Source: Bacteroidota bacterium (GTDB lineage: Bacteria; Bacteroidota; Bacteroidia; JABEUT01). Taken from it: DNA of 64,000 nt. This document shows positions 1-64,000 of the stretch, one piece after another (the first letter of the stretch is position 1; each line of letters opens with the position of its first letter). A model generated the notes under the pieces. The model worked only from the letters and a program-made list of their open reading frames with translations. It was not told where the DNA came from and did not search any database. The position numbers and the translations under genes are program-made. Where the stretch lies: assembly GCA_013285655.1 (NCBI GenBank), contig JABDHI010000004.1, positions 7,772 to 71,771 of the forward strand, in the 5' to 3' direction.

Positions 1-401
1 GATAATGCAATTGCGACATAATAAAAAGGATAAGAGTATTTGAAAACATACCGGCTAAGAAGCAGGTACATACCCATAAATGCAACCAAGTGCATTATGA
101 TAATATTAAGGTTATAAGCAACAAGTGGAGAGAAAATTGTGTCCAATAATATGCCGATATTTAACTGCGATTCCATAACTCCACGAGGTATCCCCCAACA
201 AATATTGGGAATTAGGGTATGGTTCGATGCAAATAACGTTCCGCTATCGCACAAAACTTTTGCCCATGCCACATTTGAATTAAGGTTATCATGAATGAGA
301 TAACGAGCATGTGTAGCAAAAAATAAATTTGGAGAAAGATATAGAAATAGAAAAAGCAATGCCGGAACGTATGGATGTTTTAATTTTTCTAGCAATGACA
401 T
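1..401 (-). CDS. membrane protein, 5' part only (ORF runs off the left edge of the window)
   Basis: Absent from the ORF track because it has no stop in the window. Hand translation from ATG 401-399 gives MSLLEKLKHPYVPALLFLFLYLSPNLFFATHARYLIHDNLNSNVAWAKVLCDSG... and stays open to base 1. An in-frame TAA lies just upstream at 431-429. Hydrophobic segments are present. Same strand as, and 69 nt downstream of, the XrtF-associated gene. Confidence 0.5.
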   Translation of the reverse strand, partial: MSLLEKLKHPYVPALLFLFLYLSPNLFFATHARYLIHDNLNSNVAWAKVLCDSGTLFASNHTLIPNICWGIPRGVMESQLNIGILLDTIFSPLVAYNLNIIIMHLVAFMGMYLLLSRYVFKYSYPFYYVAIAL

Positions 402-470
402 TATAAATGAGTTACAGGAGTCCCCCCCTTAATACTGAGATAAAATTAGCGTAAAAAAACAAACAACAGG

Positions 471-944
471 CTACTTGTTGTTTTTATAATAATAGACTCC
501 AAGCAATAGTACAATAGTAATTACCGGCGACTGTTGGAAGTGCGTGATGTTACGTGATATACTAAAGCCATGGATATAAAACTGCAAAAAAACTCTACCC
601 AAAATTATAAAAACCAAGGAAATAGTAAATAGTAAACCATAAAGACCCAAAGCAATGAAGGCGACTTGACGCGCGTTAAAAACAAGGTAGAGTGATGTTG
701 CTGAAACTAAAGCGTATATTAGAGTAAATGAAAGAGTGAGAATCCATTTTGCTGTTACCAATTGATTGTAGTTATAAGACTCAAACATATTCATAAAGCC
801 AGGGAGTGGAGGATAAGCCGACTTGTAATAAAGCAAAGAAGCCCTTTCGTTAATATTGAGAAATATAAAATTCCTAAAGTAACCCAGGAAAAAAAAACAG
901 AGTGAAAACAGAATCAAATAAAATAGTGTTCTGCCTTTTTTCAA
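471..944 (-). CDS. exosortase F system-associated membrane protein (small polytopic partner of XrtF)
   Basis: 157 aa with several hydrophobic helices. The start (TTG at 944) overlaps the xrtF stop, which suggests translational coupling. A small membrane protein directly after xrtF is the arrangement I recall as typical of XrtF loci. Confidence 0.6.
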   Translation of the reverse strand: MKKGRTLFYLILFSLCFFFLGYFRNFIFLNINERASLLYYKSAYPPLPGFMNMFESYNYNQLVTAKWILTLSFTLIYALVSATSLYLVFNARQVAFIALGLYGLLFTISLVFIILGRVFLQFYIHGFSISRNITHFQQSPVITIVLLLGVYYYKNNK

Positions 945-1483
945 TTGCTCTGTTTTAGAATTGGTGCTTTAGCTATTTTTTTTACCCACAAATACCACAT
1001 GCCAAAAATAGCTCCATAAACAAGTATGTTGAAGGTGTATGTATGATTAAAGTCGAGGATGCTTTTTGAACAGAAGCGTTGTATCATTGCAAGTACAACA
1101 ACCCTTAAAATATTCATACAAGTTATAATTATCCAGCCTAGTGGTATGTACCATAGTTTTTGTTTCCAATAACCAGGAAAAGCTATTATAAACCCCATAA
1201 AAATTGCGCATAATTCAATACTATCACAATTATCACCCATCCAAAGCCCACCGGCGCCATCAATGCCTATAAGGCGTGTTTTGTACTGAAATGTAACGAA
1301 CCCCAGTAAATTTAGTATTCTTCGTGCCGCATTCATAGTAAGCGCTACTACCCTTAAATCGATAATATCAATAGGGTGAATCCATATTTCATAAATCAAA
1401 TACCATGCCACATAAAATATTACAGCATTAAATAAAAAACGATAAAGAGGATTTTTGAATATACTTGAGAATGTGTATGGCAT
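941..1483 (-). CDS. xrtF: exosortase family protein XrtF
   Basis: 180-aa polytopic membrane protein. It carries exosortase-type catalytic motifs in the expected order: Cys in 'GDNCDSIELC', Arg in 'MNILRVVVLAMI', His in 'DFNHTYTF'. Short Bacteroidota-type length. Located next to a Wzc-like gene. Confidence 0.75.
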   Translation of the reverse strand: MPYTFSSIFKNPLYRFLFNAVIFYVAWYLIYEIWIHPIDIIDLRVVALTMNAARRILNLLGFVTFQYKTRLIGIDGAGGLWMGDNCDSIELCAIFMGFIIAFPGYWKQKLWYIPLGWIIITCMNILRVVVLAMIQRFCSKSILDFNHTYTFNILVYGAIFGMWYLWVKKIAKAPILKQSN

Positions 1484-1512
1484 TGGGTTAGAGATGTTAA
1501 GTTAATTCCAAA

Positions 1513-3888
1513 TTAACTATTGCCATAGGTGCCATACCCACCATAGCCTCCACCGTAACCATATCCGCCGTAATAACCATAGCGGTTATAGTAATATTTC
1601 GATTTTTTTCGTTTAACGTTATTTAATACAAAACCGAAATTAGTAATCTTATTAATGTGAACGGTCTCTTCTACATACCGTATCGCCTTCTTGTCAGCAA
1701 ATTTGGTGTTTAACACAAATAAATTAATATCTGACAATTTCATTAACATTAATGCATCCGAAATAAAACCTAAAGGAGGAGTGTCAATAATAACATAATC
1801 ATAATGAGCCTTTCCGTAGTTTATTACGTCCTTTACTTTATCCGACAATACAAGTTCAGATGAGTTAGGTGGGACAGGGCCACAAAGTATAACATCTAAA
1901 CCCTGAATTTGTGTGTTTGCAATTGTTTCTTCAATCGTGGTCTTTTTAATAATAACAGTTGTAAGACCTTTATCCGGCGATATGTTTAGTACTTTATGCA
2001 TACGGGGTTTATGCAAGTCAAACTCTAATAAAAGTACTTTTTTGTCAGCTTTTGCCAAAATAGCCGCAATGTTCATGGAACAGAACGTTTTTCCCTCTGA
2101 TGGGCCATTTGAAGTAAACAAGATAACCTTTTGACCTGGCTCGGTTATCATGTATTGTAAGTTAGTACGCAATGTTCTGAATGATTCGGTAAGCGGTGAC
2201 TTAGGATTGTCTTCAATAGCAAAAGATAATTCAGCAAGTAATGGGGCCGAAATGATTTCACCAATAACTGGTAAAGATGTATTGGCTTTGAGTTCTTGAA
2301 TACTTTCAATATGGTCAAAGAAAAATAACCTTATTGCAATAATTATACCAGCAATTATAAGTCCAATTAACATAAATTGGTAGTACATAGAAGTTCTTTC
2401 CGGAGCTACGATACCAATAGATCTGGCCTTTTCGAGTACTTTAGTTTGCGGAATAATTGCGGATTTTTCGATAATTGTACTTACTCGCTTTTCAAGTAAT
2501 AGGTCATATAATCTGGTGTTGATTTCTTCTTGACGTTGAATATTTGAGAGGCCACGTTTTATCTCAGGCATTGATCTAATAGTGCTAATGGAAGTGAAAT
2601 TAGATGAATCTGCCATCGCTATTTTATCATTAAGGGCTTTACGTAAGCTATTAATATAGGTTAGCAGTTGCTCAGATATGCGCTTTAATTCTTTTTTTCC
2701 ATCAATAACTACGGGATTTTGTTCAGTATTAGCGCTACTTGTAGCACCTAATATTCTCATCTGAATACCATATAACTGACTTGTTAACTGCGCTATAAAT
2801 GCATCATTGCCATTAAGATAAACCGAAGGAGGCATAAATTCAGGATCCTTGCCTTCTATTATGTATTGCTCTAGGTCATTCAAAGATGCTATTTGTTCCT
2901 GAATCTTTTTTTTGTCGGTCTTAGAGTTTAGATAATTATTCATTATTGACTGATCTTCCTGATTAATGTCAATAATGTTTCTCTTTATCTTATAATTTTC
3001 GATTTCCATTTCAATGGTATCAATAATATTCGAAATAAAATCCATTTCATTGTTAATGAAATTCATAGTGTTCTTATTTCGTTGATATTCTGTATTTACA
3101 GTAGACTCGATATATAGCTTGTCAAGTGTATCGAGGAAAGTAACGGCCCGGCTAGGTATAAGGTCGCTTAACGTTATTTGGAATATGTTGGTGTAGTCAA
3201 GATTTTTGACTGTTAATGAGCTTCTGAATTTATTAACCAGGGTAGGTGTGTTATGTATCTGGAACTCATAATTAATAAGCTTTACATCATCAATCGAATT
3301 TTGGTCAAGATCCATTGAGCTTGATACGTGCAATTTCATATCAGCGTTTATAAAATCATCACCAAAATTTCCATCTTGGCTATATTCATGCTCACCTTTT
3401 AAATAGCTTATTCTGAAATGATATTTGTCGAGTATAAGAAAGTTGATATATTTCTCATAAAAAGCCGGATTTAAATAGTATGGAGTGATTTTAAAAGGAA
3501 CCGAAAGATATACCTCTGTTTTTCTTAAGCGCCCTTCAATAAAATAAGAAACGTTAATGTTAAGTTTATCCACAACATTTTTTATAAGGTCATATGATTG
3601 TATAACCCTTATTTCGTTACTATTATCAACATAGCCTTGGTATGACCCATAATTACCTATAACGCTATTAGTATTAAACTGGTCGTTTGACTTAAAAAGT
3701 AATTGGGTTTGAGCAGCATAAATATCTGGCAGACGATATGCGTAAAAATAACCAATAGAATAGCCTATAGCCCCTAAGATTAACGCTATCCACCAATTTT
3801 TAAGGACAGTTTTAATTACCAATCTAATCTCAGGAGATTCGAGTATAGAGGAGTTGCTTTTTAAAGGTGGGGTAACTGTAGTTTCCAT
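1513..3888 (-). CDS. wzc: polysaccharide co-polymerase / tyrosine autokinase (Wzc/GumC-like, PCP2a type)
   Basis: 791 aa. N-terminal TM helix, long coiled periplasmic region, second TM helix. C-terminal kinase with Walker A 'SNGPSEGKTF', Walker A' 'LLLEFDLHKP' and Walker B 'YVIIDTPP'. Tyr-rich tail 'YYYNRYGYYGGYGYGGGYGGYGTYGNS'. Confidence 0.9.
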   Translation of the reverse strand: METTVTPPLKSNSSILESPEIRLVIKTVLKNWWIALILGAIGYSIGYFYAYRLPDIYAAQTQLLFKSNDQFNTNSVIGNYGSYQGYVDNSNEIRVIQSYDLIKNVVDKLNINVSYFIEGRLRKTEVYLSVPFKITPYYLNPAFYEKYINFLILDKYHFRISYLKGEHEYSQDGNFGDDFINADMKLHVSSSMDLDQNSIDDVKLINYEFQIHNTPTLVNKFRSSLTVKNLDYTNIFQITLSDLIPSRAVTFLDTLDKLYIESTVNTEYQRNKNTMNFINNEMDFISNIIDTIEMEIENYKIKRNIIDINQEDQSIMNNYLNSKTDKKKIQEQIASLNDLEQYIIEGKDPEFMPPSVYLNGNDAFIAQLTSQLYGIQMRILGATSSANTEQNPVVIDGKKELKRISEQLLTYINSLRKALNDKIAMADSSNFTSISTIRSMPEIKRGLSNIQRQEEINTRLYDLLLEKRVSTIIEKSAIIPQTKVLEKARSIGIVAPERTSMYYQFMLIGLIIAGIIIAIRLFFFDHIESIQELKANTSLPVIGEIISAPLLAELSFAIEDNPKSPLTESFRTLRTNLQYMITEPGQKVILFTSNGPSEGKTFCSMNIAAILAKADKKVLLLEFDLHKPRMHKVLNISPDKGLTTVIIKKTTIEETIANTQIQGLDVILCGPVPPNSSELVLSDKVKDVINYGKAHYDYVIIDTPPLGFISDALMLMKLSDINLFVLNTKFADKKAIRYVEETVHINKITNFGFVLNNVKRKKSKYYYNRYGYYGGYGYGGGYGGYGTYGNS

Positions 3889-3959
3889 TATATTATAAAA
3901 TAATGACCGCAGTTAATTGATAATTTGTTTGTATATGCACAAAAAATATGATGGTATAA

Positions 3960-4198
3960 TTAAGATTGTATATAACTGTTCTTTTTAGCGCGATATAAGA
4001 CATATGCGCCATAAAGTAAGCCTATGGCAATCAGTACAAAAGCTCCATTATTTAGCGGCATACCGCAAATGCATGGTGGTGGCCAGCAACAAGGATTTGG
4101 AGGCGGAGGCGGGGGGGGGGAGGCGGTTGAGAAAATAAAGGAGATGCACATATTATTATGCCAAATACCAATAAATTTCTTAAAAATTTCTTCTGCAT
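3960..4198 (-). pseudogene. small secreted Pro/Cys-rich protein with C-terminal helix + basic tail, split into two frames by a C10 tract (frameshifted, phase-variable, or sequencing error)
   Basis: ATG at 4198 opens MQKKFLRNLLVFGIIICASPLFSQPPPPP, a typical Sec signal peptide. After the C10 run this frame reads RLRLQILVAGHHHAFAVCR and stops at 4052. The tracked 63-aa ORF (3960-4151) is in another frame, has no signal peptide, and has no upstream start. A tract of 11 or 8 C would fuse the two into about 79 aa. Confidence 0.5.
4111..4120. repeat. G10/C10 homopolymeric tract inside the micro-gene
   Basis: Read directly: 'ggc gggggggggg agg'. It encodes part of a poly-Pro run on the minus strand. 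A G/C homopolymer of this length stands out in this AT-rich locus. Confidence 0.95.
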
Positions 4199-4216
4199 AG
4201 CATTTATTTCGTAATT

Positions 4217-4224
4217 CAAATATA
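4217..4224 (-). promoter_or_regulatory. candidate Bacteroidota -7 promoter box (TATATTTG) for the micro-gene / wzc string
   Basis: Reverse complement of 'caaatata' is TATATTTG, which matches the TAnnTTTG consensus. About 18 nt lie between the box and the ATG at 4198. Confidence 0.4.
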
Positions 4225-4283
4225 ACTAAAATTAGATAACAAATAGAGCTTTTGAAGCTATAAGCAACATTACGGTAAGGCCT

Positions 4284-5084
4284 CTATTCCTTAATACGAA
4301 TATACCGTTCCCAGAAATTTGGTTCGATTTTAGGCCATGCATGGCAACCAAAAGGTAGTTTGTCTGGTCCAGTAATAAATCTTGATGGACCGGCTTCAAT
4401 GGAAAACTTCAATGCTTCCTCAGGTGTAGGTATCTTATACCATTTGAAATTACTTGCCACAATTATACCCCAAAAAACATCTTCGTGCAAATAGTAATCA
4501 TTAAATAATATAAAGGTATTGTTTCTTACAGTCAGGTTGCTTAACAGGGTTAAAAAACTTCTTAAGTTTTTTTTTGAAAGGAACTCTTTATATAACGTCT
4601 TGGGTTTCCTTATATAAGAAAAGCTACGTAATACTTTTAAATGACTTTCTGTTTTTCGTAATGAAAACCCACCATTACCAATACCCATTATTTTAGCATC
4701 TGGTAGTGGATTTTTCCATCCTTCGAGCCATGGAGCTCCAATATAATCGTACCCTTTATTGCACCAATATTGTAATTCATCGCGAAAAACCCATGCGTCT
4801 AATTCATAAAATAGAATGTATTGGTATTGTCTGTATTTTTTGTACAAAAATGGGACAATTTTGAGCCTGCCAAACATAGTATAATTCGATTGCCATTTTG
4901 GGTCAATAAAGTCAAATTGGGCGTTGGGAGCAATTTTTAAATATTCATTTACATTTAGTCCTTTGGGGCATATTAGTCGAATAGGATGCTTATTTAATAC
5001 AGAAAAGCATTGTTTTAGCGATTCTTTTTCAGTTTCGGTAAGCAACTCTTTATGGGCTATTATTAATATGATACACTGAGGCAT
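4284..5084 (-). CDS. DUF5672-like protein (glycan-locus associated, putative glycosyltransferase-like)
   Basis: 266 aa. The motifs 'DYIGAPW' and 'GNGGFSLRK' match my recollection of the DUF5672 family. Sits in the glycan locus, 1 nt after the upstream gene. Confidence 0.5.
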   Translation of the reverse strand: MPQCIILIIAHKELLTETEKESLKQCFSVLNKHPIRLICPKGLNVNEYLKIAPNAQFDFIDPKWQSNYTMFGRLKIVPFLYKKYRQYQYILFYELDAWVFRDELQYWCNKGYDYIGAPWLEGWKNPLPDAKIMGIGNGGFSLRKTESHLKVLRSFSYIRKPKTLYKEFLSKKNLRSFLTLLSNLTVRNNTFILFNDYYLHEDVFWGIIVASNFKWYKIPTPEEALKFSIEAGPSRFITGPDKLPFGCHAWPKIEPNFWERYIRIKE

Positions 5085-5085
5085 G

Positions 5086-6348
5086 CTAAATAAACTTGCT
5101 TATAACTGTTAGCCTTTCGGCATTTTGATTTTTATAATTGTAAATCTCTGATATTCTTTTCTTCCCTTCTGTTGCTATCAATTTCATTCTCTCCTTGTCG
5201 CCTTTTAATACAAGTAACTTATCAACTATATCCTCATTAGTAGGCCTGATTTTTAAATAATGTAATCCGTCAATGAATATTTCAGGGCTTTCATTAAGCT
5301 CGTTGGTTAATAACATAACACAATTGTTAAACCCCCCAGCAAGTGAAGATCCAAGCGGAAATCCATCGAATGCACCCGGAGCGATAACATTTGGCTTATT
5401 AGGCGAAATTAAAATGTCTTTATCTTCAAAAAAAGTACTGAAAATTTCTTCACCAATGTGGCCATAAAACTTAACTCTATTTTCAATCTCAGTGTAAATA
5501 AGGTCTGCTTTTGTGAAATTGCCTACAATATGAAAATTAAAGGAGGGATTATCTATTAATGCAAGTACCGCTTCCTGAAAAACGTCAAAGCCTTTATCTT
5601 TCCCATAAGGCCTATATTTATGAGCAATAAATACCACGTCAATAGAAGTCTTATTACCTGAAAAATATTTTTTCTCAAGCAAAACAGTTTCCTTAGTGTC
5701 TTTAAATTGAAGTGGAATACCATAAATGAAAAAGATTTTCTCCTTAGGCATTTGTAGTATATTTGTCAAATAGTCATACGTAACTTTCTGGTCAGTAATT
5801 ACAAACTTACAGAGGGGATCTCCAATTGCTTCCTTTAATAAGGTATCACAAGCAGTATCATTAAGCTTAAACCCACCACCAGGATATAAGGTAAAGCCAA
5901 AAAATGCTTTGTTTTTTTTTAGCAATGTATAATACCTTTTTATATTGTTATAAAAAAGCAAGTAAACAAGCTTCGAATTAATTGAGGTACCTTTTCTTAT
6001 CGGTGTTAGCTTTTCTGCTAATAAAGGATATCCTTTTTGCAATTCTTCAAAATGTTGATAGTACTCCTTTTCTCCTTTAAGCAATGTATTGCTAAAGTCT
6101 ACTATAACCTTAGATTTAGGGTAAAGCCTGATTAAGTTTTCATACTCAAAATTACGCCAGGGAGTAAGTGGTATAGGTAATAGGTCATCAATAATTATGA
6201 GGTCATATTTTTTTCCTTTTATAAAAAGGAAGTGGTCTTCAAGTGATTTTTTTAATCGTGTAGGCATAGCTCGCCATACTTTATTGCTTATAAAGTAGAA
6301 TAGCTTTTGACGGAACGACTTGTGTTTCGAAAATTCTATATGCGTCAT
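5086..6348 (-). CDS. putative glycosyltransferase (GT-B-like C-terminal half)
   Basis: 420 aa. The C-terminal region 'GAFDGFPLGSSLAGGFNNCVMLLTNE' resembles the nucleotide-sugar-binding segment of GT1/GT4 enzymes. The N-terminal half is not recognised. The call is context-based. Confidence 0.4.
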   Translation of the reverse strand: MTHIEFSKHKSFRQKLFYFISNKVWRAMPTRLKKSLEDHFLFIKGKKYDLIIIDDLLPIPLTPWRNFEYENLIRLYPKSKVIVDFSNTLLKGEKEYYQHFEELQKGYPLLAEKLTPIRKGTSINSKLVYLLFYNNIKRYYTLLKKNKAFFGFTLYPGGGFKLNDTACDTLLKEAIGDPLCKFVITDQKVTYDYLTNILQMPKEKIFFIYGIPLQFKDTKETVLLEKKYFSGNKTSIDVVFIAHKYRPYGKDKGFDVFQEAVLALIDNPSFNFHIVGNFTKADLIYTEIENRVKFYGHIGEEIFSTFFEDKDILISPNKPNVIAPGAFDGFPLGSSLAGGFNNCVMLLTNELNESPEIFIDGLHYLKIRPTNEDIVDKLLVLKGDKERMKLIATEGKKRISEIYNYKNQNAERLTVISKFI

Positions 6349-6611
6349 TCCGCCCTTTAAAAAAAATTACTAAAAAAGTTTTAAGGTAGATAATTCAAAA
6401 ACAAAAGTAGTCATTTAAATATTTTATATGGGCCTTATGTGTCAAATGTATATATGGTTATAATCCTTAGATGTTCTGTTTGTTGTTTTTACTGTTATTA
6501 TTGCCTGTTATTTGGCTTTTTTTATAATTATATTAGGCTTACTGTAATGTTTTTTTTGTGATAATCTGCAAATAAGGCATTATCGGCTAGTGTAGATAGG
6601 TAGGTAATGGA

Positions 6612-6619
6612 TATATTTG
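6612..6619 (+). promoter_or_regulatory. candidate -7 promoter box (TATATTTG) for the plus-strand glycan operon
   Basis: Exact TAnnTTTG match 28 nt upstream of the wzm ATG (6647). It lies in the 298-bp divergent intergenic region. Confidence 0.4.
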
Positions 6620-6646
6620 CTGTGATTTTACGTATTTGATAGAATA

Positions 6647-7498
6647 ATGAAAGAAGAAGAAAAATGGGACCTTGTTATTAAACCCCGTTATAAGTGGTAT
6701 CAGATTGATTTGGCTTCGATTTGGCAGTACAAAGATTTGATCGGGTTATTGGTGCGCAGAGATTTTGTGGCGGCTTATAAGCAAACTATTTTTGGCCCGT
6801 TGTGGTATTTTGTACAGCCCATACTAACTTCGCTTACGTTTACATTTATCTTCGGTGGAATTGCTAAGATAAGTACTGATGGAGCGCCTCCAATGCTTTT
6901 TTACTTCGGTGGAATAACGATATGGACTTATTTTTCTGATTGTTTTACCCGTACTTCATCCACATTCACCTCTAACGCAGGAGTATTTGGTAAAGTGTAT
7001 TTCCCACGACTAATTATGCCTTTATCTGTTTTAATTTCTACTTTATTTAAGTTTGGTATACAGTTCCTTATTTTTATTGTCCTTTGGGTCTATTTCATGC
7101 ACACTACTACTAAGGTTCACCCTCAATGGGCCTACATGTTGCTTTTACCTATTTTAATTTTTATGATGGCTGGCTTGGGGCTTGGTTTTGGTATCTTAGT
7201 ATCATCATTAACAACAAAGTACCGAGATCTTATATTTTTAGTTGGTTTTGGGGTTCAGTTGCTAATGTGGGCAAGTTGCGTTGTCTTGCCGCTTTCCACA
7301 ATGCCGCCAAAAATAAAGGCGATAATGTTGTTAAACCCATTTACCTCAATTATCGAAACATTTAGGTTTATGTTTATTGGTAGTGGTCAATTTTTAGGTA
7401 TATGGCTGGTATATGGTTTTGGCTTTATGCTGCTAACTGTGTTTATTTCTGTCGTAATATTTAGTAGGGTTGAGAAAACTTTTATGGATACAGTATAA
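6647..7498 (+). CDS. wzm: ABC-2 type polysaccharide exporter permease (Wzm/TagG/KpsM family)
   Basis: 283 aa, about 6 TM helices. The N-terminal 'LVRRDFVAAYKQTIFGPLWYFVQPIL' is typical of O-antigen/teichoic acid ABC-2 permeases. Followed directly by the ATPase gene. Confidence 0.85.
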   Translation: MKEEEKWDLVIKPRYKWYQIDLASIWQYKDLIGLLVRRDFVAAYKQTIFGPLWYFVQPILTSLTFTFIFGGIAKISTDGAPPMLFYFGGITIWTYFSDCFTRTSSTFTSNAGVFGKVYFPRLIMPLSVLISTLFKFGIQFLIFIVLWVYFMHTTTKVHPQWAYMLLLPILIFMMAGLGLGFGILVSSLTTKYRDLIFLVGFGVQLLMWASCVVLPLSTMPPKIKAIMLLNPFTSIIETFRFMFIGSGQFLGIWLVYGFGFMLLTVFISVVIFSRVEKTFMDTV

Positions 7499-7499
7499 G

Positions 7500-8780
7500 A
7501 TGAGCCAAGAGATAATTAGAATAGAGAATGTAGGAAAGCAATATAGGCTCGGGCAGGTAGGTACGGGCACCTTTTCTCAGGATATAACCCGTTGGATACA
7601 TAAAATACGTGGAAAAGAAGATCCATACGTGCAAGTTATTGAGGATAATGATCCGTCTGCCAAAGGTGGCTCTGATTTGATCTGGGCTCTGAGAGATATA
7701 AGTTTTAGTGTTAATCGGGGCGAAGTATTGGGGATAGTAGGTAAAAATGGTGCAGGTAAGTCAACACTCCTAAAAATATTATCGCGTGTAACCAGCCCAA
7801 CCATAGGAGAAATAAAAGTTAAAGGTCGAATAGCCTCCCTCTTAGAAGTGGGCACTGGTTTTCATCCTGAGCTTTCTGGACGAGAGAATATTTTTTTAAA
7901 CGGCGCTATACTCGGTATGACCAAGCAGGAAATACGGACTAAATTTGAAGAAATAGTTGATTTTAGTGGAGTGGAGCGTTTTATAGATACACCTGTTAAG
8001 CGCTATAGCAGTGGTATGTATGTTAGGTTAGCATTTGCTGTTGCTGCACATTTGGAGCCTGAAATATTAATAGTAGATGAAGTACTTGCCGTAGGCGATG
8101 CTGAATTTCAGAGGAAATGTATGGGCAGGATGAAAGATGTGAGCGGCGAAGGGAGGACAGTAATATTTGTTAGTCATAATATGACGGCTGTAAATTCTCT
8201 TTGCACCGAGTGTATATATTTAAGAGGTGGACGAATTGTATCAAAAGGTAATACCCAGGACATTGTTAATCAATACCTTTCAACAGAAGAGACAAGTAGA
8301 GTTTATGTTGATTGGAAGAATGGAAATAATCCGGGAGATGATGTTGCTATTCTTCATTCTGTTAAGCTTATTGACGAGAATTTAAAAGGTATTTCATTTG
8401 CAACTATTGATAAAAAAATAGGTGTCGAGTATGTTTATGAGATATTAAAAGATGATTATGTCCTGTATCCAAATGTTCACCTATTTACCTCAAAACGAGA
8501 ACATGTATTTGTTGGGACAAATAGGAACGCGCCTAAATTTACTCCTCCAGGTGTATATAAAGTAATAATGTGGGTTCCCGAAAACCTGTTAAATGAGGGT
8601 GTCTATGTTATAGGTGCCGCACTTACATCACTAAATCCTACTGTAGTCCATTTTTGGGAATCAGAAGCCTTGGTGTTTGAGGTGATTGAAGATTTAAATA
8701 AGCGAGGTCATGATTATCACCACAGAATACCTGGTGTAATTAGGCCTATTTTAAATTGGGACATTCAAAAAATCAGTTAA
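7500..8780 (+). CDS. wzt: polysaccharide ABC exporter ATP-binding protein with C-terminal extension (Wzt-like)
   Basis: Walker A 'GKNGAGKST', signature 'YSSGM', Walker B 'ILIVDE', H-loop 'VSHN'. A beta-rich C-terminal extension follows the NBD. I prefer the ATG at 7500 (MSQEIIRIENVGKQY) over the tracked 7470 start, which overlaps wzm. Confidence 0.85.
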   Translation: MSQEIIRIENVGKQYRLGQVGTGTFSQDITRWIHKIRGKEDPYVQVIEDNDPSAKGGSDLIWALRDISFSVNRGEVLGIVGKNGAGKSTLLKILSRVTSPTIGEIKVKGRIASLLEVGTGFHPELSGRENIFLNGAILGMTKQEIRTKFEEIVDFSGVERFIDTPVKRYSSGMYVRLAFAVAAHLEPEILIVDEVLAVGDAEFQRKCMGRMKDVSGEGRTVIFVSHNMTAVNSLCTECIYLRGGRIVSKGNTQDIVNQYLSTEETSRVYVDWKNGNNPGDDVAILHSVKLIDENLKGISFATIDKKIGVEYVYEILKDDYVLYPNVHLFTSKREHVFVGTNRNAPKFTPPGVYKVIMWVPENLLNEGVYVIGAALTSLNPTVVHFWESEALVFEVIEDLNKRGHDYHHRIPGVIRPILNWDIQKIS

Positions 8781-8781
8781 T

Positions 8782-9564
8782 ATGAAGGTTGTGATTTTTG
8801 CAGGAGGAATTGGCTCCAGAATATCCGAAGAGTCTCATCTTAAGCCAAAGCCCATGATTGAGATAGGCGGGAAACCTATTTTATGGCATATAATGAAAAT
8901 ATACCAGGTTCAAGGATTTAATGATTTTGTTATATGTCTGGGGTATAAGGGATATATGATCAAAGAATATTTTATGAATTACTTCCTTCATAATTCTGAT
9001 ATTTCAATTGATATTAGCAATAATAAAGTTGAAGTGTTACAGGCCAGTGCCGAATCATTTAAGGTAACACTCGTTGATACAGGCATGTATACTCAAACAG
9101 CAGGCCGGCTTAAAAGGGTACAAGCCTATTTGAAGAATGAGCCATTTTTACTTACCTATGGCGATGGTCTTGCCGATGTAAGTATTAAAAAAACGATTGC
9201 TCTGCACGAAAAATCAGGGAAAGTGGCTACTGTTACAGCAATTCAACCAGCCGGACGCTTCGGGTCGTTAGAAATAGATGGTAAAACAAATAATGTGAAT
9301 AGCTTTATTGAGAAGCCTAGTGGAGATGGTTTCTGGGTTAATGGTGGTTACTTTGTTTTAGAGCCTGGTGTGTTTAAATATTTGCCTGACAATGCCGATA
9401 GTATTATGTGGGAAGATGAGCCTTTATATGCTTTATCAAAAGCATCCCAGTTAAGTGCGTATAAACATACAGGGTTCTGGAAATGCATGGATGCTATGCG
9501 TGATAGGACAGAGTTGGAGGAGTTATGGGAAAGTGGCAATGCCAAATGGAAGCTTTGGAAATGA
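8782..9564 (+). CDS. rfbF: glucose-1-phosphate cytidylyltransferase
   Basis: 260 aa. 'MKVVIFAGGIGSRISEESHLKPKPMIEIGGKPILWHIMKIY' and 'GGYFVLEP...FWKCMDAMRD' are characteristic of RfbF/DdhA. Confidence 0.85.
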   Translation: MKVVIFAGGIGSRISEESHLKPKPMIEIGGKPILWHIMKIYQVQGFNDFVICLGYKGYMIKEYFMNYFLHNSDISIDISNNKVEVLQASAESFKVTLVDTGMYTQTAGRLKRVQAYLKNEPFLLTYGDGLADVSIKKTIALHEKSGKVATVTAIQPAGRFGSLEIDGKTNNVNSFIEKPSGDGFWVNGGYFVLEPGVFKYLPDNADSIMWEDEPLYALSKASQLSAYKHTGFWKCMDAMRDRTELEELWESGNAKWKLWK

Positions 9565-10640
9565 GGCAGCTCTTCAATTCGATATACAAAAATAAAACTG
9601 TTCTTATAACGGGCGATACCGGTTTTAAAGGGTCGTGGCTTTCGTTATGGTTAATGCAGATGGGAGCGACTGTTATTGGTTATTCTATTGATGAAGGGAC
9701 AAAATCATCACATCATAAATTACTGAAACAAAAATATAAGAGTTATAGGGGTGATATTGGTGATCTAAAAAAACTTAATGCGGTTATAAAAAAACATAAG
9801 CCCCAAATAGTGTTCCACCTTGCAGCGCAATCATTAGTAATTGAATCGTACAAGAATCCGGTTGAAACGTACAGAACGAATGTAATAGGGACCTTAAATG
9901 TATTGGAAGCTTCGAGGAAAAGTGGTTCGGTTAAGGCAATAGTGAACGTTACTACTGATAAGGTATACGAGAACAATGAAACAACTAAAGCCTATAAAGA
10001 AACTGATCCATTAGGAGGGTTCGATATGTATAGCTCATCTAAGGCTTGTGTTGAAATTTTATCGGCTTCTTTTAAAAGAGCTTTTTTCAGTAAAGGAAAT
10101 ATTTTAGTAGCAACTGCACGTGCAGGTAATGTTATTGGTGGGGGTGATTGGGGAGAGAACAGGCTTATACCAGACCTGATAAAAGCTGCCTCTAAAAAGA
10201 AAAAGGCCCTCATTCGTAACCCTAAATCAGTAAGGCCTTGGCAATTTGTCCTGGAGCCTCTCTCAGGGTATTTATTGCTAGGACAAAGACTTTTGGAAGG
10301 GAAGAAAGAATATGCTGATGCATGGAATTTTGGCCCCAATAAAAAGGATTGTCTGTCAGTAATTGAGATTTTGATCTTGATGAAAAAAGGATGGGGGAAA
10401 ATTTCTCCTATACTTGCTGATCGTAAAACAGGAGAACACGAAGCAGCTATCTTAATGCTTGATCACTCGAAAGCTCATAGGCAGTTGAAGTGGCAGCCTG
10501 TATGGGGGATAGATAAAGCTGTTATGAGAACTTCAGCTTGGTATAAAGCATTTTATGCATCTGGTACTTTGTTGTCGTCTGCAAATCTCATTGAATACAT
10601 TGCCGATGCAAAACATAAAAAAATAATCTGGGCAAGGTGA
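9561..10640 (+). CDS. rfbG: CDP-glucose 4,6-dehydratase
   Basis: Extended SDR with 'VLITGDTGFKGSWL', 'TTDKVYEN' and 'YSSSKA'. The start ATG at 9561 overlaps the rfbF stop (ATGA). The tracked 9525 start is probably too long. Confidence 0.85.
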   Translation: MRQLFNSIYKNKTVLITGDTGFKGSWLSLWLMQMGATVIGYSIDEGTKSSHHKLLKQKYKSYRGDIGDLKKLNAVIKKHKPQIVFHLAAQSLVIESYKNPVETYRTNVIGTLNVLEASRKSGSVKAIVNVTTDKVYENNETTKAYKETDPLGGFDMYSSSKACVEILSASFKRAFFSKGNILVATARAGNVIGGGDWGENRLIPDLIKAASKKKKALIRNPKSVRPWQFVLEPLSGYLLLGQRLLEGKKEYADAWNFGPNKKDCLSVIEILILMKKGWGKISPILADRKTGEHEAAILMLDHSKAHRQLKWQPVWGIDKAVMRTSAWYKAFYASGTLLSSANLIEYIADAKHKKIIWAR

Positions 10641-11176
10641 GATTTACAGAAATATACCTGAAAGATGTTTATATTATTGATAGCAATAGTATAAGCGATG
10701 ATCGTGGTATGTTCTCTCGCGTGTTTTGCAAAAAGGAATTCTCCTCGATAGGGCATACAAAGGAATTCGTGCAGTTTAATCATTCAGTTAATAATGTTGC
10801 AGGCACTGTTAGAGGGATGCATTTCCAAAAAGCACCCCATGGCGAAATGAAACTTATAAGATGTATTAAAGGTGCTGCTTTTGATGTTGTAGTTGATGTT
10901 CGTCCTGAATCAAGCACCTATCTAAAATGGTATGGAGAAATATTAAGTGCTGAAAACAGGAAAAGTATATACATACCCGAAGGATTTGCTCACGGTTTTC
11001 AAACTCTTGAAGCTAATACGGAATTACTCTATCATCATACTGAATATTATGCTCCTGAATTTGAAAGTGGGTTAAATGCTTTAGATTTAGAAATTGGAAT
11101 AAAGTGGCCGATCCGGGTTTCTATGATCTCGGAGAAGGATAAGAATATAGGAATGATTAAAGATAAGCAGAGATAA
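10637..11176 (+). CDS. NDP-4-keto-6-deoxyhexose 3,5-(or 5-)epimerase, RfbC/RmlC cupin family
   Basis: 179 aa. RmlC-type motifs: 'DDRGMFSRVF', 'VRGMHFQ', 'KLIRCIKGAAFDVVVDVR', 'IPEGFAHGFQTL', 'IKWP'. The GTG start overlaps the rfbG stop. Confidence 0.8.
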   Translation: MRFTEIYLKDVYIIDSNSISDDRGMFSRVFCKKEFSSIGHTKEFVQFNHSVNNVAGTVRGMHFQKAPHGEMKLIRCIKGAAFDVVVDVRPESSTYLKWYGEILSAENRKSIYIPEGFAHGFQTLEANTELLYHHTEYYAPEFESGLNALDLEIGIKWPIRVSMISEKDKNIGMIKDKQR

Positions 11177-11177
11177 T

Positions 11178-12404
11178 ATGAATTGCAGGTTTTGTAATGC
11201 GGTATTAAAGACTGTATTTATTGATCTAGGTGAAGCACCTCCGTCTAATTCATTCTTAAGCGCTGCTGATGTTTCTAAACCGGAAGCAAAATACCCGTTG
11301 AAGGTATTTGTTTGTGAAAGTTGTTTCTTGGTTCAAATAGCTGAGTTTAAGAAAGCGATTGAGATATTTAGTAATGAGTATGCTTATTTTTCATCGTATT
11401 CCACTACGTGGCTTGCTCATGTTAAAAAGTATGCCGATGAAATGATTGAAAGATTCGGCTTTGGTGCTAAGTCGAAAGTAGTGGAAATTGCCAGTAACGA
11501 TGGTTATTTATTACAATACTTTAAGCACAAGAATATTCCTGTGTTAGGTATTGAACCAACAGGGAATACAGCAAAAGTGGCTATAGAAAAAAGTATAAAT
11601 ACAATAGTTGATTTTTTTGGGGTTAAACTGGCAAAGGAACTGATAGAAAAGGGAATAAAAGCAGATTTGTTATTAGGTAATAATGTACTTGCCCATGTGC
11701 CTGATATTAATGATTTTGTAGAAGGGTTGAAGGTATTGCTGGCTGATAATGGGGTGATTACTATGGAGTTTCCTCATTTAGCTCAATTGGTAGCTAATAA
11801 TCAGTTCGATACCATTTATCATGAGCATTTTTCGTATTTGTCATTCAGTGTGGTTTGTAAAATATTTGCTAAACATGATTTGGCGATGTTCGATGTAGAT
11901 GAGTTGTCTACACATGGAGGATCCTTGCGGATTTATGCAAAGCACAAAGGTGATTCATCAAAACAAATAGGACAAAGGGTGCAAGTGTTATTGGATAAAG
12001 AAGATAAGTTAGGAGTAAATTCGGTAGCTTATTATAAAGATTTTCAAAAAAGGACTGAAGCAATTAAGGCGATTTTCGTTAAGTTTTTAAACGATTGTAA
12101 AATAAAGGGAAAAAGGGTGGTGGCATATGGTGCCGCTGCTAAAGGAAATACGCTATTAAATTATTGTGGTGTTACCAGTGAGTCTATTTCACTTGTAGTA
12201 GATGCTTCACCCCATAAGCAAGGTAAGTATTTACCAGGCAGCAAAATTCCAGTGGTTTCGGAACAAGAATTAAAGGATTTAAGGCCTGATTTTGTAATAA
12301 TACTTCCATGGAATATAAAGGAAGAGATAATTAATCAATTGTCGTATATTCGGGGCTGGAATGGGCAATTTGTTGTCGCTATTCCTGAATTTCAGTTGCT
12401 ATGA
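11178..12404 (+). CDS. NDP-hexose C-methyltransferase (TylCIII-like, SAM-dependent, N-terminal zinc ribbon)
   Basis: 408 aa. N-terminal 'CRFC...CESC' ribbon, a SAM-binding region 'VVEIASNDGYLL', and a C-terminal C-methyltransferase-type domain. Confidence 0.7.
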   Translation: MNCRFCNAVLKTVFIDLGEAPPSNSFLSAADVSKPEAKYPLKVFVCESCFLVQIAEFKKAIEIFSNEYAYFSSYSTTWLAHVKKYADEMIERFGFGAKSKVVEIASNDGYLLQYFKHKNIPVLGIEPTGNTAKVAIEKSINTIVDFFGVKLAKELIEKGIKADLLLGNNVLAHVPDINDFVEGLKVLLADNGVITMEFPHLAQLVANNQFDTIYHEHFSYLSFSVVCKIFAKHDLAMFDVDELSTHGGSLRIYAKHKGDSSKQIGQRVQVLLDKEDKLGVNSVAYYKDFQKRTEAIKAIFVKFLNDCKIKGKRVVAYGAAAKGNTLLNYCGVTSESISLVVDASPHKQGKYLPGSKIPVVSEQELKDLRPDFVIILPWNIKEEIINQLSYIRGWNGQFVVAIPEFQLL

Positions 12405-13522
12405 AAGATATATTGAGCAAAAAAATACCTATCAATAAGCCTTCCATTACTGACCTTGAAATTTCTTATGTAAATGATGCAATAAGGAACGGATGGGGTG
12501 AGAAGTGCTATGAGTACATCCATAAGTTTGAAAAGGCCTTTTCTGGCTATCTGGGGTCAAAACATGCCCTTGCTACGGCCTCTTGCACTGGTGCCATCCA
12601 TTTAGCTTTAATGGCATTAGGTATAAAATCAGGCGACGAGGTAATTATACCTGAAATTACGTGGATTGCTAGTGTTGAACCTGTGTTATATATTGGCGCA
12701 AAACCGGTTTTTGTTGATGTGTTAAAGGATACATGGTGTATTGACCCTCAAAAAATACGTGAGTCAATTACATCAAAAACTAAAGCAATAATTGTGGTTC
12801 ACGTTTATGGCAATATTTGCGATATGGACGAGATTATGAAGATTGCGAAGGAGTATAATCTAATAGTTATTGAGGATGCAGCTGAAGGCTTAGGCTCAGT
12901 GTATAAAGGAAATAAGTTAGGTAGTATAGGTCATGCCGGTGTTTTTTCATTTCATGGCACCAAAACTTTATCAACAGGTGAAGGCGGAATGCTAGTTACC
13001 AATGATGCTGCCATATACGAGCGTGCTAAAATACTAAATGACCATGGACGAAACCCCAAAGATGGTAAGACATTTTGGATGAAAGAGTATGGCTATAAAT
13101 ACAAAATATCTAATTTACAGGCCGCTATGGGCTTGGCTCAAACGGAAAGAATAAAAGACCTTGTTGAGAAGAAAAGACAGATTTATTCATGGTACGCTGA
13201 TATACTAAAGGGTATTCAATGTAAAATGAACCCTGAACATACCGATACTTTAAATAGCTATTGGTTGCCTACAGTTGTATTTGATAAGGTTTTGAATTTT
13301 GATAGAGAAGCTTTTTTTACTTTTATGAAAGCGAATAACGTTGACAGCCGCCCTTTTTTTTACCCGTTATCATCTCTTCCAATGTTTAAGTCTGTTGAGT
13401 CTAATAAGGTGGCTTATGATATTTATGAAAGGGGAATTAATCTGCCCAGTTATCATGATATGTCCGAAGATACAGTTAAAGAGGTATGCCAGTTTATTAT
13501 GCATTTTTTAAGAGGGGTGTAG
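12401..13522 (+). CDS. DegT/DnrJ/EryC1/StrS-family PLP-dependent sugar aminotransferase
   Basis: 373 aa. 'SCTGAIHLALMALGI', 'IEDAAEGLGS' and 'SFHGTKTLSTGEGGM'. The Lys is retained, so this is an aminotransferase rather than an E1-type dehydrase. ATGA overlap with the upstream gene. Confidence 0.85.
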   Translation: MKDILSKKIPINKPSITDLEISYVNDAIRNGWGEKCYEYIHKFEKAFSGYLGSKHALATASCTGAIHLALMALGIKSGDEVIIPEITWIASVEPVLYIGAKPVFVDVLKDTWCIDPQKIRESITSKTKAIIVVHVYGNICDMDEIMKIAKEYNLIVIEDAAEGLGSVYKGNKLGSIGHAGVFSFHGTKTLSTGEGGMLVTNDAAIYERAKILNDHGRNPKDGKTFWMKEYGYKYKISNLQAAMGLAQTERIKDLVEKKRQIYSWYADILKGIQCKMNPEHTDTLNSYWLPTVVFDKVLNFDREAFFTFMKANNVDSRPFFYPLSSLPMFKSVESNKVAYDIYERGINLPSYHDMSEDTVKEVCQFIMHFLRGV

Positions 13523-13533
13523 ATATATTGAAG

Positions 13534-14553
13534 ATGGAGCAAGAAAATAGTAACTCATCAAAAGTAATTTCTGACTATAAATGTGTGGTTTGCGGAGAGG
13601 CTGAAATGGAGTATGTGTTGCATGTACCCAATGTAAACTTTTCAAAGAAAATAACCCAATTCGATATTATTAGGTGCAAGCATTGCGGGCTGGCGAGTAT
13701 GTACCCGTTCCCTAAAAAGGAAGATATTGAAGAGATATATAATACCGAGAATGTTTTTTCGAAGGATATTTCAGATACTACTAATAAAAAAAAGTGGGGT
13801 GCTTCATTTTTTGAACCTGCTTATGCACGATATGGAACTTATTACCATTATATAGCAAAAAAATGCGTAAATCTTTCAGGAAAAAGGCCTGAAGACTTAC
13901 GAATACTGGATGTTGGATGCAGCACAGGCAGGTTGCTGAAAGAATTTAACAGAATTGTGCCTAAAGCAGATATTCAGGGGATTGAAATTGACCCGGATGC
14001 TAAGAATAAGGCATTTAATGAGGTAAAGGATAGAATAACTATTGGTAATTTTCTAGAGCAGGAGTATAAAGACAAGTTTGATATAATAACCTTTTGTTTT
14101 GTGGTTGAGCATCTACCTAATGTTGATGATTACATTAAAAAAGCAGAAAAGCTATTGAATGAGGATGGCATACTCTTTTACTCGAGTCCTGATATAGGTT
14201 CGCGCAAGGCCTTACAATTGAAGAGCAAATGGAGATTAATAAATGATCCTATAAATAAGCACGGGCACGTTATTTGGTTCAATAAAAAATCAGCCTGCTA
14301 TCTGGCAAATAAAAATAATCTTGAGGTTGTTCATTATAAGAACAGGGGTGAATTTATTTATCAGTTACCCATTTTCTTACAAAAAGCAATGAAATTTCTC
14401 TTTGGTTCAGTTCAATCGCCTAACGGGGAAGTAAGAGTTATTAAAAATTATCAATTGCGAATGATGTATGCTTTGCTTTTTGATGCTTTGCTACCTGAAA
14501 TATTTAGCTGGGGAGATTCTTTTTACTTATTTGCCAAAAAGAAACCGCAATGA
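13534..14553 (+). CDS. class I SAM-dependent methyltransferase with N-terminal Cys4 ribbon
   Basis: 'CVVCG...CKHCG' ribbon and SAM motif I 'ILDVGCSTGRLL'. ATG at 13534 preferred over the tracked 13486. Confidence 0.75.
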   Translation: MEQENSNSSKVISDYKCVVCGEAEMEYVLHVPNVNFSKKITQFDIIRCKHCGLASMYPFPKKEDIEEIYNTENVFSKDISDTTNKKKWGASFFEPAYARYGTYYHYIAKKCVNLSGKRPEDLRILDVGCSTGRLLKEFNRIVPKADIQGIEIDPDAKNKAFNEVKDRITIGNFLEQEYKDKFDIITFCFVVEHLPNVDDYIKKAEKLLNEDGILFYSSPDIGSRKALQLKSKWRLINDPINKHGHVIWFNKKSACYLANKNNLEVVHYKNRGEFIYQLPIFLQKAMKFLFGSVQSPNGEVRVIKNYQLRMMYALLFDALLPEIFSWGDSFYLFAKKKPQ

Positions 14554-15737
14554 AAACAAAGGCCTTAATATTAGGTGGTGGAGTATGGCAACTAGATATT
14601 ATTAAAAAGGCCAAATTAATGGGCTTTCATGTTATAGTAGCCGATATTTCATCAAGTTCTCCAGGGAAGGATATTGCGGATGAATTTTTATGTATCGATA
14701 CAAATGATAAAGAAGGTTTGTTAATGTATGCTAAAGAAAAGAGTGTGAAAATTGTTATAGGCGAGCAAACTGACAGGGTTGTACCAATAGCAGCATATTT
14801 AAACGAACAATTGAGCTTAAACGCAGGTATTAAGCCTGAGATTGCCAAAAGGTTTACTGATAAGTTTTTAATGCATGAGGTATTAAAAGAAAATGGCATT
14901 AGAGTTCATGAATATCAAAAAATATCTACTATACAAGAAGCTAAATTGTTTGGAGAAAAATATGGATATCCTTTAATAATTAAACCTATATCCTCCCAAT
15001 CTTCTCTAGGGGTTTTTAAGATAGATTCCCCTGACCAGTTAGGAGAGCATCTTGCTCAAACTATGAAGTATTCTGACGATGGTTGTGTATTAGTGGAGCA
15101 ATTTGTTAGGGGGACTGAATTAACTGTTGAAGGTATTAGTATTGATAGTATTGCTTATCCACTGGCTGTTTCAGAAAAGGAACATTTTAAGTATAATGAA
15201 TGCGTGGCTAAGAAGATTATTTATCCTCCAGCCTATAACGATGTTCAAATTGCCGGAATATCTGGTTATATAAAGACTGTAGTTGAGACATTGGGATTGG
15301 TTAACGGTATATTTCATGCAGAACTTAAGTATTTTAATGGAGAGGCCTTTTTGTTGGAAGTAGCTGCCCGGGGAGGAGGACATAAAATAGCATCGATAAT
15401 AGCACCTTTTGTAAGTGGAGTTGATATATACGAATGCTTTATTAAGAGCGTGAATAAGGAAAAAGTAAATATACCTGTTGGCATAAATAGATCAGCCATG
15501 TTGGGTTTTTTTGATTTAAAACCCGGCCGGGTTAAAAAGATTAACGGACTTGAAGAAATAAGGCAAAATAAAAACGTGTACGAGGTTAAGCTAAGATTTA
15601 AAGAAGGCGATGAAATTAAAGAGGCCTCAGATGATACAAATAGGCTCGGGTATTATATTTTAATGGCTAAGGAGCGGGATGAAGTAATTGAATTAGATAG
15701 GTTTGTAAATTCGACCTTACAAATTGAGTATTTTTAG
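14550..15737 (+). CDS. ATP-grasp domain carboxylate-amine ligase
   Basis: 395 aa. 'YPLIIKPISSQSSLGV', 'VLVEQFVRGTELTVEG' and 'FHAELKYFNGEAFLLEVAARGGG' are typical ATP-grasp elements. ATGA overlap with the upstream gene. Confidence 0.75.
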   Translation: MKTKALILGGGVWQLDIIKKAKLMGFHVIVADISSSSPGKDIADEFLCIDTNDKEGLLMYAKEKSVKIVIGEQTDRVVPIAAYLNEQLSLNAGIKPEIAKRFTDKFLMHEVLKENGIRVHEYQKISTIQEAKLFGEKYGYPLIIKPISSQSSLGVFKIDSPDQLGEHLAQTMKYSDDGCVLVEQFVRGTELTVEGISIDSIAYPLAVSEKEHFKYNECVAKKIIYPPAYNDVQIAGISGYIKTVVETLGLVNGIFHAELKYFNGEAFLLEVAARGGGHKIASIIAPFVSGVDIYECFIKSVNKEKVNIPVGINRSAMLGFFDLKPGRVKKINGLEEIRQNKNVYEVKLRFKEGDEIKEASDDTNRLGYYILMAKERDEVIELDRFVNSTLQIEYF

Positions 15738-15744
15738 AACGTAT

Positions 15745-16479
15745 ATGAAATATTTCGACTCGCACATACATATAACAGAACCTTCGCTCGAAGGTATTGA
15801 AGCACTGTTAAAACATATGGATGACCAAAAAAATATGGTAGGTGGGGTATTAATATTAAATACCATGGAAGAGGTAGAGGTTGTTTCGATGAACTTGAAT
15901 AAAATCCCTGATAATTTGGTTATTGTCCCTTATTATAATATGCCGGATAATTATCCCGAGCGCATAAAACAATCAAAATGGGTAAAAATCCATTCACGTA
16001 TATCTAGGCTAACTGTTTCTGACATACCAGGTGTAATAAGCTTATTAAAATCCAAAGGCGACTCTATAGCAGGTTTTATAGTGGATTCTTTTCCATGGGG
16101 TACAGGAATTGAGTATAATATTAGTCTTCCATTAACTATTAAACTGGCAACGGAGTTTCCCGATAAGAGTGTTTTAGTTGCTCATGGTGGGGGGTACGAA
16201 TCATGGCAGTTTAGAGCGCATGCCGGTGGGTTAAAGAATGTTTTTTTTGACTTTGCTATCAGCACCAAGTATTATGAAGATACTGAATATATGAAACCAT
16301 TAGCTAAATATTTAAAACATAGCCCCGAAAGAGTTGTGTTTGGTACTGACTGGCCATTTGGAGAAGCAAAACAGCATATAAAAGAGTACCAAAAGATGGC
16401 CGATATAGCTTTAATGAAGCAAGAAGATTTAGAAAGGATAATGCTGGAGAATTCGCGTAAATTATGGAACTTAAAGTAA
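15745..16479 (+). CDS. amidohydrolase-family metal-dependent hydrolase (TIM barrel)
   Basis: N-terminal 'FDSHIHI' metal-binding HxH motif. Later 'VAHGGG' and 'FGTDWPF'. ATG at 15745 preferred over the tracked TTG at 15724. Confidence 0.65.
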   Translation: MKYFDSHIHITEPSLEGIEALLKHMDDQKNMVGGVLILNTMEEVEVVSMNLNKIPDNLVIVPYYNMPDNYPERIKQSKWVKIHSRISRLTVSDIPGVISLLKSKGDSIAGFIVDSFPWGTGIEYNISLPLTIKLATEFPDKSVLVAHGGGYESWQFRAHAGGLKNVFFDFAISTKYYEDTEYMKPLAKYLKHSPERVVFGTDWPFGEAKQHIKEYQKMADIALMKQEDLERIMLENSRKLWNLK

Positions 16480-16504
16480 CTGAAGATTATATTTTTTAAG
16501 ATCA

Positions 16505-17179
16505 ATGGAGTTATCAGAAGAAGATAAGCAAGAAGTGCAAAATAGATATACCAACCGTTTTAAGGAATTTGGTTATTCTCCAAAATCTCTTGGATGGAAT
16601 AAAGGAAAACAGGATATCCGCTTTGATATACTTACATCGCAATATAATTTTGAAAATAAGCGGGTACTTGATATAGGATGTGGTTTTGGTGATTTGAATT
16701 TGGTTTTATCAAGGAAAGCAAAAAAATATTCGTACTGCGGAATTGATATGGTTGACGTATTGATTCAAAAAGGGAAAGAGATATACCAAAAAGATGATAT
16801 AGCGTTCCATACTGGTGATTTTTTATCTCATTCATTTGATGGTTCTTTTGATTATGCAATAGCATCTGGCATATTTAATTTTAAATTGAAGGATGAAGAC
16901 AATTATGTTTACGTTGAAAATGTTATAAAAAAAACTTTGGAAAAATGTAGGGATGGGCTGGCCTTTGATTTTATTTCTGATAAAGTAAACTTTAAGCAAG
17001 AGGGTAATTTTAATAACAGTCCTGAAAAAATACTTTCAATTGCATATAAATATTCTCGAAATATCATACTAAGGAACGATTATATGCCATTTGAGTTTAG
17101 TATTTTTATAAATAAAGATGATTCCTTTTCAAATGACGATACGGTTTTTAATCATTATAAAAATAAAGGTCTGATTTAG
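16505..17179 (+). CDS. class I SAM-dependent methyltransferase
   Basis: 224 aa. SAM motif I 'VLDIGCGFGDL'. Confidence 0.7.
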   Translation: MELSEEDKQEVQNRYTNRFKEFGYSPKSLGWNKGKQDIRFDILTSQYNFENKRVLDIGCGFGDLNLVLSRKAKKYSYCGIDMVDVLIQKGKEIYQKDDIAFHTGDFLSHSFDGSFDYAIASGIFNFKLKDEDNYVYVENVIKKTLEKCRDGLAFDFISDKVNFKQEGNFNNSPEKILSIAYKYSRNIILRNDYMPFEFSIFINKDDSFSNDDTVFNHYKNKGLI

Positions 17180-17202
17180 TAATAATAAATTTGTAATAAA
17201 TA

Positions 17203-18003
17203 ATGCAACCATTAGTTAGTGTAGGCATACCCACATACAATAGACCTAAAAGTCTAAGAAAAGCACTTGAAAGTATAACGTCTCAGACATACCAAAATTT
17301 AGAAATTATAGTTTCCGATAATGGCTCACCTACTAATGAAGTTGAGCAGATAGTGGAAGAATTTAAGAAAAAGGACAATAGAATTCAATTCTATAGACAA
17401 GCTAAGAACATGGGACCTGGGTTTAACTTCAGGTTTGTTTTAGATAAGGCAAGTGCTGATTATTTTATGTGGGCTGCCGATGATGACTTCAGAGCTCCAG
17501 ATTGTATTGAGTTTTATGTCAATAATATTGGTACCGCAAGCGCTTTTTTTTCAACCTATGCAGTTTTTAACGCGGAAAATAATGATTTCATAATTGAAGA
17601 CAGCATTCCCTTATTAACTGGTATTAACACCAAGAATGATTTAAAGGCATTTATGAGGAAATTATGCCCTTCTATGATTTATGGTTTTTTTATTAAGAAG
17701 AATCTAATGCAGCTTCATAAGGATATGGATTTTGATTGGTCTGATTGTTTTTTTTTGATTAAATATATCAGAATGTTTGGGTTTAAAACCAGTATCGATA
17801 AACAACCCCGATATTATGCCGGTATTAATGGATTAGATTATATTGCTAAGCCAGCTAATGGGAAATATTTAAACCCCTGGAAGTATTTTTTTAAATCACT
17901 GCCATTCATTATTCCATTAGGCTATTCTTTTTATAAAAGGCATTTTAATATGTGTCTGAATGCATGGAGAAATCGAGATGTTTTGGCTAGCAAAATAATG
18001 TGA
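17203..18003 (+). CDS. glycosyltransferase family 2
   Basis: 'VSVGIPTYNRPKSLRKALESITSQTYQNLEIIVSDNGS' and 'AADDD' (DxD-like). Confidence 0.85.
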   Translation: MQPLVSVGIPTYNRPKSLRKALESITSQTYQNLEIIVSDNGSPTNEVEQIVEEFKKKDNRIQFYRQAKNMGPGFNFRFVLDKASADYFMWAADDDFRAPDCIEFYVNNIGTASAFFSTYAVFNAENNDFIIEDSIPLLTGINTKNDLKAFMRKLCPSMIYGFFIKKNLMQLHKDMDFDWSDCFFLIKYIRMFGFKTSIDKQPRYYAGINGLDYIAKPANGKYLNPWKYFFKSLPFIIPLGYSFYKRHFNMCLNAWRNRDVLASKIM

Positions 18004-18050
18004 TTCGAATAAATATTTAATTTATAATGTTCATTTAATATAATTTGGAT

Positions 18051-18740
18051 ATGCGGCATTTGTTTAAGAAAGCAGGGGGAAAATGGGAGAAAAAATCTTA
18101 TTCTCAATCAGGGGAGGACTTGATAGTAAAATTTATTTTCGATTTGATAGAAATCAAGTCACCTACGTATATTGATATAGGAGCGCACCACCCTTTTTAT
18201 TATAATAATACAGCTATATTGTATGAAACAGGTTCGCATGGTATTAATATTGAACCTAATCCTCAAATATTTCCTGAGTTTTTAAAGTACAGAAAGCGGG
18301 ATGTGAATTTGAACTGTGGTGTCGGGACTGAATCAGGGGAATTAATGTTTAATATATTAAATCCACCAACTTTAAGTACTTTTTCAGACGATGAGGCTAA
18401 TAAAATGACAAAGGAGTATAACTTTAAAATAGTTAATAGAATTCCAATAAAAGTTGAAACAGTAAGTGATATTCTTAAGCAGCATTTTAATAATCGCTTC
18501 CCTGATTTTTTGAATATAGATGCTGAAGGATTGGACGAGAGTATTATTACCTCTATTAATTTTGAGTTAAATAAACCAATCGTAATTTGCTTGGAAACAA
18601 TGTCTTATTCGGAAAATGGAACTGGTGAGAAAAACACCAAGGTTATTGATTTAATAATATCTAAAGGCTATATGGTTTTTGCAGATACGTATCTTAACAC
18701 GATTTTTATATTAAAGGAAAAATGGTTAAGAAAACAGTAA
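18051..18740 (+). CDS. FkbM-family methyltransferase
   Basis: 'YIDIGAHHPFYYNNT', 'NCGVGTESGEL' and 'FLNIDAEGLDE' are FkbM-type motifs. ATG at 18051 preferred over the tracked TTG at 18045. Confidence 0.7.
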   Translation: MRHLFKKAGGKWEKKSYSQSGEDLIVKFIFDLIEIKSPTYIDIGAHHPFYYNNTAILYETGSHGINIEPNPQIFPEFLKYRKRDVNLNCGVGTESGELMFNILNPPTLSTFSDDEANKMTKEYNFKIVNRIPIKVETVSDILKQHFNNRFPDFLNIDAEGLDESIITSINFELNKPIVICLETMSYSENGTGEKNTKVIDLIISKGYMVFADTYLNTIFILKEKWLRKQ

Positions 18741-19372
18741 AAAATATACTTGTTAAAATTGGAATTTTTGAAGGGTTAAAGCGCGCGCACCTTGGTATGT
18801 TAACATTTAGAAATAATGTTAAATATGTATTAAGGTTTTGGAAATTTAAGTATAACCATAAGGAATATTTAAGCGGTTTTTTGTATTATTATTTATATAA
18901 AAGGAAATTTAAAAAGATTAATTACCCTCTCGTTAAATACGAAAGAGTATTTATTAGAAATAGGGAGTATATAGAATTCGGGAAGAATTTAACTATTGGA
19001 TATAATTGCTTTATTTCCCCAATTGAGCTTGTTGTTGGTGATAATTGCTGGTTGGGAGTTAATAATTTTATATGTGGTAAAATTAAAATAGGTAATAATG
19101 TATCATTAGGCCCCAATATTTCGCTGCCGGGATCAAGTCATGTTATTGATACCGATTTACCCTTAACAAAAAGTGGGTCGAGTATTATAGGCACAATTAT
19201 TGAAGACCATGTTTGGGTTGGAAGCAACGTTACTATTGTTGACGGTGTTAGAATTGGTAAAGGTGCAGTAGTTTCAGCTAATAGTATTGTCACAAAGGAT
19301 GTTCCTGCATATGCCGTTGTGGGTGGGGTTCCGGCTAAAATTTTGAAGTACAGGCCCGAAATAAGGGAATAA
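18722..19372 (+). CDS. left-handed beta-helix (hexapeptide-repeat) sugar O-acyltransferase
   Basis: Hexapeptide repeats: 'VGDNCWLGVNNFICGKIKIGNNVSLGPNISL' and 'VWVGSNVTIVDGVRIGKGAVVSANSIV...VVGGVPAKIL'. Confidence 0.8.
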   Translation: MVKKTVKNILVKIGIFEGLKRAHLGMLTFRNNVKYVLRFWKFKYNHKEYLSGFLYYYLYKRKFKKINYPLVKYERVFIRNREYIEFGKNLTIGYNCFISPIELVVGDNCWLGVNNFICGKIKIGNNVSLGPNISLPGSSHVIDTDLPLTKSGSSIIGTIIEDHVWVGSNVTIVDGVRIGKGAVVSANSIVTKDVPAYAVVGGVPAKILKYRPEIRE

Positions 19373-19417
19373 GCAGGTGAATATATTTTGCAAATATTAC
19401 CTGTTTTGGAAAAGGGT

Positions 19418-19425
19418 TATATTTG
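19418..19425 (+). promoter_or_regulatory. candidate internal -7 promoter box (TATATTTG)
   Basis: Exact TAnnTTTG match in the 92-bp gap before the 19465 gene. Confidence 0.3.
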
Positions 19426-19464
19426 TGTGTAATATTTATTTTTAACTATTTCTTTAACTGATCA

Positions 19465-20430
19465 ATGAAAAAAATTCTTGTATGTGGTGCCGGGGGATTT
19501 ATTGGAGGCCATTTAGTAAACCGGTTGAAAAGTGAAGGTTTTTGGGTTCGCGGTGTAGATATAAAACAAAATGAATTCGGTAATAATAACGCCGATGAAT
19601 TTATTTTGGGTGACCTAAGAGATACTGCTATAGTGGAGCGCTCTGTTGAGAAGATTGATGAAATTTATCAACTTGCGGCTGATATGGGAGGAGCTGGATA
19701 TATTTTTACAGGTGAAAATGATGCCAACGTGATGCATAATTCAGCGCTATGTAATATTAATATAGTGCAAGCTGCGGTAAAATCCGGAGTCAAAAAGATA
19801 TTTTATTCATCATCAGCTTGTATCTACCCGGAATATAACCAATTGGAACCCGGTAACCCAAAATGCAATGAAAGCTCGGTTTACCCTGCTGCCCCGGATA
19901 GTGAATATGGGTGGGAAAAACTATTTAGTGAAAGGCTTTATTTTGCTTACTCTCGTAATTACGGTATAGAGGTTCGTGTAGCCAGGTTTCATAATATATT
20001 CGGGCCACAAGGTACATGGACAGGCGGGAAAGAGAAAGTGCCTGCAGCTATGTGTCGTAAAATTAGTGAAGTGCCGGATGGTGGCTTGATTGAAGTTTGG
20101 GGGGATGGAAAACAAACTCGTTCATTTTTATATATTGACGAATGTATTGAAGGAGTTCGACGCTTTATGGATTCTGATTTTAGCGGCCCTGTAAATATTG
20201 GGTCTGATGAGATGATTGCTATTAACGATTTTGCTCAAATGGTTATTGCTATTAGTGGCAAAAAAATAAAAATAAAAAATATTCAGGGCCCTACTGGAGT
20301 TCGTGGACGAAATTCAGATAATCACCTTATAAAAGAAAAACTGAATTGGGCTCCGTCTCAACCATTAAGAGCAGGTATGGAAAAAACATACTATTGGATA
20401 GATAAACAAGTGGCTCAACACAAAAAATGA
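19465..20430 (+). CDS. GDP-mannose 3,5-epimerase-like NAD-dependent epimerase (extended SDR)
   Basis: 321 aa. Long motif strings match my recollection of plant GME: 'GAGGFIGGHL', 'AADMGG', 'SSACIYPE', 'RFHNIFGPQGTWTGGKEKVPAAMCRK', 'WGDGKQTRSFLYIDECIEG', 'PVNIGSDEM' and 'GVRGRNSDNHLIKEKLNWAP'. Confidence 0.65.
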   Translation: MKKILVCGAGGFIGGHLVNRLKSEGFWVRGVDIKQNEFGNNNADEFILGDLRDTAIVERSVEKIDEIYQLAADMGGAGYIFTGENDANVMHNSALCNINIVQAAVKSGVKKIFYSSSACIYPEYNQLEPGNPKCNESSVYPAAPDSEYGWEKLFSERLYFAYSRNYGIEVRVARFHNIFGPQGTWTGGKEKVPAAMCRKISEVPDGGLIEVWGDGKQTRSFLYIDECIEGVRRFMDSDFSGPVNIGSDEMIAINDFAQMVIAISGKKIKIKNIQGPTGVRGRNSDNHLIKEKLNWAPSQPLRAGMEKTYYWIDKQVAQHKK

Positions 20431-20457
20431 GGCTAGAAGCTGTGTCTATATATTACT

Positions 20458-21327
20458 ATGATCATTGTTAAAATAGAAGGCGGATTAGGTAATCAATTGT
20501 TTCAATATGCATTAGGACGGCATCTTGCAATAAAGCATAAAACCTGTCTCAAGTTTGATATTTCAGAGTTTGATAACAAGAAACATCTTGTTGTGAGAAC
20601 TTTCGAGCTTCCTAAGTTTAAGGTTAATATTGATATTGCCAGACAAGAGGATATTAATAGGGCCCAAAATCATTCACCAAAAGGTAGGTTAATGGAATGG
20701 ATATATGGACTATTTTCTAATGAAGTAAAGATTAAAAAAGAACCTGTATATAATTTTGCACCGGCTGTATTAAAATACCCTGATAATATATATTTAATTG
20801 GGTATTGGCAAAGCGAAAAGTATTTTGAAGGAATTGAGAAAACGTTAAGGATGGACCTTAAGTTTTCTAATGAATTAAGCGCTGAACAGAAGAAATTGCA
20901 TGATAAAATTAACGATTGTAATGCAGTTTCAATGCATGTTCGTAGGGGTGACTTTGTGTATAATCCAAATGACCCGCATACAATTTGCTCGGTTGATTAT
21001 TATAAGAACGCTGTAGAGGTAATTTCTAAAAAAATTAAAAACCCTGTTTTTTTTGTGTTTTCAGATGGCATTGAGTGGACCAAGAAAAATATTGATATCC
21101 CTTATGAACATTATTATGTAAGCGGTAATGAGGCTTGGGTTGATTTGAAGCTAATGTCGAGCTGTAAGCATAATATAATTGCGAATAGCTCATTTAGTTG
21201 GTGGGGAGCGTATTTAAATAATTATAAACAAAAGGTCGTTATTTGTCCTGCTGTTTGGTATAAAGAGAACAATGACTTTTTAGTATCTGACTTAATACCT
21301 GAGAAGTGGAACAGGTTATTAAACTAA
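20458..21327 (+). CDS. glycosyltransferase family 11 (alpha-1,2-fucosyltransferase-like)
   Basis: 'GGLGNQLFQYALGRHLA', 'HVRRGDF' and 'ANSSFSWWGAYL' are the hallmark GT11 motifs. Confidence 0.85.
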   Translation: MIIVKIEGGLGNQLFQYALGRHLAIKHKTCLKFDISEFDNKKHLVVRTFELPKFKVNIDIARQEDINRAQNHSPKGRLMEWIYGLFSNEVKIKKEPVYNFAPAVLKYPDNIYLIGYWQSEKYFEGIEKTLRMDLKFSNELSAEQKKLHDKINDCNAVSMHVRRGDFVYNPNDPHTICSVDYYKNAVEVISKKIKNPVFFVFSDGIEWTKKNIDIPYEHYYVSGNEAWVDLKLMSSCKHNIIANSSFSWWGAYLNNYKQKVVICPAVWYKENNDFLVSDLIPEKWNRLLN

Positions 21328-21394
21328 CTCTTAAGAAGCGGCTTTAAAAAGATAAAACTCAATAATATGAATAAAGTAGTATTTTTATAAGTAA

Positions 21395-22390
21395 ATGAAC
21401 AAGCTGTTTTTAAGCATATTGCGTTGTCCAGTTTCTAAGGAGGAGTTATTTCTTGATGTCACAAAGGAAAAAGAGAATGGATGTGTTGAAGAGGGTGTTT
21501 TGTATACCCATGGTAAAAAATATACATACCCAATCATAAGAGGTATTCCGAGGTTTGTGAAAAGCGATTCATATACTAAAAGTTTTAGTAAAGAGTGGGC
21601 AAAATGGGCGAATGTTCAATACGAAAATGAAAATGTCAATTCTCCGATGCACAATCATACTAAAAGCATGTTCGAGAAAATAACATTGCTTGATGACGAT
21701 GCGTTTAAAGGTAAATTGACAGTGGAGTTTGGATGTGGAGGCGGTAGGTTTATTGATGTAGTGCGGAAAAAAGGTGGAATAAGTATTGGAATAGATTTAA
21801 GTACCGCTGTTGAGCAGGCTGGTCATAATTTTAAAGACGATGAGAATGTGCTTATTGTGCAGGGAGATATTTTAAATGCACCATTTAAAGATGGTTCATT
21901 TGATATTGGATATACCATGGGTGTTTTGCATCATACCCCTGAACCATACAAGGGTTTTGTTGAATTAGCCAGGATATTAAAGAAACAGGCTGTTTTAATT
22001 TGCTGTGTTTACCCTAAAAACTCTTACTACGACTTTCGCTCAGTGGATAGGGTGAGAAAGTCTATTAATAAAACAGAGTTTTTGTTTGGAAATAAACTTG
22101 CCTTATTATATGCTCATTTTTCTGCCCGAATATTATATCCTTTATTACCTCGGATATCTAAGATTTCAGAAAAGTCAAAAAAAATGGTAAGATATGTGGA
22201 GGAAAACTTTCTTCCAGTTTTATATATACCTGATGTAAAGTGGAGGGTATTGGATGTGTATGATTCCATAACACCTAAATATGCCTCTACCCATTCAAAA
22301 GCTGAAATTACCTCATGGTTTACCAAGCAAGGGTTTACCAATATACAAAAGACAAATTGGGGAGATTCGGCGTTTAAGGGAATAAAATAA
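21395..22390 (+). CDS. class I SAM-dependent methyltransferase with Trm112-like N-terminal segment
   Basis: 'LRCPVSKEEL' N-terminal motif and SAM motif I 'VEFGCGGGRF'. Confidence 0.7.
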   Translation: MNKLFLSILRCPVSKEELFLDVTKEKENGCVEEGVLYTHGKKYTYPIIRGIPRFVKSDSYTKSFSKEWAKWANVQYENENVNSPMHNHTKSMFEKITLLDDDAFKGKLTVEFGCGGGRFIDVVRKKGGISIGIDLSTAVEQAGHNFKDDENVLIVQGDILNAPFKDGSFDIGYTMGVLHHTPEPYKGFVELARILKKQAVLICCVYPKNSYYDFRSVDRVRKSINKTEFLFGNKLALLYAHFSARILYPLLPRISKISEKSKKMVRYVEENFLPVLYIPDVKWRVLDVYDSITPKYASTHSKAEITSWFTKQGFTNIQKTNWGDSAFKGIK

Positions 22391-22437
22391 ATTCAGGTGA
22401 TAAATAACCAAGGTCTTTAATTTATTACCTTTAAGTT

Positions 22438-24264
22438 ATGTGCGGTATTACCGGTATAGTTAGTTCGAATGTTTTAAGGTTAGAAACGAACCTTAAAGCT
22501 ATGATGCAAGCAATTAAGCACCGTGGGCCAGATAGTTCAAATCATCATCTTTTTGAGAATTGTGCCTTAGGGCACCTCAGGTTAAGTATTATCGATCTCA
22601 AAACGGGCGACCAACCTATGTTTTCTAATTCGGAAAAAAACGCCATTGTTTTTAACGGTGAGATGTATGGATTTCAGGATATAAAAAACACAATCAAGAA
22701 CTACCAATTTAGAACAACTTCAGATACGGAAGTTATATTAGCCTTGTATGAGAAATATGGTGAAAATTTTGTAAGCAAGCTACCAGGTATGTTCTCTTTT
22801 GCTATTTGGAACGATAAAGAGCAAGCACTTATTTGTGCACGTGATAGGTTTGGTGAAAAACCTTTTTATTACGCAATTGGCGAAAACGGCGAGTTTTTAT
22901 TCGGGTCTGAGATTAAAGCCCTGCTTGCATCAAGGCTAATAAAGCCTGTTCTTAATTATAGCGCTGTGGCTCATTACATGAAGCATTTATATGTAAGTCC
23001 ACGCCAAACTATATACAGTAACATAAATATATTGCCGCCTGCTCATCAACTAACCTATAAAAATGGCAAGGTTAGTATAAAGAAATACTGGCATTTACCA
23101 TCTTCTGATTTTTCTGTAAATAGTAGTGAAGCTACCGAAGAGCTAAAGAGACTGTTTATGAAATCTGTAAATCAGCAACTGGTTGCAGACGTGCCTGTTG
23201 GCGTTTTTTTAAGTGGCGGTCTTGACTCAAGTACTGTGCTGGCCACTGCAAGTCAATTTAAAAGGAATATTCAAACATTTTCTCTGGGTTTTGAAAAGGG
23301 AGTTGATGAATTACCGTTTGCTAAAATAATGGCCGAAAAGTATGGTACTTGCCATAATGTGCTTGAAGATAAAAAAGAAGATATAGCTGAATTGTTATTG
23401 CAAATGCAATCAATATACGATGAGCCGTTTGCTGACTCTTCTAATATACCTACTTATTTAATTTCAAAATTTGCGGCTAAAGAACTGAAAGTTGTATTGA
23501 CTGGAGATGGGGGCGATGAGTTATTAGCAGGTTATAGTTGGTATCATCAACTTTTAAAAATGCAAACACCCCATAAATCTCAGTTAAGGCGTACTTACCT
23601 GTCGGCAATAAAGAACGGTTTAGGTAAAATAAATAAACGTATTGAAAGCCATTATGCAGATGAGATTAAGTTATCTGGTATGGTAGACGATGGTACTTAT
23701 ATTGCAAATGAGCACCTTAACCAGAATGTTTATTTTTCAAATAAAGAAATAAGAGACCTTGGGTTAAAAGGGGTTTCGGAGCCTTTGTTTGATATTTCGA
23801 TGTATAATAGTAATAGTTTAGATGATGCTTTACGAATGGATCTAGAGGATTATATGCCAGGTGATATTTTAGTTAAAACAGACAGGGCTTCAATGGCGAA
23901 TGGATTGGAGCTTCGTTCCCCTTTTTTAGATGTTGATTTTGCTTCATTTTGCATTAGCTTACCATATACATTAAAAATTAATAATAGTTCTGATAAGATA
24001 ATCCTTAAAAAAGCATTTGATGATTTGTTGCCACAGCAAATTAAAACACGTACTAAGCAAGGATTTGGGGCTCCCGTAGAACATTGGCTGAAAATAGAAA
24101 GTGTTAATGCACTTAAGCATAAATATTTAGGTGACAAGAAACAGAAAATATTTCAAGTGCTTTCATTTGATGGTATTCAGGAATATATTAAAAGGGATAA
24201 TTATAAGACCTGGATCCTTTTGATTTTGGCTATCTGGATGGATAAATACACGTTTGAATTTTAA
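22438..24264 (+). CDS. asparagine synthase (glutamine-hydrolysing)-family amidotransferase (AsnB/WbpS-like)
   Basis: N-terminal nucleophile 'MCGITG', 'HRGPD', and the PP-loop 'FLSGGLDSS'. 608 aa. Confidence 0.85.
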   Translation: MCGITGIVSSNVLRLETNLKAMMQAIKHRGPDSSNHHLFENCALGHLRLSIIDLKTGDQPMFSNSEKNAIVFNGEMYGFQDIKNTIKNYQFRTTSDTEVILALYEKYGENFVSKLPGMFSFAIWNDKEQALICARDRFGEKPFYYAIGENGEFLFGSEIKALLASRLIKPVLNYSAVAHYMKHLYVSPRQTIYSNINILPPAHQLTYKNGKVSIKKYWHLPSSDFSVNSSEATEELKRLFMKSVNQQLVADVPVGVFLSGGLDSSTVLATASQFKRNIQTFSLGFEKGVDELPFAKIMAEKYGTCHNVLEDKKEDIAELLLQMQSIYDEPFADSSNIPTYLISKFAAKELKVVLTGDGGDELLAGYSWYHQLLKMQTPHKSQLRRTYLSAIKNGLGKINKRIESHYADEIKLSGMVDDGTYIANEHLNQNVYFSNKEIRDLGLKGVSEPLFDISMYNSNSLDDALRMDLEDYMPGDILVKTDRASMANGLELRSPFLDVDFASFCISLPYTLKINNSSDKIILKKAFDDLLPQQIKTRTKQGFGAPVEHWLKIESVNALKHKYLGDKKQKIFQVLSFDGIQEYIKRDNYKTWILLILAIWMDKYTFEF

Positions 24265-24269
24265 TAAGG

Positions 24270-25307
24270 ATGCCTGCTGTTTCTGTAATAATGAGCGTGT
24301 ATAATGGTGAAGCCTATTTAAGGGAAGCCATTGATAGTATATTGAATCAAACCTTTACTGATTTTGAATTTCTTATAATTGACGATACCTCGACTGATGG
24401 TTCAGCTGAGATAACTAAGTCATATAACGACGATAGAATAAAACTAGTAATAAATACTGAGAACATTGGCCTTACTAGGTCATTAAATAAGGGTATTGAT
24501 TTAGCTAAGGGCAGATATATTGCACGCATGGATGCAGATGATATTTCAGTCGATAATAGAATTAAGCTTCAGTTTGAGTATATGGAAGCTAATAAGGATA
24601 TTATGGTTTTAGGCGGCTATTATAAGTTCATTTCGAATGGGAAAATTTCAACTGAATTGCCTTTGAAATATAATGAAGTGAAACTGTTTGCTCTTACCCA
24701 ATGCCCCATAGCGCACCCTACGGCATTTATAAAAAAAACTGTTTTTTATGAATATGCTTTTAGGTATGACACTTCTTTCGCATTTGCGCAAGACTACGAT
24801 CTGTGGACCCGGATACTTGAATTGGGTAAAATTGAAAACTTGCCCGAAGTTTTATTGCATTACAGAACCCATCAGGGACAGGTTTCAAGCACTCAAAATG
24901 CAAAACAAACTGAATACTCAAACAAAATAAGACTAAGGCAATTAGAGAAGCTTATAAGTTTTGATGGTAAGTTATATACTACTGATTTTGCGGTTAGGGC
25001 TTTAGTTAAATATGGCTGGGATGAAATTACTTCTGATAATATGGTGAAAGTTAGTTTACTTTTGCAAGATATTTGGAAGGCTAATAAAGTGGAGAAAATA
25101 TATAATGATGCATTGCTCCTTGAATTTTTGAAAAGCACCAAGGCTTACTATATGAATAGGTTAAAGGAATATAAACTTGGTAATCTTATGCCTATATTGG
25201 ATAATCCGGATAAAACACAGTCACGGAATTGGGTCTTTGCTTTTGGTTTTATTGTCAGGTCTATTTGGGGGCTAAAGACACGCCTTAAAAGGGCAGTGAG
25301 AGATTAG
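24270..25307 (+). CDS. glycosyltransferase family 2
   Basis: 'VSVIMSVYNGEAYLREAIDSILNQTFTDFEFLIIDDTSTDGS' and 'RMDADD'. Confidence 0.85.
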   Translation: MPAVSVIMSVYNGEAYLREAIDSILNQTFTDFEFLIIDDTSTDGSAEITKSYNDDRIKLVINTENIGLTRSLNKGIDLAKGRYIARMDADDISVDNRIKLQFEYMEANKDIMVLGGYYKFISNGKISTELPLKYNEVKLFALTQCPIAHPTAFIKKTVFYEYAFRYDTSFAFAQDYDLWTRILELGKIENLPEVLLHYRTHQGQVSSTQNAKQTEYSNKIRLRQLEKLISFDGKLYTTDFAVRALVKYGWDEITSDNMVKVSLLLQDIWKANKVEKIYNDALLLEFLKSTKAYYMNRLKEYKLGNLMPILDNPDKTQSRNWVFAFGFIVRSIWGLKTRLKRAVRD

Positions 25308-25313
25308 TGGAGG

Positions 25314-26480
25314 TTAATTAAAGGTATAATACTTCATCAGTTTCCTCTTAAAGGCCTCAGTACCATAATCAGCCACTATATGTTGGGCTATTTTTTGCTT
25401 ATCAAACTTTAATTCGCCTTTTATACATTTTTCAGTAAAGTCAAACATGGCATTGTAGTCTCTAAGGTGAATTACTTTACCATTAAATTCAGTTATCAAT
25501 TCATCTACACCGCCACATTGGGTGGTACAAACCGGTATACCACTTGCCAATGCTTCCATAACAGCCAGAGGCATACCCTCAGAGATAGATGAAAAAACAA
25601 ACAGATCAGCTTCTCCAAGCATATTTACCAGCTCTTGGCGTGCAACAGGTGGCACCAATGTTACTTTAACGTTTTTTAGCCCTAATGTGTCAACCTTCTT
25701 TTTTAAGGTGTTGGTCATGTCACCACCCCAGCGGTTATAGCCGGCATATACAAACTCAATGCTTCTATCGTATTGTTTTGTATCAAGCAGCTTAAGCATT
25801 TCAAAGATTGTGTTTTGATCTTTAAGGTGGTGGTAAGCTCCTATGGTCATTATTTTGAAAACTGAACTTTCTTTCTTTTCTTTTGGAAAATAAACCCGCT
25901 CATCAACAAGATTCCCAATAAAATTAAAATTGAATCTAAAGCCAAGATTAAGTAATTGCCTTCCTTTATCATGGCTTGGGGTAAGAATTGTTTTGGCTTT
26001 ATTCAATACCTGTTGTGCTTTGTCTATCCTACTTTTTGAGATTTCTCTTAACGTAACCTGATTGTTTTCTGTGTATAGATATGGTGTACCAAAGGCTGTA
26101 TGTAAATCATACGCCCAAAAAGCGCCATAAAACATACAGTGTGCATGAATGAAAATGTCTTTTTGAGTTGATAAGTTCAACTCACTGTCTAATTTATTAA
26201 GAGTCTTTTTTCTAAGGTATTTGTTTACGCGTTTAGGCATAAACCAATATTGAAGGTAAGTAGCTGATAGAATAGGGAACTTATCGTTAAGCAACCTTTT
26301 GTTTAGTTGTATCGGATTAAAGAAATCGAGGACAGATCTTACCCCAACCTGCTTTGGCTCGAAGCTAATAAATGTAATATTAAACTCTTCGCTTACTACT
26401 TTAGACTGGTCTATTACAAAAGCTGGAATCCTGCCATCTGGTGGCATTACCCATGACGTTATAACTAACATTCTTTTCAT
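25314..26480 (-). CDS. glycosyltransferase family 4 (GT-B)
   Basis: C-terminal 'SSISEGMPLAVMEALASGIPVCTTQCGGVDELI', an EX7E-type region. Confidence 0.8.
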   Translation of the reverse strand: MKRMLVITSWVMPPDGRIPAFVIDQSKVVSEEFNITFISFEPKQVGVRSVLDFFNPIQLNKRLLNDKFPILSATYLQYWFMPKRVNKYLRKKTLNKLDSELNLSTQKDIFIHAHCMFYGAFWAYDLHTAFGTPYLYTENNQVTLREISKSRIDKAQQVLNKAKTILTPSHDKGRQLLNLGFRFNFNFIGNLVDERVYFPKEKKESSVFKIMTIGAYHHLKDQNTIFEMLKLLDTKQYDRSIEFVYAGYNRWGGDMTNTLKKKVDTLGLKNVKVTLVPPVARQELVNMLGEADLFVFSSISEGMPLAVMEALASGIPVCTTQCGGVDELITEFNGKVIHLRDYNAMFDFTEKCIKGELKFDKQKIAQHIVADYGTEAFKRKLMKYYTFN

Positions 26481-26536
26481 TACATCAAATATATTGGTCG
26501 TTCGAAAATACTCAAATATCCTTGGAGAGCGTGGCC

Positions 26537-27511
26537 CTAGATATTATAGGTGTCCGGTTTATATTTGTCAGAGTTCTTTTTAAACCATTCTATTGTTTCA
26601 GATAATCCTGAATTCAAGTCGTAAGAAGGCTTCCATTCGGTGTTCTTTACAATCTTGTCATTACTGCAAAACAACCTTTCAACTTCGCTTCCCGAAGGGC
26701 GTACACGTTGTTTGTCTTCCTTTATAGCCACCTTCTTATCCATTAGCTTGGCTATTAGTTTCGCAAGGTCGCCAATGCTTATTTCATCCTGCATGCCTAT
26801 ATTGGTAACAGTGCCGTTTAAAGATTTAAACTTCGATATCTCCAGAAAGCCCTTAATGGTGTCTTTTACATAGGTTAAATCTCGAGTAGGAGTGGTGCTG
26901 CCAAGTTGTATGCTTTCAGTGCCTTGCATCAACTGAGTAATTATGGTTGGTATAATTGCCCTTGCCGATTGACGTGGGCCATACGTATTAAATGGCCTTA
27001 CTATTTTAACCGGTAGATTGAAAGAACGGAAATAGCTTATTGCTAACTGATCGGCACCAATTTTAGATGCTGAGTAGGGTGATTGTCCAACCAGAGGATG
27101 TTTTTCATCTATAGGTACATATTGAGCCGTACCATACGTTTCGCTGGTTGAGGTTATAATTACATTCGAAAGGTTCAGTTTCCTGGCCGATTCCAACACA
27201 TTATAGGTGCCCTCAATATTAGTTCTGATATAAGCCAGTGGAGATACATAAGAATATGGTATACCTATTAATGCTGCCAGGTGAAAAACCTCATCGCAGC
27301 CTTCCATTGCGTTTGATACGGAATCAAAATCGCGTATATCACGGGTAATAACTTCAATATCTTTTTTATAAGGTGAGTATTCAAGCCAACCCCAGTTATT
27401 AGTTGAATTGTAACGCAGGAAAGCCTTTACTTTATATCCTTTCTCTACACAATATTCGGTAAGATGTGATCCTATAAATCCGCCGGCACCGGTAATCAAT
27501 ATCTTTTTCAT
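26537..27511 (-). CDS. extended-SDR NAD-dependent sugar epimerase/dehydratase/decarboxylase
   Basis: 'ILITGAGGFIGSHL', 'TSTSETYG' (S-E as in UXS/ArnA-type enzymes rather than the D-E of RmlB) and 'YSASKIGAD'. Exact chemistry not assignable. Confidence 0.7.
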   Translation of the reverse strand: MKKILITGAGGFIGSHLTEYCVEKGYKVKAFLRYNSTNNWGWLEYSPYKKDIEVITRDIRDFDSVSNAMEGCDEVFHLAALIGIPYSYVSPLAYIRTNIEGTYNVLESARKLNLSNVIITSTSETYGTAQYVPIDEKHPLVGQSPYSASKIGADQLAISYFRSFNLPVKIVRPFNTYGPRQSARAIIPTIITQLMQGTESIQLGSTTPTRDLTYVKDTIKGFLEISKFKSLNGTVTNIGMQDEISIGDLAKLIAKLMDKKVAIKEDKQRVRPSGSEVERLFCSNDKIVKNTEWKPSYDLNSGLSETIEWFKKNSDKYKPDTYNI

Positions 27512-27528
27512 CGATGGTATTATTCGCT

Positions 27529-28221
27529 TTACTTAAAGTGGGTATGATATATTTCCTGCGCTTTGGTGTAGTCTTCAATTTTACCAATATCAAGCCAATA
27601 TTCTTCTATCTCGTACTTGGTAATAGGAACATGTTTTGCCAACAGATCACGTATAAGCAAGTCCATACCGAAAAATGTGTCATGTGGTATATAATCGAAT
27701 ACCGCAGGGGTCATTACATAAATACCTGCGAGGGCATAAGTAATAATATCAGGCTTTTCTTCTATTTTTGTTACTAGGTCTCCATCAAAGAAAATATTGC
27801 CAAATGCATAAGGCGTTATTATCTTTTTAATGGTAATGGTAAGCGGATTGTTCTTTTTTGTGGCAAAGTCATAAAGCTTGCTAAAGTCTATCAGGCTCAG
27901 TATATCACCATTCATTACTACAAATGGCTCTGTAAGCTGATCTTTAAGCAATGTTAAAGGGCCTGCTGTGCCCAACGGTTTTTCTTCCCTGCTAATGGCA
28001 AGCTTAATGCCGTATCTCGATCCGTCTCCAAAGAAATTCTCTACGTAATCGCTTTTATAGTTAGTAGCCAGGAAAATTTCGTCAAACCCATGCTTTTTAA
28101 GGCGCTCCATCTGAATTTCCATAACGGCTTTTTCTCCAATTGGCAGCAAGGGCTTGGGTATAATTTCTGTAAAAGGTTTTAACCTTGAACCTAAACCACC
28201 TGCCAGTATTATAGCTTTCAT
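27529..28221 (-). CDS. sugar-phosphate nucleotidyltransferase
   Basis: 'MKAIILAGGLGSRLKPFTEIIPKPLLPIG' is the canonical NTP-transferase N-terminus. 230 aa. Confidence 0.8.
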   Translation of the reverse strand: MKAIILAGGLGSRLKPFTEIIPKPLLPIGEKAVMEIQMERLKKHGFDEIFLATNYKSDYVENFFGDGSRYGIKLAISREEKPLGTAGPLTLLKDQLTEPFVVMNGDILSLIDFSKLYDFATKKNNPLTITIKKIITPYAFGNIFFDGDLVTKIEEKPDIITYALAGIYVMTPAVFDYIPHDTFFGMDLLIRDLLAKHVPITKYEIEEYWLDIGKIEDYTKAQEIYHTHFK

Positions 28222-28246
28222 TTAAAGCGCTTTAATTTATAGTATA

Positions 28247-28254
28247 CAAATCTA
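28247..28254 (-). promoter_or_regulatory. candidate -7 promoter box (TAGATTTG) for the nucleotidyltransferase-SDR-GT4 unit
   Basis: Reverse complement of 'caaatcta' is TAGATTTG, which matches TAnnTTTG. It lies about 25 nt upstream of the ATG at 28221. Confidence 0.35.
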
Positions 28255-28325
28255 ATGGCTTTCGAGCAATAATTTACGAATTGTTTTTATAGTTAATCAA
28301 CAACCCAAATTGAAGCAGGGCGTAA

Positions 28326-29114
28326 TTAAATGGTCTTCCATTTCTTACGCATACTTTCTATCTCGGCATCGGTATAAAAGTACTTTATTGCCGGTGAATT
28401 ATAAAAGGTATCGAGATATTCTTTAGGTATGGTTACGCTCTTCTTGAATTCAGAATACATGCCTGCGTATTCTTTGTCTTCACCTACATTCGATGACTTA
28501 AGCTCGAAACTGTTAAGTCTTGTCAATTCTTTAATCAGTTTTTCCTTTTTGGTATTGTCAATTTCTGCCTTCATTAACAGTACTTCAATACTGCCATTCT
28601 TAAATCTGGCCGAGCCTTCTTCTTTAGGGAAGGGTTGAGCGAATATATCGATACCTAAATGCCTTTTAATATTCTTATCAAACCAGGTATAGGGTGGATC
28701 GTGATCCATCTTAGGGTTGGTAAAGTAAATGGTCTCTAATTCCTTCATGGAGAATTTTGAGTCAGCGGGCTTAACCCCTGTAATAACCTCAAAGTTCTGA
28801 AAGAAAGCTGATATGTTCCGTGCAATAGGGTCACGCATCATTGATATAATGAGCAAGGGCTTATGAAGATTGTTGGTATGGTTCAGCAAGGTGGCATCCT
28901 GCCATTCGGTAGGTATTAATTCGTGCCTGTGCAGTGTAGTCCCAGGATATTGCTCCTTAAGTGATGTGTAAACAGACATAGACGCCACCTTGCCCATTTG
29001 GTAAACAATAATAGGGATATGGCTGGCAATACTCTTGTTGAACTTATCCTGTATTTGCTTAGTGCGGATATTGCTTCGCAGCCTGTATATCAACGCACCA
29101 ATCGATTGTTTCAT
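28326..29114 (-). CDS. hypothetical protein, possibly sulfotransferase-fold / capsule-synthesis family
   Basis: 262 aa. 'IIVYQMGKVASMSVYTSL' resembles a sulfotransferase PAPS-binding loop. This is weak and based on recollection only. Confidence 0.35.
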   Translation of the reverse strand: MKQSIGALIYRLRSNIRTKQIQDKFNKSIASHIPIIVYQMGKVASMSVYTSLKEQYPGTTLHRHELIPTEWQDATLLNHTNNLHKPLLIISMMRDPIARNISAFFQNFEVITGVKPADSKFSMKELETIYFTNPKMDHDPPYTWFDKNIKRHLGIDIFAQPFPKEEGSARFKNGSIEVLLMKAEIDNTKKEKLIKELTRLNSFELKSSNVGEDKEYAGMYSEFKKSVTIPKEYLDTFYNSPAIKYFYTDAEIESMRKKWKTI

Positions 29115-29129
29115 GAAGCAGTGCCGTAC

Positions 29130-29894
29130 CTAGTTTAACTTAGCAAGTAGTTTCTTACACTTATCTTTTACGTCCTGCGCATCATCACCCTTAAAGGTGG
29201 TGTTGGCCATAGCCTGGTTAAGCCAAACCTTAGCATCGGCATACTTATCCATTTCGTAATAGGTATAAGCAAGTTCGTAGTAATGTATCAACCAATCAGG
29301 TTCAGCAACAATAGCTTTTTCAAATGCATCGGCTGCATCTTTAAAGGTAGCATCGGGTAGGGTAGCACCATAAAGGGTTTTAACGGCAAACTTCTCTACA
29401 CCATTAAATTCAGCAAGGCGCCTACACCAGCGGCCAAGCAAATGGTAAGCGCCACCATGGTGCGGAATTACCTTAAGGCATTTGTCAATGTGATCCTTCA
29501 TTATTTTGGCATTGGCAATTTGCTGTTTGTTGCTGGCAGTCTCATTTATAACGCCTACCGCAAAAGCATAGGCGTAGTTAGCCTCGCCACTTGTACTGTC
29601 TACCTTTAATGCCTTTTTAGCAAGATATAGCGCCTGGTTATAATAAGGAGCGCATACGCTTGCATCTACATCGGTCTTATCGTGCCATACCTTTGCAATA
29701 AGGTAAGATGTGTATTGAAGATAATTGATGTTGGCTGAATCTTGCTTCAGTAATCCCTGGAATATAGCCAATGCATCTTTGCTTAAGCCTGCATTGCGCA
29801 TTACCAATGCTTTCTTCATCAGGTCGGCATTAGTTTGTGCGATTAGCGTTGTACTAAAACCAAGAACAGTAAGGGCAAAAAATATCTTCTTCAT
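29130..29894 (-). CDS. secreted helical-repeat (TPR-like) protein of unknown function
   Basis: Signal peptide 'MKKIFFALTVLGFSTTLIAQ' and helical, TPR-like composition. Lies between lpd and the glycan locus. Confidence 0.5.
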   Translation of the reverse strand: MKKIFFALTVLGFSTTLIAQTNADLMKKALVMRNAGLSKDALAIFQGLLKQDSANINYLQYTSYLIAKVWHDKTDVDASVCAPYYNQALYLAKKALKVDSTSGEANYAYAFAVGVINETASNKQQIANAKIMKDHIDKCLKVIPHHGGAYHLLGRWCRRLAEFNGVEKFAVKTLYGATLPDATFKDAADAFEKAIVAEPDWLIHYYELAYTYYEMDKYADAKVWLNQAMANTTFKGDDAQDVKDKCKKLLAKLN

Positions 29895-29901
29895 GTTGTT
29901 T

Positions 29902-31287
29902 TTATAAGTGGATTACTTCTCCGTAAGCAGCAGCAGCAGCTTCCATAATAGCTTCGCTCATGGTAGGGTGAGGGTGAACCGCTTTTATCATTTCGTGGCC
30001 AGTTGTTTCCAACTTGCGGGCAACTACTATTTCAGCTATCATTTCGGTAACGTTGGCACCAATCATGTGGGCTCCTAATAATTCGCCGTATTTAGCATCA
30101 AATATCAGTTTCACAAAACCATCCTTAGCACCTGCAGCACTTGCTTTGCCCGATGCCGAGAATGGGAACTTGCCGATCTTTAATGTATACCCTGCATCTT
30201 TAGCGCCCTTTTCGGTATAACCTACCGAAGCAATTTCGGGTTGGCAATAGGTACAACCCGGTATGTTGTTGTAGTTAAGTGGTTCAGGGTTTTGACCTGC
30301 CATTTTTTCTACACATATAATACCTTCGGCACTTGCTACGTGAGCCAGTGCTTGTCCGCCAACACAATCGCCAATGGCATGTATGCCCGGTATATTGGTT
30401 TGGTAAAAGCCATTAACCTTTATCTTGCCCTTATCGGTAATAACGCCAAGTTCTTCTAAGCCAATATTCTCAAGGTTAGCTGCAATACCTACTGCTGATA
30501 ATACTATATCGCAATCAATGGTCGATTCTCCGGTCTTGTCTTTTATCTTCACCTTGCAACCTGTGCCTTTGGTGTCAACACTTTCTACCGAAGCTTCGGT
30601 CTTTATATCAATACCGATCTTACCGAATGATTTTGCCAATTGTTTCGATGTTTCTTCATCTTCAACGGGAACAATGTTTGATAACATTTCCACAATGGTT
30701 ACCTTGGTGCCCATAGTAGCATAGAAGTATGCAAACTCAGACCCAATAGCGCCTGAGCCAATTACCACCATCGATTTCGGAATGCTTGGCAATACCATTG
30801 CTTCACGGTATCCGATTATCTTTTTACCATCTATCTTCAGGGTTGGCAACTCACGAGACCTTGCACCTACAGCCACTATAATGTTCTTGGCTTCGTAATC
30901 GGTGGTTTTACCTTCTTCGGTAACACTAACCTTTTTACCAGCCTTTAATTTGCCTGTACCTTTTATAATTTCAATCTTGTTCTTTTTCATAAGGAATGCA
31001 ACACCCTTGCTCATTCCATCGGCTACGCCACGGCTACGCTTTACAACGGCTGCAAAATCTGCCTCGCCGCCATTCACCTTAATACCATAATCTGCAGCAT
31101 GTTTCAGGTATTCAAATACCTGTGCGCTTTTTAATAAAGCTTTGGTAGGTATACAGCCCCAGTTCAGGCATATTCCGCCCAGTTCACTGCGTTCAACAAT
31201 GGCCACTTTCATGCCCAGTTGCGATGCCCTAATAGCGGCAACATAACCACCCGGGCCGCTGCCTATAACAATCAAATCGTAGCTCAT
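29902..31287 (-). CDS. lpd: dihydrolipoyl dehydrogenase
   Basis: 'IVIGSGPGGYVAA', the redox-active disulfide 'GGICLNWGCIPTK', and the C-terminal 'HPHPTMSE'. Confidence 0.95.
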   Translation of the reverse strand: MSYDLIVIGSGPGGYVAAIRASQLGMKVAIVERSELGGICLNWGCIPTKALLKSAQVFEYLKHAADYGIKVNGGEADFAAVVKRSRGVADGMSKGVAFLMKKNKIEIIKGTGKLKAGKKVSVTEEGKTTDYEAKNIIVAVGARSRELPTLKIDGKKIIGYREAMVLPSIPKSMVVIGSGAIGSEFAYFYATMGTKVTIVEMLSNIVPVEDEETSKQLAKSFGKIGIDIKTEASVESVDTKGTGCKVKIKDKTGESTIDCDIVLSAVGIAANLENIGLEELGVITDKGKIKVNGFYQTNIPGIHAIGDCVGGQALAHVASAEGIICVEKMAGQNPEPLNYNNIPGCTYCQPEIASVGYTEKGAKDAGYTLKIGKFPFSASGKASAAGAKDGFVKLIFDAKYGELLGAHMIGANVTEMIAEIVVARKLETTGHEMIKAVHPHPTMSEAIMEAAAAAYGEVIHL

Positions 31288-31440
31288 ATTCGGTATAAAT
31301 TAGTAGGGTGCGAAAATAATAAAAATAGTATTGGGTATTGAGTATTAGGTATTGAGACTAAGGCACGGCATATGGCCCTCCTTACAATGGGCGTTAATAA
31401 TAACTGAGAACTGATTACTGACTACTAAAACCTAAATTCG

Positions 31441-31448
31441 TATCTTTG
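31441..31448 (+). promoter_or_regulatory. candidate -7 promoter box (TATCTTTG) for the M61 peptidase gene
   Basis: Exact TAnnTTTG match 18 nt upstream of the ATG at 31466. Confidence 0.4.
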
Positions 31449-31465
31449 CACAACTCAGGTAGTTT

Positions 31466-33217
31466 ATGAAGTATATCATTTCTTACGCCCCTCATCATCA
31501 GCACTTTATCGATATTGAATTGGTCGTTCCCGTTACCGGCGATAAAACCACTGTGCAGTCTGCTGCATGGAGGCCAGGCCGCTATGAACTGGGTAACTTT
31601 ACCAAGAACGTTAGGGGATGGGGCGCTTTTGATGCACATGGCAAAAAACTTACCTTTCGTAAGATAAATAAAGACCAGTGGGAAGTAGATACCCAGGGCC
31701 TTAAAACATTTCATGTAAAGTACAGCTATTATGCTGCCGACCTTAATGCAGGTTCTACTTATGTAGACGATAACCAGCTTTACATGAACCCGGTTAACTG
31801 CTGCATGTATGTACCGGAACATATGGCCGGCCTGTTGCAAATGGAGCTTTTGCTGCCCGAAGGTTACCGCATAGCTACATCTATGAAAAAGGGTAAAGAG
31901 AAGCAGGAGGGTAAGCTTTACCGCCATACCCTGTATGCTGCCAATTTCGAAGAACTTGCCGATAGCCCCCTTATAGCCAGTGCCACGCTTAAGCACAATA
32001 CCTTTGTAATGGATGGCATTGAGTTCCACTTGTGGATGCAGGGCGAATGCAAGCCCGATTGGGCACGTATCATCAACGACTTTTTCATCTTTATAAACGA
32101 TATGGTTTTGATGATGAAGGGCAGCCCTGTTAAAGAATATCATTTCCTGTTCCATATATTACCATATAAGTTTCACCACGGGGTTGAGCATTTATCATCT
32201 ACCGTTATTGCTATGGGGCCTTCGTATAACCTTATGAAGGATGACCTGTACAACGACTTCCTGGGTATATCGTGTCACGAACTTTTCCATAGCTGGAATA
32301 TTAAGACCATTCGCCCGGTTGAAATGTACCCTTACAACTATACCCGCGAAAACTACTCTCGCTTGGGTTATGTATACGAAGGTGTTACAACCTATTATGG
32401 CGATTATTTGTTGCTGCGTGCCGGTGTGTTCAGTGAGTTTGAATACCTGAAGGCCAACCAGCGCGAGGTACAGAAGCACTTCGACAACTTTGGGCGTTAC
32501 AACCTGAGTGTTGCCGATTCTTCGTTCGATACCTGGCTCGATGGGTATGTATCGGGTATACCGTTCCGTAAGGTTTCTATCTACACCGAAGGTTCTATAC
32601 TGGCCTTTATTACCGATATGTTTATACGCAAGCATACGCACAACGCTAAGAGTTTAGATGATGTAATGCGTACACTTTACCACGACTATGCTTTGCAAGG
32701 TAAATCGTATTCTGAGGATACGTATAAGCTGGTAGTAGAACAAGCTGCAGGTGGTGCATCATTCGACGATATTTTTAATAACTATATCAATACTGCTTCC
32801 GACCTCGAAAAGCCTTTCCGTGAGGCACTGAACCACATTGGTATGGTGTTGCACACATCTCCGGCTAAAAAATATTGCGAACGCTATTGGGGATTGAAGG
32901 TTACTGAAGAAGCATCTCGCTATAAGGTTACATCTATTGCTCCGGGCTCTCCCGGCGAGGCATCGGGTATATGTGTGAACGACGAAATAGTAACTATAAA
33001 TGGCCATATACTTAAAGCTAATTTACACGACTGGTGCGCTTTTTACGAAAATGAAGAAGTGAATTTGGTTGTATTAGCCGACCAGGTTAGGAGGGAAGTG
33101 AAGATAAGTACTATCCCTGGCAAAGAGTTCTTTCCGCTTTACCATATGACCAAAACCCGCAGCGCCAACCTCGAACAGCAAGCTGCATACAGGGCCTGGA
33201 GCAACCGCGAATACTAA
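31466..33217 (+). CDS. M61 family (glycyl aminopeptidase-type) metallopeptidase with C-terminal PDZ domain
   Basis: Zinc motif 'HELFHSWN' and the PDZ-like 'VTSIAPGSPGEASGICVNDEIVTINGH'. 583 aa. Confidence 0.8.
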   Translation: MKYIISYAPHHQHFIDIELVVPVTGDKTTVQSAAWRPGRYELGNFTKNVRGWGAFDAHGKKLTFRKINKDQWEVDTQGLKTFHVKYSYYAADLNAGSTYVDDNQLYMNPVNCCMYVPEHMAGLLQMELLLPEGYRIATSMKKGKEKQEGKLYRHTLYAANFEELADSPLIASATLKHNTFVMDGIEFHLWMQGECKPDWARIINDFFIFINDMVLMMKGSPVKEYHFLFHILPYKFHHGVEHLSSTVIAMGPSYNLMKDDLYNDFLGISCHELFHSWNIKTIRPVEMYPYNYTRENYSRLGYVYEGVTTYYGDYLLLRAGVFSEFEYLKANQREVQKHFDNFGRYNLSVADSSFDTWLDGYVSGIPFRKVSIYTEGSILAFITDMFIRKHTHNAKSLDDVMRTLYHDYALQGKSYSEDTYKLVVEQAAGGASFDDIFNNYINTASDLEKPFREALNHIGMVLHTSPAKKYCERYWGLKVTEEASRYKVTSIAPGSPGEASGICVNDEIVTINGHILKANLHDWCAFYENEEVNLVVLADQVRREVKISTIPGKEFFPLYHMTKTRSANLEQQAAYRAWSNREY

Positions 33218-33227
33218 ATTAATTGTG

Positions 33228-33299
33228 AATTGTAAATGGTGAGTTGTGAACGATAAAGTTTCGTTTGAAAGCACTATTTTTAATTCACCATTTACAATT
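33228..33299. terminator. 15-bp perfect inverted repeat between convergent genes (possible bidirectional terminator / palindromic element)
   Basis: 'aattgtaaatggtga' (33228-33242) and its exact complement 'tcaccatttacaatt' (33285-33299), separated by 42 nt. The loop is long, so terminator function is uncertain. Confidence 0.35.
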
Positions 33300-33580
33300 T
33301 ACCATTCACCATTATTTCGAGAACAGCTTGACATCTGTATAAAAATGCCCGGTAAGCATTTTAACCTGTTCAGCTCAGCTTCGGTATAACGGCGGGTATC
33401 GCCGGGGCGTGGTTGCAACTTAAGGCCATCGCGATAGAAATAGATTCCCTTGGTGTTAGTCTCTAAAAAGAAATAAGGGCGGAACTCCGCTATTTCAACT
33501 ATCCTCCGTTTGCCCTTCAGCAGGTCGTGCAGGTAGGCCCGCTTTGCTGAGGGTGTTTTCAATTTGTGTGTTGACCACAT
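33299..33580 (-). CDS. hypothetical protein (overlaps the upstream ORF by about 86-101 nt in another frame)
   Basis: Tracked 98-aa ORF. First ATG at 33580 (MWSTHKLKTPSAKRAYLHDLL...). No recognisable motif. May be the displaced 3' part of a frameshifted gene. Confidence 0.35.
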   Translation of the reverse strand: MWSTHKLKTPSAKRAYLHDLLKGKRRIVEIAEFRPYFFLETNTKGIYFYRDGLKLQPRPGDTRRYTEAELNRLKCLPGIFIQMSSCSRNNGEW

Positions 33581-33857
33581 GTTGTAGTTTTTCAAAAAGT
33601 TCTAATACTTGTTCATCGCTAAGCCCGTCGAGCAGGTTTTCTGCTTCGGGTTTTACTTTGGCAAGGCCATAAGGCAATAGGGCGCAATAAAACTGTACCT
33701 TGTCTTTCCCTTGCAGTTGCTCAAATTCGGCCTGTACTTTTTCAAAGTTGTTGAGCAGAAACTGGGCTATAGCTTCTTTTAATTCTCGTTTGGCTTGGTT
33801 CATCGAACCCTTGGGCCTTCCGCCCGGGTTACCCGATTGCCCTTGTTCGAATGGCAT
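33495..33857 (-). CDS. phage-associated small protein (DUF5681-like N-terminus)
   Basis: The N-terminal 'GQSGNPGGRPKGS' motif is recalled from small phage/mobile-element proteins. 120 aa. Confidence 0.5.
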   Translation of the reverse strand: MPFEQGQSGNPGGRPKGSMNQAKRELKEAIAQFLLNNFEKVQAEFEQLQGKDKVQFYCALLPYGLAKVKPEAENLLDGLSDEQVLELFEKLQHVVNTQIENTLSKAGLPARPAEGQTEDS

Positions 33858-33925
33858 GGCTTTTTAATTAAGAATTAGGAATTAAAAATTACGAATGGTT
33901 ATTCCTAATTAAGTGGTGTTTTGTT

Positions 33926-33967
33926 CGTCACTGCAAGTCCCGTCATTGCAAGGAACGAAGCAATCTC
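33926..33967. repeat. REP-like intergenic element (tandem CGTCAYTGCAAG half-sites plus ATTGC/GCAAT hairpin)
   Basis: 'cgtcactgcaagtcc cgtcattgcaaggaacgaagcaatctc'. The 'gtcattgc.aggaacgaagcaatc' core resembles an intergenic repeat I recall as widespread in Bacteroidota genomes. I noticed only one copy in this window. Confidence 0.35.
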
Positions 33968-34184
33968 AGAATTACAATGCAAAAATAGGTGGTTTTATAC
34001 CCTGTAGTAAATAAAATGTTTAGTAGTTATAAACAACCCAAATTGCTGGGTGGGTTATTGATAATAACAATGAAATACAATAGAGTGAAAACGTAATAAA
34101 CGGCATAAATAATTGACTGTCAATTATTTCCGTGTTTATGGAATACTCCGGTTTATATATGTTTGAATTTCGTAGCTTTGATTT

Positions 34185-35078
34185 ATGAGCCAGTTGGAGA
34201 CAATAGAACAGTTCTATGAGCGCAAGCACAAATGGATGCCTGATAATCTTCGTGGCCAAATTGGCCACTTTAATGTATTTAAACTTGAGCCCTTTATAGG
34301 AGAAAGCCCAAAGCCTTTGCCGTATATACAGAGAGATTATTTTAAGGTTAGCTTGTTTATTGGCGAGAGTAAGGTTGAATACGCCGATAGGGAATTTAAA
34401 ATAGAGAAACAGGCTTTGGTATTTACAAACCCATTCATCCCCTATAGTTGTGTAGGGCCAAAGCGAACTGGTTTCTTCTGTATCTTCAATCAAAACTTTT
34501 TTCACCAGTTTGGTGACCTTAAGCAATATTCTATTTTTCAGCCTAACGGCAACCATGTGTTTGAGCTAACTAAAGAACAGTTGAAAACAGTAAAGGCTAT
34601 TTTTGAACGTATGCTGGAAGAAGTAAGTTCTGATTATCAACATAAGTATGACCTGCTAAGAACACTTGTATTGGAGTTAGTGCACTTCGCCATGAAAATG
34701 CAGCCAGCGTCTGAACAAGACAATCACCCTAAAAACGCTTCACAACGCATTTCTACCATGTTTATGGACCTGTTAGAGCGCCAGTTTCCGGTAGATGAAA
34801 ATCATCCACAGGTTCAATTGCGTTCTGCTTCCGACTTTGCCGAACACCTTAATGTCCATGTTAATCACCTTAACAGGGCCATTAAAGAAATTACACAAAA
34901 AACCACTTCCCAGGTTATAGCCGAGCGTATCTTGCAGGAATCTAAGGTGCTGCTAAAGCATAGCGAGTGGAATGTATCTGAAATAGCAGACTCACTGGGT
35001 TTTACAGAGCCCACCCATTTCAATAACTTCTTTAAAAAGCATACAAGGCTTAGCCCCATGAAATTCAAGAATGTTTGA
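34185..35078 (+). CDS. AraC family transcriptional regulator
   Basis: C-terminal double-HTH region 'FAEHLNVHVNHLNRAIKEIT...IADSLGFTEPTHFNNFFKKHTRLSP'. Confidence 0.9.
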   Translation: MSQLETIEQFYERKHKWMPDNLRGQIGHFNVFKLEPFIGESPKPLPYIQRDYFKVSLFIGESKVEYADREFKIEKQALVFTNPFIPYSCVGPKRTGFFCIFNQNFFHQFGDLKQYSIFQPNGNHVFELTKEQLKTVKAIFERMLEEVSSDYQHKYDLLRTLVLELVHFAMKMQPASEQDNHPKNASQRISTMFMDLLERQFPVDENHPQVQLRSASDFAEHLNVHVNHLNRAIKEITQKTTSQVIAERILQESKVLLKHSEWNVSEIADSLGFTEPTHFNNFFKKHTRLSPMKFKNV

Positions 35079-35183
35079 ATTTCGTAATCTCTTGTTTGAT
35101 TTATATTACCGCTTACCTTTAGTTTGAATGTAGTTTTGTGTTAGAATTCTGATTCAACATAAAATTCAAATAACAAAGAATAT

Positions 35184-36029
35184 ATGAATAATAACAAAGT
35201 TTGGTTCATTACCGGCGCAGGCCGTGGAATGGGCATGGAGATTGCAAAAGCAGTTTTGGCTGCGGGACACAAGGTTGTGGCTACAGGCCGTAATACTGAT
35301 AAAATTGCCGCGGCACTTGGTAAATCGGATGACTTACTGATAGTTAAGCTGGATATTACAAATGTAACCGAGGCTGAAGCTGCTGCTAAGGCCACTATTC
35401 AGAAGTTTGGCAGTATAGATGTATTGGTAAACAACGCCGCTAGTTTTTATGCAGGCTACTTTGAAGAGCTAACTCCGGAGCAAATGCAGCACCAGTTAAC
35501 AACCAGCCTTGTCGGGCCAATGAATGTAACCCGTGCAATATTACCCCTTATGCGTAAACAGCACTCAGGACAGATCATTACTATTTCATCCACCGCAGGT
35601 TTTAGTGGCTTTGAATTTGGAACCGCCTATGCTGCATCTAAATTCGGACTTGAAGGCTGGATGGAATCATTGCAAGGCGAGATTGAACCATTTGGTATTC
35701 AAACCATGACTGTTAACCCCGGTTTCTTTCGTACAGAACTTCTTACTACGGAGTCAACAAACTATGCCACTCATTTAGTAGATGATTATAATGAACGTAG
35801 AGCTTTACAACTTGAGTTTTGGAAATCGCAGAATGGCAAACAGGCGGGCGACCCGGCTAAGTTGGCGCAAGCACTCATTAAGCTTTCAAATGAAAAGGAA
35901 ATGCCACGCCGTTTCATAGCAGGCGCAGATGCAATTGGCGCAGCAGAACAGAAAGTTGCGCTTTTTCAAAAGCAGATAAATGATTACCGAGAACTATCTT
36001 CCTCACTCGCTTACAAAGACAATAATTAA
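35184..36029 (+). CDS. SDR family oxidoreductase (classical short-chain dehydrogenase)
   Basis: 'WFITGAGRGMG', 'NNAA' and 'YAASKFGLEG'. Confidence 0.9.
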   Translation: MNNNKVWFITGAGRGMGMEIAKAVLAAGHKVVATGRNTDKIAAALGKSDDLLIVKLDITNVTEAEAAAKATIQKFGSIDVLVNNAASFYAGYFEELTPEQMQHQLTTSLVGPMNVTRAILPLMRKQHSGQIITISSTAGFSGFEFGTAYAASKFGLEGWMESLQGEIEPFGIQTMTVNPGFFRTELLTTESTNYATHLVDDYNERRALQLEFWKSQNGKQAGDPAKLAQALIKLSNEKEMPRRFIAGADAIGAAEQKVALFQKQINDYRELSSSLAYKDNN

Positions 36030-36053
36030 CCAACCCCATTTTTTTTTAATATC

Positions 36054-36455
36054 ATGAACGACCAAAATCAAATATTCCCTATAGGGGAAAAACTACCGGC
36101 CGATTATTTTACCGGAGCAGCCAGTCTTTATACGCTTGTTCCTAAAGATGAAACAGGAACATTTACCGCCGGAAGTGTAACGTTTGAACCGGGTGCCCGC
36201 ACTAACTGGCACACGCACCCATTGGGGCAGATACTGCTAGTTATTAATGGTAACGGATTTTACCAGGAGAAAGGTAAGTCTGCCAGGGCCATAGCAAAAG
36301 GCGATGTGGTAATTATTCCATCGCATATAGAACATTGGCACGGAGCTGCTAAGGATACCGCAATGACGCATATTGCCATTACTAATATCGGTGAGCAAGG
36401 GCCTGCAGATTGGCTGGCGCCTGTTAGTGATGCTGATTATTTGAGTGTGCAATAA
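36054..36455 (+). CDS. cupin domain protein
   Basis: 133 aa. Cupin motifs 'TNWHTHPLGQIL' and 'IPSHIEHWHGA'. Confidence 0.75.
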   Translation: MNDQNQIFPIGEKLPADYFTGAASLYTLVPKDETGTFTAGSVTFEPGARTNWHTHPLGQILLVINGNGFYQEKGKSARAIAKGDVVIIPSHIEHWHGAAKDTAMTHIAITNIGEQGPADWLAPVSDADYLSVQ

Positions 36456-36655
36456 GAATTATCTTATGCTATAAATAAAAACATTCGGCATTCCTTAGTT
36501 TTTTATTGAAACATCAAAACTCATAAAGGGCTGACACTGTGCCTTTCGTGAAGAAACATGATTTGTGTCACATCGTGGCATGTCGCAGGTCATAAGTAAG
36601 GGGGTATGGTAACGGTAGTATAGCACTACTAAACAATACCTAAAACCCCAATATC

Positions 36656-37693
36656 ATGAAAGCATTAGTTTATCACGGCCCCGGAAAAATGGCCTGGGAA
36701 GAAAAGCCGACCCCAACAATTACAAAACCAACCGACGCAATTGTAAAAATTTTAAAAACTACCATTTGCGGCACCGACCTGCATATAATGAAGGGCGACC
36801 TGCCGGCAGTTACCAATGGTAGAATAATTGGCCACGAAGGAGTAGGCATAGTAGAAGAAGTTGGAAGCGCAGTAAGTAATTACAAAAAAGGCGATCACGT
36901 TATTATATCCTGCATTACATCGTGCGGTAAGTGCGAGTATTGCAAAAGAGGTATGTACTCTCATTGCACCGATGGTGGATGGATTTTGGGTAACCTGATT
37001 GATGGTACGCAGGCTGAGTATGTAAGAATACCGTATGCCGATAATAGCCTTTACCCAATACCTGCAGGTTCTGATGAAGAAGCGTTGGTTATGCTAAGTG
37101 ATATTTTGCCTACCGGCTTTGAATGTGGTGTGCTGAATGGAAAGGTGCAACCCGGCGATACCTTGGCAATTGTAGGCGCAGGGCCAATTGGTATGGCAGC
37201 TTTATTAACAGCTCAATTCTTTACACCGTCAGAAATTATTGTGATTGACCTGGACGATAACCGCCTTGCTACCGCTAAGAAATTCGGCGCTACACATACA
37301 ATTAACAGCAGTGATGGTAAAGCAGTTGAAAAAGTACTGGCACTAACCAATGGCAAGGGAGTTGACACGGCTATTGAGGCTGTTGGCACACCTGTAACCT
37401 TCGGAATTTGCGAAGCAATTGTTGCAGCAGGCGGACATCTTGCCAATATTGGTGTGCACGGTAAAAGTGTTACCCTGCATATGGAAACACTCTGGTCGAA
37501 GAATATAACCTTAACAACCCGCCTGGTTGATACCATTACAACACCCATGTTGTTTAAAAATGTTCAATCGAAGAAAATAGAGCCGAAGCAATTAATTACT
37601 CACCATTTTAAATTAGATGAAATAGTAAAGGCCTATGATACGTTCGGGAACGCAGCAAGAGAGAAGGCTTTGAAAGTGATACTTACAGCATAA
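36656..37693 (+). CDS. zinc-dependent alcohol dehydrogenase (MDR family)
   Basis: 'ICGTDLH', 'GHEGVGIVEEVG', the structural-zinc Cys cluster 'CGKCEYCKRGMYSHC', and 'VGAGPIG'. Confidence 0.9.
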   Translation: MKALVYHGPGKMAWEEKPTPTITKPTDAIVKILKTTICGTDLHIMKGDLPAVTNGRIIGHEGVGIVEEVGSAVSNYKKGDHVIISCITSCGKCEYCKRGMYSHCTDGGWILGNLIDGTQAEYVRIPYADNSLYPIPAGSDEEALVMLSDILPTGFECGVLNGKVQPGDTLAIVGAGPIGMAALLTAQFFTPSEIIVIDLDDNRLATAKKFGATHTINSSDGKAVEKVLALTNGKGVDTAIEAVGTPVTFGICEAIVAAGGHLANIGVHGKSVTLHMETLWSKNITLTTRLVDTITTPMLFKNVQSKKIEPKQLITHHFKLDEIVKAYDTFGNAAREKALKVILTA

Positions 37694-37716
37694 CTGAACC
37701 CTGATAATAAGACAAT

Positions 37717-38124
37717 ATGAAAAAAATAATCATATCGGGCATAGCGGCTGGTATCATACTATTGATCCTAAGTGTTTTGGGATTATATATTACCATCTGG
37801 TTCTTCCCATCTATTGCTGCGCAGTATTTCGATCCTGCTTTTTCAATGCAATCGAGCAGAATAATGATGTACCTCGTGCATCCTTTCATCATCAGTATGG
37901 CCTTGGCCTGGTTCTGGAGTCGGGTAAAAACAGTGCTGAAAGGTTCCTTTCTTACTAAAGGTATCGAGTTTGGGCTTATTTACACTGTTATTGCCATCTT
38001 CCCGATGATGTGGCTTATTTACAGCGCTGTAAATGTATCTGTAGAAATGCTTGCCACCTGGTTTGTGCTTGGTTTATTCCAGGGCATAATATCAGGGCTC
38101 ATCTTCGAAAAAACTAATCCATAA
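37717..38124 (+). CDS. small integral membrane protein, unknown function
   Basis: 135 aa with about 4 hydrophobic helices. Confidence 0.6.
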   Translation: MKKIIISGIAAGIILLILSVLGLYITIWFFPSIAAQYFDPAFSMQSSRIMMYLVHPFIISMALAWFWSRVKTVLKGSFLTKGIEFGLIYTVIAIFPMMWLIYSAVNVSVEMLATWFVLGLFQGIISGLIFEKTNP

Positions 38125-38130
38125 CCCCCA

Positions 38131-38730
38131 ATGTCAACGAATATGAAAAAACTCAAAATACTTTTAGTAATGGCCATACCGCTTATATGCGCATGGACGG
38201 CTGCCGATGATACCTATATGCTTTCTTCAGGTTATGCTGTTAGTATTCATGGTACTTCTAACCTTCACGATTGGAATGAGACAGTAGGTACCGTTTCGGG
38301 TGCAGGTACGGTAAGCCAAAACAGTGATGGTAGTTTTAACCTCGATGCTATAAACATAACTATGGAAGTACATTCTATAAAAAGCACCGAAGGTTCTGCC
38401 ATGAACAACAATACCTACAAAGCGCTGAAAGCTGATGCCGACCCTGAAATAACGATAAAGCTAGTTGGGCCAATAAGATCAATTAAGGCAAAGGCTGGCG
38501 AAACAACGGTTCCGGCAAAAGCTAACCTTACTATAGCAGGTGTAACCAAGTCGATTGATATGCAGGTGAAAGTATCAATGCCCGGACAAGGTAAACTGCT
38601 TTTTGAAGGGGCGCAAAGCATAAAGATGACCGATTATGGCATCAACCCGCCAACGGCCTTGTTTGGTACCTTAAAAACAGGCAACGAAATCACAATCAGT
38701 TTTAAAACAACATTCTCTCAAAAAAGCTAA
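38131..38730 (+). CDS. YceI-like (polyisoprenoid-binding) periplasmic protein
   Basis: Signal peptide. 'SIHGTSNLHDWNETV' resembles the YceI-family signature. The start could instead be M5 (38143). Confidence 0.6.
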   Translation: MSTNMKKLKILLVMAIPLICAWTAADDTYMLSSGYAVSIHGTSNLHDWNETVGTVSGAGTVSQNSDGSFNLDAINITMEVHSIKSTEGSAMNNNTYKALKADADPEITIKLVGPIRSIKAKAGETTVPAKANLTIAGVTKSIDMQVKVSMPGQGKLLFEGAQSIKMTDYGINPPTALFGTLKTGNEITISFKTTFSQKS

Positions 38731-38768
38731 TTAACTAACACAACAGTAAAAAAAGATAAAGACCGATC

Positions 38769-40136
38769 ATGAAAAAGACAATTAAACAATTAAAATACTT
38801 AGCCATAGCAGGCATGGTATCTGCAAGTTATTATGCAACTGCACAAGAACAAGAGATGCAATACTTCAGGCCGAATGATGAAAAAGGCCTACGTGTTTTT
38901 GAAACAACCAAGAACGACTCAACACCATTTACCAAAATGAAAGTGCATGTGGGTGGTAATTTCGAACTCGATTTTCAGGGTTTGAGAGACCAGAACACAG
39001 CTGTGGCATTAACAAAGCCTGGCTTTGTAGGTAATGTTAACAGCCTTATACCGCTTACCAATGCCTTTGATCTGCCTATGGCCAATATGAATATTGATGC
39101 TCAGTTATCTGATGGCATACGTATGAACCTGACCGTATATTTAGCTGCAAGGCATCATGAAGATACCTGGGTAAAGGGCGGATATATTCAATTTGACAAG
39201 CTTCTTTTTCTGCATAGCGATGTGATAAACAATATCATGAACAGTGTTACCATTAAAGTAGGCCAGTTCGACCTTGATTACGGCGATCAGCATTACCAAC
39301 GATCGGATGGAGGTAATACCATTTACAACCCGTTTATGGATAATTATATTATGGACGAATTTGCTACAGAACTTGGCGGAGAAGTTTATTACCATAACCC
39401 ATGCGGATTCTTTTTAATGGGCGGAATTACAAATGGTGAACTTGACCCAACCGTTATTGCTGCAACTAAAATTGATTCGGCAACCCATCAACCCAATAAC
39501 TACGATGCTGCGTTTCATGGTAAAATTGGTTACGATAAACAAGTGAGCACCGATTTCAGGATCAGGATCACCGGTTCGTTCTATACCGACAAAAGTGCAA
39601 ACAGCATTACCCTTTTTGGTGGTGACCGCACAGGCTCACACTATTTTGATGTAATGTCGAACCAGGCAACTGCTAACGGCACAACATTGAATGATGCTAA
39701 TGATTACAATCCTTTCTCAGGAAGGTATAACCCCGGCTTTAGCGAACAGGTGAATGCCTATATGGGTAATTTGTTTTTGAAATATAAAGGCCTCGAGTTT
39801 TTTGGTACAGCCGAAACTGTGGCCGGCAGAACCATTACAGAAAAGAACATGCGTGAGGCCAATCAATTATCAGGCGATTTGCTTTACAGGTTCCCTGCTC
39901 ATAAGGAAAACTTCTGGGTTGGTATTCGTTATAACACCGTTACCGCAGCTATGCAAGGTGGCGGCGCTGATATAACCATTAACCGCGAAGCAGCTTCTAT
40001 TGGTTGGTTCTTAACCAAGAACATAATGATGAAAGCTGAATATGTAAACCAGATTTACTTGAACTATGTAAACACCAATATTCTTAATGGTGGAAGGTTC
40101 GATGGCTATATGCTTGAAGCTTCTATCGGGTTTTAA
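38769..40136 (+). CDS. putative outer-membrane porin-like beta-barrel protein
   Basis: Signal peptide '...SASYYATAQ', alternating beta-strand-like composition, and a C-terminal '...YMLEASIGF' aromatic terminus typical of OM barrels. Confidence 0.55.
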   Translation: MKKTIKQLKYLAIAGMVSASYYATAQEQEMQYFRPNDEKGLRVFETTKNDSTPFTKMKVHVGGNFELDFQGLRDQNTAVALTKPGFVGNVNSLIPLTNAFDLPMANMNIDAQLSDGIRMNLTVYLAARHHEDTWVKGGYIQFDKLLFLHSDVINNIMNSVTIKVGQFDLDYGDQHYQRSDGGNTIYNPFMDNYIMDEFATELGGEVYYHNPCGFFLMGGITNGELDPTVIAATKIDSATHQPNNYDAAFHGKIGYDKQVSTDFRIRITGSFYTDKSANSITLFGGDRTGSHYFDVMSNQATANGTTLNDANDYNPFSGRYNPGFSEQVNAYMGNLFLKYKGLEFFGTAETVAGRTITEKNMREANQLSGDLLYRFPAHKENFWVGIRYNTVTAAMQGGGADITINREAASIGWFLTKNIMMKAEYVNQIYLNYVNTNILNGGRFDGYMLEASIGF

Positions 40137-40164
40137 TTCGATTTTTAATTACAGTTCCTTAAAT

Positions 40165-40196
40165 AAAAACGCCCCGTATTTCTACGGGGCGTTTTT
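40165..40196. terminator. bidirectional rho-independent terminator
   Basis: 'aaaaacgccccgta tttc tacggggcgttttt'. A 10-bp GC-rich stem with a 4-nt loop, an A-run on one side and a T-run on the other. Lies between convergent genes. Confidence 0.85.
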
Positions 40197-40221
40197 AGAT
40201 TAACAGACTGAAACTATTTGC

Positions 40222-40857
40222 TTAGTGACCACCGAAGCAAAGAGCCAGGCTGAATATAAGCTCGTTAGGCGATTTAAAGGTGGTGGTTGTGCTGTTGTCA
40301 GAATTATTGGTTAAGCCCTGGTAGGCCAGGCCTAAGTTAATTATACCCAATTCAACGTTAGCACCGGCGCGCCATCCTAAGCCAGAAGGATTAACCTTTA
40401 TGGTGTTATCTTCGCTGAATTGTGTAGTATAAATCCAGTTGTAAACAGGGCCGGCTTCAATACGTAATGGGCCAAGTATACGGAATCCGAAAAGCAGTGG
40501 CACTTCAATATTGCCATAGTCGAATTTTTGCTTGTTAACGGTACCATCGCTATTATAATAAGTAGCGGTTCCGCCCTGGTAACTGATCAATTCCATAGGC
40601 TTAATAAAGAAAGGGCCTAAATTGATTCGTTCGAATAAACCGCCTTCAAAACCCATAATGCCGGTTCCTTTAACGGTGTTTACAAACGAATGGCCGATGT
40701 TTTCGAAATCTACAGAAGCGGTTGATGCGCCTGCTGTTATACCAATAGTACATGTTTGCGCTTTTTGTTCTTTAGGGATAAGAAGAACAAACGACATAAT
40801 TAGCGGGAGGAATGCCCCCGCAAATAATGATCTTGATATTTTTTTGTTGGTTTTCAT
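40222..40857 (-). CDS. outer membrane beta-barrel (porin-family/OmpW-like) protein
   Basis: Signal peptide, Gly/aromatic-rich alternating strands, 211 aa. Confidence 0.65.
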   Translation of the reverse strand: MKTNKKISRSLFAGAFLPLIMSFVLLIPKEQKAQTCTIGITAGASTASVDFENIGHSFVNTVKGTGIMGFEGGLFERINLGPFFIKPMELISYQGGTATYYNSDGTVNKQKFDYGNIEVPLLFGFRILGPLRIEAGPVYNWIYTTQFSEDNTIKVNPSGLGWRAGANVELGIINLGLAYQGLTNNSDNSTTTTFKSPNELIFSLALCFGGH

Positions 40858-41073
40858 AATGAACTGTTTTTAGTATTATTTATATAACTGTTAATTAGCG
40901 TATATATTCTGTTAGCACTTGTATTAAACGTATGCAAGGTACGCCTGATAACAGGCTTGGGCTTCGGAATTTCTATAAACCTGTAAGAAGAATGTTTTAA
41001 TAGGCTGTATACATCGGTAAACAAAGGCCCGTTTACAATGAGATTTTGATGGTATAAGGGCATTAATGGACTG

Positions 41074-42357
41074 TTACTCCAAATTCTCTTCCCCTAATTC
41101 AATGGTTTCTTTTACCAGTGTATCGTTCAAATTTGGTTTGGCCGAAGGTTGTAACAGAAACTTTGCAAAACATGCCGTTATTATCAGGCAAATAATGCCC
41201 TGGCATAAAACAGTTGTAGGCGCACCAATGTGTTGAGATACGGCACCCACAACCAAGCCGCCAAGGGGAGTCATACCAAATACAGCCATTAGCAAAATGC
41301 CTATCATGCGTCCACGCATTTTAGGATCTGATTCTGATTGAATGATAATATTACAAACCGCAAACGTAGCCATTGAACCAAAGCCTGCTATTACTGCAAA
41401 GAACATAGATAGCGGAAAGTATTTTGCCTGCGAAAAACAAATGAGGCCTGCGCCAAGTAAAATAGAACTTATAAGCATGACTAGCTTTAATGGCGACCCC
41501 GGTTTTCGTGAAGCCAGGTAAATGGTACATATTACTCCCCCTGTGCCTATAAAGCTATTAATGTAACCATAGGTAGATGAATCACCTTTAAATATAACAT
41601 CGGCAAATACGGGCAATACGGTGTTAAAAGGAGATACAAGCAAACTTATAACGGCCAGCATAAGCATCATCATCAATAGCTTGGGTGTGTTGGCCAGGTA
41701 GTTGAAGCCCTCTGCAAATTCAGCCAACACGTTTTTATCTTTTTTATGCGGTGGCTTGTTCGGTAGCTTCATTAATATTACCGAGATAGACACACCTGCA
41801 AAGCTTGCAGCGTTAAGCAAAAAACACACCGGTGCACCAAAAGCATGTAATACCAAACCGGCAGCAGCTGGCCCGAGTAACATGGCAAGGCTGGCTGTAG
41901 AAGTTGTTAGCGATACTGCGTTAGGCAGATCAGATTGGTCGGCAACAACATCATGCACAAAAGCCTGGCGGGCCGAAACATCGAACGCATTAATAATACC
42001 AAGGATTACACTCAGCACCAATATGGCCCAAATAATTACATGCCCCGTTAATATTAAAGCAGCCAGTAACACCGCCTGTATCATAGATAGTATTTGGGTA
42101 ACCTTAATGATCTTATAGCGGTTATATCTATCTGCCATTACGCCACCCGGTATTGAGAACAGAGCCGATGGCAGTACTTCGGCACACATGGTAACCCCCG
42201 TTAAAAATGAAGAATGTGTTATAGAATACACTACCCAAATTACAGCCGTGCGTTGCATCCAGGTACCGAACTGCGATATGGCCCGTCCGAAAAAATAATA
42301 GGTATAATTCCTGCTTCTAAATGCCCTGAATAATTCTATCTCGCTAATGCTTTTCAT
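41074..42357 (-). CDS. MFS transporter
   Basis: 427 aa, about 12 TM helices. N-terminal 'FRSRNYTYYFFGRAISQFGTWMQ' and 'ADRYNRYKI' are typical of the MFS_3/EntS-like group. Confidence 0.85.
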   Translation of the reverse strand: MKSISEIELFRAFRSRNYTYYFFGRAISQFGTWMQRTAVIWVVYSITHSSFLTGVTMCAEVLPSALFSIPGGVMADRYNRYKIIKVTQILSMIQAVLLAALILTGHVIIWAILVLSVILGIINAFDVSARQAFVHDVVADQSDLPNAVSLTTSTASLAMLLGPAAAGLVLHAFGAPVCFLLNAASFAGVSISVILMKLPNKPPHKKDKNVLAEFAEGFNYLANTPKLLMMMLMLAVISLLVSPFNTVLPVFADVIFKGDSSTYGYINSFIGTGGVICTIYLASRKPGSPLKLVMLISSILLGAGLICFSQAKYFPLSMFFAVIAGFGSMATFAVCNIIIQSESDPKMRGRMIGILLMAVFGMTPLGGLVVGAVSQHIGAPTTVLCQGIICLIITACFAKFLLQPSAKPNLNDTLVKETIELGEENLE

Positions 42358-42486
42358 AATTACAGATACCCTGATTTATTTGCCTGCAAGCCTCTTGAGC
42401 AGGGTATATGCAAAGATATTCAGAAAACAGTGTTGTCTTAACGATGTGAAAAACTAAATCGCCTGCTGCTTAATTATGCTTGATAG

Positions 42487-43107
42487 TTAGGGCCTTTTAA
42501 GAATTTTAAAAGCAATTCCTCTTCCTTGTTTTTGCATAATGGCAAGGTTTATCCAACACATAGCCATTTGCTCAATCAAACTAAATTTATCGTTGCCTCC
42601 AAAATGATACACATTCTCAAAGCCAATTTCCTTAGCTAATTTTGTTGCTGCCTCAACACCTTTTTGGCTGTTGCCCGCAGTAAACATATCAATACCGTTA
42701 CCATTGTAAGTTGGGTTTAACATGTTCTCAAACCCTGTTGTATTAAAGCATTTAACCACATCGGTAGTGTTGCAATTTGCAAGTATAGCGTCAGCGGTGT
42801 TATTAAACCCTTCAGGCTTAACAAAAACCGCATTCATAGTGTCAATAATAATTTTGTTTGAAACATCTCCCAGGCCTTTAGCTATATCAGATGCAAACTG
42901 GGGTGGTGCCGAAATAATTATAAGCTCTGCCTTCGCAACTGCTTCTTTTATAGTATGTACTGAAACATTCTTTAACAGAGAAAGTGTTTCTTTCCCTTTA
43001 AAGTCATTTACATTTCTTACACCTAAAAATACAGTGTGCCCTTTGTCAGAAAATCGTTGCGCCAAAGCTCCTCCAACATTACCGGTTCCTATTATTGCTA
43101 TGTTCAT
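42487..43107 (-). CDS. NAD(P)-binding oxidoreductase (NADPH-dependent F420 reductase / P5C-reductase-like fold)
   Basis: 'MNIAIIGTGNVGGALA' Rossmann N-terminus. ATG at 43107 preferred over the tracked 43161. Confidence 0.65.
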   Translation of the reverse strand: MNIAIIGTGNVGGALAQRFSDKGHTVFLGVRNVNDFKGKETLSLLKNVSVHTIKEAVAKAELIIISAPPQFASDIAKGLGDVSNKIIIDTMNAVFVKPEGFNNTADAILANCNTTDVVKCFNTTGFENMLNPTYNGNGIDMFTAGNSQKGVEAATKLAKEIGFENVYHFGGNDKFSLIEQMAMCWINLAIMQKQGRGIAFKILKRP

Positions 43108-43195
43108 TTTATTAATGTTTTTGTAAAAGTAAGAATAAACGGATGTTCTTGCAACCAACAAAGTTCTGCCGGAATATGTTTAATTTCGCTTTTAT

Positions 43196-43777
43196 ATGTT
43201 CCCCGAATTCGCAACATACATCAAAGCGCAGGCAAATTTGTCTGACCACGATATTGAGCTGATACACTCAAAGGCAATTGAAAAAAAACTGCGTCGCAAA
43301 GAATTTTTATTGCACCAAGGCGAAGTGTGCCGTTATAAAATATTTATAAGCAAAGGCCTTATACGTACCTATGCAACACGTGAACAAGGCAGCGAACATA
43401 TCTTGCGTTTTTCTGCTGAAAACAGTTGGACCACCGACCCTGAGAGTTTTGAGTTTGATACTCCATCTTCACTTAATATTGATGCTATTGAGCACAGTGA
43501 ACTGGTATTGTGGACAAAGGATGATCTCCGTTATCTTATAACCAATATCCCCGGTTTGAAAACATATTTCGATAAGCTGATGACAAGCAGCGGTTCTTTA
43601 TTCAGGCAACGTATACTCAGCAATATAAGTTCTACTGCTGAAGAAAAGTATGAAGATTTTGTAAAGAACTATCCCGAAATATCTGCACGTGCACCTTTGC
43701 ACATGGTGGCATCATACCTTGGGGTAACCCGCAAAACACTTACCCGCATAAGGCACGCCCAGGTAAAAGGCAAGTAG
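43196..43777 (+). CDS. Crp/Fnr family transcriptional regulator
   Basis: 193 aa. An N-terminal cNMP-binding-like beta-roll ('LLHQGEVCRYKIFISKGLIRTY') and a C-terminal HTH ('MVASYLGVTRKTLTRIR'). Confidence 0.8.
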   Translation: MFPEFATYIKAQANLSDHDIELIHSKAIEKKLRRKEFLLHQGEVCRYKIFISKGLIRTYATREQGSEHILRFSAENSWTTDPESFEFDTPSSLNIDAIEHSELVLWTKDDLRYLITNIPGLKTYFDKLMTSSGSLFRQRILSNISSTAEEKYEDFVKNYPEISARAPLHMVASYLGVTRKTLTRIRHAQVKGK

Positions 43778-43869
43778 AAACGAGACAAATGTCCTCGCAT
43801 CCGGTTAGCATCTATATGCAATTTTGCAATGGAAAGATGTTGCATTAACTAATTTAAAAAATATAAACT

Positions 43870-44748
43870 ATGCGAGTATTTGTTACAGGAGCTTCGGGCT
43901 TCATAGGTTCAGCTACAGTAAAAGAACTAATTAAGGGAGGCCACCAGGTAGTGGGCTTGGCGCGTTCAGAAGAATCGGCTAAGTCGCTGGTTGCAGCCGG
44001 TGCCGAAGTGCACCGTGGTACGCTTGAAGATATTGCCAGTCTGAAGAGTGGCGCTGCAAAGGCAGATGCTGTGATTCACCTGGCCTTTTATCATGATTTT
44101 TCGAAATTTGCAGAAGCCGCTCAGTTAGATCGCCTGGCAATTGAGGCATTAGGCGAAGAACTTGCAGGTTCTGACCGCCCGCTTATTGTAACTGCAGGCA
44201 TTGGCCCGCGTAACGGCGGACAGATAGCTACAGAAGAAAACGACCCGATTCCGAATCCGCGCTTACCCCGTGCATCAGAAGAGACTGCGCTCACTTTATT
44301 ATCGAAAGGGGTGCGCGTATCAGTGGTTCGTCTTCCGCAAGTTCACAATACAGCCAAGCAAGGTTTGGTAACCGGACTCATCGGCATTGCAAAAGCAAAG
44401 GGCGTATCGGCATACGTTGAGGGTGGCCTTAACCGCTGGGCTGCAGCCAATGTACTTGATGTTGCTGTTTTATACCGGCTTGTTCTTGAAAAGGGAATAG
44501 CTGGCCGCAAGTATCACGCCGTGGGAGAAGAAGGAGTGTCGTTGAAAGACATTGCCACCGCTATTGGCGGAAGATTGAAGCTTCCGGTAGTATCGAAAAC
44601 GAAAGAGGAAGGGGCTATACACTTTGGTTGGCTGGTTGGGCCCGTTACTACCGATATGCCTGCATCTAATACTTTAACAAAGCAATGGTTGGGCTGGAAC
44701 CCAACTCACGAAGGGCTTATAGCTGATTTAAATAACGGTACTTTTTAA
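43870..44748 (+). CDS. NmrA/atypical-SDR family NAD(P)H-binding oxidoreductase
   Basis: 'MRVFVTGASGFIGSATVKELIKGGHQVVGLAR'. Confidence 0.75.
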   Translation: MRVFVTGASGFIGSATVKELIKGGHQVVGLARSEESAKSLVAAGAEVHRGTLEDIASLKSGAAKADAVIHLAFYHDFSKFAEAAQLDRLAIEALGEELAGSDRPLIVTAGIGPRNGGQIATEENDPIPNPRLPRASEETALTLLSKGVRVSVVRLPQVHNTAKQGLVTGLIGIAKAKGVSAYVEGGLNRWAAANVLDVAVLYRLVLEKGIAGRKYHAVGEEGVSLKDIATAIGGRLKLPVVSKTKEEGAIHFGWLVGPVTTDMPASNTLTKQWLGWNPTHEGLIADLNNGTF

Positions 44749-44757
44749 TTCTAAAGA

Positions 44758-44801
44758 AACGTCTTCGTCAGGCTATAATGCATTGGCGAAGACGTTTTTT
44801 T
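44758..44801. terminator. rho-independent terminator between convergent genes
   Basis: Stem 'aacgtcttcg' (44758-44767) pairs with 'cgaagacgtt' (44787-44796) and is followed by a T-run. Confidence 0.7.
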
Positions 44802-44806
44802 ATTGC

Positions 44807-45670
44807 TTACAAAATATCCAAATCTCTGGCCACGTAATAGCTTGGCACCAACGGCCTAAAGCCCGTTTTACTCCTGAGTTTCGAAATATTCATTATGCCT
44901 TCAAATGGTTTAGCCAACGGTTCTTCCTGGGCAGGGAAGGTATCTGCTGCTTTGCCAAATGAGTCAGCTAATTCAAAGAGACTTATGGGTGCATCATCGG
45001 CTACATTAAATATCTCTCCATTCAGTCCTTCGGTATGTAGCAATAACATTAAGCCCTGGGCAACATCCAGGTGGTGTACCATGTGCATTCTATACCCTGA
45101 ATGGCGTTTCCAGTTTTTAAGTACAGGTATTATTTCCTCTATATGTGGGTCTTTATCGCCATACACAAAACCTAAACGTAATACGCGTACATCAAAGCCT
45201 TTGGTTTTATGGAGAGCAATAAGTTCGTTCTCTGCCGCAATTTTGCTCGATGAATATGCGCGCGGGTCGTTAATATCAACTGCATCATCTTCCTTTGCAG
45301 GGCGCCCGTAGTCTGAGCCGTATACATTGCCGGTACTTGTAAATACAAATCGCTTTACACCCGCTGCCATGGCTGCATGGGCAAGTGCTACTGTTCCGGT
45401 ATGGTTTGTCTTTATAATACCTTCGTTATCGGTAAAGCTGCGGAAGAAAGCAGCAATGTGTATAACTGCATCCATACCTTTTACAGCCTCAGCCAAAGCA
45501 TCTGTGTTGCTTAAATCGCCAACAATTGCCGTTGCGCCACGTTCAGTTAGCGATGTTGCTTTTGCAGCATCCCGCACCAATATTCTAACCTCATAGCCCT
45601 TTGCTAATATGCGTGCAGCAAACCGGCTGCCTACTTTACCGGTTGCACCGGTAATTAATATTTTTTTCAT
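44807..45670 (-). CDS. NAD-dependent epimerase/dehydratase-family (SDR) oxidoreductase
   Basis: '[15 protein letters not shown]' and 'YSSSKIAAE'. ATG at 45670 preferred over the tracked 45694. Confidence 0.75.
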
Positions 45671-45758
45671 AATGGGTTTTTGTTTTAAAATCATAATGCA
45701 AAACTCGGGTTTAACTACGGTTTCCCGTTAACGATAATCAAACCATAAAGTATGATTT

Positions 45759-46643
45759 TCAAACCTTCTCCTTTCTGAGGGAGTTGGGTGCAAAACCGGT
45801 TATTCGCTTAAAGTAATTGTTGAAATAGGTAGGGTATTCGAAACCTAAGCCGTAAGCGATATCTGCCACGCTCCAATCAGTATATAGTAAAAGCGCCTTC
45901 GCTTCAGCAGCAATGCGGTCGGTTATATGTACCGATGTGGGCTTGCCCGTAACTTCCTTTACTGCACGGTTAAGGTAGTTGACATGCACCGCCAGGCTTT
46001 TGGCAAAATCTTGTGCTGTTCTTAGTCTTAGTGGTGTTGCAATGCTATCTATCGGGAACTGCCTTTCTAATAGGTCCATAAACTGGCCGGTTATTCGGGT
46101 GGCGGCGTTTTTATGTAGAGGCCCCGTTTGCGGCGGCTGAATACGTAGTGCTTCGTGAATGATAATTTCAATGCAATTCTTTATTAACTCATTCTCGTAA
46201 TCGTAGTTGCCATTATGTATGGCCAGCATCTTTTGAAAAATACCGGTCATAAAAGCGGCTTGCTCTTTATTTAACTGAATTACAGGGGATGCTTCACTAT
46301 TAAACAGCGGCGAGCTTTTTAGTATCTCTGTCCTCTCTCTGCCTGCAACAAAAGCTTCGGTAAAAAGAAAGGCGTAGCCATTTCTCTTTTTAGATTGGCG
46401 CACCACCGTGTGGGGGATATTGGGATTGACAAAAAACAGAACGGTATCGCTTATCTCTAGTGTTTTATCGCCATAACGCAGGGTCATATCGCCGGTAACA
46501 AGCCCGATCTTATAAAAGTCGCGCCTGCCATGCGCAGCAGTAGAGTGGTTTATGGTCTTGGGTAATTCATGAATTTTAAAACCTTTCAGTTTTAGATCCT
46601 TCGTAATCGATTCCGGAATGCCAGATGAGTTTCTTGTTGCCAT
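45759..46643 (-). CDS. AraC family transcriptional regulator (paralogue of the 34185 gene)
   Basis: 'FMDLLERQFPID...FAKSLAVHVNYLNRAVKEVTGKPTS...IAYGLGFEYPTYFNNYFKR'. Closely parallels the 34185-35078 protein. Confidence 0.9.
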   Translation of the reverse strand: MATRNSSGIPESITKDLKLKGFKIHELPKTINHSTAAHGRRDFYKIGLVTGDMTLRYGDKTLEISDTVLFFVNPNIPHTVVRQSKKRNGYAFLFTEAFVAGRERTEILKSSPLFNSEASPVIQLNKEQAAFMTGIFQKMLAIHNGNYDYENELIKNCIEIIIHEALRIQPPQTGPLHKNAATRITGQFMDLLERQFPIDSIATPLRLRTAQDFAKSLAVHVNYLNRAVKEVTGKPTSVHITDRIAAEAKALLLYTDWSVADIAYGLGFEYPTYFNNYFKRITGFAPNSLRKEKV

Positions 46644-46705
46644 TTGGCAAAAGTATGAAAATCAAACCAAATGTGATGGTTGACTCAATCTCTTAATTAA
46701 ACTAG

Positions 46706-47302
46706 TTATAACCTGAATGTTAAACCAGCCTCCAAATTATAAGGAGTATCTGCACCAAATCCGCCTTCAAAATGCAAGCCAACAGGGCCAAGAAATATTC
46801 GTATACCTGTCAGTACTTCAATGCTTCCCCTGGTTGTATTAGTTGTGCCGGGGTAGGGTGGGTATGCAGGAATTGTTTCATCTTTTATGAAACGTGCGCC
46901 AGCCATAAAACCACAGTAAAACTGTATTGTTCTGGTTGATGCAATTGCACACAAAGCTCTTGCAGATAAATTGACGGCCGAAATATTATCATTGTAGGCA
47001 AACGCTATTCCGCCATCATTAGTTATGGTAGATTTTGAATACGCAACTCCAACCCCAAGTAATAAATTCTCATCAAACCCATATTCCAATACTCCATTAT
47101 AAGCAACAGACTTATATTCTCCGTATTGGTAAGGATTTATAAAGTTTTCGCCTAAGCCTAAACCTATAAAGTAATTTCCTTTAACGCTTAAATGTCTTTG
47201 GTTATAGATATTATTATTAGTAACCACCGTTGATGAGTCTTTCTGCGCAACGCCATGCAATGCTGAAATCAAAAGAACCAGGAAAATAAAATATCGTTTC
47301 AT
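46706..47302 (-). CDS. small outer membrane beta-barrel protein
   Basis: Signal peptide 'MKRYFIFLVLLISALHGVAQ'. Gly/Tyr-rich strands ending in '...EAGLTFRL'. Confidence 0.6.
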   Translation of the reverse strand: MKRYFIFLVLLISALHGVAQKDSSTVVTNNNIYNQRHLSVKGNYFIGLGLGENFINPYQYGEYKSVAYNGVLEYGFDENLLLGVGVAYSKSTITNDGGIAFAYNDNISAVNLSARALCAIASTRTIQFYCGFMAGARFIKDETIPAYPPYPGTTNTTRGSIEVLTGIRIFLGPVGLHFEGGFGADTPYNLEAGLTFRL

Positions 47303-47370
47303 ATGAATGGTGTGTTATTGTAAAATACAAATATATTGAAACGCGTTATAAATGAACCTCTTAAGGCGTT

Positions 47371-47763
47371 TTATGCTTTCCTAAGCCTTCCCCACACAAT
47401 AACGGCAGCAATAACTGCAAACATAATATTCACGCCTATTACAGATGCTTCTCCACGAGATATGTGAAAGATACTTGCACATACCATTAGCATTATAATA
47501 CCAATGGCAGCAAGCGCAGTTAGTTTGGGCTTGCCAAGTAGTTGTGGTATAACCAACCCTAACGCAGCTATTAAATCTAATATACCCGTAGCTTTTACCA
47601 GCATAACCGGAACCTGAGCCACCCATGGCCACATGGCTGAAAGCTTTTCGATAGGTTGAAATAGTTTAAGCATACTCGCCCAAACTAAACTGGCGGCCAA
47701 GACTAATTGTGCTATCCAAAGCGCTATGTTGAGCACGTTTGATTGTGATTTTGGTTCTGTCAT
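47371..47763 (-). CDS. DoxX family membrane protein
   Basis: About 4 TM helices. 'AASLVWASMLKLFQP' and 'ILDLIAALGLVIP' are DoxX-like. ATG at 47763 preferred over the tracked TTG at 47796. Confidence 0.7.
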   Translation of the reverse strand: MTEPKSQSNVLNIALWIAQLVLAASLVWASMLKLFQPIEKLSAMWPWVAQVPVMLVKATGILDLIAALGLVIPQLLGKPKLTALAAIGIIMLMVCASIFHISRGEASVIGVNIMFAVIAAVIVWGRLRKA

Positions 47764-48037
47764 ATGGTGAATGTTTGTGCTAACAAAAATATCCAAATTA
47801 GGTTCATGAGAGTGCAGCTATACTTTATAGTTGCATTCTTAAAACGCCCCGAAGTTACGCCGCAGAAAATTCTGGATAAATAGCTAAGCTGTTTTGCTAA
47901 AATGGGTATGAATATGTTGTGGATACTGGTATTTGGGCGTTTTTTTGAGTACTGGCGACTAGGTATTTATACCTAGTGCAAATTACGTATTTATACTGAT
48001 GTTTTTCTTATTCAGGCACTTTACATTTGTATTATAA

Positions 48038-48115
48038 TTCACCCCACCCCCCGTATATCGCTTTACGTATTCCCCTCTCTTCCTGTAGGGAGAGGGGAAA
48101 CGGGGTGAATTTTTT
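48038..48115 (+). repeat. nested GC-rich hairpin followed by a T6 run (orphan terminator-like / REP-like element)
   Basis: Outer arms 'ttcacccc' (48038-48045) and 'ggggtgaa' (48102-48109). Inner 10-bp stem 48070-48079 / 48090-48099 ('attcccctctc...gagaggggaa'). Then 'tttttt'. No plus-strand gene ends here. Confidence 0.5.
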
Positions 48116-48144
48116 ACTCCTTTCAGCCTTAATCTAAATCTCCT

Positions 48145-48152
48145 TATTTTTG
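48145..48152 (+). promoter_or_regulatory. candidate -7 promoter box (TATTTTTG)
   Basis: Exact TAnnTTTG match 12 nt upstream of the ATG at 48165. Confidence 0.35.
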
Positions 48153-48164
48153 GGGCTTGCAATT

Positions 48165-50087
48165 ATGAGTAACCCTAAGGTTAAGCAACTTGAGAGTAAT
48201 ATGCTGGATGCTATACTAACTACCCCCCAAAAGGCAAAGCGTGTTATAGTTATAGCCTGTGTATTGCTGTATGCCCAAATATTGTGGTTTGGCCTTGTTC
48301 ACCTCGATGATTATGGTTTTGTGCAATGGGGTACTGATTTGCTCAGGCTATCGAATATTCCCAAATTTTTTACTCACGATGTGTTTTGGGTACTGGGCGA
48401 CCGACATAAATTCAGCGGCTTCTTTTATCGCCCTTTGCAAGACGTAGCATATTCTATTTGTAATGCAGTATCGCCGGGGCATGTATGGGCATACCATTTA
48501 ATGAGCCTGCTTTTGCACATAGCTACTTCGGTAGCCTTGTTTAACCTGCTTAAAGAACTGGGTTATAAAGTACAAGCTTGTTTGGTGTTTGCATTGTTGT
48601 ATGCAGTCCACCCTGTATTAACCGAGGCCGTTGCCTGGATAGGCGGGGTGGGTGACCAGTTAGCTGCATTGTTCTCTATACTATCTGTTACTTATTTTAT
48701 AAAGCTGGTAAAGGCAGAGGGCGTATTAAATATAAAGTACTTGCTCATACATATCATTGCATTTATAGGTGCCATGTTCTCGAAAGAGATATGTATTGGG
48801 CTCATCCCAGTATGCCTGTTCTTGTTTTTTATGTTTCGTAAAGGCAAAGCAATAAATAGTGTTGTAATACCTGCACTGGCATGGTTTGTAATTATTGCGG
48901 CATACTTGCTTGCCCGTAATAATGCTATACCACCAACTAAGGTCAATTTTGTTTTGGCAGTTCTCGAATCATTCCGTATGAATGCCTTTATTGTGTTTGA
49001 ATACATTGAGAAAATGTTTTTACCATACCGGTTAAGTCCAGCAGTAACTCGACCGGATGCGCACTTTGTGTTAGGAGCTATACTATCAATTACTTTATTA
49101 GTTCTGTTATTTATGCGCAAGCGTTTTACTATTATGGCTGTATTGGGTTTGGTATGGTTCCTTGTCTTTTTGTTGCCGGCATTTATTGAGTTATATCCTA
49201 ACGAGCCTTTTTATGCATTCGAGCATCGTATGTATCTGCCAATGATTGGTATGCTAATTGTTGTAATGGAATTGATGAATATAAACAACATTAATATAAA
49301 TACTCAGCCTTATAAATATGGCTTTGGCGCAGTTATTGTCGTTTTCTTTTTAATCGGGTTTTCGTATGGCCGCAGTTACCGCAACCCTAACGTGTTTTAC
49401 GAACGTGCAATTGCAGGCTCACCAAGCTCAGTAATTATTTACAATACCCGTGCTGAGGTATTGTTGGATGAAAACAACTATGCTGAAGGAATAGAGGCTT
49501 ACAAAAAGAGTTTCGAATTCAGGAAGGATCCGGCTACTTCGGGTAAAATAGCTTACATATATCAGAAGAACTTAAACGACCCTTTACATGCTATTGAATG
49601 GTTTAAGACAACCTTTAGTATCGATACCAATTCGGTGCCGGCAGCAGTGTGCATAGCCGATAATTATATGAACCTGGTAAAAGATACTGCCAATGCCGGT
49701 GTTTGGTATAACAGGGCGCTAAAAATTGATGATAAGAATGTATTTGCTTTGGTAGGTATTGGCATTATAAACCTGAATAACGGACACGTACCAATGGGCA
49801 GAGGAATGATATTACAAGCACTGGCAATTGATTCAACTAACCTGACAGGATTTATGAACCTTGCCATTTCGTACTACAAGGAAGGAAATATATTAATGGC
49901 TATTACCTATCTGAATAAAGCCTATTATTTTGCCCCCGATGATGCCAATGTGCAACGCAACCTGATGATATGTTATTACAGGATAAACGATTATACCTTA
50001 ACCCAAAAGTTTGCAGCTTTATGCGCACAGAGACACAACCCCATACCACAAGAGATCATAAATTATTTGAATAGCAGAGTGAAATAA
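48165..50087 (+). CDS. polytopic membrane protein with C-terminal TPR repeats (GT-C / TMTC-like putative protein O-glycosyltransferase)
   Basis: N-terminal multi-TM domain with 'LVHLDDYGFV...LSNIPKFF...FYRPLQD', paralleling the 59645 gene. The C-terminal third is TPR-like. ATG at 48165 preferred over the tracked TTG at 48150. Confidence 0.55.
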   Translation: MSNPKVKQLESNMLDAILTTPQKAKRVIVIACVLLYAQILWFGLVHLDDYGFVQWGTDLLRLSNIPKFFTHDVFWVLGDRHKFSGFFYRPLQDVAYSICNAVSPGHVWAYHLMSLLLHIATSVALFNLLKELGYKVQACLVFALLYAVHPVLTEAVAWIGGVGDQLAALFSILSVTYFIKLVKAEGVLNIKYLLIHIIAFIGAMFSKEICIGLIPVCLFLFFMFRKGKAINSVVIPALAWFVIIAAYLLARNNAIPPTKVNFVLAVLESFRMNAFIVFEYIEKMFLPYRLSPAVTRPDAHFVLGAILSITLLVLLFMRKRFTIMAVLGLVWFLVFLLPAFIELYPNEPFYAFEHRMYLPMIGMLIVVMELMNINNININTQPYKYGFGAVIVVFFLIGFSYGRSYRNPNVFYERAIAGSPSSVIIYNTRAEVLLDENNYAEGIEAYKKSFEFRKDPATSGKIAYIYQKNLNDPLHAIEWFKTTFSIDTNSVPAAVCIADNYMNLVKDTANAGVWYNRALKIDDKNVFALVGIGIINLNNGHVPMGRGMILQALAIDSTNLTGFMNLAISYYKEGNILMAITYLNKAYYFAPDDANVQRNLMICYYRINDYTLTQKFAALCAQRHNPIPQEIINYLNSRVK

Positions 50088-50090
50088 GGT

Positions 50091-51533
50091 TTACTTTTTG
50101 CTTTTCACATTCAACACTACAAGCTCGTTCCAACTATCCGCAATAGTGCAGTTAAACTTGCTCAATACATAGTTCTTGATAGTGTCGTTAGCCGCTATCA
50201 GCATTGTCGGGGCTTGAATGGCTGACGTGTCTGCTATTTTTATCTGCTGGCCCTTATCCTGTAGTTTATATTTATAAAACAGCATGGGTCCTAAGTAACT
50301 ATTATCGCAAATGGTATAATTGTTAAAATTAGCACCCTGTTTTTCTTTTTCAAATAAGTAATCTTCCACTCTTTCAATTTTCCTGTCGCCTGGCTTCCTG
50401 TCGTTATCATGCGACTGCTTGATTGCAAAGTATATCGGGATGGAGAATACAATGATAATTGCTAATGGCATTGTTGCTTTTGAAGGATCAAATGCTGGTA
50501 AGTTTTGCAGGCAATAGTAAATGGCATAACCGGTTACAATTGCTAGATAAGGGTAAAGCGGCATATCATACCATTCGAGCTTGGTAACGGAATAAGATAT
50601 GATAAATAGGTATACTGTTATTAGCGATATGCACCAAATGAAAATGGTCTTATTATGGAACATGGCTTTATGTTTCCAGAGTAAAATTGCGCCTACTATA
50701 AAAATAGCAACCCAACATGAAAACCGATAATTATATAAATTATTGAAATAGAAATCGAACGGCTCTTTATGAAGGTCTATAATAGCGAATAACCGTGATG
50801 CATCGTTGTTAATAATGTTGCTAATATAATTTGGGTCATATACTTGACGCGATAGAATAAAAAAGCCTGCAATAAGTAAAAATGCCAGTTTGCCTAAGTA
50901 CAGCCCTTTTAGGGAAAAAGCCGGGATGAATTTCTTTTGATAAACTACAATGAACAGGTGTGCCGGAACGAACAAAAGGGCGGCTACGCTTTTGGCACCA
51001 AAGGCTAAGGCAAGGAACAAGAAATAAAGAAAAACATTTCGGCTTTTGTTCTCTTCAGAATTTATGAAATAGAAAAAGTAAATATTCGATAGGAATAAGA
51101 ATAAATTCAATATAGCATCAGCATCTCCTGTACGGGAAGTATGAAAATGCACAAACCCAATACTTGTAATAAGAATTAAAAACGAACACCAAGCCCATAA
51201 AGTTGAACCTGATTTTTTTATGAATACAAACAAGAAGTAAGCGATTAAGATTCCGGCTATAGCAGACGGTAATCTTATTGCAAGCTCATTATATCCTAAT
51301 ATGGTTACAAACAGCATTTGTATCCAGCGTGTCAACAAAGGCTTGGTTGTTAGGTTATCAATACCTCCATTAAAATAAGGCACAAAGTAGTGATGGCCGT
51401 GCAGCATTTCATAAACGTTAACTGCATAGGTCGACTCGTCCCAAGGTCGGATAGAAAAACTGTCGAGCCTTAATAGGAATACTAGGTATAGTAAAACACC
51501 CAATACAATAAAACTAATGACTTTACCCTTCAA
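50091..51533 (-). CDS. glycosyltransferase family 39/83-like (ArnT/PMT-type GT-C) membrane protein
   Basis: 'RPWDESTYAVNVYEML...TKPLLTRW' is the typical ArnT/PMT first-loop motif. 480 aa, polytopic. Confidence 0.75.
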   Translation of the reverse strand: MKGKVISFIVLGVLLYLVFLLRLDSFSIRPWDESTYAVNVYEMLHGHHYFVPYFNGGIDNLTTKPLLTRWIQMLFVTILGYNELAIRLPSAIAGILIAYFLFVFIKKSGSTLWAWCSFLILITSIGFVHFHTSRTGDADAILNLFLFLSNIYFFYFINSEENKSRNVFLYFLFLALAFGAKSVAALLFVPAHLFIVVYQKKFIPAFSLKGLYLGKLAFLLIAGFFILSRQVYDPNYISNIINNDASRLFAIIDLHKEPFDFYFNNLYNYRFSCWVAIFIVGAILLWKHKAMFHNKTIFIWCISLITVYLFIISYSVTKLEWYDMPLYPYLAIVTGYAIYYCLQNLPAFDPSKATMPLAIIIVFSIPIYFAIKQSHDNDRKPGDRKIERVEDYLFEKEKQGANFNNYTICDNSYLGPMLFYKYKLQDKGQQIKIADTSAIQAPTMLIAANDTIKNYVLSKFNCTIADSWNELVVLNVKSKK

Positions 51534-51625
51534 GTGGAGAGCTGGTTTGAATGTAAATATACTAAATTGTTGATTGGGAAGGCGGTGATTTATAAGCCTG
51601 CTTTAACCGACACAGGTATTTCAAT

Positions 51626-51633
51626 TATCTTTG
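51626..51633 (+). promoter_or_regulatory. candidate -7 promoter box (TATCTTTG) for the MBOAT operon
   Basis: Exact TAnnTTTG match 47 nt upstream of the ATG at 51681. Confidence 0.3.
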
Positions 51634-51680
51634 TTATAACGCTTATCTCATTTTTTTTAATAAACCCTTAGGACTGCTAA

Positions 51681-53168
51681 ATGCTGTTTAATTCTATTCA
51701 GTTTCTTTTTTTCTTTCCTATTGTTACCCTTATTTATTTTTTGCTGCCTCATAAATGGCGATGGTTGCATTTGTTAGTTGCTAGTTGTGTTTTTTATATG
51801 GCTTTTATACCGGTGTATATACTTATACTGGTGTTTACCATTGTTATAGATTATATAGCAGGGATACTAATAGAGAATGCAGTCGGCAAAAAGCGAAAAT
51901 GGTTTTTAACCATGAGCATTATTGCCAATGTGGGTGTATTGTGCGTGTTTAAGTATTATAATTTTTTTGTGAATAATATCGATGAGCTATTGAAGTCATT
52001 TAATATTAACACGCATCCGATACCGTTACTAAATATAATTCTGCCATTGGGCTTGTCGTTCCACACTTTTCAGGCTATGAGCTACACCATTGAGGTGTAT
52101 AGGGGCAACCAAAAAGCTGAACGCCATTTTGGTATATATGCGCTGTACGTTATGTTCTACCCGCAATTGGTTGCAGGCCCCATCGAGAGGCCACAGAATC
52201 TGCTTCACCAGTTTCGAGAAGAGCATAGGCCTGAGCCTAATAACATTACCGAAGGCCTTAGGCTAATGCTTTGGGGTATGTTTAAAAAAGTAATTATTGC
52301 CGATAGGCTAGCAATACTAACCGTACCTGTTTTTAATAATCCGCACAACTATCCGGGTATATCGTTACTGATAGCTACTATCATGTTTTCCTTTCAAATT
52401 TTTTGCGATTTTTCCGGATACTCTGATATTGCCCTGGGTTCGGCTAAGGTTATGGGTTTTACCTTAATGAAGAATTTTAACTGGCCTTATGTGTCGAGAA
52501 GCATGTCGGAATTTTGGAAGCGCTGGCACATATCACTTTCAACATGGTTTAAAGACTACCTGTATATATCATTGGGAGGTAACCGTGTTTCGGTGCCAAG
52601 GTGGTATTTTAATCTGTTCTTTGTGTTTTTGGTAAGCGGTTTTTGGCATGGTGCCAACTGGACCTTTATTGCATGGGGTGCCTTGCACGGGTTTTACCTT
52701 GTTTTTGCAATAGTTACTCAAAATACGGGTACTAGACTTTCTTCTGCTATCGGCCTCAATAATAATTCGTGGGTACACAAAGTAGGGCATGCTGTTATAA
52801 CCTTTGGCCTGGTTGCTTTTGCCTGGATCTTTTTCAGGGCAAATACCATTGCCGATGCGTGTTTTATTATTCGCAAAATACCATCTGCTTTTAACGACCT
52901 GTTGGTAACTATCCACACGCACCGGTTAGGGCTTTGGAATATATGGGCGATAAAAGGAGTAAGAAGCCCTCAGTACCTCGTTATAAGTTTTGGCCTAATA
53001 TGCTTTATACAACTATTGGCAATTAAAAAAGTGCGTTATAAGCTAATATCTGTTTTTAAAAGAATGCCTTTTGTAGTAAGGTTATTTGTCTATTACCTTG
53101 TGGCATTAGTCATAATACTTTCGTTTATAGATACTGCACCCACATCATTTATATACTTCCAGTTTTAA
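51681..53168 (+). CDS. MBOAT family O-acyltransferase (AlgI/DltB/PatA-like)
   Basis: 'EFWKRWHISLSTWFKDYLYISLGGNR' and 'SGFWHGANWTF' (conserved MBOAT His). 495 aa, polytopic. Confidence 0.9.
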   Translation: MLFNSIQFLFFFPIVTLIYFLLPHKWRWLHLLVASCVFYMAFIPVYILILVFTIVIDYIAGILIENAVGKKRKWFLTMSIIANVGVLCVFKYYNFFVNNIDELLKSFNINTHPIPLLNIILPLGLSFHTFQAMSYTIEVYRGNQKAERHFGIYALYVMFYPQLVAGPIERPQNLLHQFREEHRPEPNNITEGLRLMLWGMFKKVIIADRLAILTVPVFNNPHNYPGISLLIATIMFSFQIFCDFSGYSDIALGSAKVMGFTLMKNFNWPYVSRSMSEFWKRWHISLSTWFKDYLYISLGGNRVSVPRWYFNLFFVFLVSGFWHGANWTFIAWGALHGFYLVFAIVTQNTGTRLSSAIGLNNNSWVHKVGHAVITFGLVAFAWIFFRANTIADACFIIRKIPSAFNDLLVTIHTHRLGLWNIWAIKGVRSPQYLVISFGLICFIQLLAIKKVRYKLISVFKRMPFVVRLFVYYLVALVIILSFIDTAPTSFIYFQF

Positions 53169-53169
53169 C

Positions 53170-54180
53170 ATGAGGTACATATTGCTAAAAATAGTCCTGC
53201 TGTTGTTCCTGGTAATGTTTACGTTCCATTGGGTAAGTACGTATTGTTCATCTAACTATGGTAATTATGTGTATGCAATGCGCGATAAACATAAAAGAGC
53301 CAATGCATTGCCATCACCCAAGCTTATATTAGCAGGAGGTTCTTCGCTTGCATTTGGTATCAATTCAAAAATGATACAGGATAGCTTGCATATACCGGTT
53401 GCCAATTTGGGCCTTCACGCAACCTTGGGTATTGCCTTTGAGTTAGCACAAGCCGAAATGGTAGCTAAAAAAGGAGATAAGGTAGTATGGTCGTTTGAGT
53501 ATTATGTAAGCGATAAAGAGGCGATTGATGGAGGGAATGCTACCAAAGTATTGGGTTACGATGCTATGCCCGGTATTTATGATTTTTTGACACCGATGGG
53601 CAAGCTTAATTTTTTCCAGCTTAAGTACCTTTACCTTACCGGGGTTAATAAAGAAATGCATTACATACACCAGGGTGAAACGCAAGCGCCACGGCCGTTA
53701 AAATGGTTAAGTAATATAGCTGTTCTTCTTCCGGGCGATGTTCATAGTATTACAGTTGATTCGGCTACCGATGTGTACATACGCCGATCGTTCGATGAAA
53801 ATGGCGATATAAAATCAAGCCTGATTGAGGGGCACTTAAAGGAACTGGGTGATAATATGAAACACAACCAGGGCTATAAGGATGAAATAGAAATTATAAA
53901 TGAGTATGCCGATAGGTTAAAAGCCAAGGGTGTTGATGTGTATTATCTATTTCCTCCGTTTGATGTGAGTCAGCGCGAAAAAGATGGCACGATGCTCGAT
54001 ACTATTGAAGCTGAATACAGAAAGGGGCTTCACATTCCTATACTTAATTCGGTAGATGACGCATATTACCCCGATAGCCTGTTTTATAATACCGTTTACC
54101 ACCTTAATGCTACTGGCAGGCAACAAAATACACTAAAATTAATAGCAGATCTTAAACCTGTGATAAAGAACCCAAAATAA
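53170..54180 (+). CDS. membrane-anchored partner of the MBOAT protein (SGNH/DltD/AlgJ-like, putative)
   Basis: N-terminal TM anchor. 'LILAGGSSLAFG' is block-I-like with a candidate Ser, and 'NTVYHLNATG' is block-V-like with a candidate His. Starts 1 nt after the MBOAT stop. Confidence 0.4.
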   Translation: MRYILLKIVLLLFLVMFTFHWVSTYCSSNYGNYVYAMRDKHKRANALPSPKLILAGGSSLAFGINSKMIQDSLHIPVANLGLHATLGIAFELAQAEMVAKKGDKVVWSFEYYVSDKEAIDGGNATKVLGYDAMPGIYDFLTPMGKLNFFQLKYLYLTGVNKEMHYIHQGETQAPRPLKWLSNIAVLLPGDVHSITVDSATDVYIRRSFDENGDIKSSLIEGHLKELGDNMKHNQGYKDEIEIINEYADRLKAKGVDVYYLFPPFDVSQREKDGTMLDTIEAEYRKGLHIPILNSVDDAYYPDSLFYNTVYHLNATGRQQNTLKLIADLKPVIKNPK

Positions 54181-54192
54181 CTAAAGGTTTAC

Positions 54193-54573
54193 TTAAGCCT
54201 CAGCAATAACCGATATTTCAATATTTACATTTAGGGGTAGGCGAGATACCTGCACAGTTTCGCGGGCAGGGAAATTGCCATTCGGGAAGAATGAGCCGTA
54301 CACTTCGTTAACCTGTGCAAAGTCATCCATATTGGTTAAAAATATGGTGGTCTTTACAATGTTATCGAGCTTCGATTCTGCTTCAACCAGCACACCGCGT
54401 ATGTTTTCCATAACCTTTTGGGTCTCTTCTTTAATATTGGCGGTTACCATATTACCGGTTGAAGGATCTTTTGCTACCATACCCGATACATATATAAGGT
54501 TGCCTGACTTTACGGCTTGGCTATATGGGCCGATTGGGGCAGGAGCGTTTTTTGTTGTGATGATGGTTTTCAT
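54193..54573 (-). CDS. ridA: RidA family reactive-intermediate deaminase (YjgF/TdcF)
   Basis: 126 aa. 'APAPIGPYSQAV', 'LYVSGM' and 'PARETVQVSRLP'. Confidence 0.9.
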   Translation of the reverse strand: MKTIITTKNAPAPIGPYSQAVKSGNLIYVSGMVAKDPSTGNMVTANIKEETQKVMENIRGVLVEAESKLDNIVKTTIFLTNMDDFAQVNEVYGSFFPNGNFPARETVQVSRLPLNVNIEISVIAEA

Positions 54574-54604
54574 AGTTTCTCTAATTATTAGGTTAATTCT
54601 AAAT

Positions 54605-55102
54605 CTATTTAACGTCGGCTATACCGACAGTGATGGTATCTGCCAGTTTGTTAGGTGCTGGTTTTGGTGCTTCTGCCAGGCCTAACAGATCGTGCTTTAT
54701 GGCTTTACTTTTTACTATCATATCTGTAATACTGTCTAACTGGCCACGGTAATACGCAATTTCTTCGTCCTTGCTCTTTAATTGCCCAAGGGCCGCCTGG
54801 CGGCGTTCGTTATATGACTCTGAAAAAGCTATCTCTTTCCGTAAGGTAGCAATATCCAGCTTTTTAAGGCTGTCTCCCTCGCTATGTAATACCTTTTCGC
54901 TATCGGCCAGGGCTATGCTCACCTGGTGTTCTTTGTTCTCCAACTTCTTTACCTTCAAATACTCCGATACATTGGTAACTAAGGTTGTTATTACAATAGT
55001 ACTTAGCCCTGCCAATGCACTGGCGCGTTGTATCCACCCATAACGAAGGTTATTTACTTCGTGCCTTAACTTCTCTCTTTCCAGTTCTTCCTTAGTATGC
55101 AT
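54605..55102 (-). CDS. hypothetical single-pass membrane protein with coiled-coil region
   Basis: 165 aa. One hydrophobic helix ('ALAGLSTIVITTLVTNV'). The remainder is charged and helical. Confidence 0.5.
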   Translation of the reverse strand: MHTKEELEREKLRHEVNNLRYGWIQRASALAGLSTIVITTLVTNVSEYLKVKKLENKEHQVSIALADSEKVLHSEGDSLKKLDIATLRKEIAFSESYNERRQAALGQLKSKDEEIAYYRGQLDSITDMIVKSKAIKHDLLGLAEAPKPAPNKLADTITVGIADVK

Positions 55103-55150
55103 TAATTAAAGAATTTGATTGCCAAAGGTAAAAAGATTGAGGTATTCAGT

Positions 55151-56791
55151 CTATTGCTTCTTACGGATGACCGATATACCCAAAAACAAGAATAGTGGTA
55201 TACATAACCAACAAGCCGCACGGCCCAAATAATCGCCATGGGTAACATAAAAGGTAAGTTCGTTGTTGGCAATAAGGCGTTCGCTAATTGCTGCAGGTTG
55301 CCACCAACCGGTGTGCTGTATAATGTCTCCGGTAGCGTTTATAAAAGCCGATATACCCGTATTGGCAGCGCGGGCAATATTGCGTCGGGTTTCTATAGCC
55401 CGAAGTCGGGCATAGGTAAGGTGTTGTTTATAGCCGGGGGTATCTTGCCACCATCCGTCGTTTGTAATTATAAAAATTAGCTGGGCTCCTTTCTGTACAT
55501 ATTTGCCCACATATTCTCCATAGATCGATTCGTAACAGATGGCAACTCCCACCTTAGTTTGGCTCACAGGATCGGTAAAAATTGAGGGTTCTTTTTGGGT
55601 GCCTAATGTACCTGAAGCGCCACCTAATTTAAAGGCCAGATCGGCAATAGGGCCAAGGAACTTTTGGAAGGGCATTGACTCTACACCGGGTACCAATTTA
55701 CTCTTATGGTAATACTGTAAGTGTTTGTTGTTATTTAACTGAATAGCAGTATTATATGAATCGTAGTATCCGCCACCGTCAATATACTTACGTGCACTCT
55801 CGCTAAGGCTGTCTCCCTTAGCATAATCTCTGTTGGTACTGGCACCAGTTACCAGGCTTAAATGGGGGTGGCGTGCCACGTAGTTTTTAAGTACTTGAAT
55901 GCTACCATTTGCATCCCAATTATTCTCCCAAATGTTGGGGTCGGTTAGGGCAGTTTCGGGGAATACTAAGTAGTCGGTCGCGGTATCGACTTTTGTATCG
56001 GCCAGGCTAAGCATTTTGTTCAGCTGGTTCATATAATCGCCACTGAATTTTTCGTTGTAAGGGTCAATATTGGGTTGAACCACTACCACGTTAACGGCCT
56101 GGTTTTTGCGTTTATCCCCATCAGCCTGGCTGTTCTGGAATCGTTCTAAGGTTATTAGCGATACCACTAAGGGAACAATAATTATAGAAACCGCCGCTGT
56201 GATGAGGTTGCGCTTGGCTTTTTTATCGGCCTTATCTAACCAAATACCGGTTATAAGCCTGATGAAGATAATGTTGGCAATTAGTATCCACAATGAGCCG
56301 CCTAATGCACCCGTATATTCGTACCACTGCACACTATTGGCCCAGTTGGCAAAGCCGTTGCCAAGGGTTAGCCATGGCCAGCTGCATTGCCAGTTCAGGT
56401 GAAAGTACTCGAATGATATCCATAATATTATTAAAGCCGAATAGCCTGTAAGGTTATTGGTCTTCATCCGCACATAATGAAACAGTACTAATACCAGGGT
56501 CATAAAGAGGGCATTGAGTATCATAGCTGCTATACCACCCACAATACTGGCGTTCAATATCCACCAGGTACTTAAAATATTCCAGCTAAGGGTAGTTATA
56601 TAGGCGTACCTGAATAAGGCAAATGCTTTGTAGTTATCCCGTTCGCGGTAAAAGTATTCCTCCACAAAAAGCAGAGGACAAAAGGCTATTAATAGTAAAA
56701 ACGAAAACCCATGAGCAGGCCATCCTGCCCAAAGTAATATGGCGCTTAATAAGGATAGTAAGTAAAGGTGTTTTTTTTGCAGGGTTTTCAC
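55151..56791 (-). CDS. lnt: apolipoprotein N-acyltransferase
   Basis: N-terminal polytopic domain plus a CN-hydrolase domain ('VVVVQPNIDPYNEKF', 'FPETA', catalytic Cys in 'VAICYESIYG'). 546 aa. Confidence 0.85.
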   Translation of the reverse strand: MKTLQKKHLYLLSLLSAILLWAGWPAHGFSFLLLIAFCPLLFVEEYFYRERDNYKAFALFRYAYITTLSWNILSTWWILNASIVGGIAAMILNALFMTLVLVLFHYVRMKTNNLTGYSALIILWISFEYFHLNWQCSWPWLTLGNGFANWANSVQWYEYTGALGGSLWILIANIIFIRLITGIWLDKADKKAKRNLITAAVSIIIVPLVVSLITLERFQNSQADGDKRKNQAVNVVVVQPNIDPYNEKFSGDYMNQLNKMLSLADTKVDTATDYLVFPETALTDPNIWENNWDANGSIQVLKNYVARHPHLSLVTGASTNRDYAKGDSLSESARKYIDGGGYYDSYNTAIQLNNNKHLQYYHKSKLVPGVESMPFQKFLGPIADLAFKLGGASGTLGTQKEPSIFTDPVSQTKVGVAICYESIYGEYVGKYVQKGAQLIFIITNDGWWQDTPGYKQHLTYARLRAIETRRNIARAANTGISAFINATGDIIQHTGWWQPAAISERLIANNELTFYVTHGDYLGRAACWLCIPLFLFLGISVIRKKQ

Positions 56792-56872
56792 AAAGGCAAA
56801 ATAAGGTAAAATACTTGGATGTAAACTCCCATGCTAACTTTTTCATGGCTTTCGTTAGCATCAATATATTAA

Positions 56873-56901
56873 ATAAAAAAGAGGACTGTTATATCCTCTT
56901 C
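56873..56901 (-). terminator. rho-independent terminator after the collagen-like gene
   Basis: Stem 'aagagga' (56879-56885) pairs with 'tcctctt' (56894-56900). On the minus strand the hairpin is followed by a T-run (the A-run at 56874-56880 on the plus strand). Confidence 0.6.
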
Positions 56902-56966
56902 TTTATTATTTATCGCTATGCGGCCATTTAAATTTCAGGAAAGTTCCTGAAAAACTCACAAAGCTT

Positions 56967-59033
56967 TTACCATGTAATTACTGCGCTACCATTATGTGCG
57001 CCCATATAATTAGTACCCGTTTTGGTTGCAGTTGTATTGTTAAAATAAGAACCGCCGCCACCGCCGCCGCCGCCGGTATTATCATTACCACCGCCGCCGC
57101 CATTGTATCCGCCGCCACCGCCGGCGCCGCTAAAGTTGCCGGCGCCGCCGCCGCCATATCCGCCGCCGCCGCCATATCCAGAGCCCGAGTATCCTGCTCC
57201 CCCCTGGCCTGGATTAGTTCCTGCTAAGGGATAAATACCACCACCACACGCATATGTGCCTGTTACATTCGCACTAGATTGGCCCCATCCGCAACCACCG
57301 GCACCGGGCCCATTGTTTGAATTGCTTCCTGAGGCTCCTGCACTGGAACCTGTACCGGCTGCGCCATTGCCACCTGTACCATTTGTACCCGCTTCAAGCG
57401 CCGCTGCAGAACCATTAGATGTTTGTCCGTTACCGCCAATTGATGTGGAAGAGAGCCCTGCACCGCCACCGCCACCGGCAACAACTAGCAATGTCGAGCT
57501 TGTTGCATCCCATATAAACGTACCGCCGCCGCCGCCTGCTCCATTGTTATACAGACCATCAGAGCCGCCGGATCCTACCAGGATATCTAACACATGCCCG
57601 GCAGTTACTGCAATACTTCCTGAAACCATTGCTCCCAAGCCGGGTGGAGTTCCACTTTGAGAGCCATCCTCTATATCAAATCCTCCATTCCCCCCTGTAG
57701 CAGTAATCGTTAACGTAGTAATTCCTGTGGGAACAGTAAATGTAACAACCACGCCGGTGAAACAATATGTCTGACAGCCATGTATACCTGGAGGAGTGGA
57801 CCATGTTCCATCACCTCTCCAATAAGTAGTTGAACTTGCACTAGTACCACTACCTAAATTAGTAACAGGCAAATTACCAGTTACATCGTTTGCAAGGTTT
57901 ACAGCACTAAACGATGGATTCCCGGCAGCGTTACCATGCAACACAGTTGTTGTTGTCCCTTGGTTTGCAAACAATGAGCCCGTGAGTGAAGGAGTAAAAT
58001 AGGTTGGTGCTGCACCTGAACCTGTATTGTTTCCGAGTATAGTATTAGCGCCGGCATTAGTTAGTGTATAAGAAATAGAAGGAGTAGTTGTTGAATTAGA
58101 AACACTGGTTGTAAAAATCGGAGATAAGTTTCCTGATGCAACTGAAGTAACACTACCTGAACCAGTTGCACCTGTAGCACCGGTAGCTCCATTGGCACCT
58201 ACAGCACCAGTAGCACCCGTTGCACCAGTAGCTCCATTAGAACCTGCTGTGCCCGTTGCTCCGGTTGCTCCTGTAGCACCAGTAGAGCCATTAGAACCTG
58301 CTGTGCCCGTTGCTCCGGTTGCTCCTGTAGCACCAGTAGCTCCAGTAGCTCCATTAGAGCCTGCTGTACCTGTAGCTCCAGTTGCACCATTAGAACCTGC
58401 TGTGCCAGTAGCACCAGTTGCTCCTGTAGCACCATTGGCTCCATCAGAACCTGCTGCACCTGTTGCACCAGTGGCACCTGTTACACCATTAGAACCCGCT
58501 GTACCAGTAGCACCTGTTGCTCCGTCATTTCCATTTGCACCAGTAGCGCCGGTTGCTCCGTCATTTCCTGTAGCGCCCGTGGCACCTGTTGCGCCCGTGG
58601 CTCCGGTTGCACCTGGTGTTCCGCTTGCAGCTGCATATAATGCATAAGGCACACTCATTAACTGAGTGGTTGATGTTACCGTATAACTTGTTCCTCCTGT
58701 AGGATCGGTTTGCACCATTATATAATAAGGACCATTTGCCCAATTAATAGAAGCAAATGTTCCACTAACCACATTTCCATTACCTATTACAATGGTTACT
58801 AAACCATTTGCATTTGATGTAGGGGTTTGAGTTTCGCTATAAACAGATGTACCTGTTGAACTGCCCTGCAGTATACTTATTTGCATGCCCACAGGAGCAC
58901 TTTGCACAAGTTGGTTACTTGCATTGCGCACTACCGCCTGGTAGGTAAAGCCTTGAGGCGCCTGCGCCATAACTGAAGATGCCAGGCATACACTTGCTGC
59001 TATGGCTGTAAGTCCCAGAGTAGTTTTTCTCAT
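56967..59033 (-). CDS. secreted fibre-like protein: N-terminal domain, proline-free collagen-like (G-A-T)n region, tail-fibre-like linker, C-terminal glycine-rich domain
   Basis: Signal peptide '[24 protein letters not shown]'. About 50 uninterrupted Gly-X-Y triplets. Then '...[27 protein letters not shown]' and a Gly-rich domain ('[12 protein letters not shown]...[11 protein letters not shown]...') ending in poly-Gly runs. The ATG overlaps the upstream gene's stop (ATGA). Confidence 0.85.
58164..58622 (-). repeat. in-frame 9-bp-periodic tandem repeat encoding Gly-X-Y triplets (mostly GAT, punctuated by GTAGSN units)
   Basis: The DNA reads as repeated ggt/gga-gct/gca-acn units on the minus strand. 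Protein residues about 138-290. I counted about 51 triplets by hand. Confidence 0.9.
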
Positions 59034-59521
59034 TTACTTTTAATTATTTTAAATGTCTTTACTTCATTATTGTTATCATATACCTTTATCAGGTATTCGC
59101 CATAAGCCATATTAGTAAGATCTATTTCAGTAATCAAAGCACTTATATTATGCTGCATTATTTGCTGCCCAAGTATATTAGTAACTGCATAGTTATAACT
59201 GCTTTGGCCGCTTATAGCCTGTAATTCTAAGTATAATGTATTTATAGTAGGATTAGGGTATGCCTTGCAGCTAAGGGCCACATTGGTATTCTCTACTCCT
59301 GTAAGTATCTGTATTTCGTAAGGTTGTTGAACACCTTGTGTTATAGCGCCATTAGCGTTAGTTGTGTTAATATAATTGGGCTGGCCAATACTAAAACTTA
59401 CTGATCCATTACTTCCTGAGGCATCTCCCCCGGCAACTAGTGCATCTTGCTGAGCATTAACATTCGCAACAGCAACAACTAAAAAGATTAAGCAGGAAAT
59501 TGAGTAGTAAATTTTTCTCAT
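59030..59521 (-). CDS. small secreted protein with T9SS type-A C-terminal sorting domain
   Basis: Signal peptide '...[10 protein letters not shown]'. A short domain '[40 protein letters not shown]'. A CTD '[15 protein letters not shown]...[23 protein letters not shown]'. ATG at 59521 preferred over the tracked TTG at 59530. Confidence 0.8.
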
Positions 59522-59644
59522 TAAGCACAATTACTTTAGCGGAAAACTATGCTAAAAATAAATTCTTTTGTATAGTGTCAAGCATGGTTTAACGATGAAT
59601 TAATATTCAAAACATAAAAGTTATTGAAAATCAACGTGAAAAAA

Positions 59645-61933
59645 TTACTGCGCTTTTGAATTCTGAGCCTCCGCAAGGTTGTTTTTTATAAGTGCATTTG
59701 AAGGGTCAAGCTTAAGTGCCTGTTTGCCTGTATATAGGGCACTATCCCACATGTTCATTTTGTTATAGGAAGCACACATATTATTATATGCTAAAACATA
59801 TTTCGGATTTAGCTTTAGTGATTGTTTGCATGCACCTATAGCGTTTTCATAAAGGCCCTGGTTGTAATACAGTAGGCTTAAATTCAAATAGGCTTCGGGT
59901 GTTTTTTGTTTTTCAGCAATTGCAATAAGGCTGTCGGTTAACACCAATTGCTGATGCGCGTATAAGTAATTATTTCTGGCCAATGTATAATTGCTGTTTG
60001 TTTTCAGCGCCTGTTCAAACGCATCCATCGCTTTTTGCCATTCGCCCATCATATTATATGCCGAACCAATGTTATTATAAGCTGCATCATAACCAGGTTT
60101 CAATTTAACAGCCTCCCTACAGGCATCTATACAGTTTTTATACATCTTTTTATTGTAATACAGTAAACTAAGGTCAAGGTAATTTTCGGGTGTAGGATTC
60201 TGTTTTACCCGCGCTTTCTGCTCTTCCAATTTTCCTTTTCTGTTTTCTGCATTGGCCAGGTATTGTTTTGCAATTGCATCTTCAGGCAATAATTGTAATG
60301 TTTCATTTGCCAGTGTTTTAAGTTCATGCCAATCTTCTTCGTCCTGGTATATGGCCATAAGCATATAGGCAGAGCTAATATCGGCAGAAGAAATACTTAA
60401 TACTTTTTTCAACAATGGAATAGCATCCGCGTTACGGCCGCGTTCGTGCAAATATTTGGCATAGAAGTAACTTAACGAAGGCACATCTGGTCCGTACTTC
60501 AGCGCAAGCTTGTAATAATGTTCAGCAGTATCATATTGCAACTGTGCATATTTATCAATGGCCAAATTGCCATACGCATAAGCGTAATATGGCATCAATG
60601 TAATTGCTTTCCTGTAATATATTTCAGCTGCTGCATAATCTCCTTTATTCATTAATGTAAGGCCGTAATTCATAATGGCCCTGCCATTTCGCGGGCTTTT
60701 TTCTATTACATCTTTCCATAAGCTTTCTTCGGTATGCCATACCATATTTCGACTATATGTTCCTGCTGCATTCAATAAAACAATAACTACCAGCGCCGTT
60801 TTAAATACTGTTGCAAGCTTGTTACCCCAACTTTGCCATGCAAGGGCAATTAACCAACCAGTGGCCATTACAAGCCCAATATATGGGAAAAAGGCTCTGT
60901 GATCGTTAACTACTTCGGCCAATGGTATTAATGAGGTAGGTAACAAAGCAATAATAAACCAGGCAAGGCCAAATAACACCGGCGCATATGTAGGCCTTTT
61001 AAACAGTCTTATGCAAATTGTTACTATAGCGATTAAGAATAGTATGCCCATTAAAAACCTCCAATCAACAACAGATGCCAGGGGAATCCAGTCAGAATCG
61101 GCACTTACACCAAAAGGGAAGAAGTATGTAAGAAAGTAATATAAGGCAACAAAAGGTTGGGTAATAGTATAATTATAAAAAACGCCGCCGGTAACAAAAG
61201 TGGTTGAGCCTAATTTTGATTGTAACTCATACAGGCCCAGGCATACCACTAAAACCGGAAGAACCGGTACCAGAGAGCCCTTTATTTTGTTGAAGAGAGT
61301 ACCTTCTTTACTCTCGAACAATATAGTATACAAAACCAGCAACACCGGAAAAACAATTACCGTTGGTTTAAACAAAAAACCTATTGCTACAGGCACTATG
61401 TACAAATACCATTTACGTAAACCGGGCTTGTATACATATAATACCATACCCAACATAAGCCAGCAGGTAGAAATAGAATCGGATGATGAAGAGGTATAGT
61501 TTATAACACTTGAATTAATAGTGGCAACCATATACCATCCTGTAGCGAATAAGGCGAAGTATTTGTTTGCCGGCTGTTCGGCAGTACTATTAAATACTTT
61601 AATTAATAAAAAATAAAGGCAAAAACCTTGCAATAAAAAGAACAAAAAAACAGGCACGTGGTAAAACACCGGATTAAAGCCACCCATTGCATAATCTAAC
61701 GCATACAAAGTAGTGAGCATTGGCCTGTATGATTGATTAGCCGGTAAGGAACTAAAGGTTTGAGCGCTTTTGAAAAAGGATGGAATGTTTTTGAGGCTAC
61801 GTATATAGCTGTTGTTTACAATGGTATGCATATCGTCAAAATGAAAGCTATTGGTAAAATGATTAGAATAAGCCATCAGTACAAGAAAAAGCAAACCCGC
61901 AATGCACCAATTAAATGTCTTGTCTTTTTTCAT
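59645..61933 (-). CDS. polytopic membrane protein with long C-terminal TPR array (GT-C / TMTC-like putative protein O-glycosyltransferase)
   Basis: 'FHFDDMHTIVNN...LKNIPSFF...SYRPML' followed by about 10 TM helices, then multiple TPR units ('AYYNLG/AYNNIG'-type). ATG at 61933 is preferred because a -7 box lies at 61952-61945. The tracked start at 62002 is a GTG. Confidence 0.6.
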   Translation of the reverse strand: MKKDKTFNWCIAGLLFLVLMAYSNHFTNSFHFDDMHTIVNNSYIRSLKNIPSFFKSAQTFSSLPANQSYRPMLTTLYALDYAMGGFNPVFYHVPVFLFFLLQGFCLYFLLIKVFNSTAEQPANKYFALFATGWYMVATINSSVINYTSSSSDSISTCWLMLGMVLYVYKPGLRKWYLYIVPVAIGFLFKPTVIVFPVLLVLYTILFESKEGTLFNKIKGSLVPVLPVLVVCLGLYELQSKLGSTTFVTGGVFYNYTITQPFVALYYFLTYFFPFGVSADSDWIPLASVVDWRFLMGILFLIAIVTICIRLFKRPTYAPVLFGLAWFIIALLPTSLIPLAEVVNDHRAFFPYIGLVMATGWLIALAWQSWGNKLATVFKTALVVIVLLNAAGTYSRNMVWHTEESLWKDVIEKSPRNGRAIMNYGLTLMNKGDYAAAEIYYRKAITLMPYYAYAYGNLAIDKYAQLQYDTAEHYYKLALKYGPDVPSLSYFYAKYLHERGRNADAIPLLKKVLSISSADISSAYMLMAIYQDEEDWHELKTLANETLQLLPEDAIAKQYLANAENRKGKLEEQKARVKQNPTPENYLDLSLLYYNKKMYKNCIDACREAVKLKPGYDAAYNNIGSAYNMMGEWQKAMDAFEQALKTNSNYTLARNNYLYAHQQLVLTDSLIAIAEKQKTPEAYLNLSLLYYNQGLYENAIGACKQSLKLNPKYVLAYNNMCASYNKMNMWDSALYTGKQALKLDPSNALIKNNLAEAQNSKAQ

Positions 61934-61944
61934 CTTAGGATATT

Positions 61945-61952
61945 CAAAATTA
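61945..61952 (-). promoter_or_regulatory. candidate -7 promoter box (TAATTTTG) for the GT-C/TPR - T9SS - collagen-like unit
   Basis: Reverse complement of 'caaaatta' is TAATTTTG, which matches TAnnTTTG. 11 nt lie between the box and the ATG at 61933. Confidence 0.35.
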
Positions 61953-62093
61953 TAATTATTTCCACGTTCTTTATTCGCATATACCTTTGTGCCATTAACC
62001 ACAACTGCATTTTATTTATTATTGTGAAAATGAATATTCAATGAAAAATGAATAAAGACATTTTTGTATATTGCGTTGGTCTTAAATAAGTTA

Positions 62094-64000
62094 ATGCGGA
62101 AATTTTACATTGTAACCACTCTTTTTTGCCTGTTTACAGGTGCCTTAATTGCCCAATCCCCATTAAGGGGAGAGCAAGCAGAAGTACTATGGAACGATAA
62201 TGAAACCAAGTGGGAAAGCAATATGCTTTCTGTCCTGCAAACTACTCCGGATGAGTTACATACCTTTTTACAATACAACCAGACTGATTTTTTTGCCGTA
62301 AGGAATCGTTTCTTTACGAAAGCGATGAGCGGGAAAATGGATAGCGGCAAGATAGCTGCCTTTTTTAATCACTTACAGACAAAATACAAAGCCCTATACA
62401 CTACTTACTTATATACAAAGCAGAATTATCCGGCTACAATAGCATCTCATATTGCCGAACAGAATTATTCAAAAAACGACAGGCGGCCTTCGGGTACGTG
62501 CCCCACAGCTTGCAATAATATTGATTTTGAAAATGGCTCACTTTCAGGCTGGACGGCTTGTTTTGCAAAGAATAATGAGTTTACAACCAATGCAACCGAT
62601 TTTTCAACCACTGCCTTTACCTGCAGTGGTATTTTGGGAAATGTAACGGAAGCTGCTTATGATAATAGCACTACCAGTTACCAGGTATCATTGGTAACCG
62701 GCTCAGCTGTCGACCCGATAGTAGGCCCTGCCTTGCCCATGGTTGCGCCGGGAGGTGGTAAATACTCTGCATGTGTTGGCGATGGTGTTGGTATAAAATA
62801 TGGTGTTGCAGAATTAAGCAACCAGTTCACAGTATCGGCCAGCTCACCAATTTTAACATTGCAGTATGCAGCCGTACTTGAAAATCCTAATCATACCTAT
62901 TATCAGCAACCTTGGTTTCAAATTGAAGTGCTTGACCAGAATAATAACGAAATAAGCGCATGCGGACAATATTTTGTTGTTTCAGCGGCGGGTTTGCAAG
63001 GTTTCCATGCTGTTTATTATCCAATAGATGTCGATTCGGTTTACTACAAACCATGGACAACAGTTTACGTGCCCTTATATAAATATGTGGGCCAATGCGT
63101 AACCGTAATTTTTAAAACTGCTGATTGTGCCCAGGGCGGGCATTTCGGGTATGCATACGTTGATGCGTCCTGCAGTAATACAGGTGTTATTTCTTCGGCA
63201 CCAGCCTATTGCGGACAAACCTATACGTTAACCGCTCCGGCAGGCCAATCTTCGTATACCTGGAGCGGCCCTTGTATCTCAGGGCCTGTTAACCAACAGT
63301 CGGTTGCTGTTACTTGTGCAGGTACCTATAGTGTAATTGTTAAAGGTTCAGCTACATGTACCGATACCCTTTCGGTTAATGTCAGTAATGTTGCGGGCCC
63401 TCCACCGGTACCAAATTTTACTACCGATACCGTATGTTCGGGTTCTGTTACACATTTTACCAATAGGTCAAACCCGCTTAGTGGCGCCGGTGTTAAGTTT
63501 TACTGGGATTTTTACAACAATGGCAAAATTGAAGACTCAACCGTAAATCCTACTTTTAAGTTTACCACTACCGGTATGCATCAGGTAAGGCTTTTAGAAG
63601 AAGTGAATGGCTGCGAAGCTGATACTATTATGAATGTATTCGTAGCTCCGCTTCCTTATATAATATCCTCTTCTTTCTCTTTATATTACTGTTCAAAGGG
63701 TTCTCCTGTTACCCTTACTGCTTCCAGTGGCCTTACTTACTTATGGAATACCGGTGCTACAACAAGCTCTATTACTGTTACACCTACTACCGTTACAACA
63801 TATTCGGTAAAAAGTACAGAAGGTGCTTGTGTGTCAACGGCCAGTGCTGCCATCACTCCTTCCGTATCACCAAGCAGTAGTATTACATCATTTACTAATG
63901 TAACCTGTAATAATGCCTGCAATGGTAAGGCAACGGTAACAGCCAACGGCGGAACTACTCCATATACCTATGCATGGCATACTGCACCGGCCTTTTATAC
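62094..64000 (+). CDS. large secreted adhesin-like protein, N-terminal part only (PKD-like domain and SprB-type repeat; runs off the right edge)
   Basis: Not in the ORF track because it has no stop in the window. Hand translation from ATG 62094 gives MRKFYIVTTLFCLFTGALIAQ... and stays open to 64000. Contains 'NIDFENGSLSGW', a PKD-like 'VKFYWDFYNNGKIEDSTVNPTFKFTTTGMHQV', and an SprB-like 'NVTCNNACNGKATVTANGGTTPYTYAW'. Confidence 0.75.
   Translation, partial: MRKFYIVTTLFCLFTGALIAQSPLRGEQAEVLWNDNETKWESNMLSVLQTTPDELHTFLQYNQTDFFAVRNRFFTKAMSGKMDSGKIAAFFNHLQTKYKALYTTYLYTKQNYPATIASHIAEQNYSKNDRRPSGTCPTACNNIDFENGSLSGWTACFAKNNEFTTNATDFSTTAFTCSGILGNVTEAAYDNSTTSYQVSLVTGSAVDPIVGPALPMVAPGGGKYSACVGDGVGIKYGVAELSNQFTVSASSPILTLQYAAVLENPNHTYYQQPWFQIEVLDQNNNEISACGQYFVVSAAGLQGFHAVYYPIDVDSVYYKPWTTVYVPLYKYVGQCVTVIFKTADCAQGGHFGYAYVDASCSNTGVISSAPAYCGQTYTLTAPAGQSSYTWSGPCISGPVNQQSVAVTCAGTYSVIVKGSATCTDTLSVNVSNVAGPPPVPNFTTDTVCSGSVTHFTNRSNPLSGAGVKFYWDFYNNGKIEDSTVNPTFKFTTTGMHQVRLLEEVNGCEADTIMNVFVAPLPYIISSSFSLYYCSKGSPVTLTASSGLTYLWNTGATTSSITVTPTTVTTYSVKSTEGACVSTASAAITPSVSPSSSITSFTNVTCNNACNGKATVTANGGTTPYTYAWHTAPAFY

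Follow-up and report, generated by a model that had tools for sequence, protein, structure and literature searches.

The genes at 471-4224 on the minus strand of the window (the whole 64-kb stretch of DNA analysed here) very probably form a divergent version of the Bacteroidota XrtX/PID-CTERM module, placed on the margin of a ~26-kb locus for polysaccharide synthesis; within the module, by analogy with related sorting systems, an exported mini-peptide would be cleaved by the exosortase XrtX (Table 1). An earlier note on this DNA had proposed the product of the same micro-gene as a cargo of the orphan exosortase XrtF; that idea is right in substance, but it concerns XrtX and is already known. 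The outcome is therefore a correction of the catalogue, in which the enzyme corresponds to XrtX and the cargo to a PID-CTERM mini-protein, both of which have been modelled already.

Table 1 Features of the XrtX/PID-CTERM module and its flanks (positions in the window).
Feature	Position	Strand	Basis or remark
Probable XrtX-associated membrane protein, divergent, 157 aa	471-944	-	NF046082 match
Exosortase X (XrtX), 180 aa	941-1483	-	NF046081 score; Cys86, Arg127, His147
His147 codon	1043-1045	-	
Arg127 codon	1103-1105	-	
Cys86 codon	1226-1228	-	
Wzc-like polysaccharide co-polymerase / tyrosine autokinase, 791 aa, Tyr/Gly-rich C-terminal tail	1513-3888	-	
PID-CTERM-type precursor mini-gene, ~79 aa if fused	3960-4198	-	two ORFs; intact homologues
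Mini-gene ORF reading ...PPPPPPPNPCCWPPPCICGMPLNNG-AFVLIAIGLLYGAYVLY-RAKKNSYIQS	3960-4151	-	
Tripartite C-terminal sorting signal: MPLNNG motif, hydrophobic helix AFVLIAIGLLYGAYVLY, basic cluster RAKK	3963-4061	-	
Mini-gene ORF with signal peptide and first prolines	4052-4219	-	
Cysteine motif CCWPPPCIC	4065-4091	-	Cys alignment
G10/C10 homopolymer in poly-proline coding stretch, frame-break site	4111-4120	G10 on +	
TATATTTG, matching the TAnnTTTG box	4217-4224	-	begins 26 nt 5' of mini-gene ATG
DUF5672 gene	4284-5084	-	5' of mini-gene
Weak GT1-like glycosyltransferase gene	5086-6348	-	5' of DUF5672

Read as a fusion of its two frames, as had been proposed before, the mini-gene encodes a signal peptide, MQKKFLRNLLVFGIIICASPLFS, followed by Q-(P)n-NPCCWPPPCICG and then the sorting signal. 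The signal peptide is of the Sec type with a predicted cleavage between LFS and Q, and the mature part, in which Pro and Cys are abundant, comprises ~25 residues. We consider the fused reading correct because in the closest relatives found this peptide is encoded by an unbroken frame: relative L093, whose Wzc and XrtX are 89% and 80% identical to those of the window, carries an equivalent peptide of 78 letters in a single frame, and L168, L082, L083 and L086 likewise encode it without interruption. As assembled, however, the frame of the window copy is off by one base at the C10 tract, and a product would require either one added base (C11) or a -1 shift by the ribosome or polymerase; this failure of intactness concerns function in this genome, not membership of the family. 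Two other readings of these frames were rejected. The 63-aa second ORF (ATG at 4151) as a stand-alone product is without a signal peptide, which every homologue has in frame, and reading the signal peptide as that of a lipoprotein (Cys17) fails because Cys17, unlike the ...[FA]-[SA]-Q cleavage context, is not conserved.

The nature of the frame break bears on whether the peptide is made here. With C11 the tract would encode ten prolines in frame and with C8 nine, as in L093, in which the corresponding stretch is 27 nt long versus 29 nt in the window. One explanation, plausible if not quite probable, is that the longest homopolymer was misread during sequencing or assembly and that the genome itself carries C11 and an intact, ordinary gene: a single lost base in a G/C run of 10-11 nt is a classic consensus error, the mini-gene is intact in all ten close relatives examined, and the frame 3' of the break is perfectly kept, with no other lesions. 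Against an error, sixteen A/T runs of 8-9 nt, all within long intact ORFs of the window, are free of frame breaks, and the assembly is therefore not generally homopolymer-error-prone. Moreover, C10 is the only G/C run of at least 8 nt in the window, and none of the 68 homologous mini-genes has a G/C run above 6 nt, the longest observed; the tract is therefore a novelty of this lineage, and one that would slip in vivo. Judged from one sequence, it appears slightly more likely that the tract is prone to slippage and truly in an off state than that the assembly is wrong.

A stronger proposal, which we regard as rather unlikely, is that the tract is a genuine slipped-strand switch, in which poly-proline has been recoded in this lineage to a hypermutable C tract and the sole XrtX substrate peptide flips on and off. 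If true, any modification of the envelope or the Wzc-linked polymer with the peptide would switch along with it, and the window would hold a Bacteroidota polysaccharide locus in which a simple-sequence phase switch acts on an exosortase substrate. Contingency loci with poly-G/C tracts occur in surface genes of Neisseria, Haemophilus and Campylobacter; the window resembles them in that a 10-nt G/C run lies inside a surface-related coding sequence where one base toggles the frame, but differs in that the tract is absent from all relatives and that the one sequence of its lineage shows no variation in tract length. To our knowledge, phase switching by slipped tracts is not established for Bacteroidota polysaccharide loci.

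The cargo class, which had been put forward as previously undescribed, is already catalogued: the tail is modelled as the PID-CTERM sorting domain in both NCBIfam NF046080 and Pfam PF28310, and relatives are already named 'PID-CTERM protein-sorting domain-containing protein' by NCBI. NF046080 gives the window tail 16.4-16.5 bits, below its cutoff of 26, which is reached by eight of nine relatives; the window tail is nonetheless clearly homologous to proteins that pass it (L082, 26.6; L003, 29.4; L004, 32.7; L005, 39.1). A tail HMM that we built from 38 sequences scores the window tail at 39.4 bits, the window tail being one of the 38. Across 38 tails two Cys columns are invariant, and in the wider family the pair brackets WPPP or GGPFPP immediately N-terminal to the sorting motif; four Cys are found in the window's subclade, and the motif reads PLN where the family has PID, Asn replacing the family Asp. 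A profile search returned 3104 proteins, of which the best 120 were 66-79 aa in length and all carried PF28310, a label taken from precomputed annotations only; the query included the Cys motif and is thus biased towards mini-proteins, so that large PID-CTERM proteins elsewhere are not excluded by this result. A metagenome scan for the exact peptide CCWPPPCICGMPLNNG gave no match and no same-species contig. With a looser pattern, 77 of the at least 80 loci listed were off-frame noise from GC-rich genomes, and the real matches among those listed were L093, L118 and L168.

Linkage of the mini-gene to the exosortase recurs across genomes. The earlier note had expected a small tailed ORF to recur near the exosortase; looked for at XrtX loci of other genomes, the mini-gene is present in 76 of 80. 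MAGs labelled Sediminibacterium, Arcticibacter, Chitinophaga and Salibacteraceae are among the relatives. Among 80 same-strand copies, 70 end less than 150 nt before xrtX (median gap 35.5 nt). Applied to six-frame ORFs from 1.37 Mb, covering 10 kb either side of xrtX and the 64-kb window, the tail HMM gave exactly one strong match in 84 of 90 sources; every match lies in an ORF of at most 113 aa, and within this range no large protein with the tail was found near xrtX. Conversely, three of three mini-proteins sampled from the profile search for reverse look-up lie directly 5' of an exosortase-sized gene and a small second gene, the neighbouring gene bearing a Pfam exosortase label in two of the three. 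The sequence comparisons thus support the view that the mini-gene product, linked in the genome to the exosortase next to it, is its presumptive substrate; the link to the adjoining enzyme proposed in the earlier note stands, and XrtF as that enzyme does not.

By analogy with archaeosortase A/PGF-CTERM and exosortase/PEP-CTERM, the tail would keep the mini-peptide in the inner membrane after export, where XrtX would cut at or near the P-L-N motif via Cys86/Arg127/His147. XrtX may then hand on the short peptide; a lipid, or the polymer of the adjacent Wzc, is a possible acceptor. A literature search on PID-CTERM and XrtX found no relevant experimental study, and the XrtX profile matched no PDB sequence, and thus no solved structure of a relative. 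One may postulate an alternative in which the mini-protein escapes cleavage and, as a stable single-pass membrane protein, serves a complex of XrtX, partner and Wzc as subunit or regulator, its conserved C-terminal helix being the functional part. Such a role would fit the observations that conservation is highest in the tail and not in the 'mature' part, that the latter is too short for domain folding, and that each locus has a single copy of the gene, which shares an operon with the enzyme. We nevertheless judge it improbable: the tail shows the motif/helix/basic-cluster arrangement by which sortase-type signals are defined, the neighbouring enzyme keeps an intact Cys/Arg/His set, and the signal peptide and invariant Cys pair speak for an N-terminal part that is exported and important.

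The PGF-CTERM protein is lipid-attached following ArtA cleavage, and archaeosortase A serves as the mechanistic model for the XrtX proposal. It belongs to the same enzyme superfamily, to which the window enzyme has weak matches, but it is archaeal, with large S-layer glycoprotein substrates and another motif. Cleavage of PGF-CTERM by ArtA is stated in a preprint (10.1101/2023.06.07.544157). The PEP-CTERM/exosortase A (EpsH) system likewise shares with the window a tripartite signal, a Cys/Arg/His enzyme, exopolysaccharide loci and tyrosine kinases, and the XrtA-associated kinase model matches the window Wzc weakly. XrtA is a larger enzyme of ~8 TM segments, with many PEP-CTERM proteins per genome; the window differs in having a 180-aa enzyme with one dedicated mini-substrate within the searched range.

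Profile scores identify the window enzyme as XrtX, not XrtF. It reaches 170.6 bits with NCBIfam NF046081 (XrtX), just passing the cutoff of 170, and fails the XrtF model TIGR04128 (58.8 bits; cutoff 90). Eight relatives score 158-196 bits on the XrtX model and 58-89 on the XrtF model, and since they do, 170.6 bits is typical for the family, though near the cutoff. Cys86, Arg127 and His147 are invariant in 19 related sequences. The exosortase-family ORF and its Cys/Arg/His residues, previously assigned to xrtF, are thus confirmed without the XrtF identity. P0009, 66% identical to the window enzyme, is named 'exosortase X' by NCBI. In the JGI pipeline, several relatives carry the label 'exosortase family protein XrtF'. 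An orphan XrtF with the micro-peptide as its undescribed class of cargo is a highly improbable reading: this labelling, the rank of XrtF as third-best NCBIfam match, narrowly after XrtY, and the fact that XrtF substrates are still unknown (PMC10936215) favour it, but the two model scores, a partner that meaningfully fits no family other than the XrtX-associated NF046082, and a tail already held in NF046080 and PF28310 speak against it. The two systems are alike in combining a small Bacteroidota exosortase (~175-180 aa) with a small membrane protein, and in Flavobacterium johnsoniae the XrtF-partner pair Fjoh_1448/1449 is required for biofilm formation and surface colonisation (PMC10936215); they differ in that they form separate HMM families and in that XrtX has an adjacent sorting signal, whereas XrtF has none known.

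The overlap behind the earlier claim that the partner gene is coupled to the exosortase gene is borne out: the TTG start of the partner shares 4 nt with the TGA stop of xrtX (TTGA), and both its position and this overlap are conserved. NF046082 matches the partner over profile positions 5-147 of 147 (E = 3e-11), but at 43.3 bits it remains below the cutoff of 75; subclade relatives score 30-36. At E values up to 1, the only matches to the partner were NF046082 and a chance-level EpsB_2, with no match to an exosortase F system-associated family. Searches with the partner by tblastn gave matches in 57 of 86 loci, mostly immediately 3' of xrtX.

The mini-gene had also been taken as the first gene of the same-strand string, which does not hold: the DUF5672 and glycosyltransferase-like genes precede it, the order of DUF5672 and then mini-gene is conserved in the subclade, and the mini-gene has its own conserved promoter-like box. 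This box matches TAnnTTTG, which we take to be the Bacteroidota -7 promoter box; it lies at -25 to -27 in the window and in nine of 13 other sampled loci, against a background of 0.45 per kb per strand, and is also present in L093 and L168. A scan of 300-6700 for sigma-70 promoters and terminators gave 27 matches versus 31.5 in shuffled sequence, and is uninformative for Bacteroidota. The Wzc-like gene lies 29 nt 5' of xrtX. Among loci with a full upstream flank, 38 of 48 have a Wzc-like gene within 10 kb; its placement between mini-gene and xrtX, co-directional, is found in eight of 80 same-strand loci, all of the window's subclade. ABC-2 transporter, sugar-nucleotide, glycosyltransferase and methyltransferase genes follow at 6.6-26.5 kb of the window.

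Compared with the known XrtX/PID-CTERM system, the window has a homologous mini-protein gene, an enzyme passing the XrtX model and a probable partner gene, linked to Wzc, and its precursor follows the same plan, from a signal peptide through a short Pro/Gly-rich stretch and a Cys pair to a P-x-[DN] motif, a helix and a basic cluster. It differs in its PLN motif in place of PID, in four Cys (CC...C.C) instead of two, in the inserted Wzc, in a tail and partner under the curated cutoffs, and in the frameshifted gene. By its PLN motif, four cysteines and Wzc between mini-gene and xrtX, the window copy is assigned to a divergent subclade.

These features have consequences for how the system is recognised. 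The mini-gene is uncalled on two public contigs of the subclade, and since the subclade tail and partner also fall below cutoffs, automated annotation will miss the substrate. Taken together, the loci present a system of one enzyme and one substrate, with a mature part of ~15-30 residues, almost always near a Wzc. The system is therefore unusually well suited to asking to which acceptor exosortases attach their substrates: its product is one small peptide that mass spectrometry could follow.

Profile scores from NCBIfam place the window enzyme in exosortase X (XrtX): it reaches 170.6 bits on NF046081 (exosortase X; cutoff 170) versus 58.8 bits on TIGR04128 (XrtF; cutoff 90), and eight further relatives score 158-196 and 58-89 on the two models, respectively. 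A protein 66% identical to the window enzyme also carries the NCBI name "exosortase X". The earlier note had read the enzyme as XrtF, an assignment that these scores overturn and that can be traced to inconsistent public labels; several related proteins (P0005, P0010, P0022 and others) are called XrtF at JGI and exosortase X at NCBI. Across 19 sequences, Cys86, Arg127 and His147 of the exosortase are invariant. The only meaningful family match of the partner is NF046082 (XrtX-associated membrane protein), which is covered over nearly its whole length (E = 3e-11) at 43.3 bits versus a cutoff of 75. The substrates of XrtF proper are still unknown (PMC10936215).

Gene order and the mini-gene upstream box in the window
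Feature	Position	Strand
Weak GT1-like gene	5086-6348	(-)
DUF5672	4284-5084	(-)
TAnnTTTG box	4217-4224	(-)
Micro-gene (mini-gene)	4198-3960	(-)
Wzc-like tyrosine autokinase, 791 aa	1513-3888	(-)
Exosortase-family protein, 180 aa	941-1483	(-)
Membrane protein (partner), 157 aa	471-944	(-)

The layout described previously holds, including the split micro-gene, but the micro-gene is not the first of its same-strand string, being preceded by the DUF5672 and GT1-like genes. The TTG start of the partner overlaps the exosortase stop (TTGA). ABC-2 transporter, sugar-nucleotide and glycosyltransferase genes abut the XrtX module, which is located at the margin of a large polysaccharide locus (6647-26480). 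In that locus, genes for an ABC-2 permease and ATPase, transcribed divergently, precede rhamnose-type sugar-nucleotide genes, a C-methyltransferase, a DegT aminotransferase and an ATP-grasp ligase, together with several methyltransferases, GT2, GT11 and GT4 genes and an asparagine synthase. At its C-terminus the Wzc-like protein carries an extended Tyr/Gly-rich tail (YYYNRYGYYGGYGYGGGYGGYGTYGNS; 1513-1600(-)), similar to that of a relative (L001); tyrosine clusters in such kinases are usually shorter and less Gly-rich.

As a genomic association, the role of the mini-protein as cargo of the neighboring exosortase, which the earlier note had put forward, is well supported by the recurrence of the mini-gene, its proximity to xrtX, the tail-HMM counts and reverse look-ups. 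A genome scan confirmed 290 stretches encoding enzyme relatives, and the best 80 of these 290 loci, all from Bacteroidota MAGs, were fetched. The search for small ORFs near the exosortase that had been proposed, run here with XrtX relatives, recovered an intact mini-gene in 76 of the 80 loci (68, then 6 more, then 2 more), and one further locus was cut by a contig end. Of 80 same-strand copies of the mini-gene, 70 stopped within 150 nt of xrtX on its upstream side (median gap 35.5 nt), and a Wzc-like gene was found in 38 of the 48 loci with a full upstream flank. The tail HMM was also applied to every six-frame ORF from 90 sources, namely the window plus 89 loci (1.37 Mb), and exactly one strong match appeared in 84 of the 90, always in an ORF of at most 113 aa, with no match in any large protein; a regular-expression scan of the window likewise returned one credible tail only, that of the micro-gene. 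Reverse look-up of three mini-proteins from a profile search placed each directly upstream of a ~180-aa gene and a small second gene, with a Pfam exosortase label on two of the three ~180-aa genes and a divergent Wzc next door in all three. In three loci the mini-gene lies downstream of xrtX on the opposite strand (L015 11114-11353(-), L022 11120-11359(-), L060 16090-16356(-)). In L049, L067 and L069, no mini-gene was found in the 450 nt upstream, nor by tail HMM anywhere in the locus.

Each member of the mini-protein family has a signal peptide, in many cases with ...[FA]-[SA]-Q at its end, followed by 10-25 Pro- or Gly-rich residues, an invariant Cys pair (CWPPPC or CGGPFPPC), a P-[ILV]-[DN]-G-G sorting motif, a helix with conserved Gly residues and a basic cluster (e.g., GGKK). 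Cleavage of the signal peptide would fall before the Gln, and the Bacteroidetes Q-rule fits a Gln after the predicted cleavage site (PMC5837995). In a second class, distinct from the CWPPPC-IPIDGG class, the signal peptide is followed by (GM)n repeats, and the CGGPFPPC pair occurs together with a P-[IV]-P-L-D motif and a ...KKNPA end (L006-L009, L012-L014, L023, L027, L070, L072, L074 and others).

This cargo class had been proposed as previously undescribed, a claim that falls given that NF046080 ("PID-CTERM protein-sorting domain") and PF28310 (PID_CTERM) already model the mini-protein tail. The window tail scores 16.4-16.5 bits on NF046080 versus a cutoff of 26, and homologous mini-proteins bear PF28310 in precomputed annotations; the Pfam copy used for our direct scans was an older one without this entry. 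A profile built from 38 tails retrieved 3104 proteins; the best 120 of these, each 66-79 aa in length, bear PF28310 without exception, some with the NCBI name "PID-CTERM protein-sorting domain-containing protein". A literature search for PID-CTERM or XrtX found no paper, and knowledge of the system sits in curated databases only. The window copy belongs to this catalogued system as a divergent member with a frameshift.

The divergence is shared by a subclade of relatives with XrtX 54-80% identical to that of the window (L001-L005, L081-L086, L093). Where the upstream flank is present, the genes of these loci share a strand and run mini-gene, Wzc, XrtX, partner, and Asn replaces Asp in the motif; the closest members have DUF5672 directly upstream of the mini-gene and four Cys (PCCWPPPC-x-C). 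Subclade tails range from no match up to 39 bits on NF046080 and those partners that were scored reach 30-43 bits on NF046082, and curated cutoffs therefore miss much of the subclade. The mini-gene is uncalled on two public contigs; in L083/L084 the stretch 5207-5588 holds an intact copy without any gene call. In the intergenic gap that separates the mini-gene from wzc, short stretches (window ~3936-3950 and 3898-3913(-)) recur in subclade relatives, with CATATTTTGTGCA-like sequence in the window, L082 and L086 and AACTGCGGTnATTATT-like sequence in the window and L083; these could be an internal promoter or regulatory element for wzc.

The micro-gene itself consists of two ORFs, one (4052-4219) encoding MQKKFLRNLLVFGIIICASPLFSQPPPPP before running out of frame and the other (3960-4151) encoding ...PPPPPPPNPCCWPPPCICGMPLNNGAFVLIAIGLLYGAYVLYRAKKNSYIQS, split at a C10 run (G10 on the + strand, 4111-4120); one extra C, or a -1 shift, would fuse them. 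The peptide is in a single frame in L093, the closest relative found (Wzc 89% and XrtX 80% identical), where nine Pro are written in mixed codons, and the mini-gene is also intact in L168, L082, L083 and L086. The Pro tract is 29 nt in the window versus 27 nt in L093. G10 is the sole G/C homopolymer of at least 8 nt in the 64 kb, the next longest being a single run of 7, and it falls exactly in the poly-proline codons, whereas relatives use mixed codons for the same prolines; no G/C run longer than 6 occurs in 68 homologous mini-genes. We lean slightly toward reading the break as a real off state, in a tract expected to slip in vivo, over a consensus error at what is the longest homopolymer: long ORFs of the window contain sixteen A/T runs of 8-9 nt and remain intact, so homopolymer errors are not a general feature of the assembly. 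A metagenome scan found no same-species contig for comparison.

The mini-gene ATG is preceded at a distance of 25-27 nt by a TAnnTTTG box, both in the window and in 9 of the 13 other loci sampled (L082, L083, L086, L002-L005, L012 and L026, distant loci included), and also in L093 and L168, versus a background of 0.45 per kb per strand. We take this box to be the Bacteroidota -7 promoter element, and the mini-gene therefore probably begins a transcript; the conservation of the box points to a Bacteroidota-type promoter dedicated to this gene, followed by a short leader.

A mechanism can be proposed from the exosortase catalytic set in the enzyme, the single substrate-like gene next to it in each locus and the frequent Wzc linkage, by analogy with ArtA/PGF-CTERM (preprint 10.1101/2023.06.07.544157) and exosortase/PEP-CTERM. 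The main alternative, in which the mini-protein would persist without cleavage as a small subunit in the membrane, appears unlikely. As an exosortase cargo, the mini-protein precursor would use Sec for export and its tail as an anchor, and XrtX would cleave it at the P-x-[DN] motif and may then transfer the short peptide, which after both predicted cleavages would be only ~15-30 residues long, to an acceptor.

Follow-up and report, generated by a model that had tools for sequence, protein, structure and literature searches.

How a GT-C/TPR enzyme, a small T9SS protein and a collagen-like fibre protein encoded side by side are related is the question raised by this locus of a soil bacterium of the Bacteroidia (Bacteroidota). 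We examined it within a stretch of 64,000 nucleotides (contig JABDHI010000004.1; hereafter the window), for which a preliminary description had proposed one dedicated module, with the enzyme glycosylating a ladder of Thr residues in the fibre and the small protein serving its export or anchoring.

Organisation and transcription of the three genes

The three co-directional genes are all present as open reading frames on the minus strand, at the places first assigned to them. The GT-C/TPR frame (59645..62002) opens with GTG, but translation probably starts at an ATG (61933), for a protein of 762 aa; the small T9SS frame (59030..59530) opens with TTG and has its likely start codon, an ATG, at 59521, for 163 aa. 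The fibre frame (56967..59033) encodes 688 aa, and its coordinates agree with an ATGA overlap with the small gene at 59030-59033. Reading the sequence upstream of the enzyme, we found TAATTTTG, a -7 promoter box of Bacteroidota type, at 61945..61952 (minus strand), 11 nt 5' of the ATG. It is an exact TAnnTTTG, with no other on that strand from 56800 to 62100 (mean for the whole window: 0.45 exact boxes per kb per strand), and the same scan returned no exact box ahead of the small T9SS and fibre genes, both as had been reported. The near-match closest to consensus, TAGTTTTC at 59549-59542, lies in the minus-strand spacer between the enzyme and small partner genes (59522..59644) and could be a separate promoter for the small protein and fibre genes, a cassette found alone, without the enzyme gene, in other genomes. 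The terminator placed after the fibre gene was also recovered, as a minus-strand hairpin (AAGAGGA...TCCTCTT, 56879-56900) after which comes TTTTATTT, the whole element spanning 56871..56900. The three genes are flanked by lnt and RidA-like genes on one side and on the other by a gene for a SprB-repeat, Ser/Thr-rich T9SS adhesin, divergent from the enzyme gene at 62094.

In soil metatranscriptome data, RNA contigs matched both cassette genes, at 59256-59484 in the small partner gene and 57818-57970 in the fibre gene, and the cassette is thus transcribed. No RNA contig matched the GT-C/TPR gene in the run, which is weak evidence because contigs cannot show absence.

The fibre protein is a mosaic with a near proline-free stalk

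The fibre begins with a signal peptide (aa 1-23) and an N-domain (aa 24-136, ending in SVPYALYA), together encoded at 58626..59033 on the minus strand. The profile NF053851 (Bdello_MAT_N) matched this domain in eight of eight Bacteroidia proteins tested, including that of the window, with E values of 7e-13 to 4e-8 that fall under its cut-off; judged by these matches, the N-domain is homologous to that of the Bdellovibrio MAT fibres. It is present in multiple copies in relatives.

Next comes a collagen-like stalk (58155-58622, minus strand; Pfam Collagen PF01391, E 1e-17) of 52 uninterrupted Gly-X-Y triplets, close to the 50 originally counted. Thr occupies Y in 32 of these (62%) and there is a single Pro, so the Thr ladder and its essentially proline-free character stand; the statement that nearly all triplets are G-A-T was too strong, because that triplet makes up 30 of the 52 (58%). 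In metatranscriptome run X3, one strain lacked 9 nt in the stalk region. The middle region (aa 294-425; 57759..58154, minus strand) is rich in Ser, Thr and Asn by sequence and ends in an 11-residue sequence; it had no Pfam match, and its unit recurs as a repeat in two homologues (P0001 and P0002). The fibre contains no general O-glycosylation sequon of the Bacteroidota.

The C-terminal tip (aa 426-688 and stop; 56967..57758, minus strand) is predicted to adopt the TNF-like and glycine-rich fold of the ALK/LTK ligand-binding domain (PF12810). With a model of moderate confidence (pLDDT 64.6), glycine-rich domains of ALK or LTK took the first 21 places among the Foldseek matches, with E values as low as 7e-8 and, for the leading 19, TMq of 0.52-0.61. 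Direct Pfam searches gave no match here for the window protein, while a tip homologue (P0014) matched PF12810. In ALK and LTK this domain is part of a receptor kinase, whereas here it would form the tip of a bacterial fibre.

The enzyme is a TMTC-like GT-C protein with a TPR domain

The enzyme comprises a membrane glycosyltransferase domain of ~11 TM helices (aa 1-420; 60674..61933, minus strand), assigned from the AlphaFold model, Foldseek and motifs, and a C-terminal periplasmic TPR domain (aa 421-762 and stop; 59645..60673, minus strand). The predicted model (pLDDT 87.3) confirmed a GT-C fold, the best 12 Foldseek matches in the PDB all being GT-C proteins, including ArnT, PglB, AglB, STT3 and Pmt4. 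Pfam TPR_1/2/8/16 matched the TPR domain with E values down to 1e-27, and its PDB profile matches were OGT and consensus TPR proteins. Motifs invariant across the aligned family are FHFDD (first periplasmic loop), NQSYRP, SADSDW and NDHR.

The nearest known relatives in design are the metazoan protein O-mannosyltransferases TMTC1-4 (CAZy GT105), whose N-terminal GT-C domain likewise has an odd TM-helix count and is followed by a non-cytoplasmic TPR domain, and in which motifs M1 (DD) and M2 (SHKSYRP) correspond to FHFDD and NQSYRP, with DD in the first external loop and S-Y-R-P shortly after (PMC7801869). However, the window enzyme is bacterial, HMM searches with its membrane domain found neither DUF1736 (the TMTC family of Pfam) nor a sequence in the PDB, and its match to PMT_2 was weak and under the cut-off (E 0.0019). 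The substrates also differ, being cadherin domains for TMTC1-4 and, as proposed here, a collagen-like Gly-X-Thr stalk. Genes for GT2 proteins resembling polyprenyl-phosphate-sugar synthases, some fused to GtrA, neighbour the enzyme at 31 of 80 family loci, which implies a lipid-phosphate-monosaccharide donor; no such synthase gene lies within the 64-kb window.

The enzyme family is associated with Thr-rich collagen-like proteins

Comparing the window's own genome and 60 relatives, we detected PF01391 in 17 of 21 enzyme carriers and in 14 of the 40 genomes that lack it, one of these 14 (G037) being collagen-rich (p 7e-4, a value that ignores kinship). Across 43 genomes from 43 families, eight of 12 carriers and one of 31 non-carriers were rich in collagen-like genes (odds ratio 60, p 2.8e-5, with no phylogenetic correction), and PF01391 was present in 56 of 58 further carriers. 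The enzyme adjoined a collagen-like gene at seven of 58 loci against 1.1-3.1 expected by chance, an enrichment spanning three phyla. Furthermore, Thr occupied Y in collagen-like runs at a fraction of 0.49 in carriers and 0.21 in non-carriers (Mann-Whitney p 8e-4). Phyletic co-occurrence, neighbourhood and Thr at Y thus tie the enzyme to Thr-rich collagen-like proteins.

The most serious competing explanation, which we nonetheless consider unlikely, is a coincidental neighbourhood, with the enzyme modifying T9SS adhesins rich in Ser and Thr (the SprB-repeat protein at 62094, for instance), some other periplasmic protein, a glycolipid or a polysaccharide, and co-occurring with collagen-like proteins through adhesin-rich free-living bacteria. 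The association test ignores phylogeny and lifestyle could account for both traits, and the 14 enzyme-less genomes with collagen-like genes, the 72 of 80 enzyme loci with none in their flanks and a SprB-repeat gene ~2 kb from the enzyme orthologue in one genome (G009) all fit this explanation. So does the usual site of the enzyme in the genus, between a LuxE-like gene and lytB and away from fibre genes. Against it, two Hydrotalea genomes and one deltaproteobacterial MAG have a single collagen locus, a Nitrospiraceae MAG has two collagen-like genes, and in each of them the enzyme adjoins such a gene; the three lineages are independent and low-copy, and the chance is ~0.5% for each. What differs in the Thr-at-Y contrast is specifically the collagen sequence, the link holds for collagen-like genes with differing N-domains, genome size is the same in carriers and non-carriers, and a paralogous GT-C/TPR family showed no collagen link.

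Comparative genomics also bore on the idea of a fixed, dedicated module, which did not hold. Five genomes of the genus, and one metagenomic relative, carry the enzyme gene in another conserved setting (phoU, lipoprotein, LuxE-like, GT-C/TPR, lytB), with no fibre gene near it. The window's genome has lost the enzyme gene from the LuxE-like/lytB site, and in the window the enzyme adjoins the sole long collagen-like gene found in the assembly. Fibre cassettes devoid of a collagen stalk are present in genomes free of the enzyme, and among the genomes compared only Hydrotalea repeats the three-gene set, in divergent orientation. Because of these comparisons the module splits into two couplings, partner with fibre base and enzyme with collagen stalk. 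Co-occurrence of the three families therefore upheld the pairing of small protein and fibre and the phyletic link of enzyme and collagen, but not three-gene synteny, and the preliminary interpretation survives in part.

A conserved cassette of small T9SS protein and fibre genes

The small partner (59030..59521, minus strand) has a signal peptide, a ~50-aa module conserved in the family alignment, GGDAxGxxGSVS(Y/F)SIGQ...QGVQQPYEI (about 59297-59449, minus strand), and a type A CTD (59033-59263, minus strand) that scored over the cut-offs of Pfam PF18962 (Por_Secre_tail, E 2.4e-9) and TIGR04183 (E 1.1e-9). SprA is encoded in the window's genome. Taking the best full-length homologue per genome, we found an N-domain gene adjoining the small-protein gene at 19 of 21 loci, immediately downstream at 18, with gaps of -4 to 110 nt in the 18 pairs measured, ATGA overlaps included. 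By gene neighbourhood, the proposed tie between the two is borne out, and they are a conserved two-gene cassette, chromosomal and multi-copy across the class.

It is improbable, in our estimation, that the small protein is instead secreted cargo in its own right or a periplasmic factor assisting assembly (for example trimerisation or folding) that is co-expressed with the fibre without carrying or anchoring it, the fibre itself surfacing by another route or remaining in the periplasm or on vesicles. Such a role would suit the 415-429-aa partners with a long N-terminal extension at two same-genus loci (L033 and L036), and Bdellovibrio MAT fibres do reach the surface without a T9SS (PMC10769870). 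However, the near-invariant order and tight spacing suit stoichiometric partners, and the pairing follows the partner's N-terminal module and not a generic CTD, since none of eight loci with only a generic CTD match had an N-domain neighbour. The fibre also has no T9SS signal or CTD of its own, although a homologous tip domain sits on ordinary T9SS cargo. That fibre and partner are a prophage or phage-tail-like remnant (tail fibre and assembly protein) is very improbable, for although PHROGs tail-fibre families match the collagen part (E down to 6e-34), phrog_22713 matches the tip (E 4e-10) and phage fibre tips occur among the weaker fold matches, it is chiefly the low-complexity collagen region that yields the PHROG matches, no phage genes stand on either side, both proteins carry Sec signal peptides and the partner a T9SS CTD, and the cassette is multi-copy and chromosomal.

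Relation to known fibre and glycosylation systems

Glycosylation of BclA-type exosporium glycoproteins takes place within the mother cell and uses soluble nucleotide-sugar transferases; a periplasmic GT-C enzyme is not known to take part. Those of Bacillus and C. difficile share with the window fibre a collagen-like stalk, Thr at Y and a globular C-terminal domain, and their stalks are glycosylated and thought to be stabilised thereby, but they are Firmicutes spore structures with no T9SS (PMC8968730). Extracytoplasmic O-glycosylation of Ser/Thr-rich surface-protein regions is performed similarly by the streptococcal pairs GtrB+PgtC2 and PgfS+PgfM1, in which the sugar is linked to undecaprenyl phosphate by a GT2 and then moved onto the protein, outside the cytoplasm, by an enzyme of GT-C fold, and the Pgf genes of S. 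mutans are clustered with their adhesin substrates; the GT-C enzymes of these Gram-positive bacteria come from different families (YfhO in the case of PgtC2) and act on disordered Ser/Thr tracts, not collagen-like repeats (PMC12041528).

In the MAT (mosaic adhesive trimer) fibres of Bdellovibrio bacteriovorus, too, a signal peptide precedes a beta-rich conserved N-domain (its profile NF053851 matches the Bacteroidia N-domains at E about 1e-10, under the family cut-off), a variable trimeric stalk and swappable tips, TNF-like ones included, and the genes are multi-copy and mosaic; the N-domain of these fibres is expected to bind some element of the surface (PMC10769870). The collagen-like stalk is a feature of the window fibre, as is the small T9SS partner encoded ahead of it, a partner of a kind that Bdellovibrio cannot possess, and the likeness implies no role in predation. 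In the literature searched we found no description of either the partner/fibre-base or the enzyme/collagen-stalk partnership.

A proposed surface fibre system of two separable partnerships

With a probability of roughly 0.55, we favour the reading that the region is a surface fibre system of two evolutionarily separable partnerships, here side by side. The fibre would be a MAT-like mosaic trimer with a Sec signal peptide, an N-terminal base, a near proline-free Gly-Ala-Thr stalk, Ser/Thr-rich repeats and an ALK-type tip. The upstream small protein, probably coupled to it in translation, may bind the fibre N-domain through its ~50-residue module and carry the fibre through the T9SS and/or tether it to the cell surface after CTD removal. 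The enzyme gene would have left its usual site in the window's lineage to come to lie by the one long collagen-like gene. Its product, as a TMTC-like periplasmic glycosyltransferase, may use a polyprenyl-phosphate-linked monosaccharide to O-glycosylate Y-position Thr of Gly-X-Thr chains before or during trimer formation. The putative glycans would stabilise and hydrate a triple helix having no proline or hydroxyproline, and the enzyme may serve the collagen-like fibres of a genome generally, beyond the fibre of the window.

Organisation of the three-gene locus

The three minus-strand ORFs of the preliminary description are present and encode a GT-C/TPR enzyme, a small T9SS protein and a collagen-like fibre protein of 688 aa. 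The enzyme ORF opens with GTG at 62002, the likelier start being ATG 61933, which gives a protein of 762 aa. This ATG lies 11 nt downstream of the exact -7 box TAATTTTG at 61952-61945. From 56800 to 62100 the minus strand has no other exact TAnnTTTG (window average 0.45 per kb per strand). For the small gene the likeliest start is ATG 59521 (163 aa), behind a 123-nt spacer with only a near-consensus box (TAGTTTTC) and no exact one. This gene is joined to the fibre gene by an ATGA overlap, and a hairpin at 56879-56900 with a T-run behind it closes the set, all as first described. Searches with Pfam and NCBIfam assigned to the three proteins, respectively, TPRs with a sub-threshold PMT_2 match, a type A T9SS C-terminal domain (CTD), and Collagen.

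A divergent plus-strand gene (62064-63998), which runs off the window, codes for a large PKD-like and SprB repeat protein, with an exact TAnnTTTG box of its own at 61982 (+). The interval 51681-54180 holds an MBOAT gene and, 1 nt on, the gene for a 336-aa membrane-anchored SGNH-like protein; in the same-genus loci L013 and L015, MBOAT-plus-partner pairs of a similar kind stand ~5 kb away from the GT-C/TPR orthologue. A prophage origin for the pair of small gene and fibre gene was rejected on gene context and signal peptides.

The small T9SS protein is paired with the fibre gene

The small protein has an N-terminal hydrophobic leader ending in VNAQ and a CTD scoring 37.8 bits against PF18962 (cut-off 27) and 38.1 bits against TIGR04183 (cut-off 23). 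With a signal peptide and a CTD above cut-off, it is predicted to be a type A T9SS cargo, and T9SS machinery was detected in the same genome (SprA, TIGR04189, 2396 bits, contig C13). A T9SS CTD is absent from the fibre. In full-length homologues of the 163-aa protein the CTD is preceded by a conserved module of ~50 residues. Taking the best full-length match per genome, a gene encoding the N-domain, the conserved domain after the fibre signal peptide, adjoined the small gene in 19 of 21 loci and lay immediately downstream in 18; among loci matching the generic CTD only, such a gene was found beside none of eight. The gap between small gene and fibre gene ranged from -4 to 110 nt in the 18 pairs measured, and more than 30 such pairs are listed in the genomes searched. 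From these sequence data we infer that the partner module may bind the fibre base and so provide it with both a T9SS signal and a surface tether.

In a soil metatranscriptome there was one near-identical contig for each of these two genes and none on the enzyme gene, which is weak evidence because it consists of contigs only. In two same-genus genomes (L033:658-1905 and L036:613-1902) the T9SS partner is larger (415-429 aa), with a long N-terminal extension that starts like a lipoprotein and includes a hydrophobic segment; an N-domain gene still follows.

Base, stalk and tip of the fibre protein

The N-domain comprises the 113 residues after the signal peptide and ends in SVPYALYA. Pfam gave no match on the N-domain, middle region or tip of the fibre, the set searched excluding PF26696, which is a precomputed annotation on homologues. 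The NCBIfam model Bdello_MAT_N (NF053851), which represents the mosaic adhesive trimer (MAT) fibres of Bdellovibrio, matched all eight N-domains tested (E 7e-13 to 4e-8), at scores of 33-49 bits that fall below the curated cut-off of 60 and over profile positions 3-107 of 162 only. Seven of the domains matched no other family, and in the eighth any other match was far weaker. Across the class the N-domain is found in up to ~20 genes per genome, followed by variable stalks and tips. In MAT fibres a conserved beta-rich domain likewise stands behind the signal peptide, and the surface element bound by that domain was not identified (PMC10769870).

The stalk is an uninterrupted run of 52 Gly-X-Y triplets with Thr at Y in 62% and a single proline. 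It scores 63.7 bits against PF01391 (cut-off 27.2), and a long uninterrupted repeat of this kind is what marks a bacterial collagen-like protein. The preliminary description was right about the uninterrupted, Thr-rich run but overstated its uniformity in calling the triplets nearly all G-A-T, since 30 of the 52 are. Strain-to-strain variation in stalk length is suggested by DNA run X3, in which a related strain is 9 nt shorter at window position 58333, the length of exactly one Gly-X-Y triplet of the repeat.

The C-terminal 263 residues yielded a model of moderate confidence (pLDDT 64.6), for which the first 21 PDB matches were all ALK/LTK TNF-like/glycine-rich domains, with phage fibre tips next. 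Homologue P0014 matched PF12810 (E 8e-6) and the window protein gave no Pfam match here. Homologues of the tip domain stand at the end of fibres or head ordinary T9SS cargo.

The enzyme is predicted to be a TMTC-like GT-C transferase

Sequence models hardly detect the membrane domain of the enzyme, with no PDB sequence match and almost no Pfam match (none to TMTC, DUF1736, and a weak one to PMT_2, E 6e-4 to 2e-3), and a whole-enzyme profile run against the PDB found TPR proteins only. We therefore tested the fold by structure prediction. Using 27 homologues, AlphaFold produced a confident model (pLDDT 87.3), and its best 12 PDB matches in Foldseek were all GT-C proteins, namely ArnT, PglB, AglB, STT3, Pmt4 and GPI mannosyltransferase I (GPI-MT-I), with probabilities of 0.98-1.00 and TMq of 0.40-0.55. 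The membrane domain is thus modelled, and predicted, to adopt a GT-C fold.

Directly after TM1, FHFDD (aa 30-34) is invariant in the 27 sequences and forms the acidic motif of the first extracytoplasmic loop; NQSYRP, on the same loop, is also family-invariant. These two match motifs M1 (DD) and M2 (S-Y-R-P) of TMTCs, the metazoan GT-C/TPR O-mannosyltransferases (PMC7801869), and D-W and H-R motifs stand at the loops expected from TMTC. The TPRs span ~aa 420 to 750 and are preceded in the model by ~11 helices, so that, if the N-terminus is cytoplasmic, they should be periplasmic, as in TMTCs.

A GT2 gene lies within 1-6 kb of the enzyme gene in 31 of 80 homologous loci, in some of them fused to a GtrA/DPMS transmembrane domain. 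A GT2 of this kind is the usual partner for making a polyprenyl-phosphate monosaccharide, and these neighbours are indirect evidence that the predicted transferase would use a polyprenyl-phosphate donor, as TMTCs do in passing mannose to Ser/Thr of proteins. In Emticicia and related loci (L056:10308-11886, L061, L065, L069, L087) a class I methyltransferase gene (PF13489) comes after the GT-C/TPR gene and before a convergent GT2 gene, an arrangement in which a methylated sugar or other modified donor is a possibility.

The enzyme family is large, with 67,142, 37,425 and 4,802 representatives at E 1e-3, 1e-10 and 1e-30, respectively. In the genome contigs a single enzyme sequence used as query found nothing, and an alignment was needed. 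The window itself holds a second TMTC-like GT-C/TPR paralogue on the plus strand at 48165-50087 (motif HLDD...FYRPL), tail to tail with a minus-strand PMT_2-type GT-C gene at 50091-51533 (PF13231, E 6e-13; whole region 48150-51533). The family of this paralogue occurs mostly in genomes without the window enzyme's family, and no collagen association was seen for it.

The enzyme is associated with collagen-like genes but not fixed beside the fibre

The locus was initially interpreted as a dedicated three-gene module. Same-genus synteny contradicts a fixed module and rules out a three-gene operon conserved in close relatives: in five same-genus genomes the enzyme orthologues (50-58% identical) are flanked by a LuxE-like gene and lytB and have no fibre gene near them, and the same was found for an orthologue on a metagenomic contig (61% identical). 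In the window's genome only 45 bp separates the LuxE-like gene and lytB (C53:15852-17032), which indicates that the enzyme gene has moved or been lost from that site. Hydrotalea has all three genes, arranged divergently. In locus L014 (= L052) a lipoprotein gene (326-853; 175 aa), whose product has the short collagen-like stretch GKDGADGAPGAQGPQGPTG, is convergent to the same-genus GT-C/TPR orthologue, 50 bp away.

We cross-tabulated 61 genomes (the window's own and 60 relatives) and 58 further genomes, without phylogenetic weighting. In the 61 genomes the enzyme and PF01391 co-occur (2 × 2 counts 17, 4 and 14, 26; p 7e-4), and collagen-rich genomes were associated with the enzyme among 43 genomes of 43 families (8, 4 and 1, 30; odds ratio 60, p 2.8e-5). 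Genome size is ruled out as a confounder (means 3.24 vs 3.40 Mb). Collagen-like genes were present in 56 of the 58 further genomes carrying the enzyme family, and in 7 of 58 loci one lay within the flanks of the enzyme, against 1.1-3.1 expected by chance. The sole collagen-like locus of the genome adjoins the enzyme in two Hydrotalea genomes and a deltaproteobacterial MAG, one of two such loci is its neighbour in a Nitrospiraceae MAG, and in two Bacteroidales MAGs collagen-like genes with a different N-domain stand directly beside it. Furthermore, Thr occupies Y in 49% of triplets of collagen-like runs in carriers vs 21% in non-carriers (p 8e-4). The fibre has the only long Gly-X-Y run in the window's genome, and G046, G023 and other relatives have N-domain cassettes without collagen and without the enzyme. 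The proposed co-occurrence stood for enzyme with PF01391 genes and for partner with fibre, but the enzyme is not syntenic in the genus, so that the original interpretation is partly supported.

Short runs of 7-8 triplets were also seen in the window's genome on contigs C6, C30, C60 and C66. Beside the GT-C/TPR gene of the deltaproteobacterial MAG, a ~4.7-kb Gly-X-Thr array (L124:1-4700) is split into many short open frames, which may be several small genes or frameshift errors of long-read assembly.

The fibre could also have been a substrate of the general Bacteroidota O-glycosylation at D(S/T)(A/I/L/V/M/T), a reading ruled out by the lack of any such sequon in it; the divergent PKD-like/SprB protein has five.

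Proposed mechanism and comparison with known systems

Fibre chains would be exported by Sec, after which the TPR domain may grip the repetitive Gly-X-Thr chain while the GT-C domain would glycosylate the threonines at Y, with a polyprenyl-phosphate-linked sugar as donor. The chains would then form trimers, the N-domain would be bound by the small partner, and the complex would exit via the T9SS and be tethered with its ALK-like tip outward. In animal collagen such modifications must come before trimer formation.

Taken together, we suggest tentatively, at a probability of about 0.3, that the TMTC-like GT-C/TPR family is a dedicated Thr O-glycosyltransferase of bacterial collagen-like proteins, a bacterial counterpart of prolyl hydroxylation that would allow proline-poor Gly-X-Thr triple helices to form outside the cytoplasm across three phyla or more, and that CTD-less MAT-type fibres of Bacteroidota are exported and anchored by piggy-back on a ~160-aa T9SS-signal adaptor, this being the surface element for the MAT N-domain.

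Among known systems, TMTC1-4 are closest to the enzyme in architecture and motifs, and the streptococcal GtrB/PgtC2 and Pgf systems are closest for the combination of a lipid-linked sugar with a GT-C enzyme whose targets are surface proteins (PMC12041528). BclA, with its glycosylated Gly-X-Thr stalk, is closest for the fibre stalk, and its sugars are believed to stabilise the triple helix via hydration (PMC8968730). Bdellovibrio MAT fibres are closest for the base domain and the mosaic design. The system is undescribed in the literature searched on bacterial TMTC-like enzymes, Bacteroidota O-oligosaccharyltransferase, glycosylated Gram-negative collagen-like proteins, T9SS piggy-back export and collagen-like T9SS fibres, which linked no TMTC-like enzyme to collagen-like proteins, held no small T9SS partner for CTD-less fibres, and reported no substrate for the very numerous bacterial homologues of the human TMTC O-mannosyltransferases.

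The ideas on both enzyme and partner are open to standard knock-outs, glycoproteomics and microscopy, and culturable organisms are at hand, with Hydrotalea sandarakina (three genes and only one collagen-like gene) first and Emticicia agri second. The locus and its relatives suggest a concrete and chemically sensible substrate class for bacterial TMTC-like enzymes, the Gly-X-Thr collagen-like stalks, and the small T9SS partner is a possible answer both to the question of how Bacteroidota export fibres that have no T9SS signal and to what the MAT-type N-domain binds, a point raised in PMC10769870.
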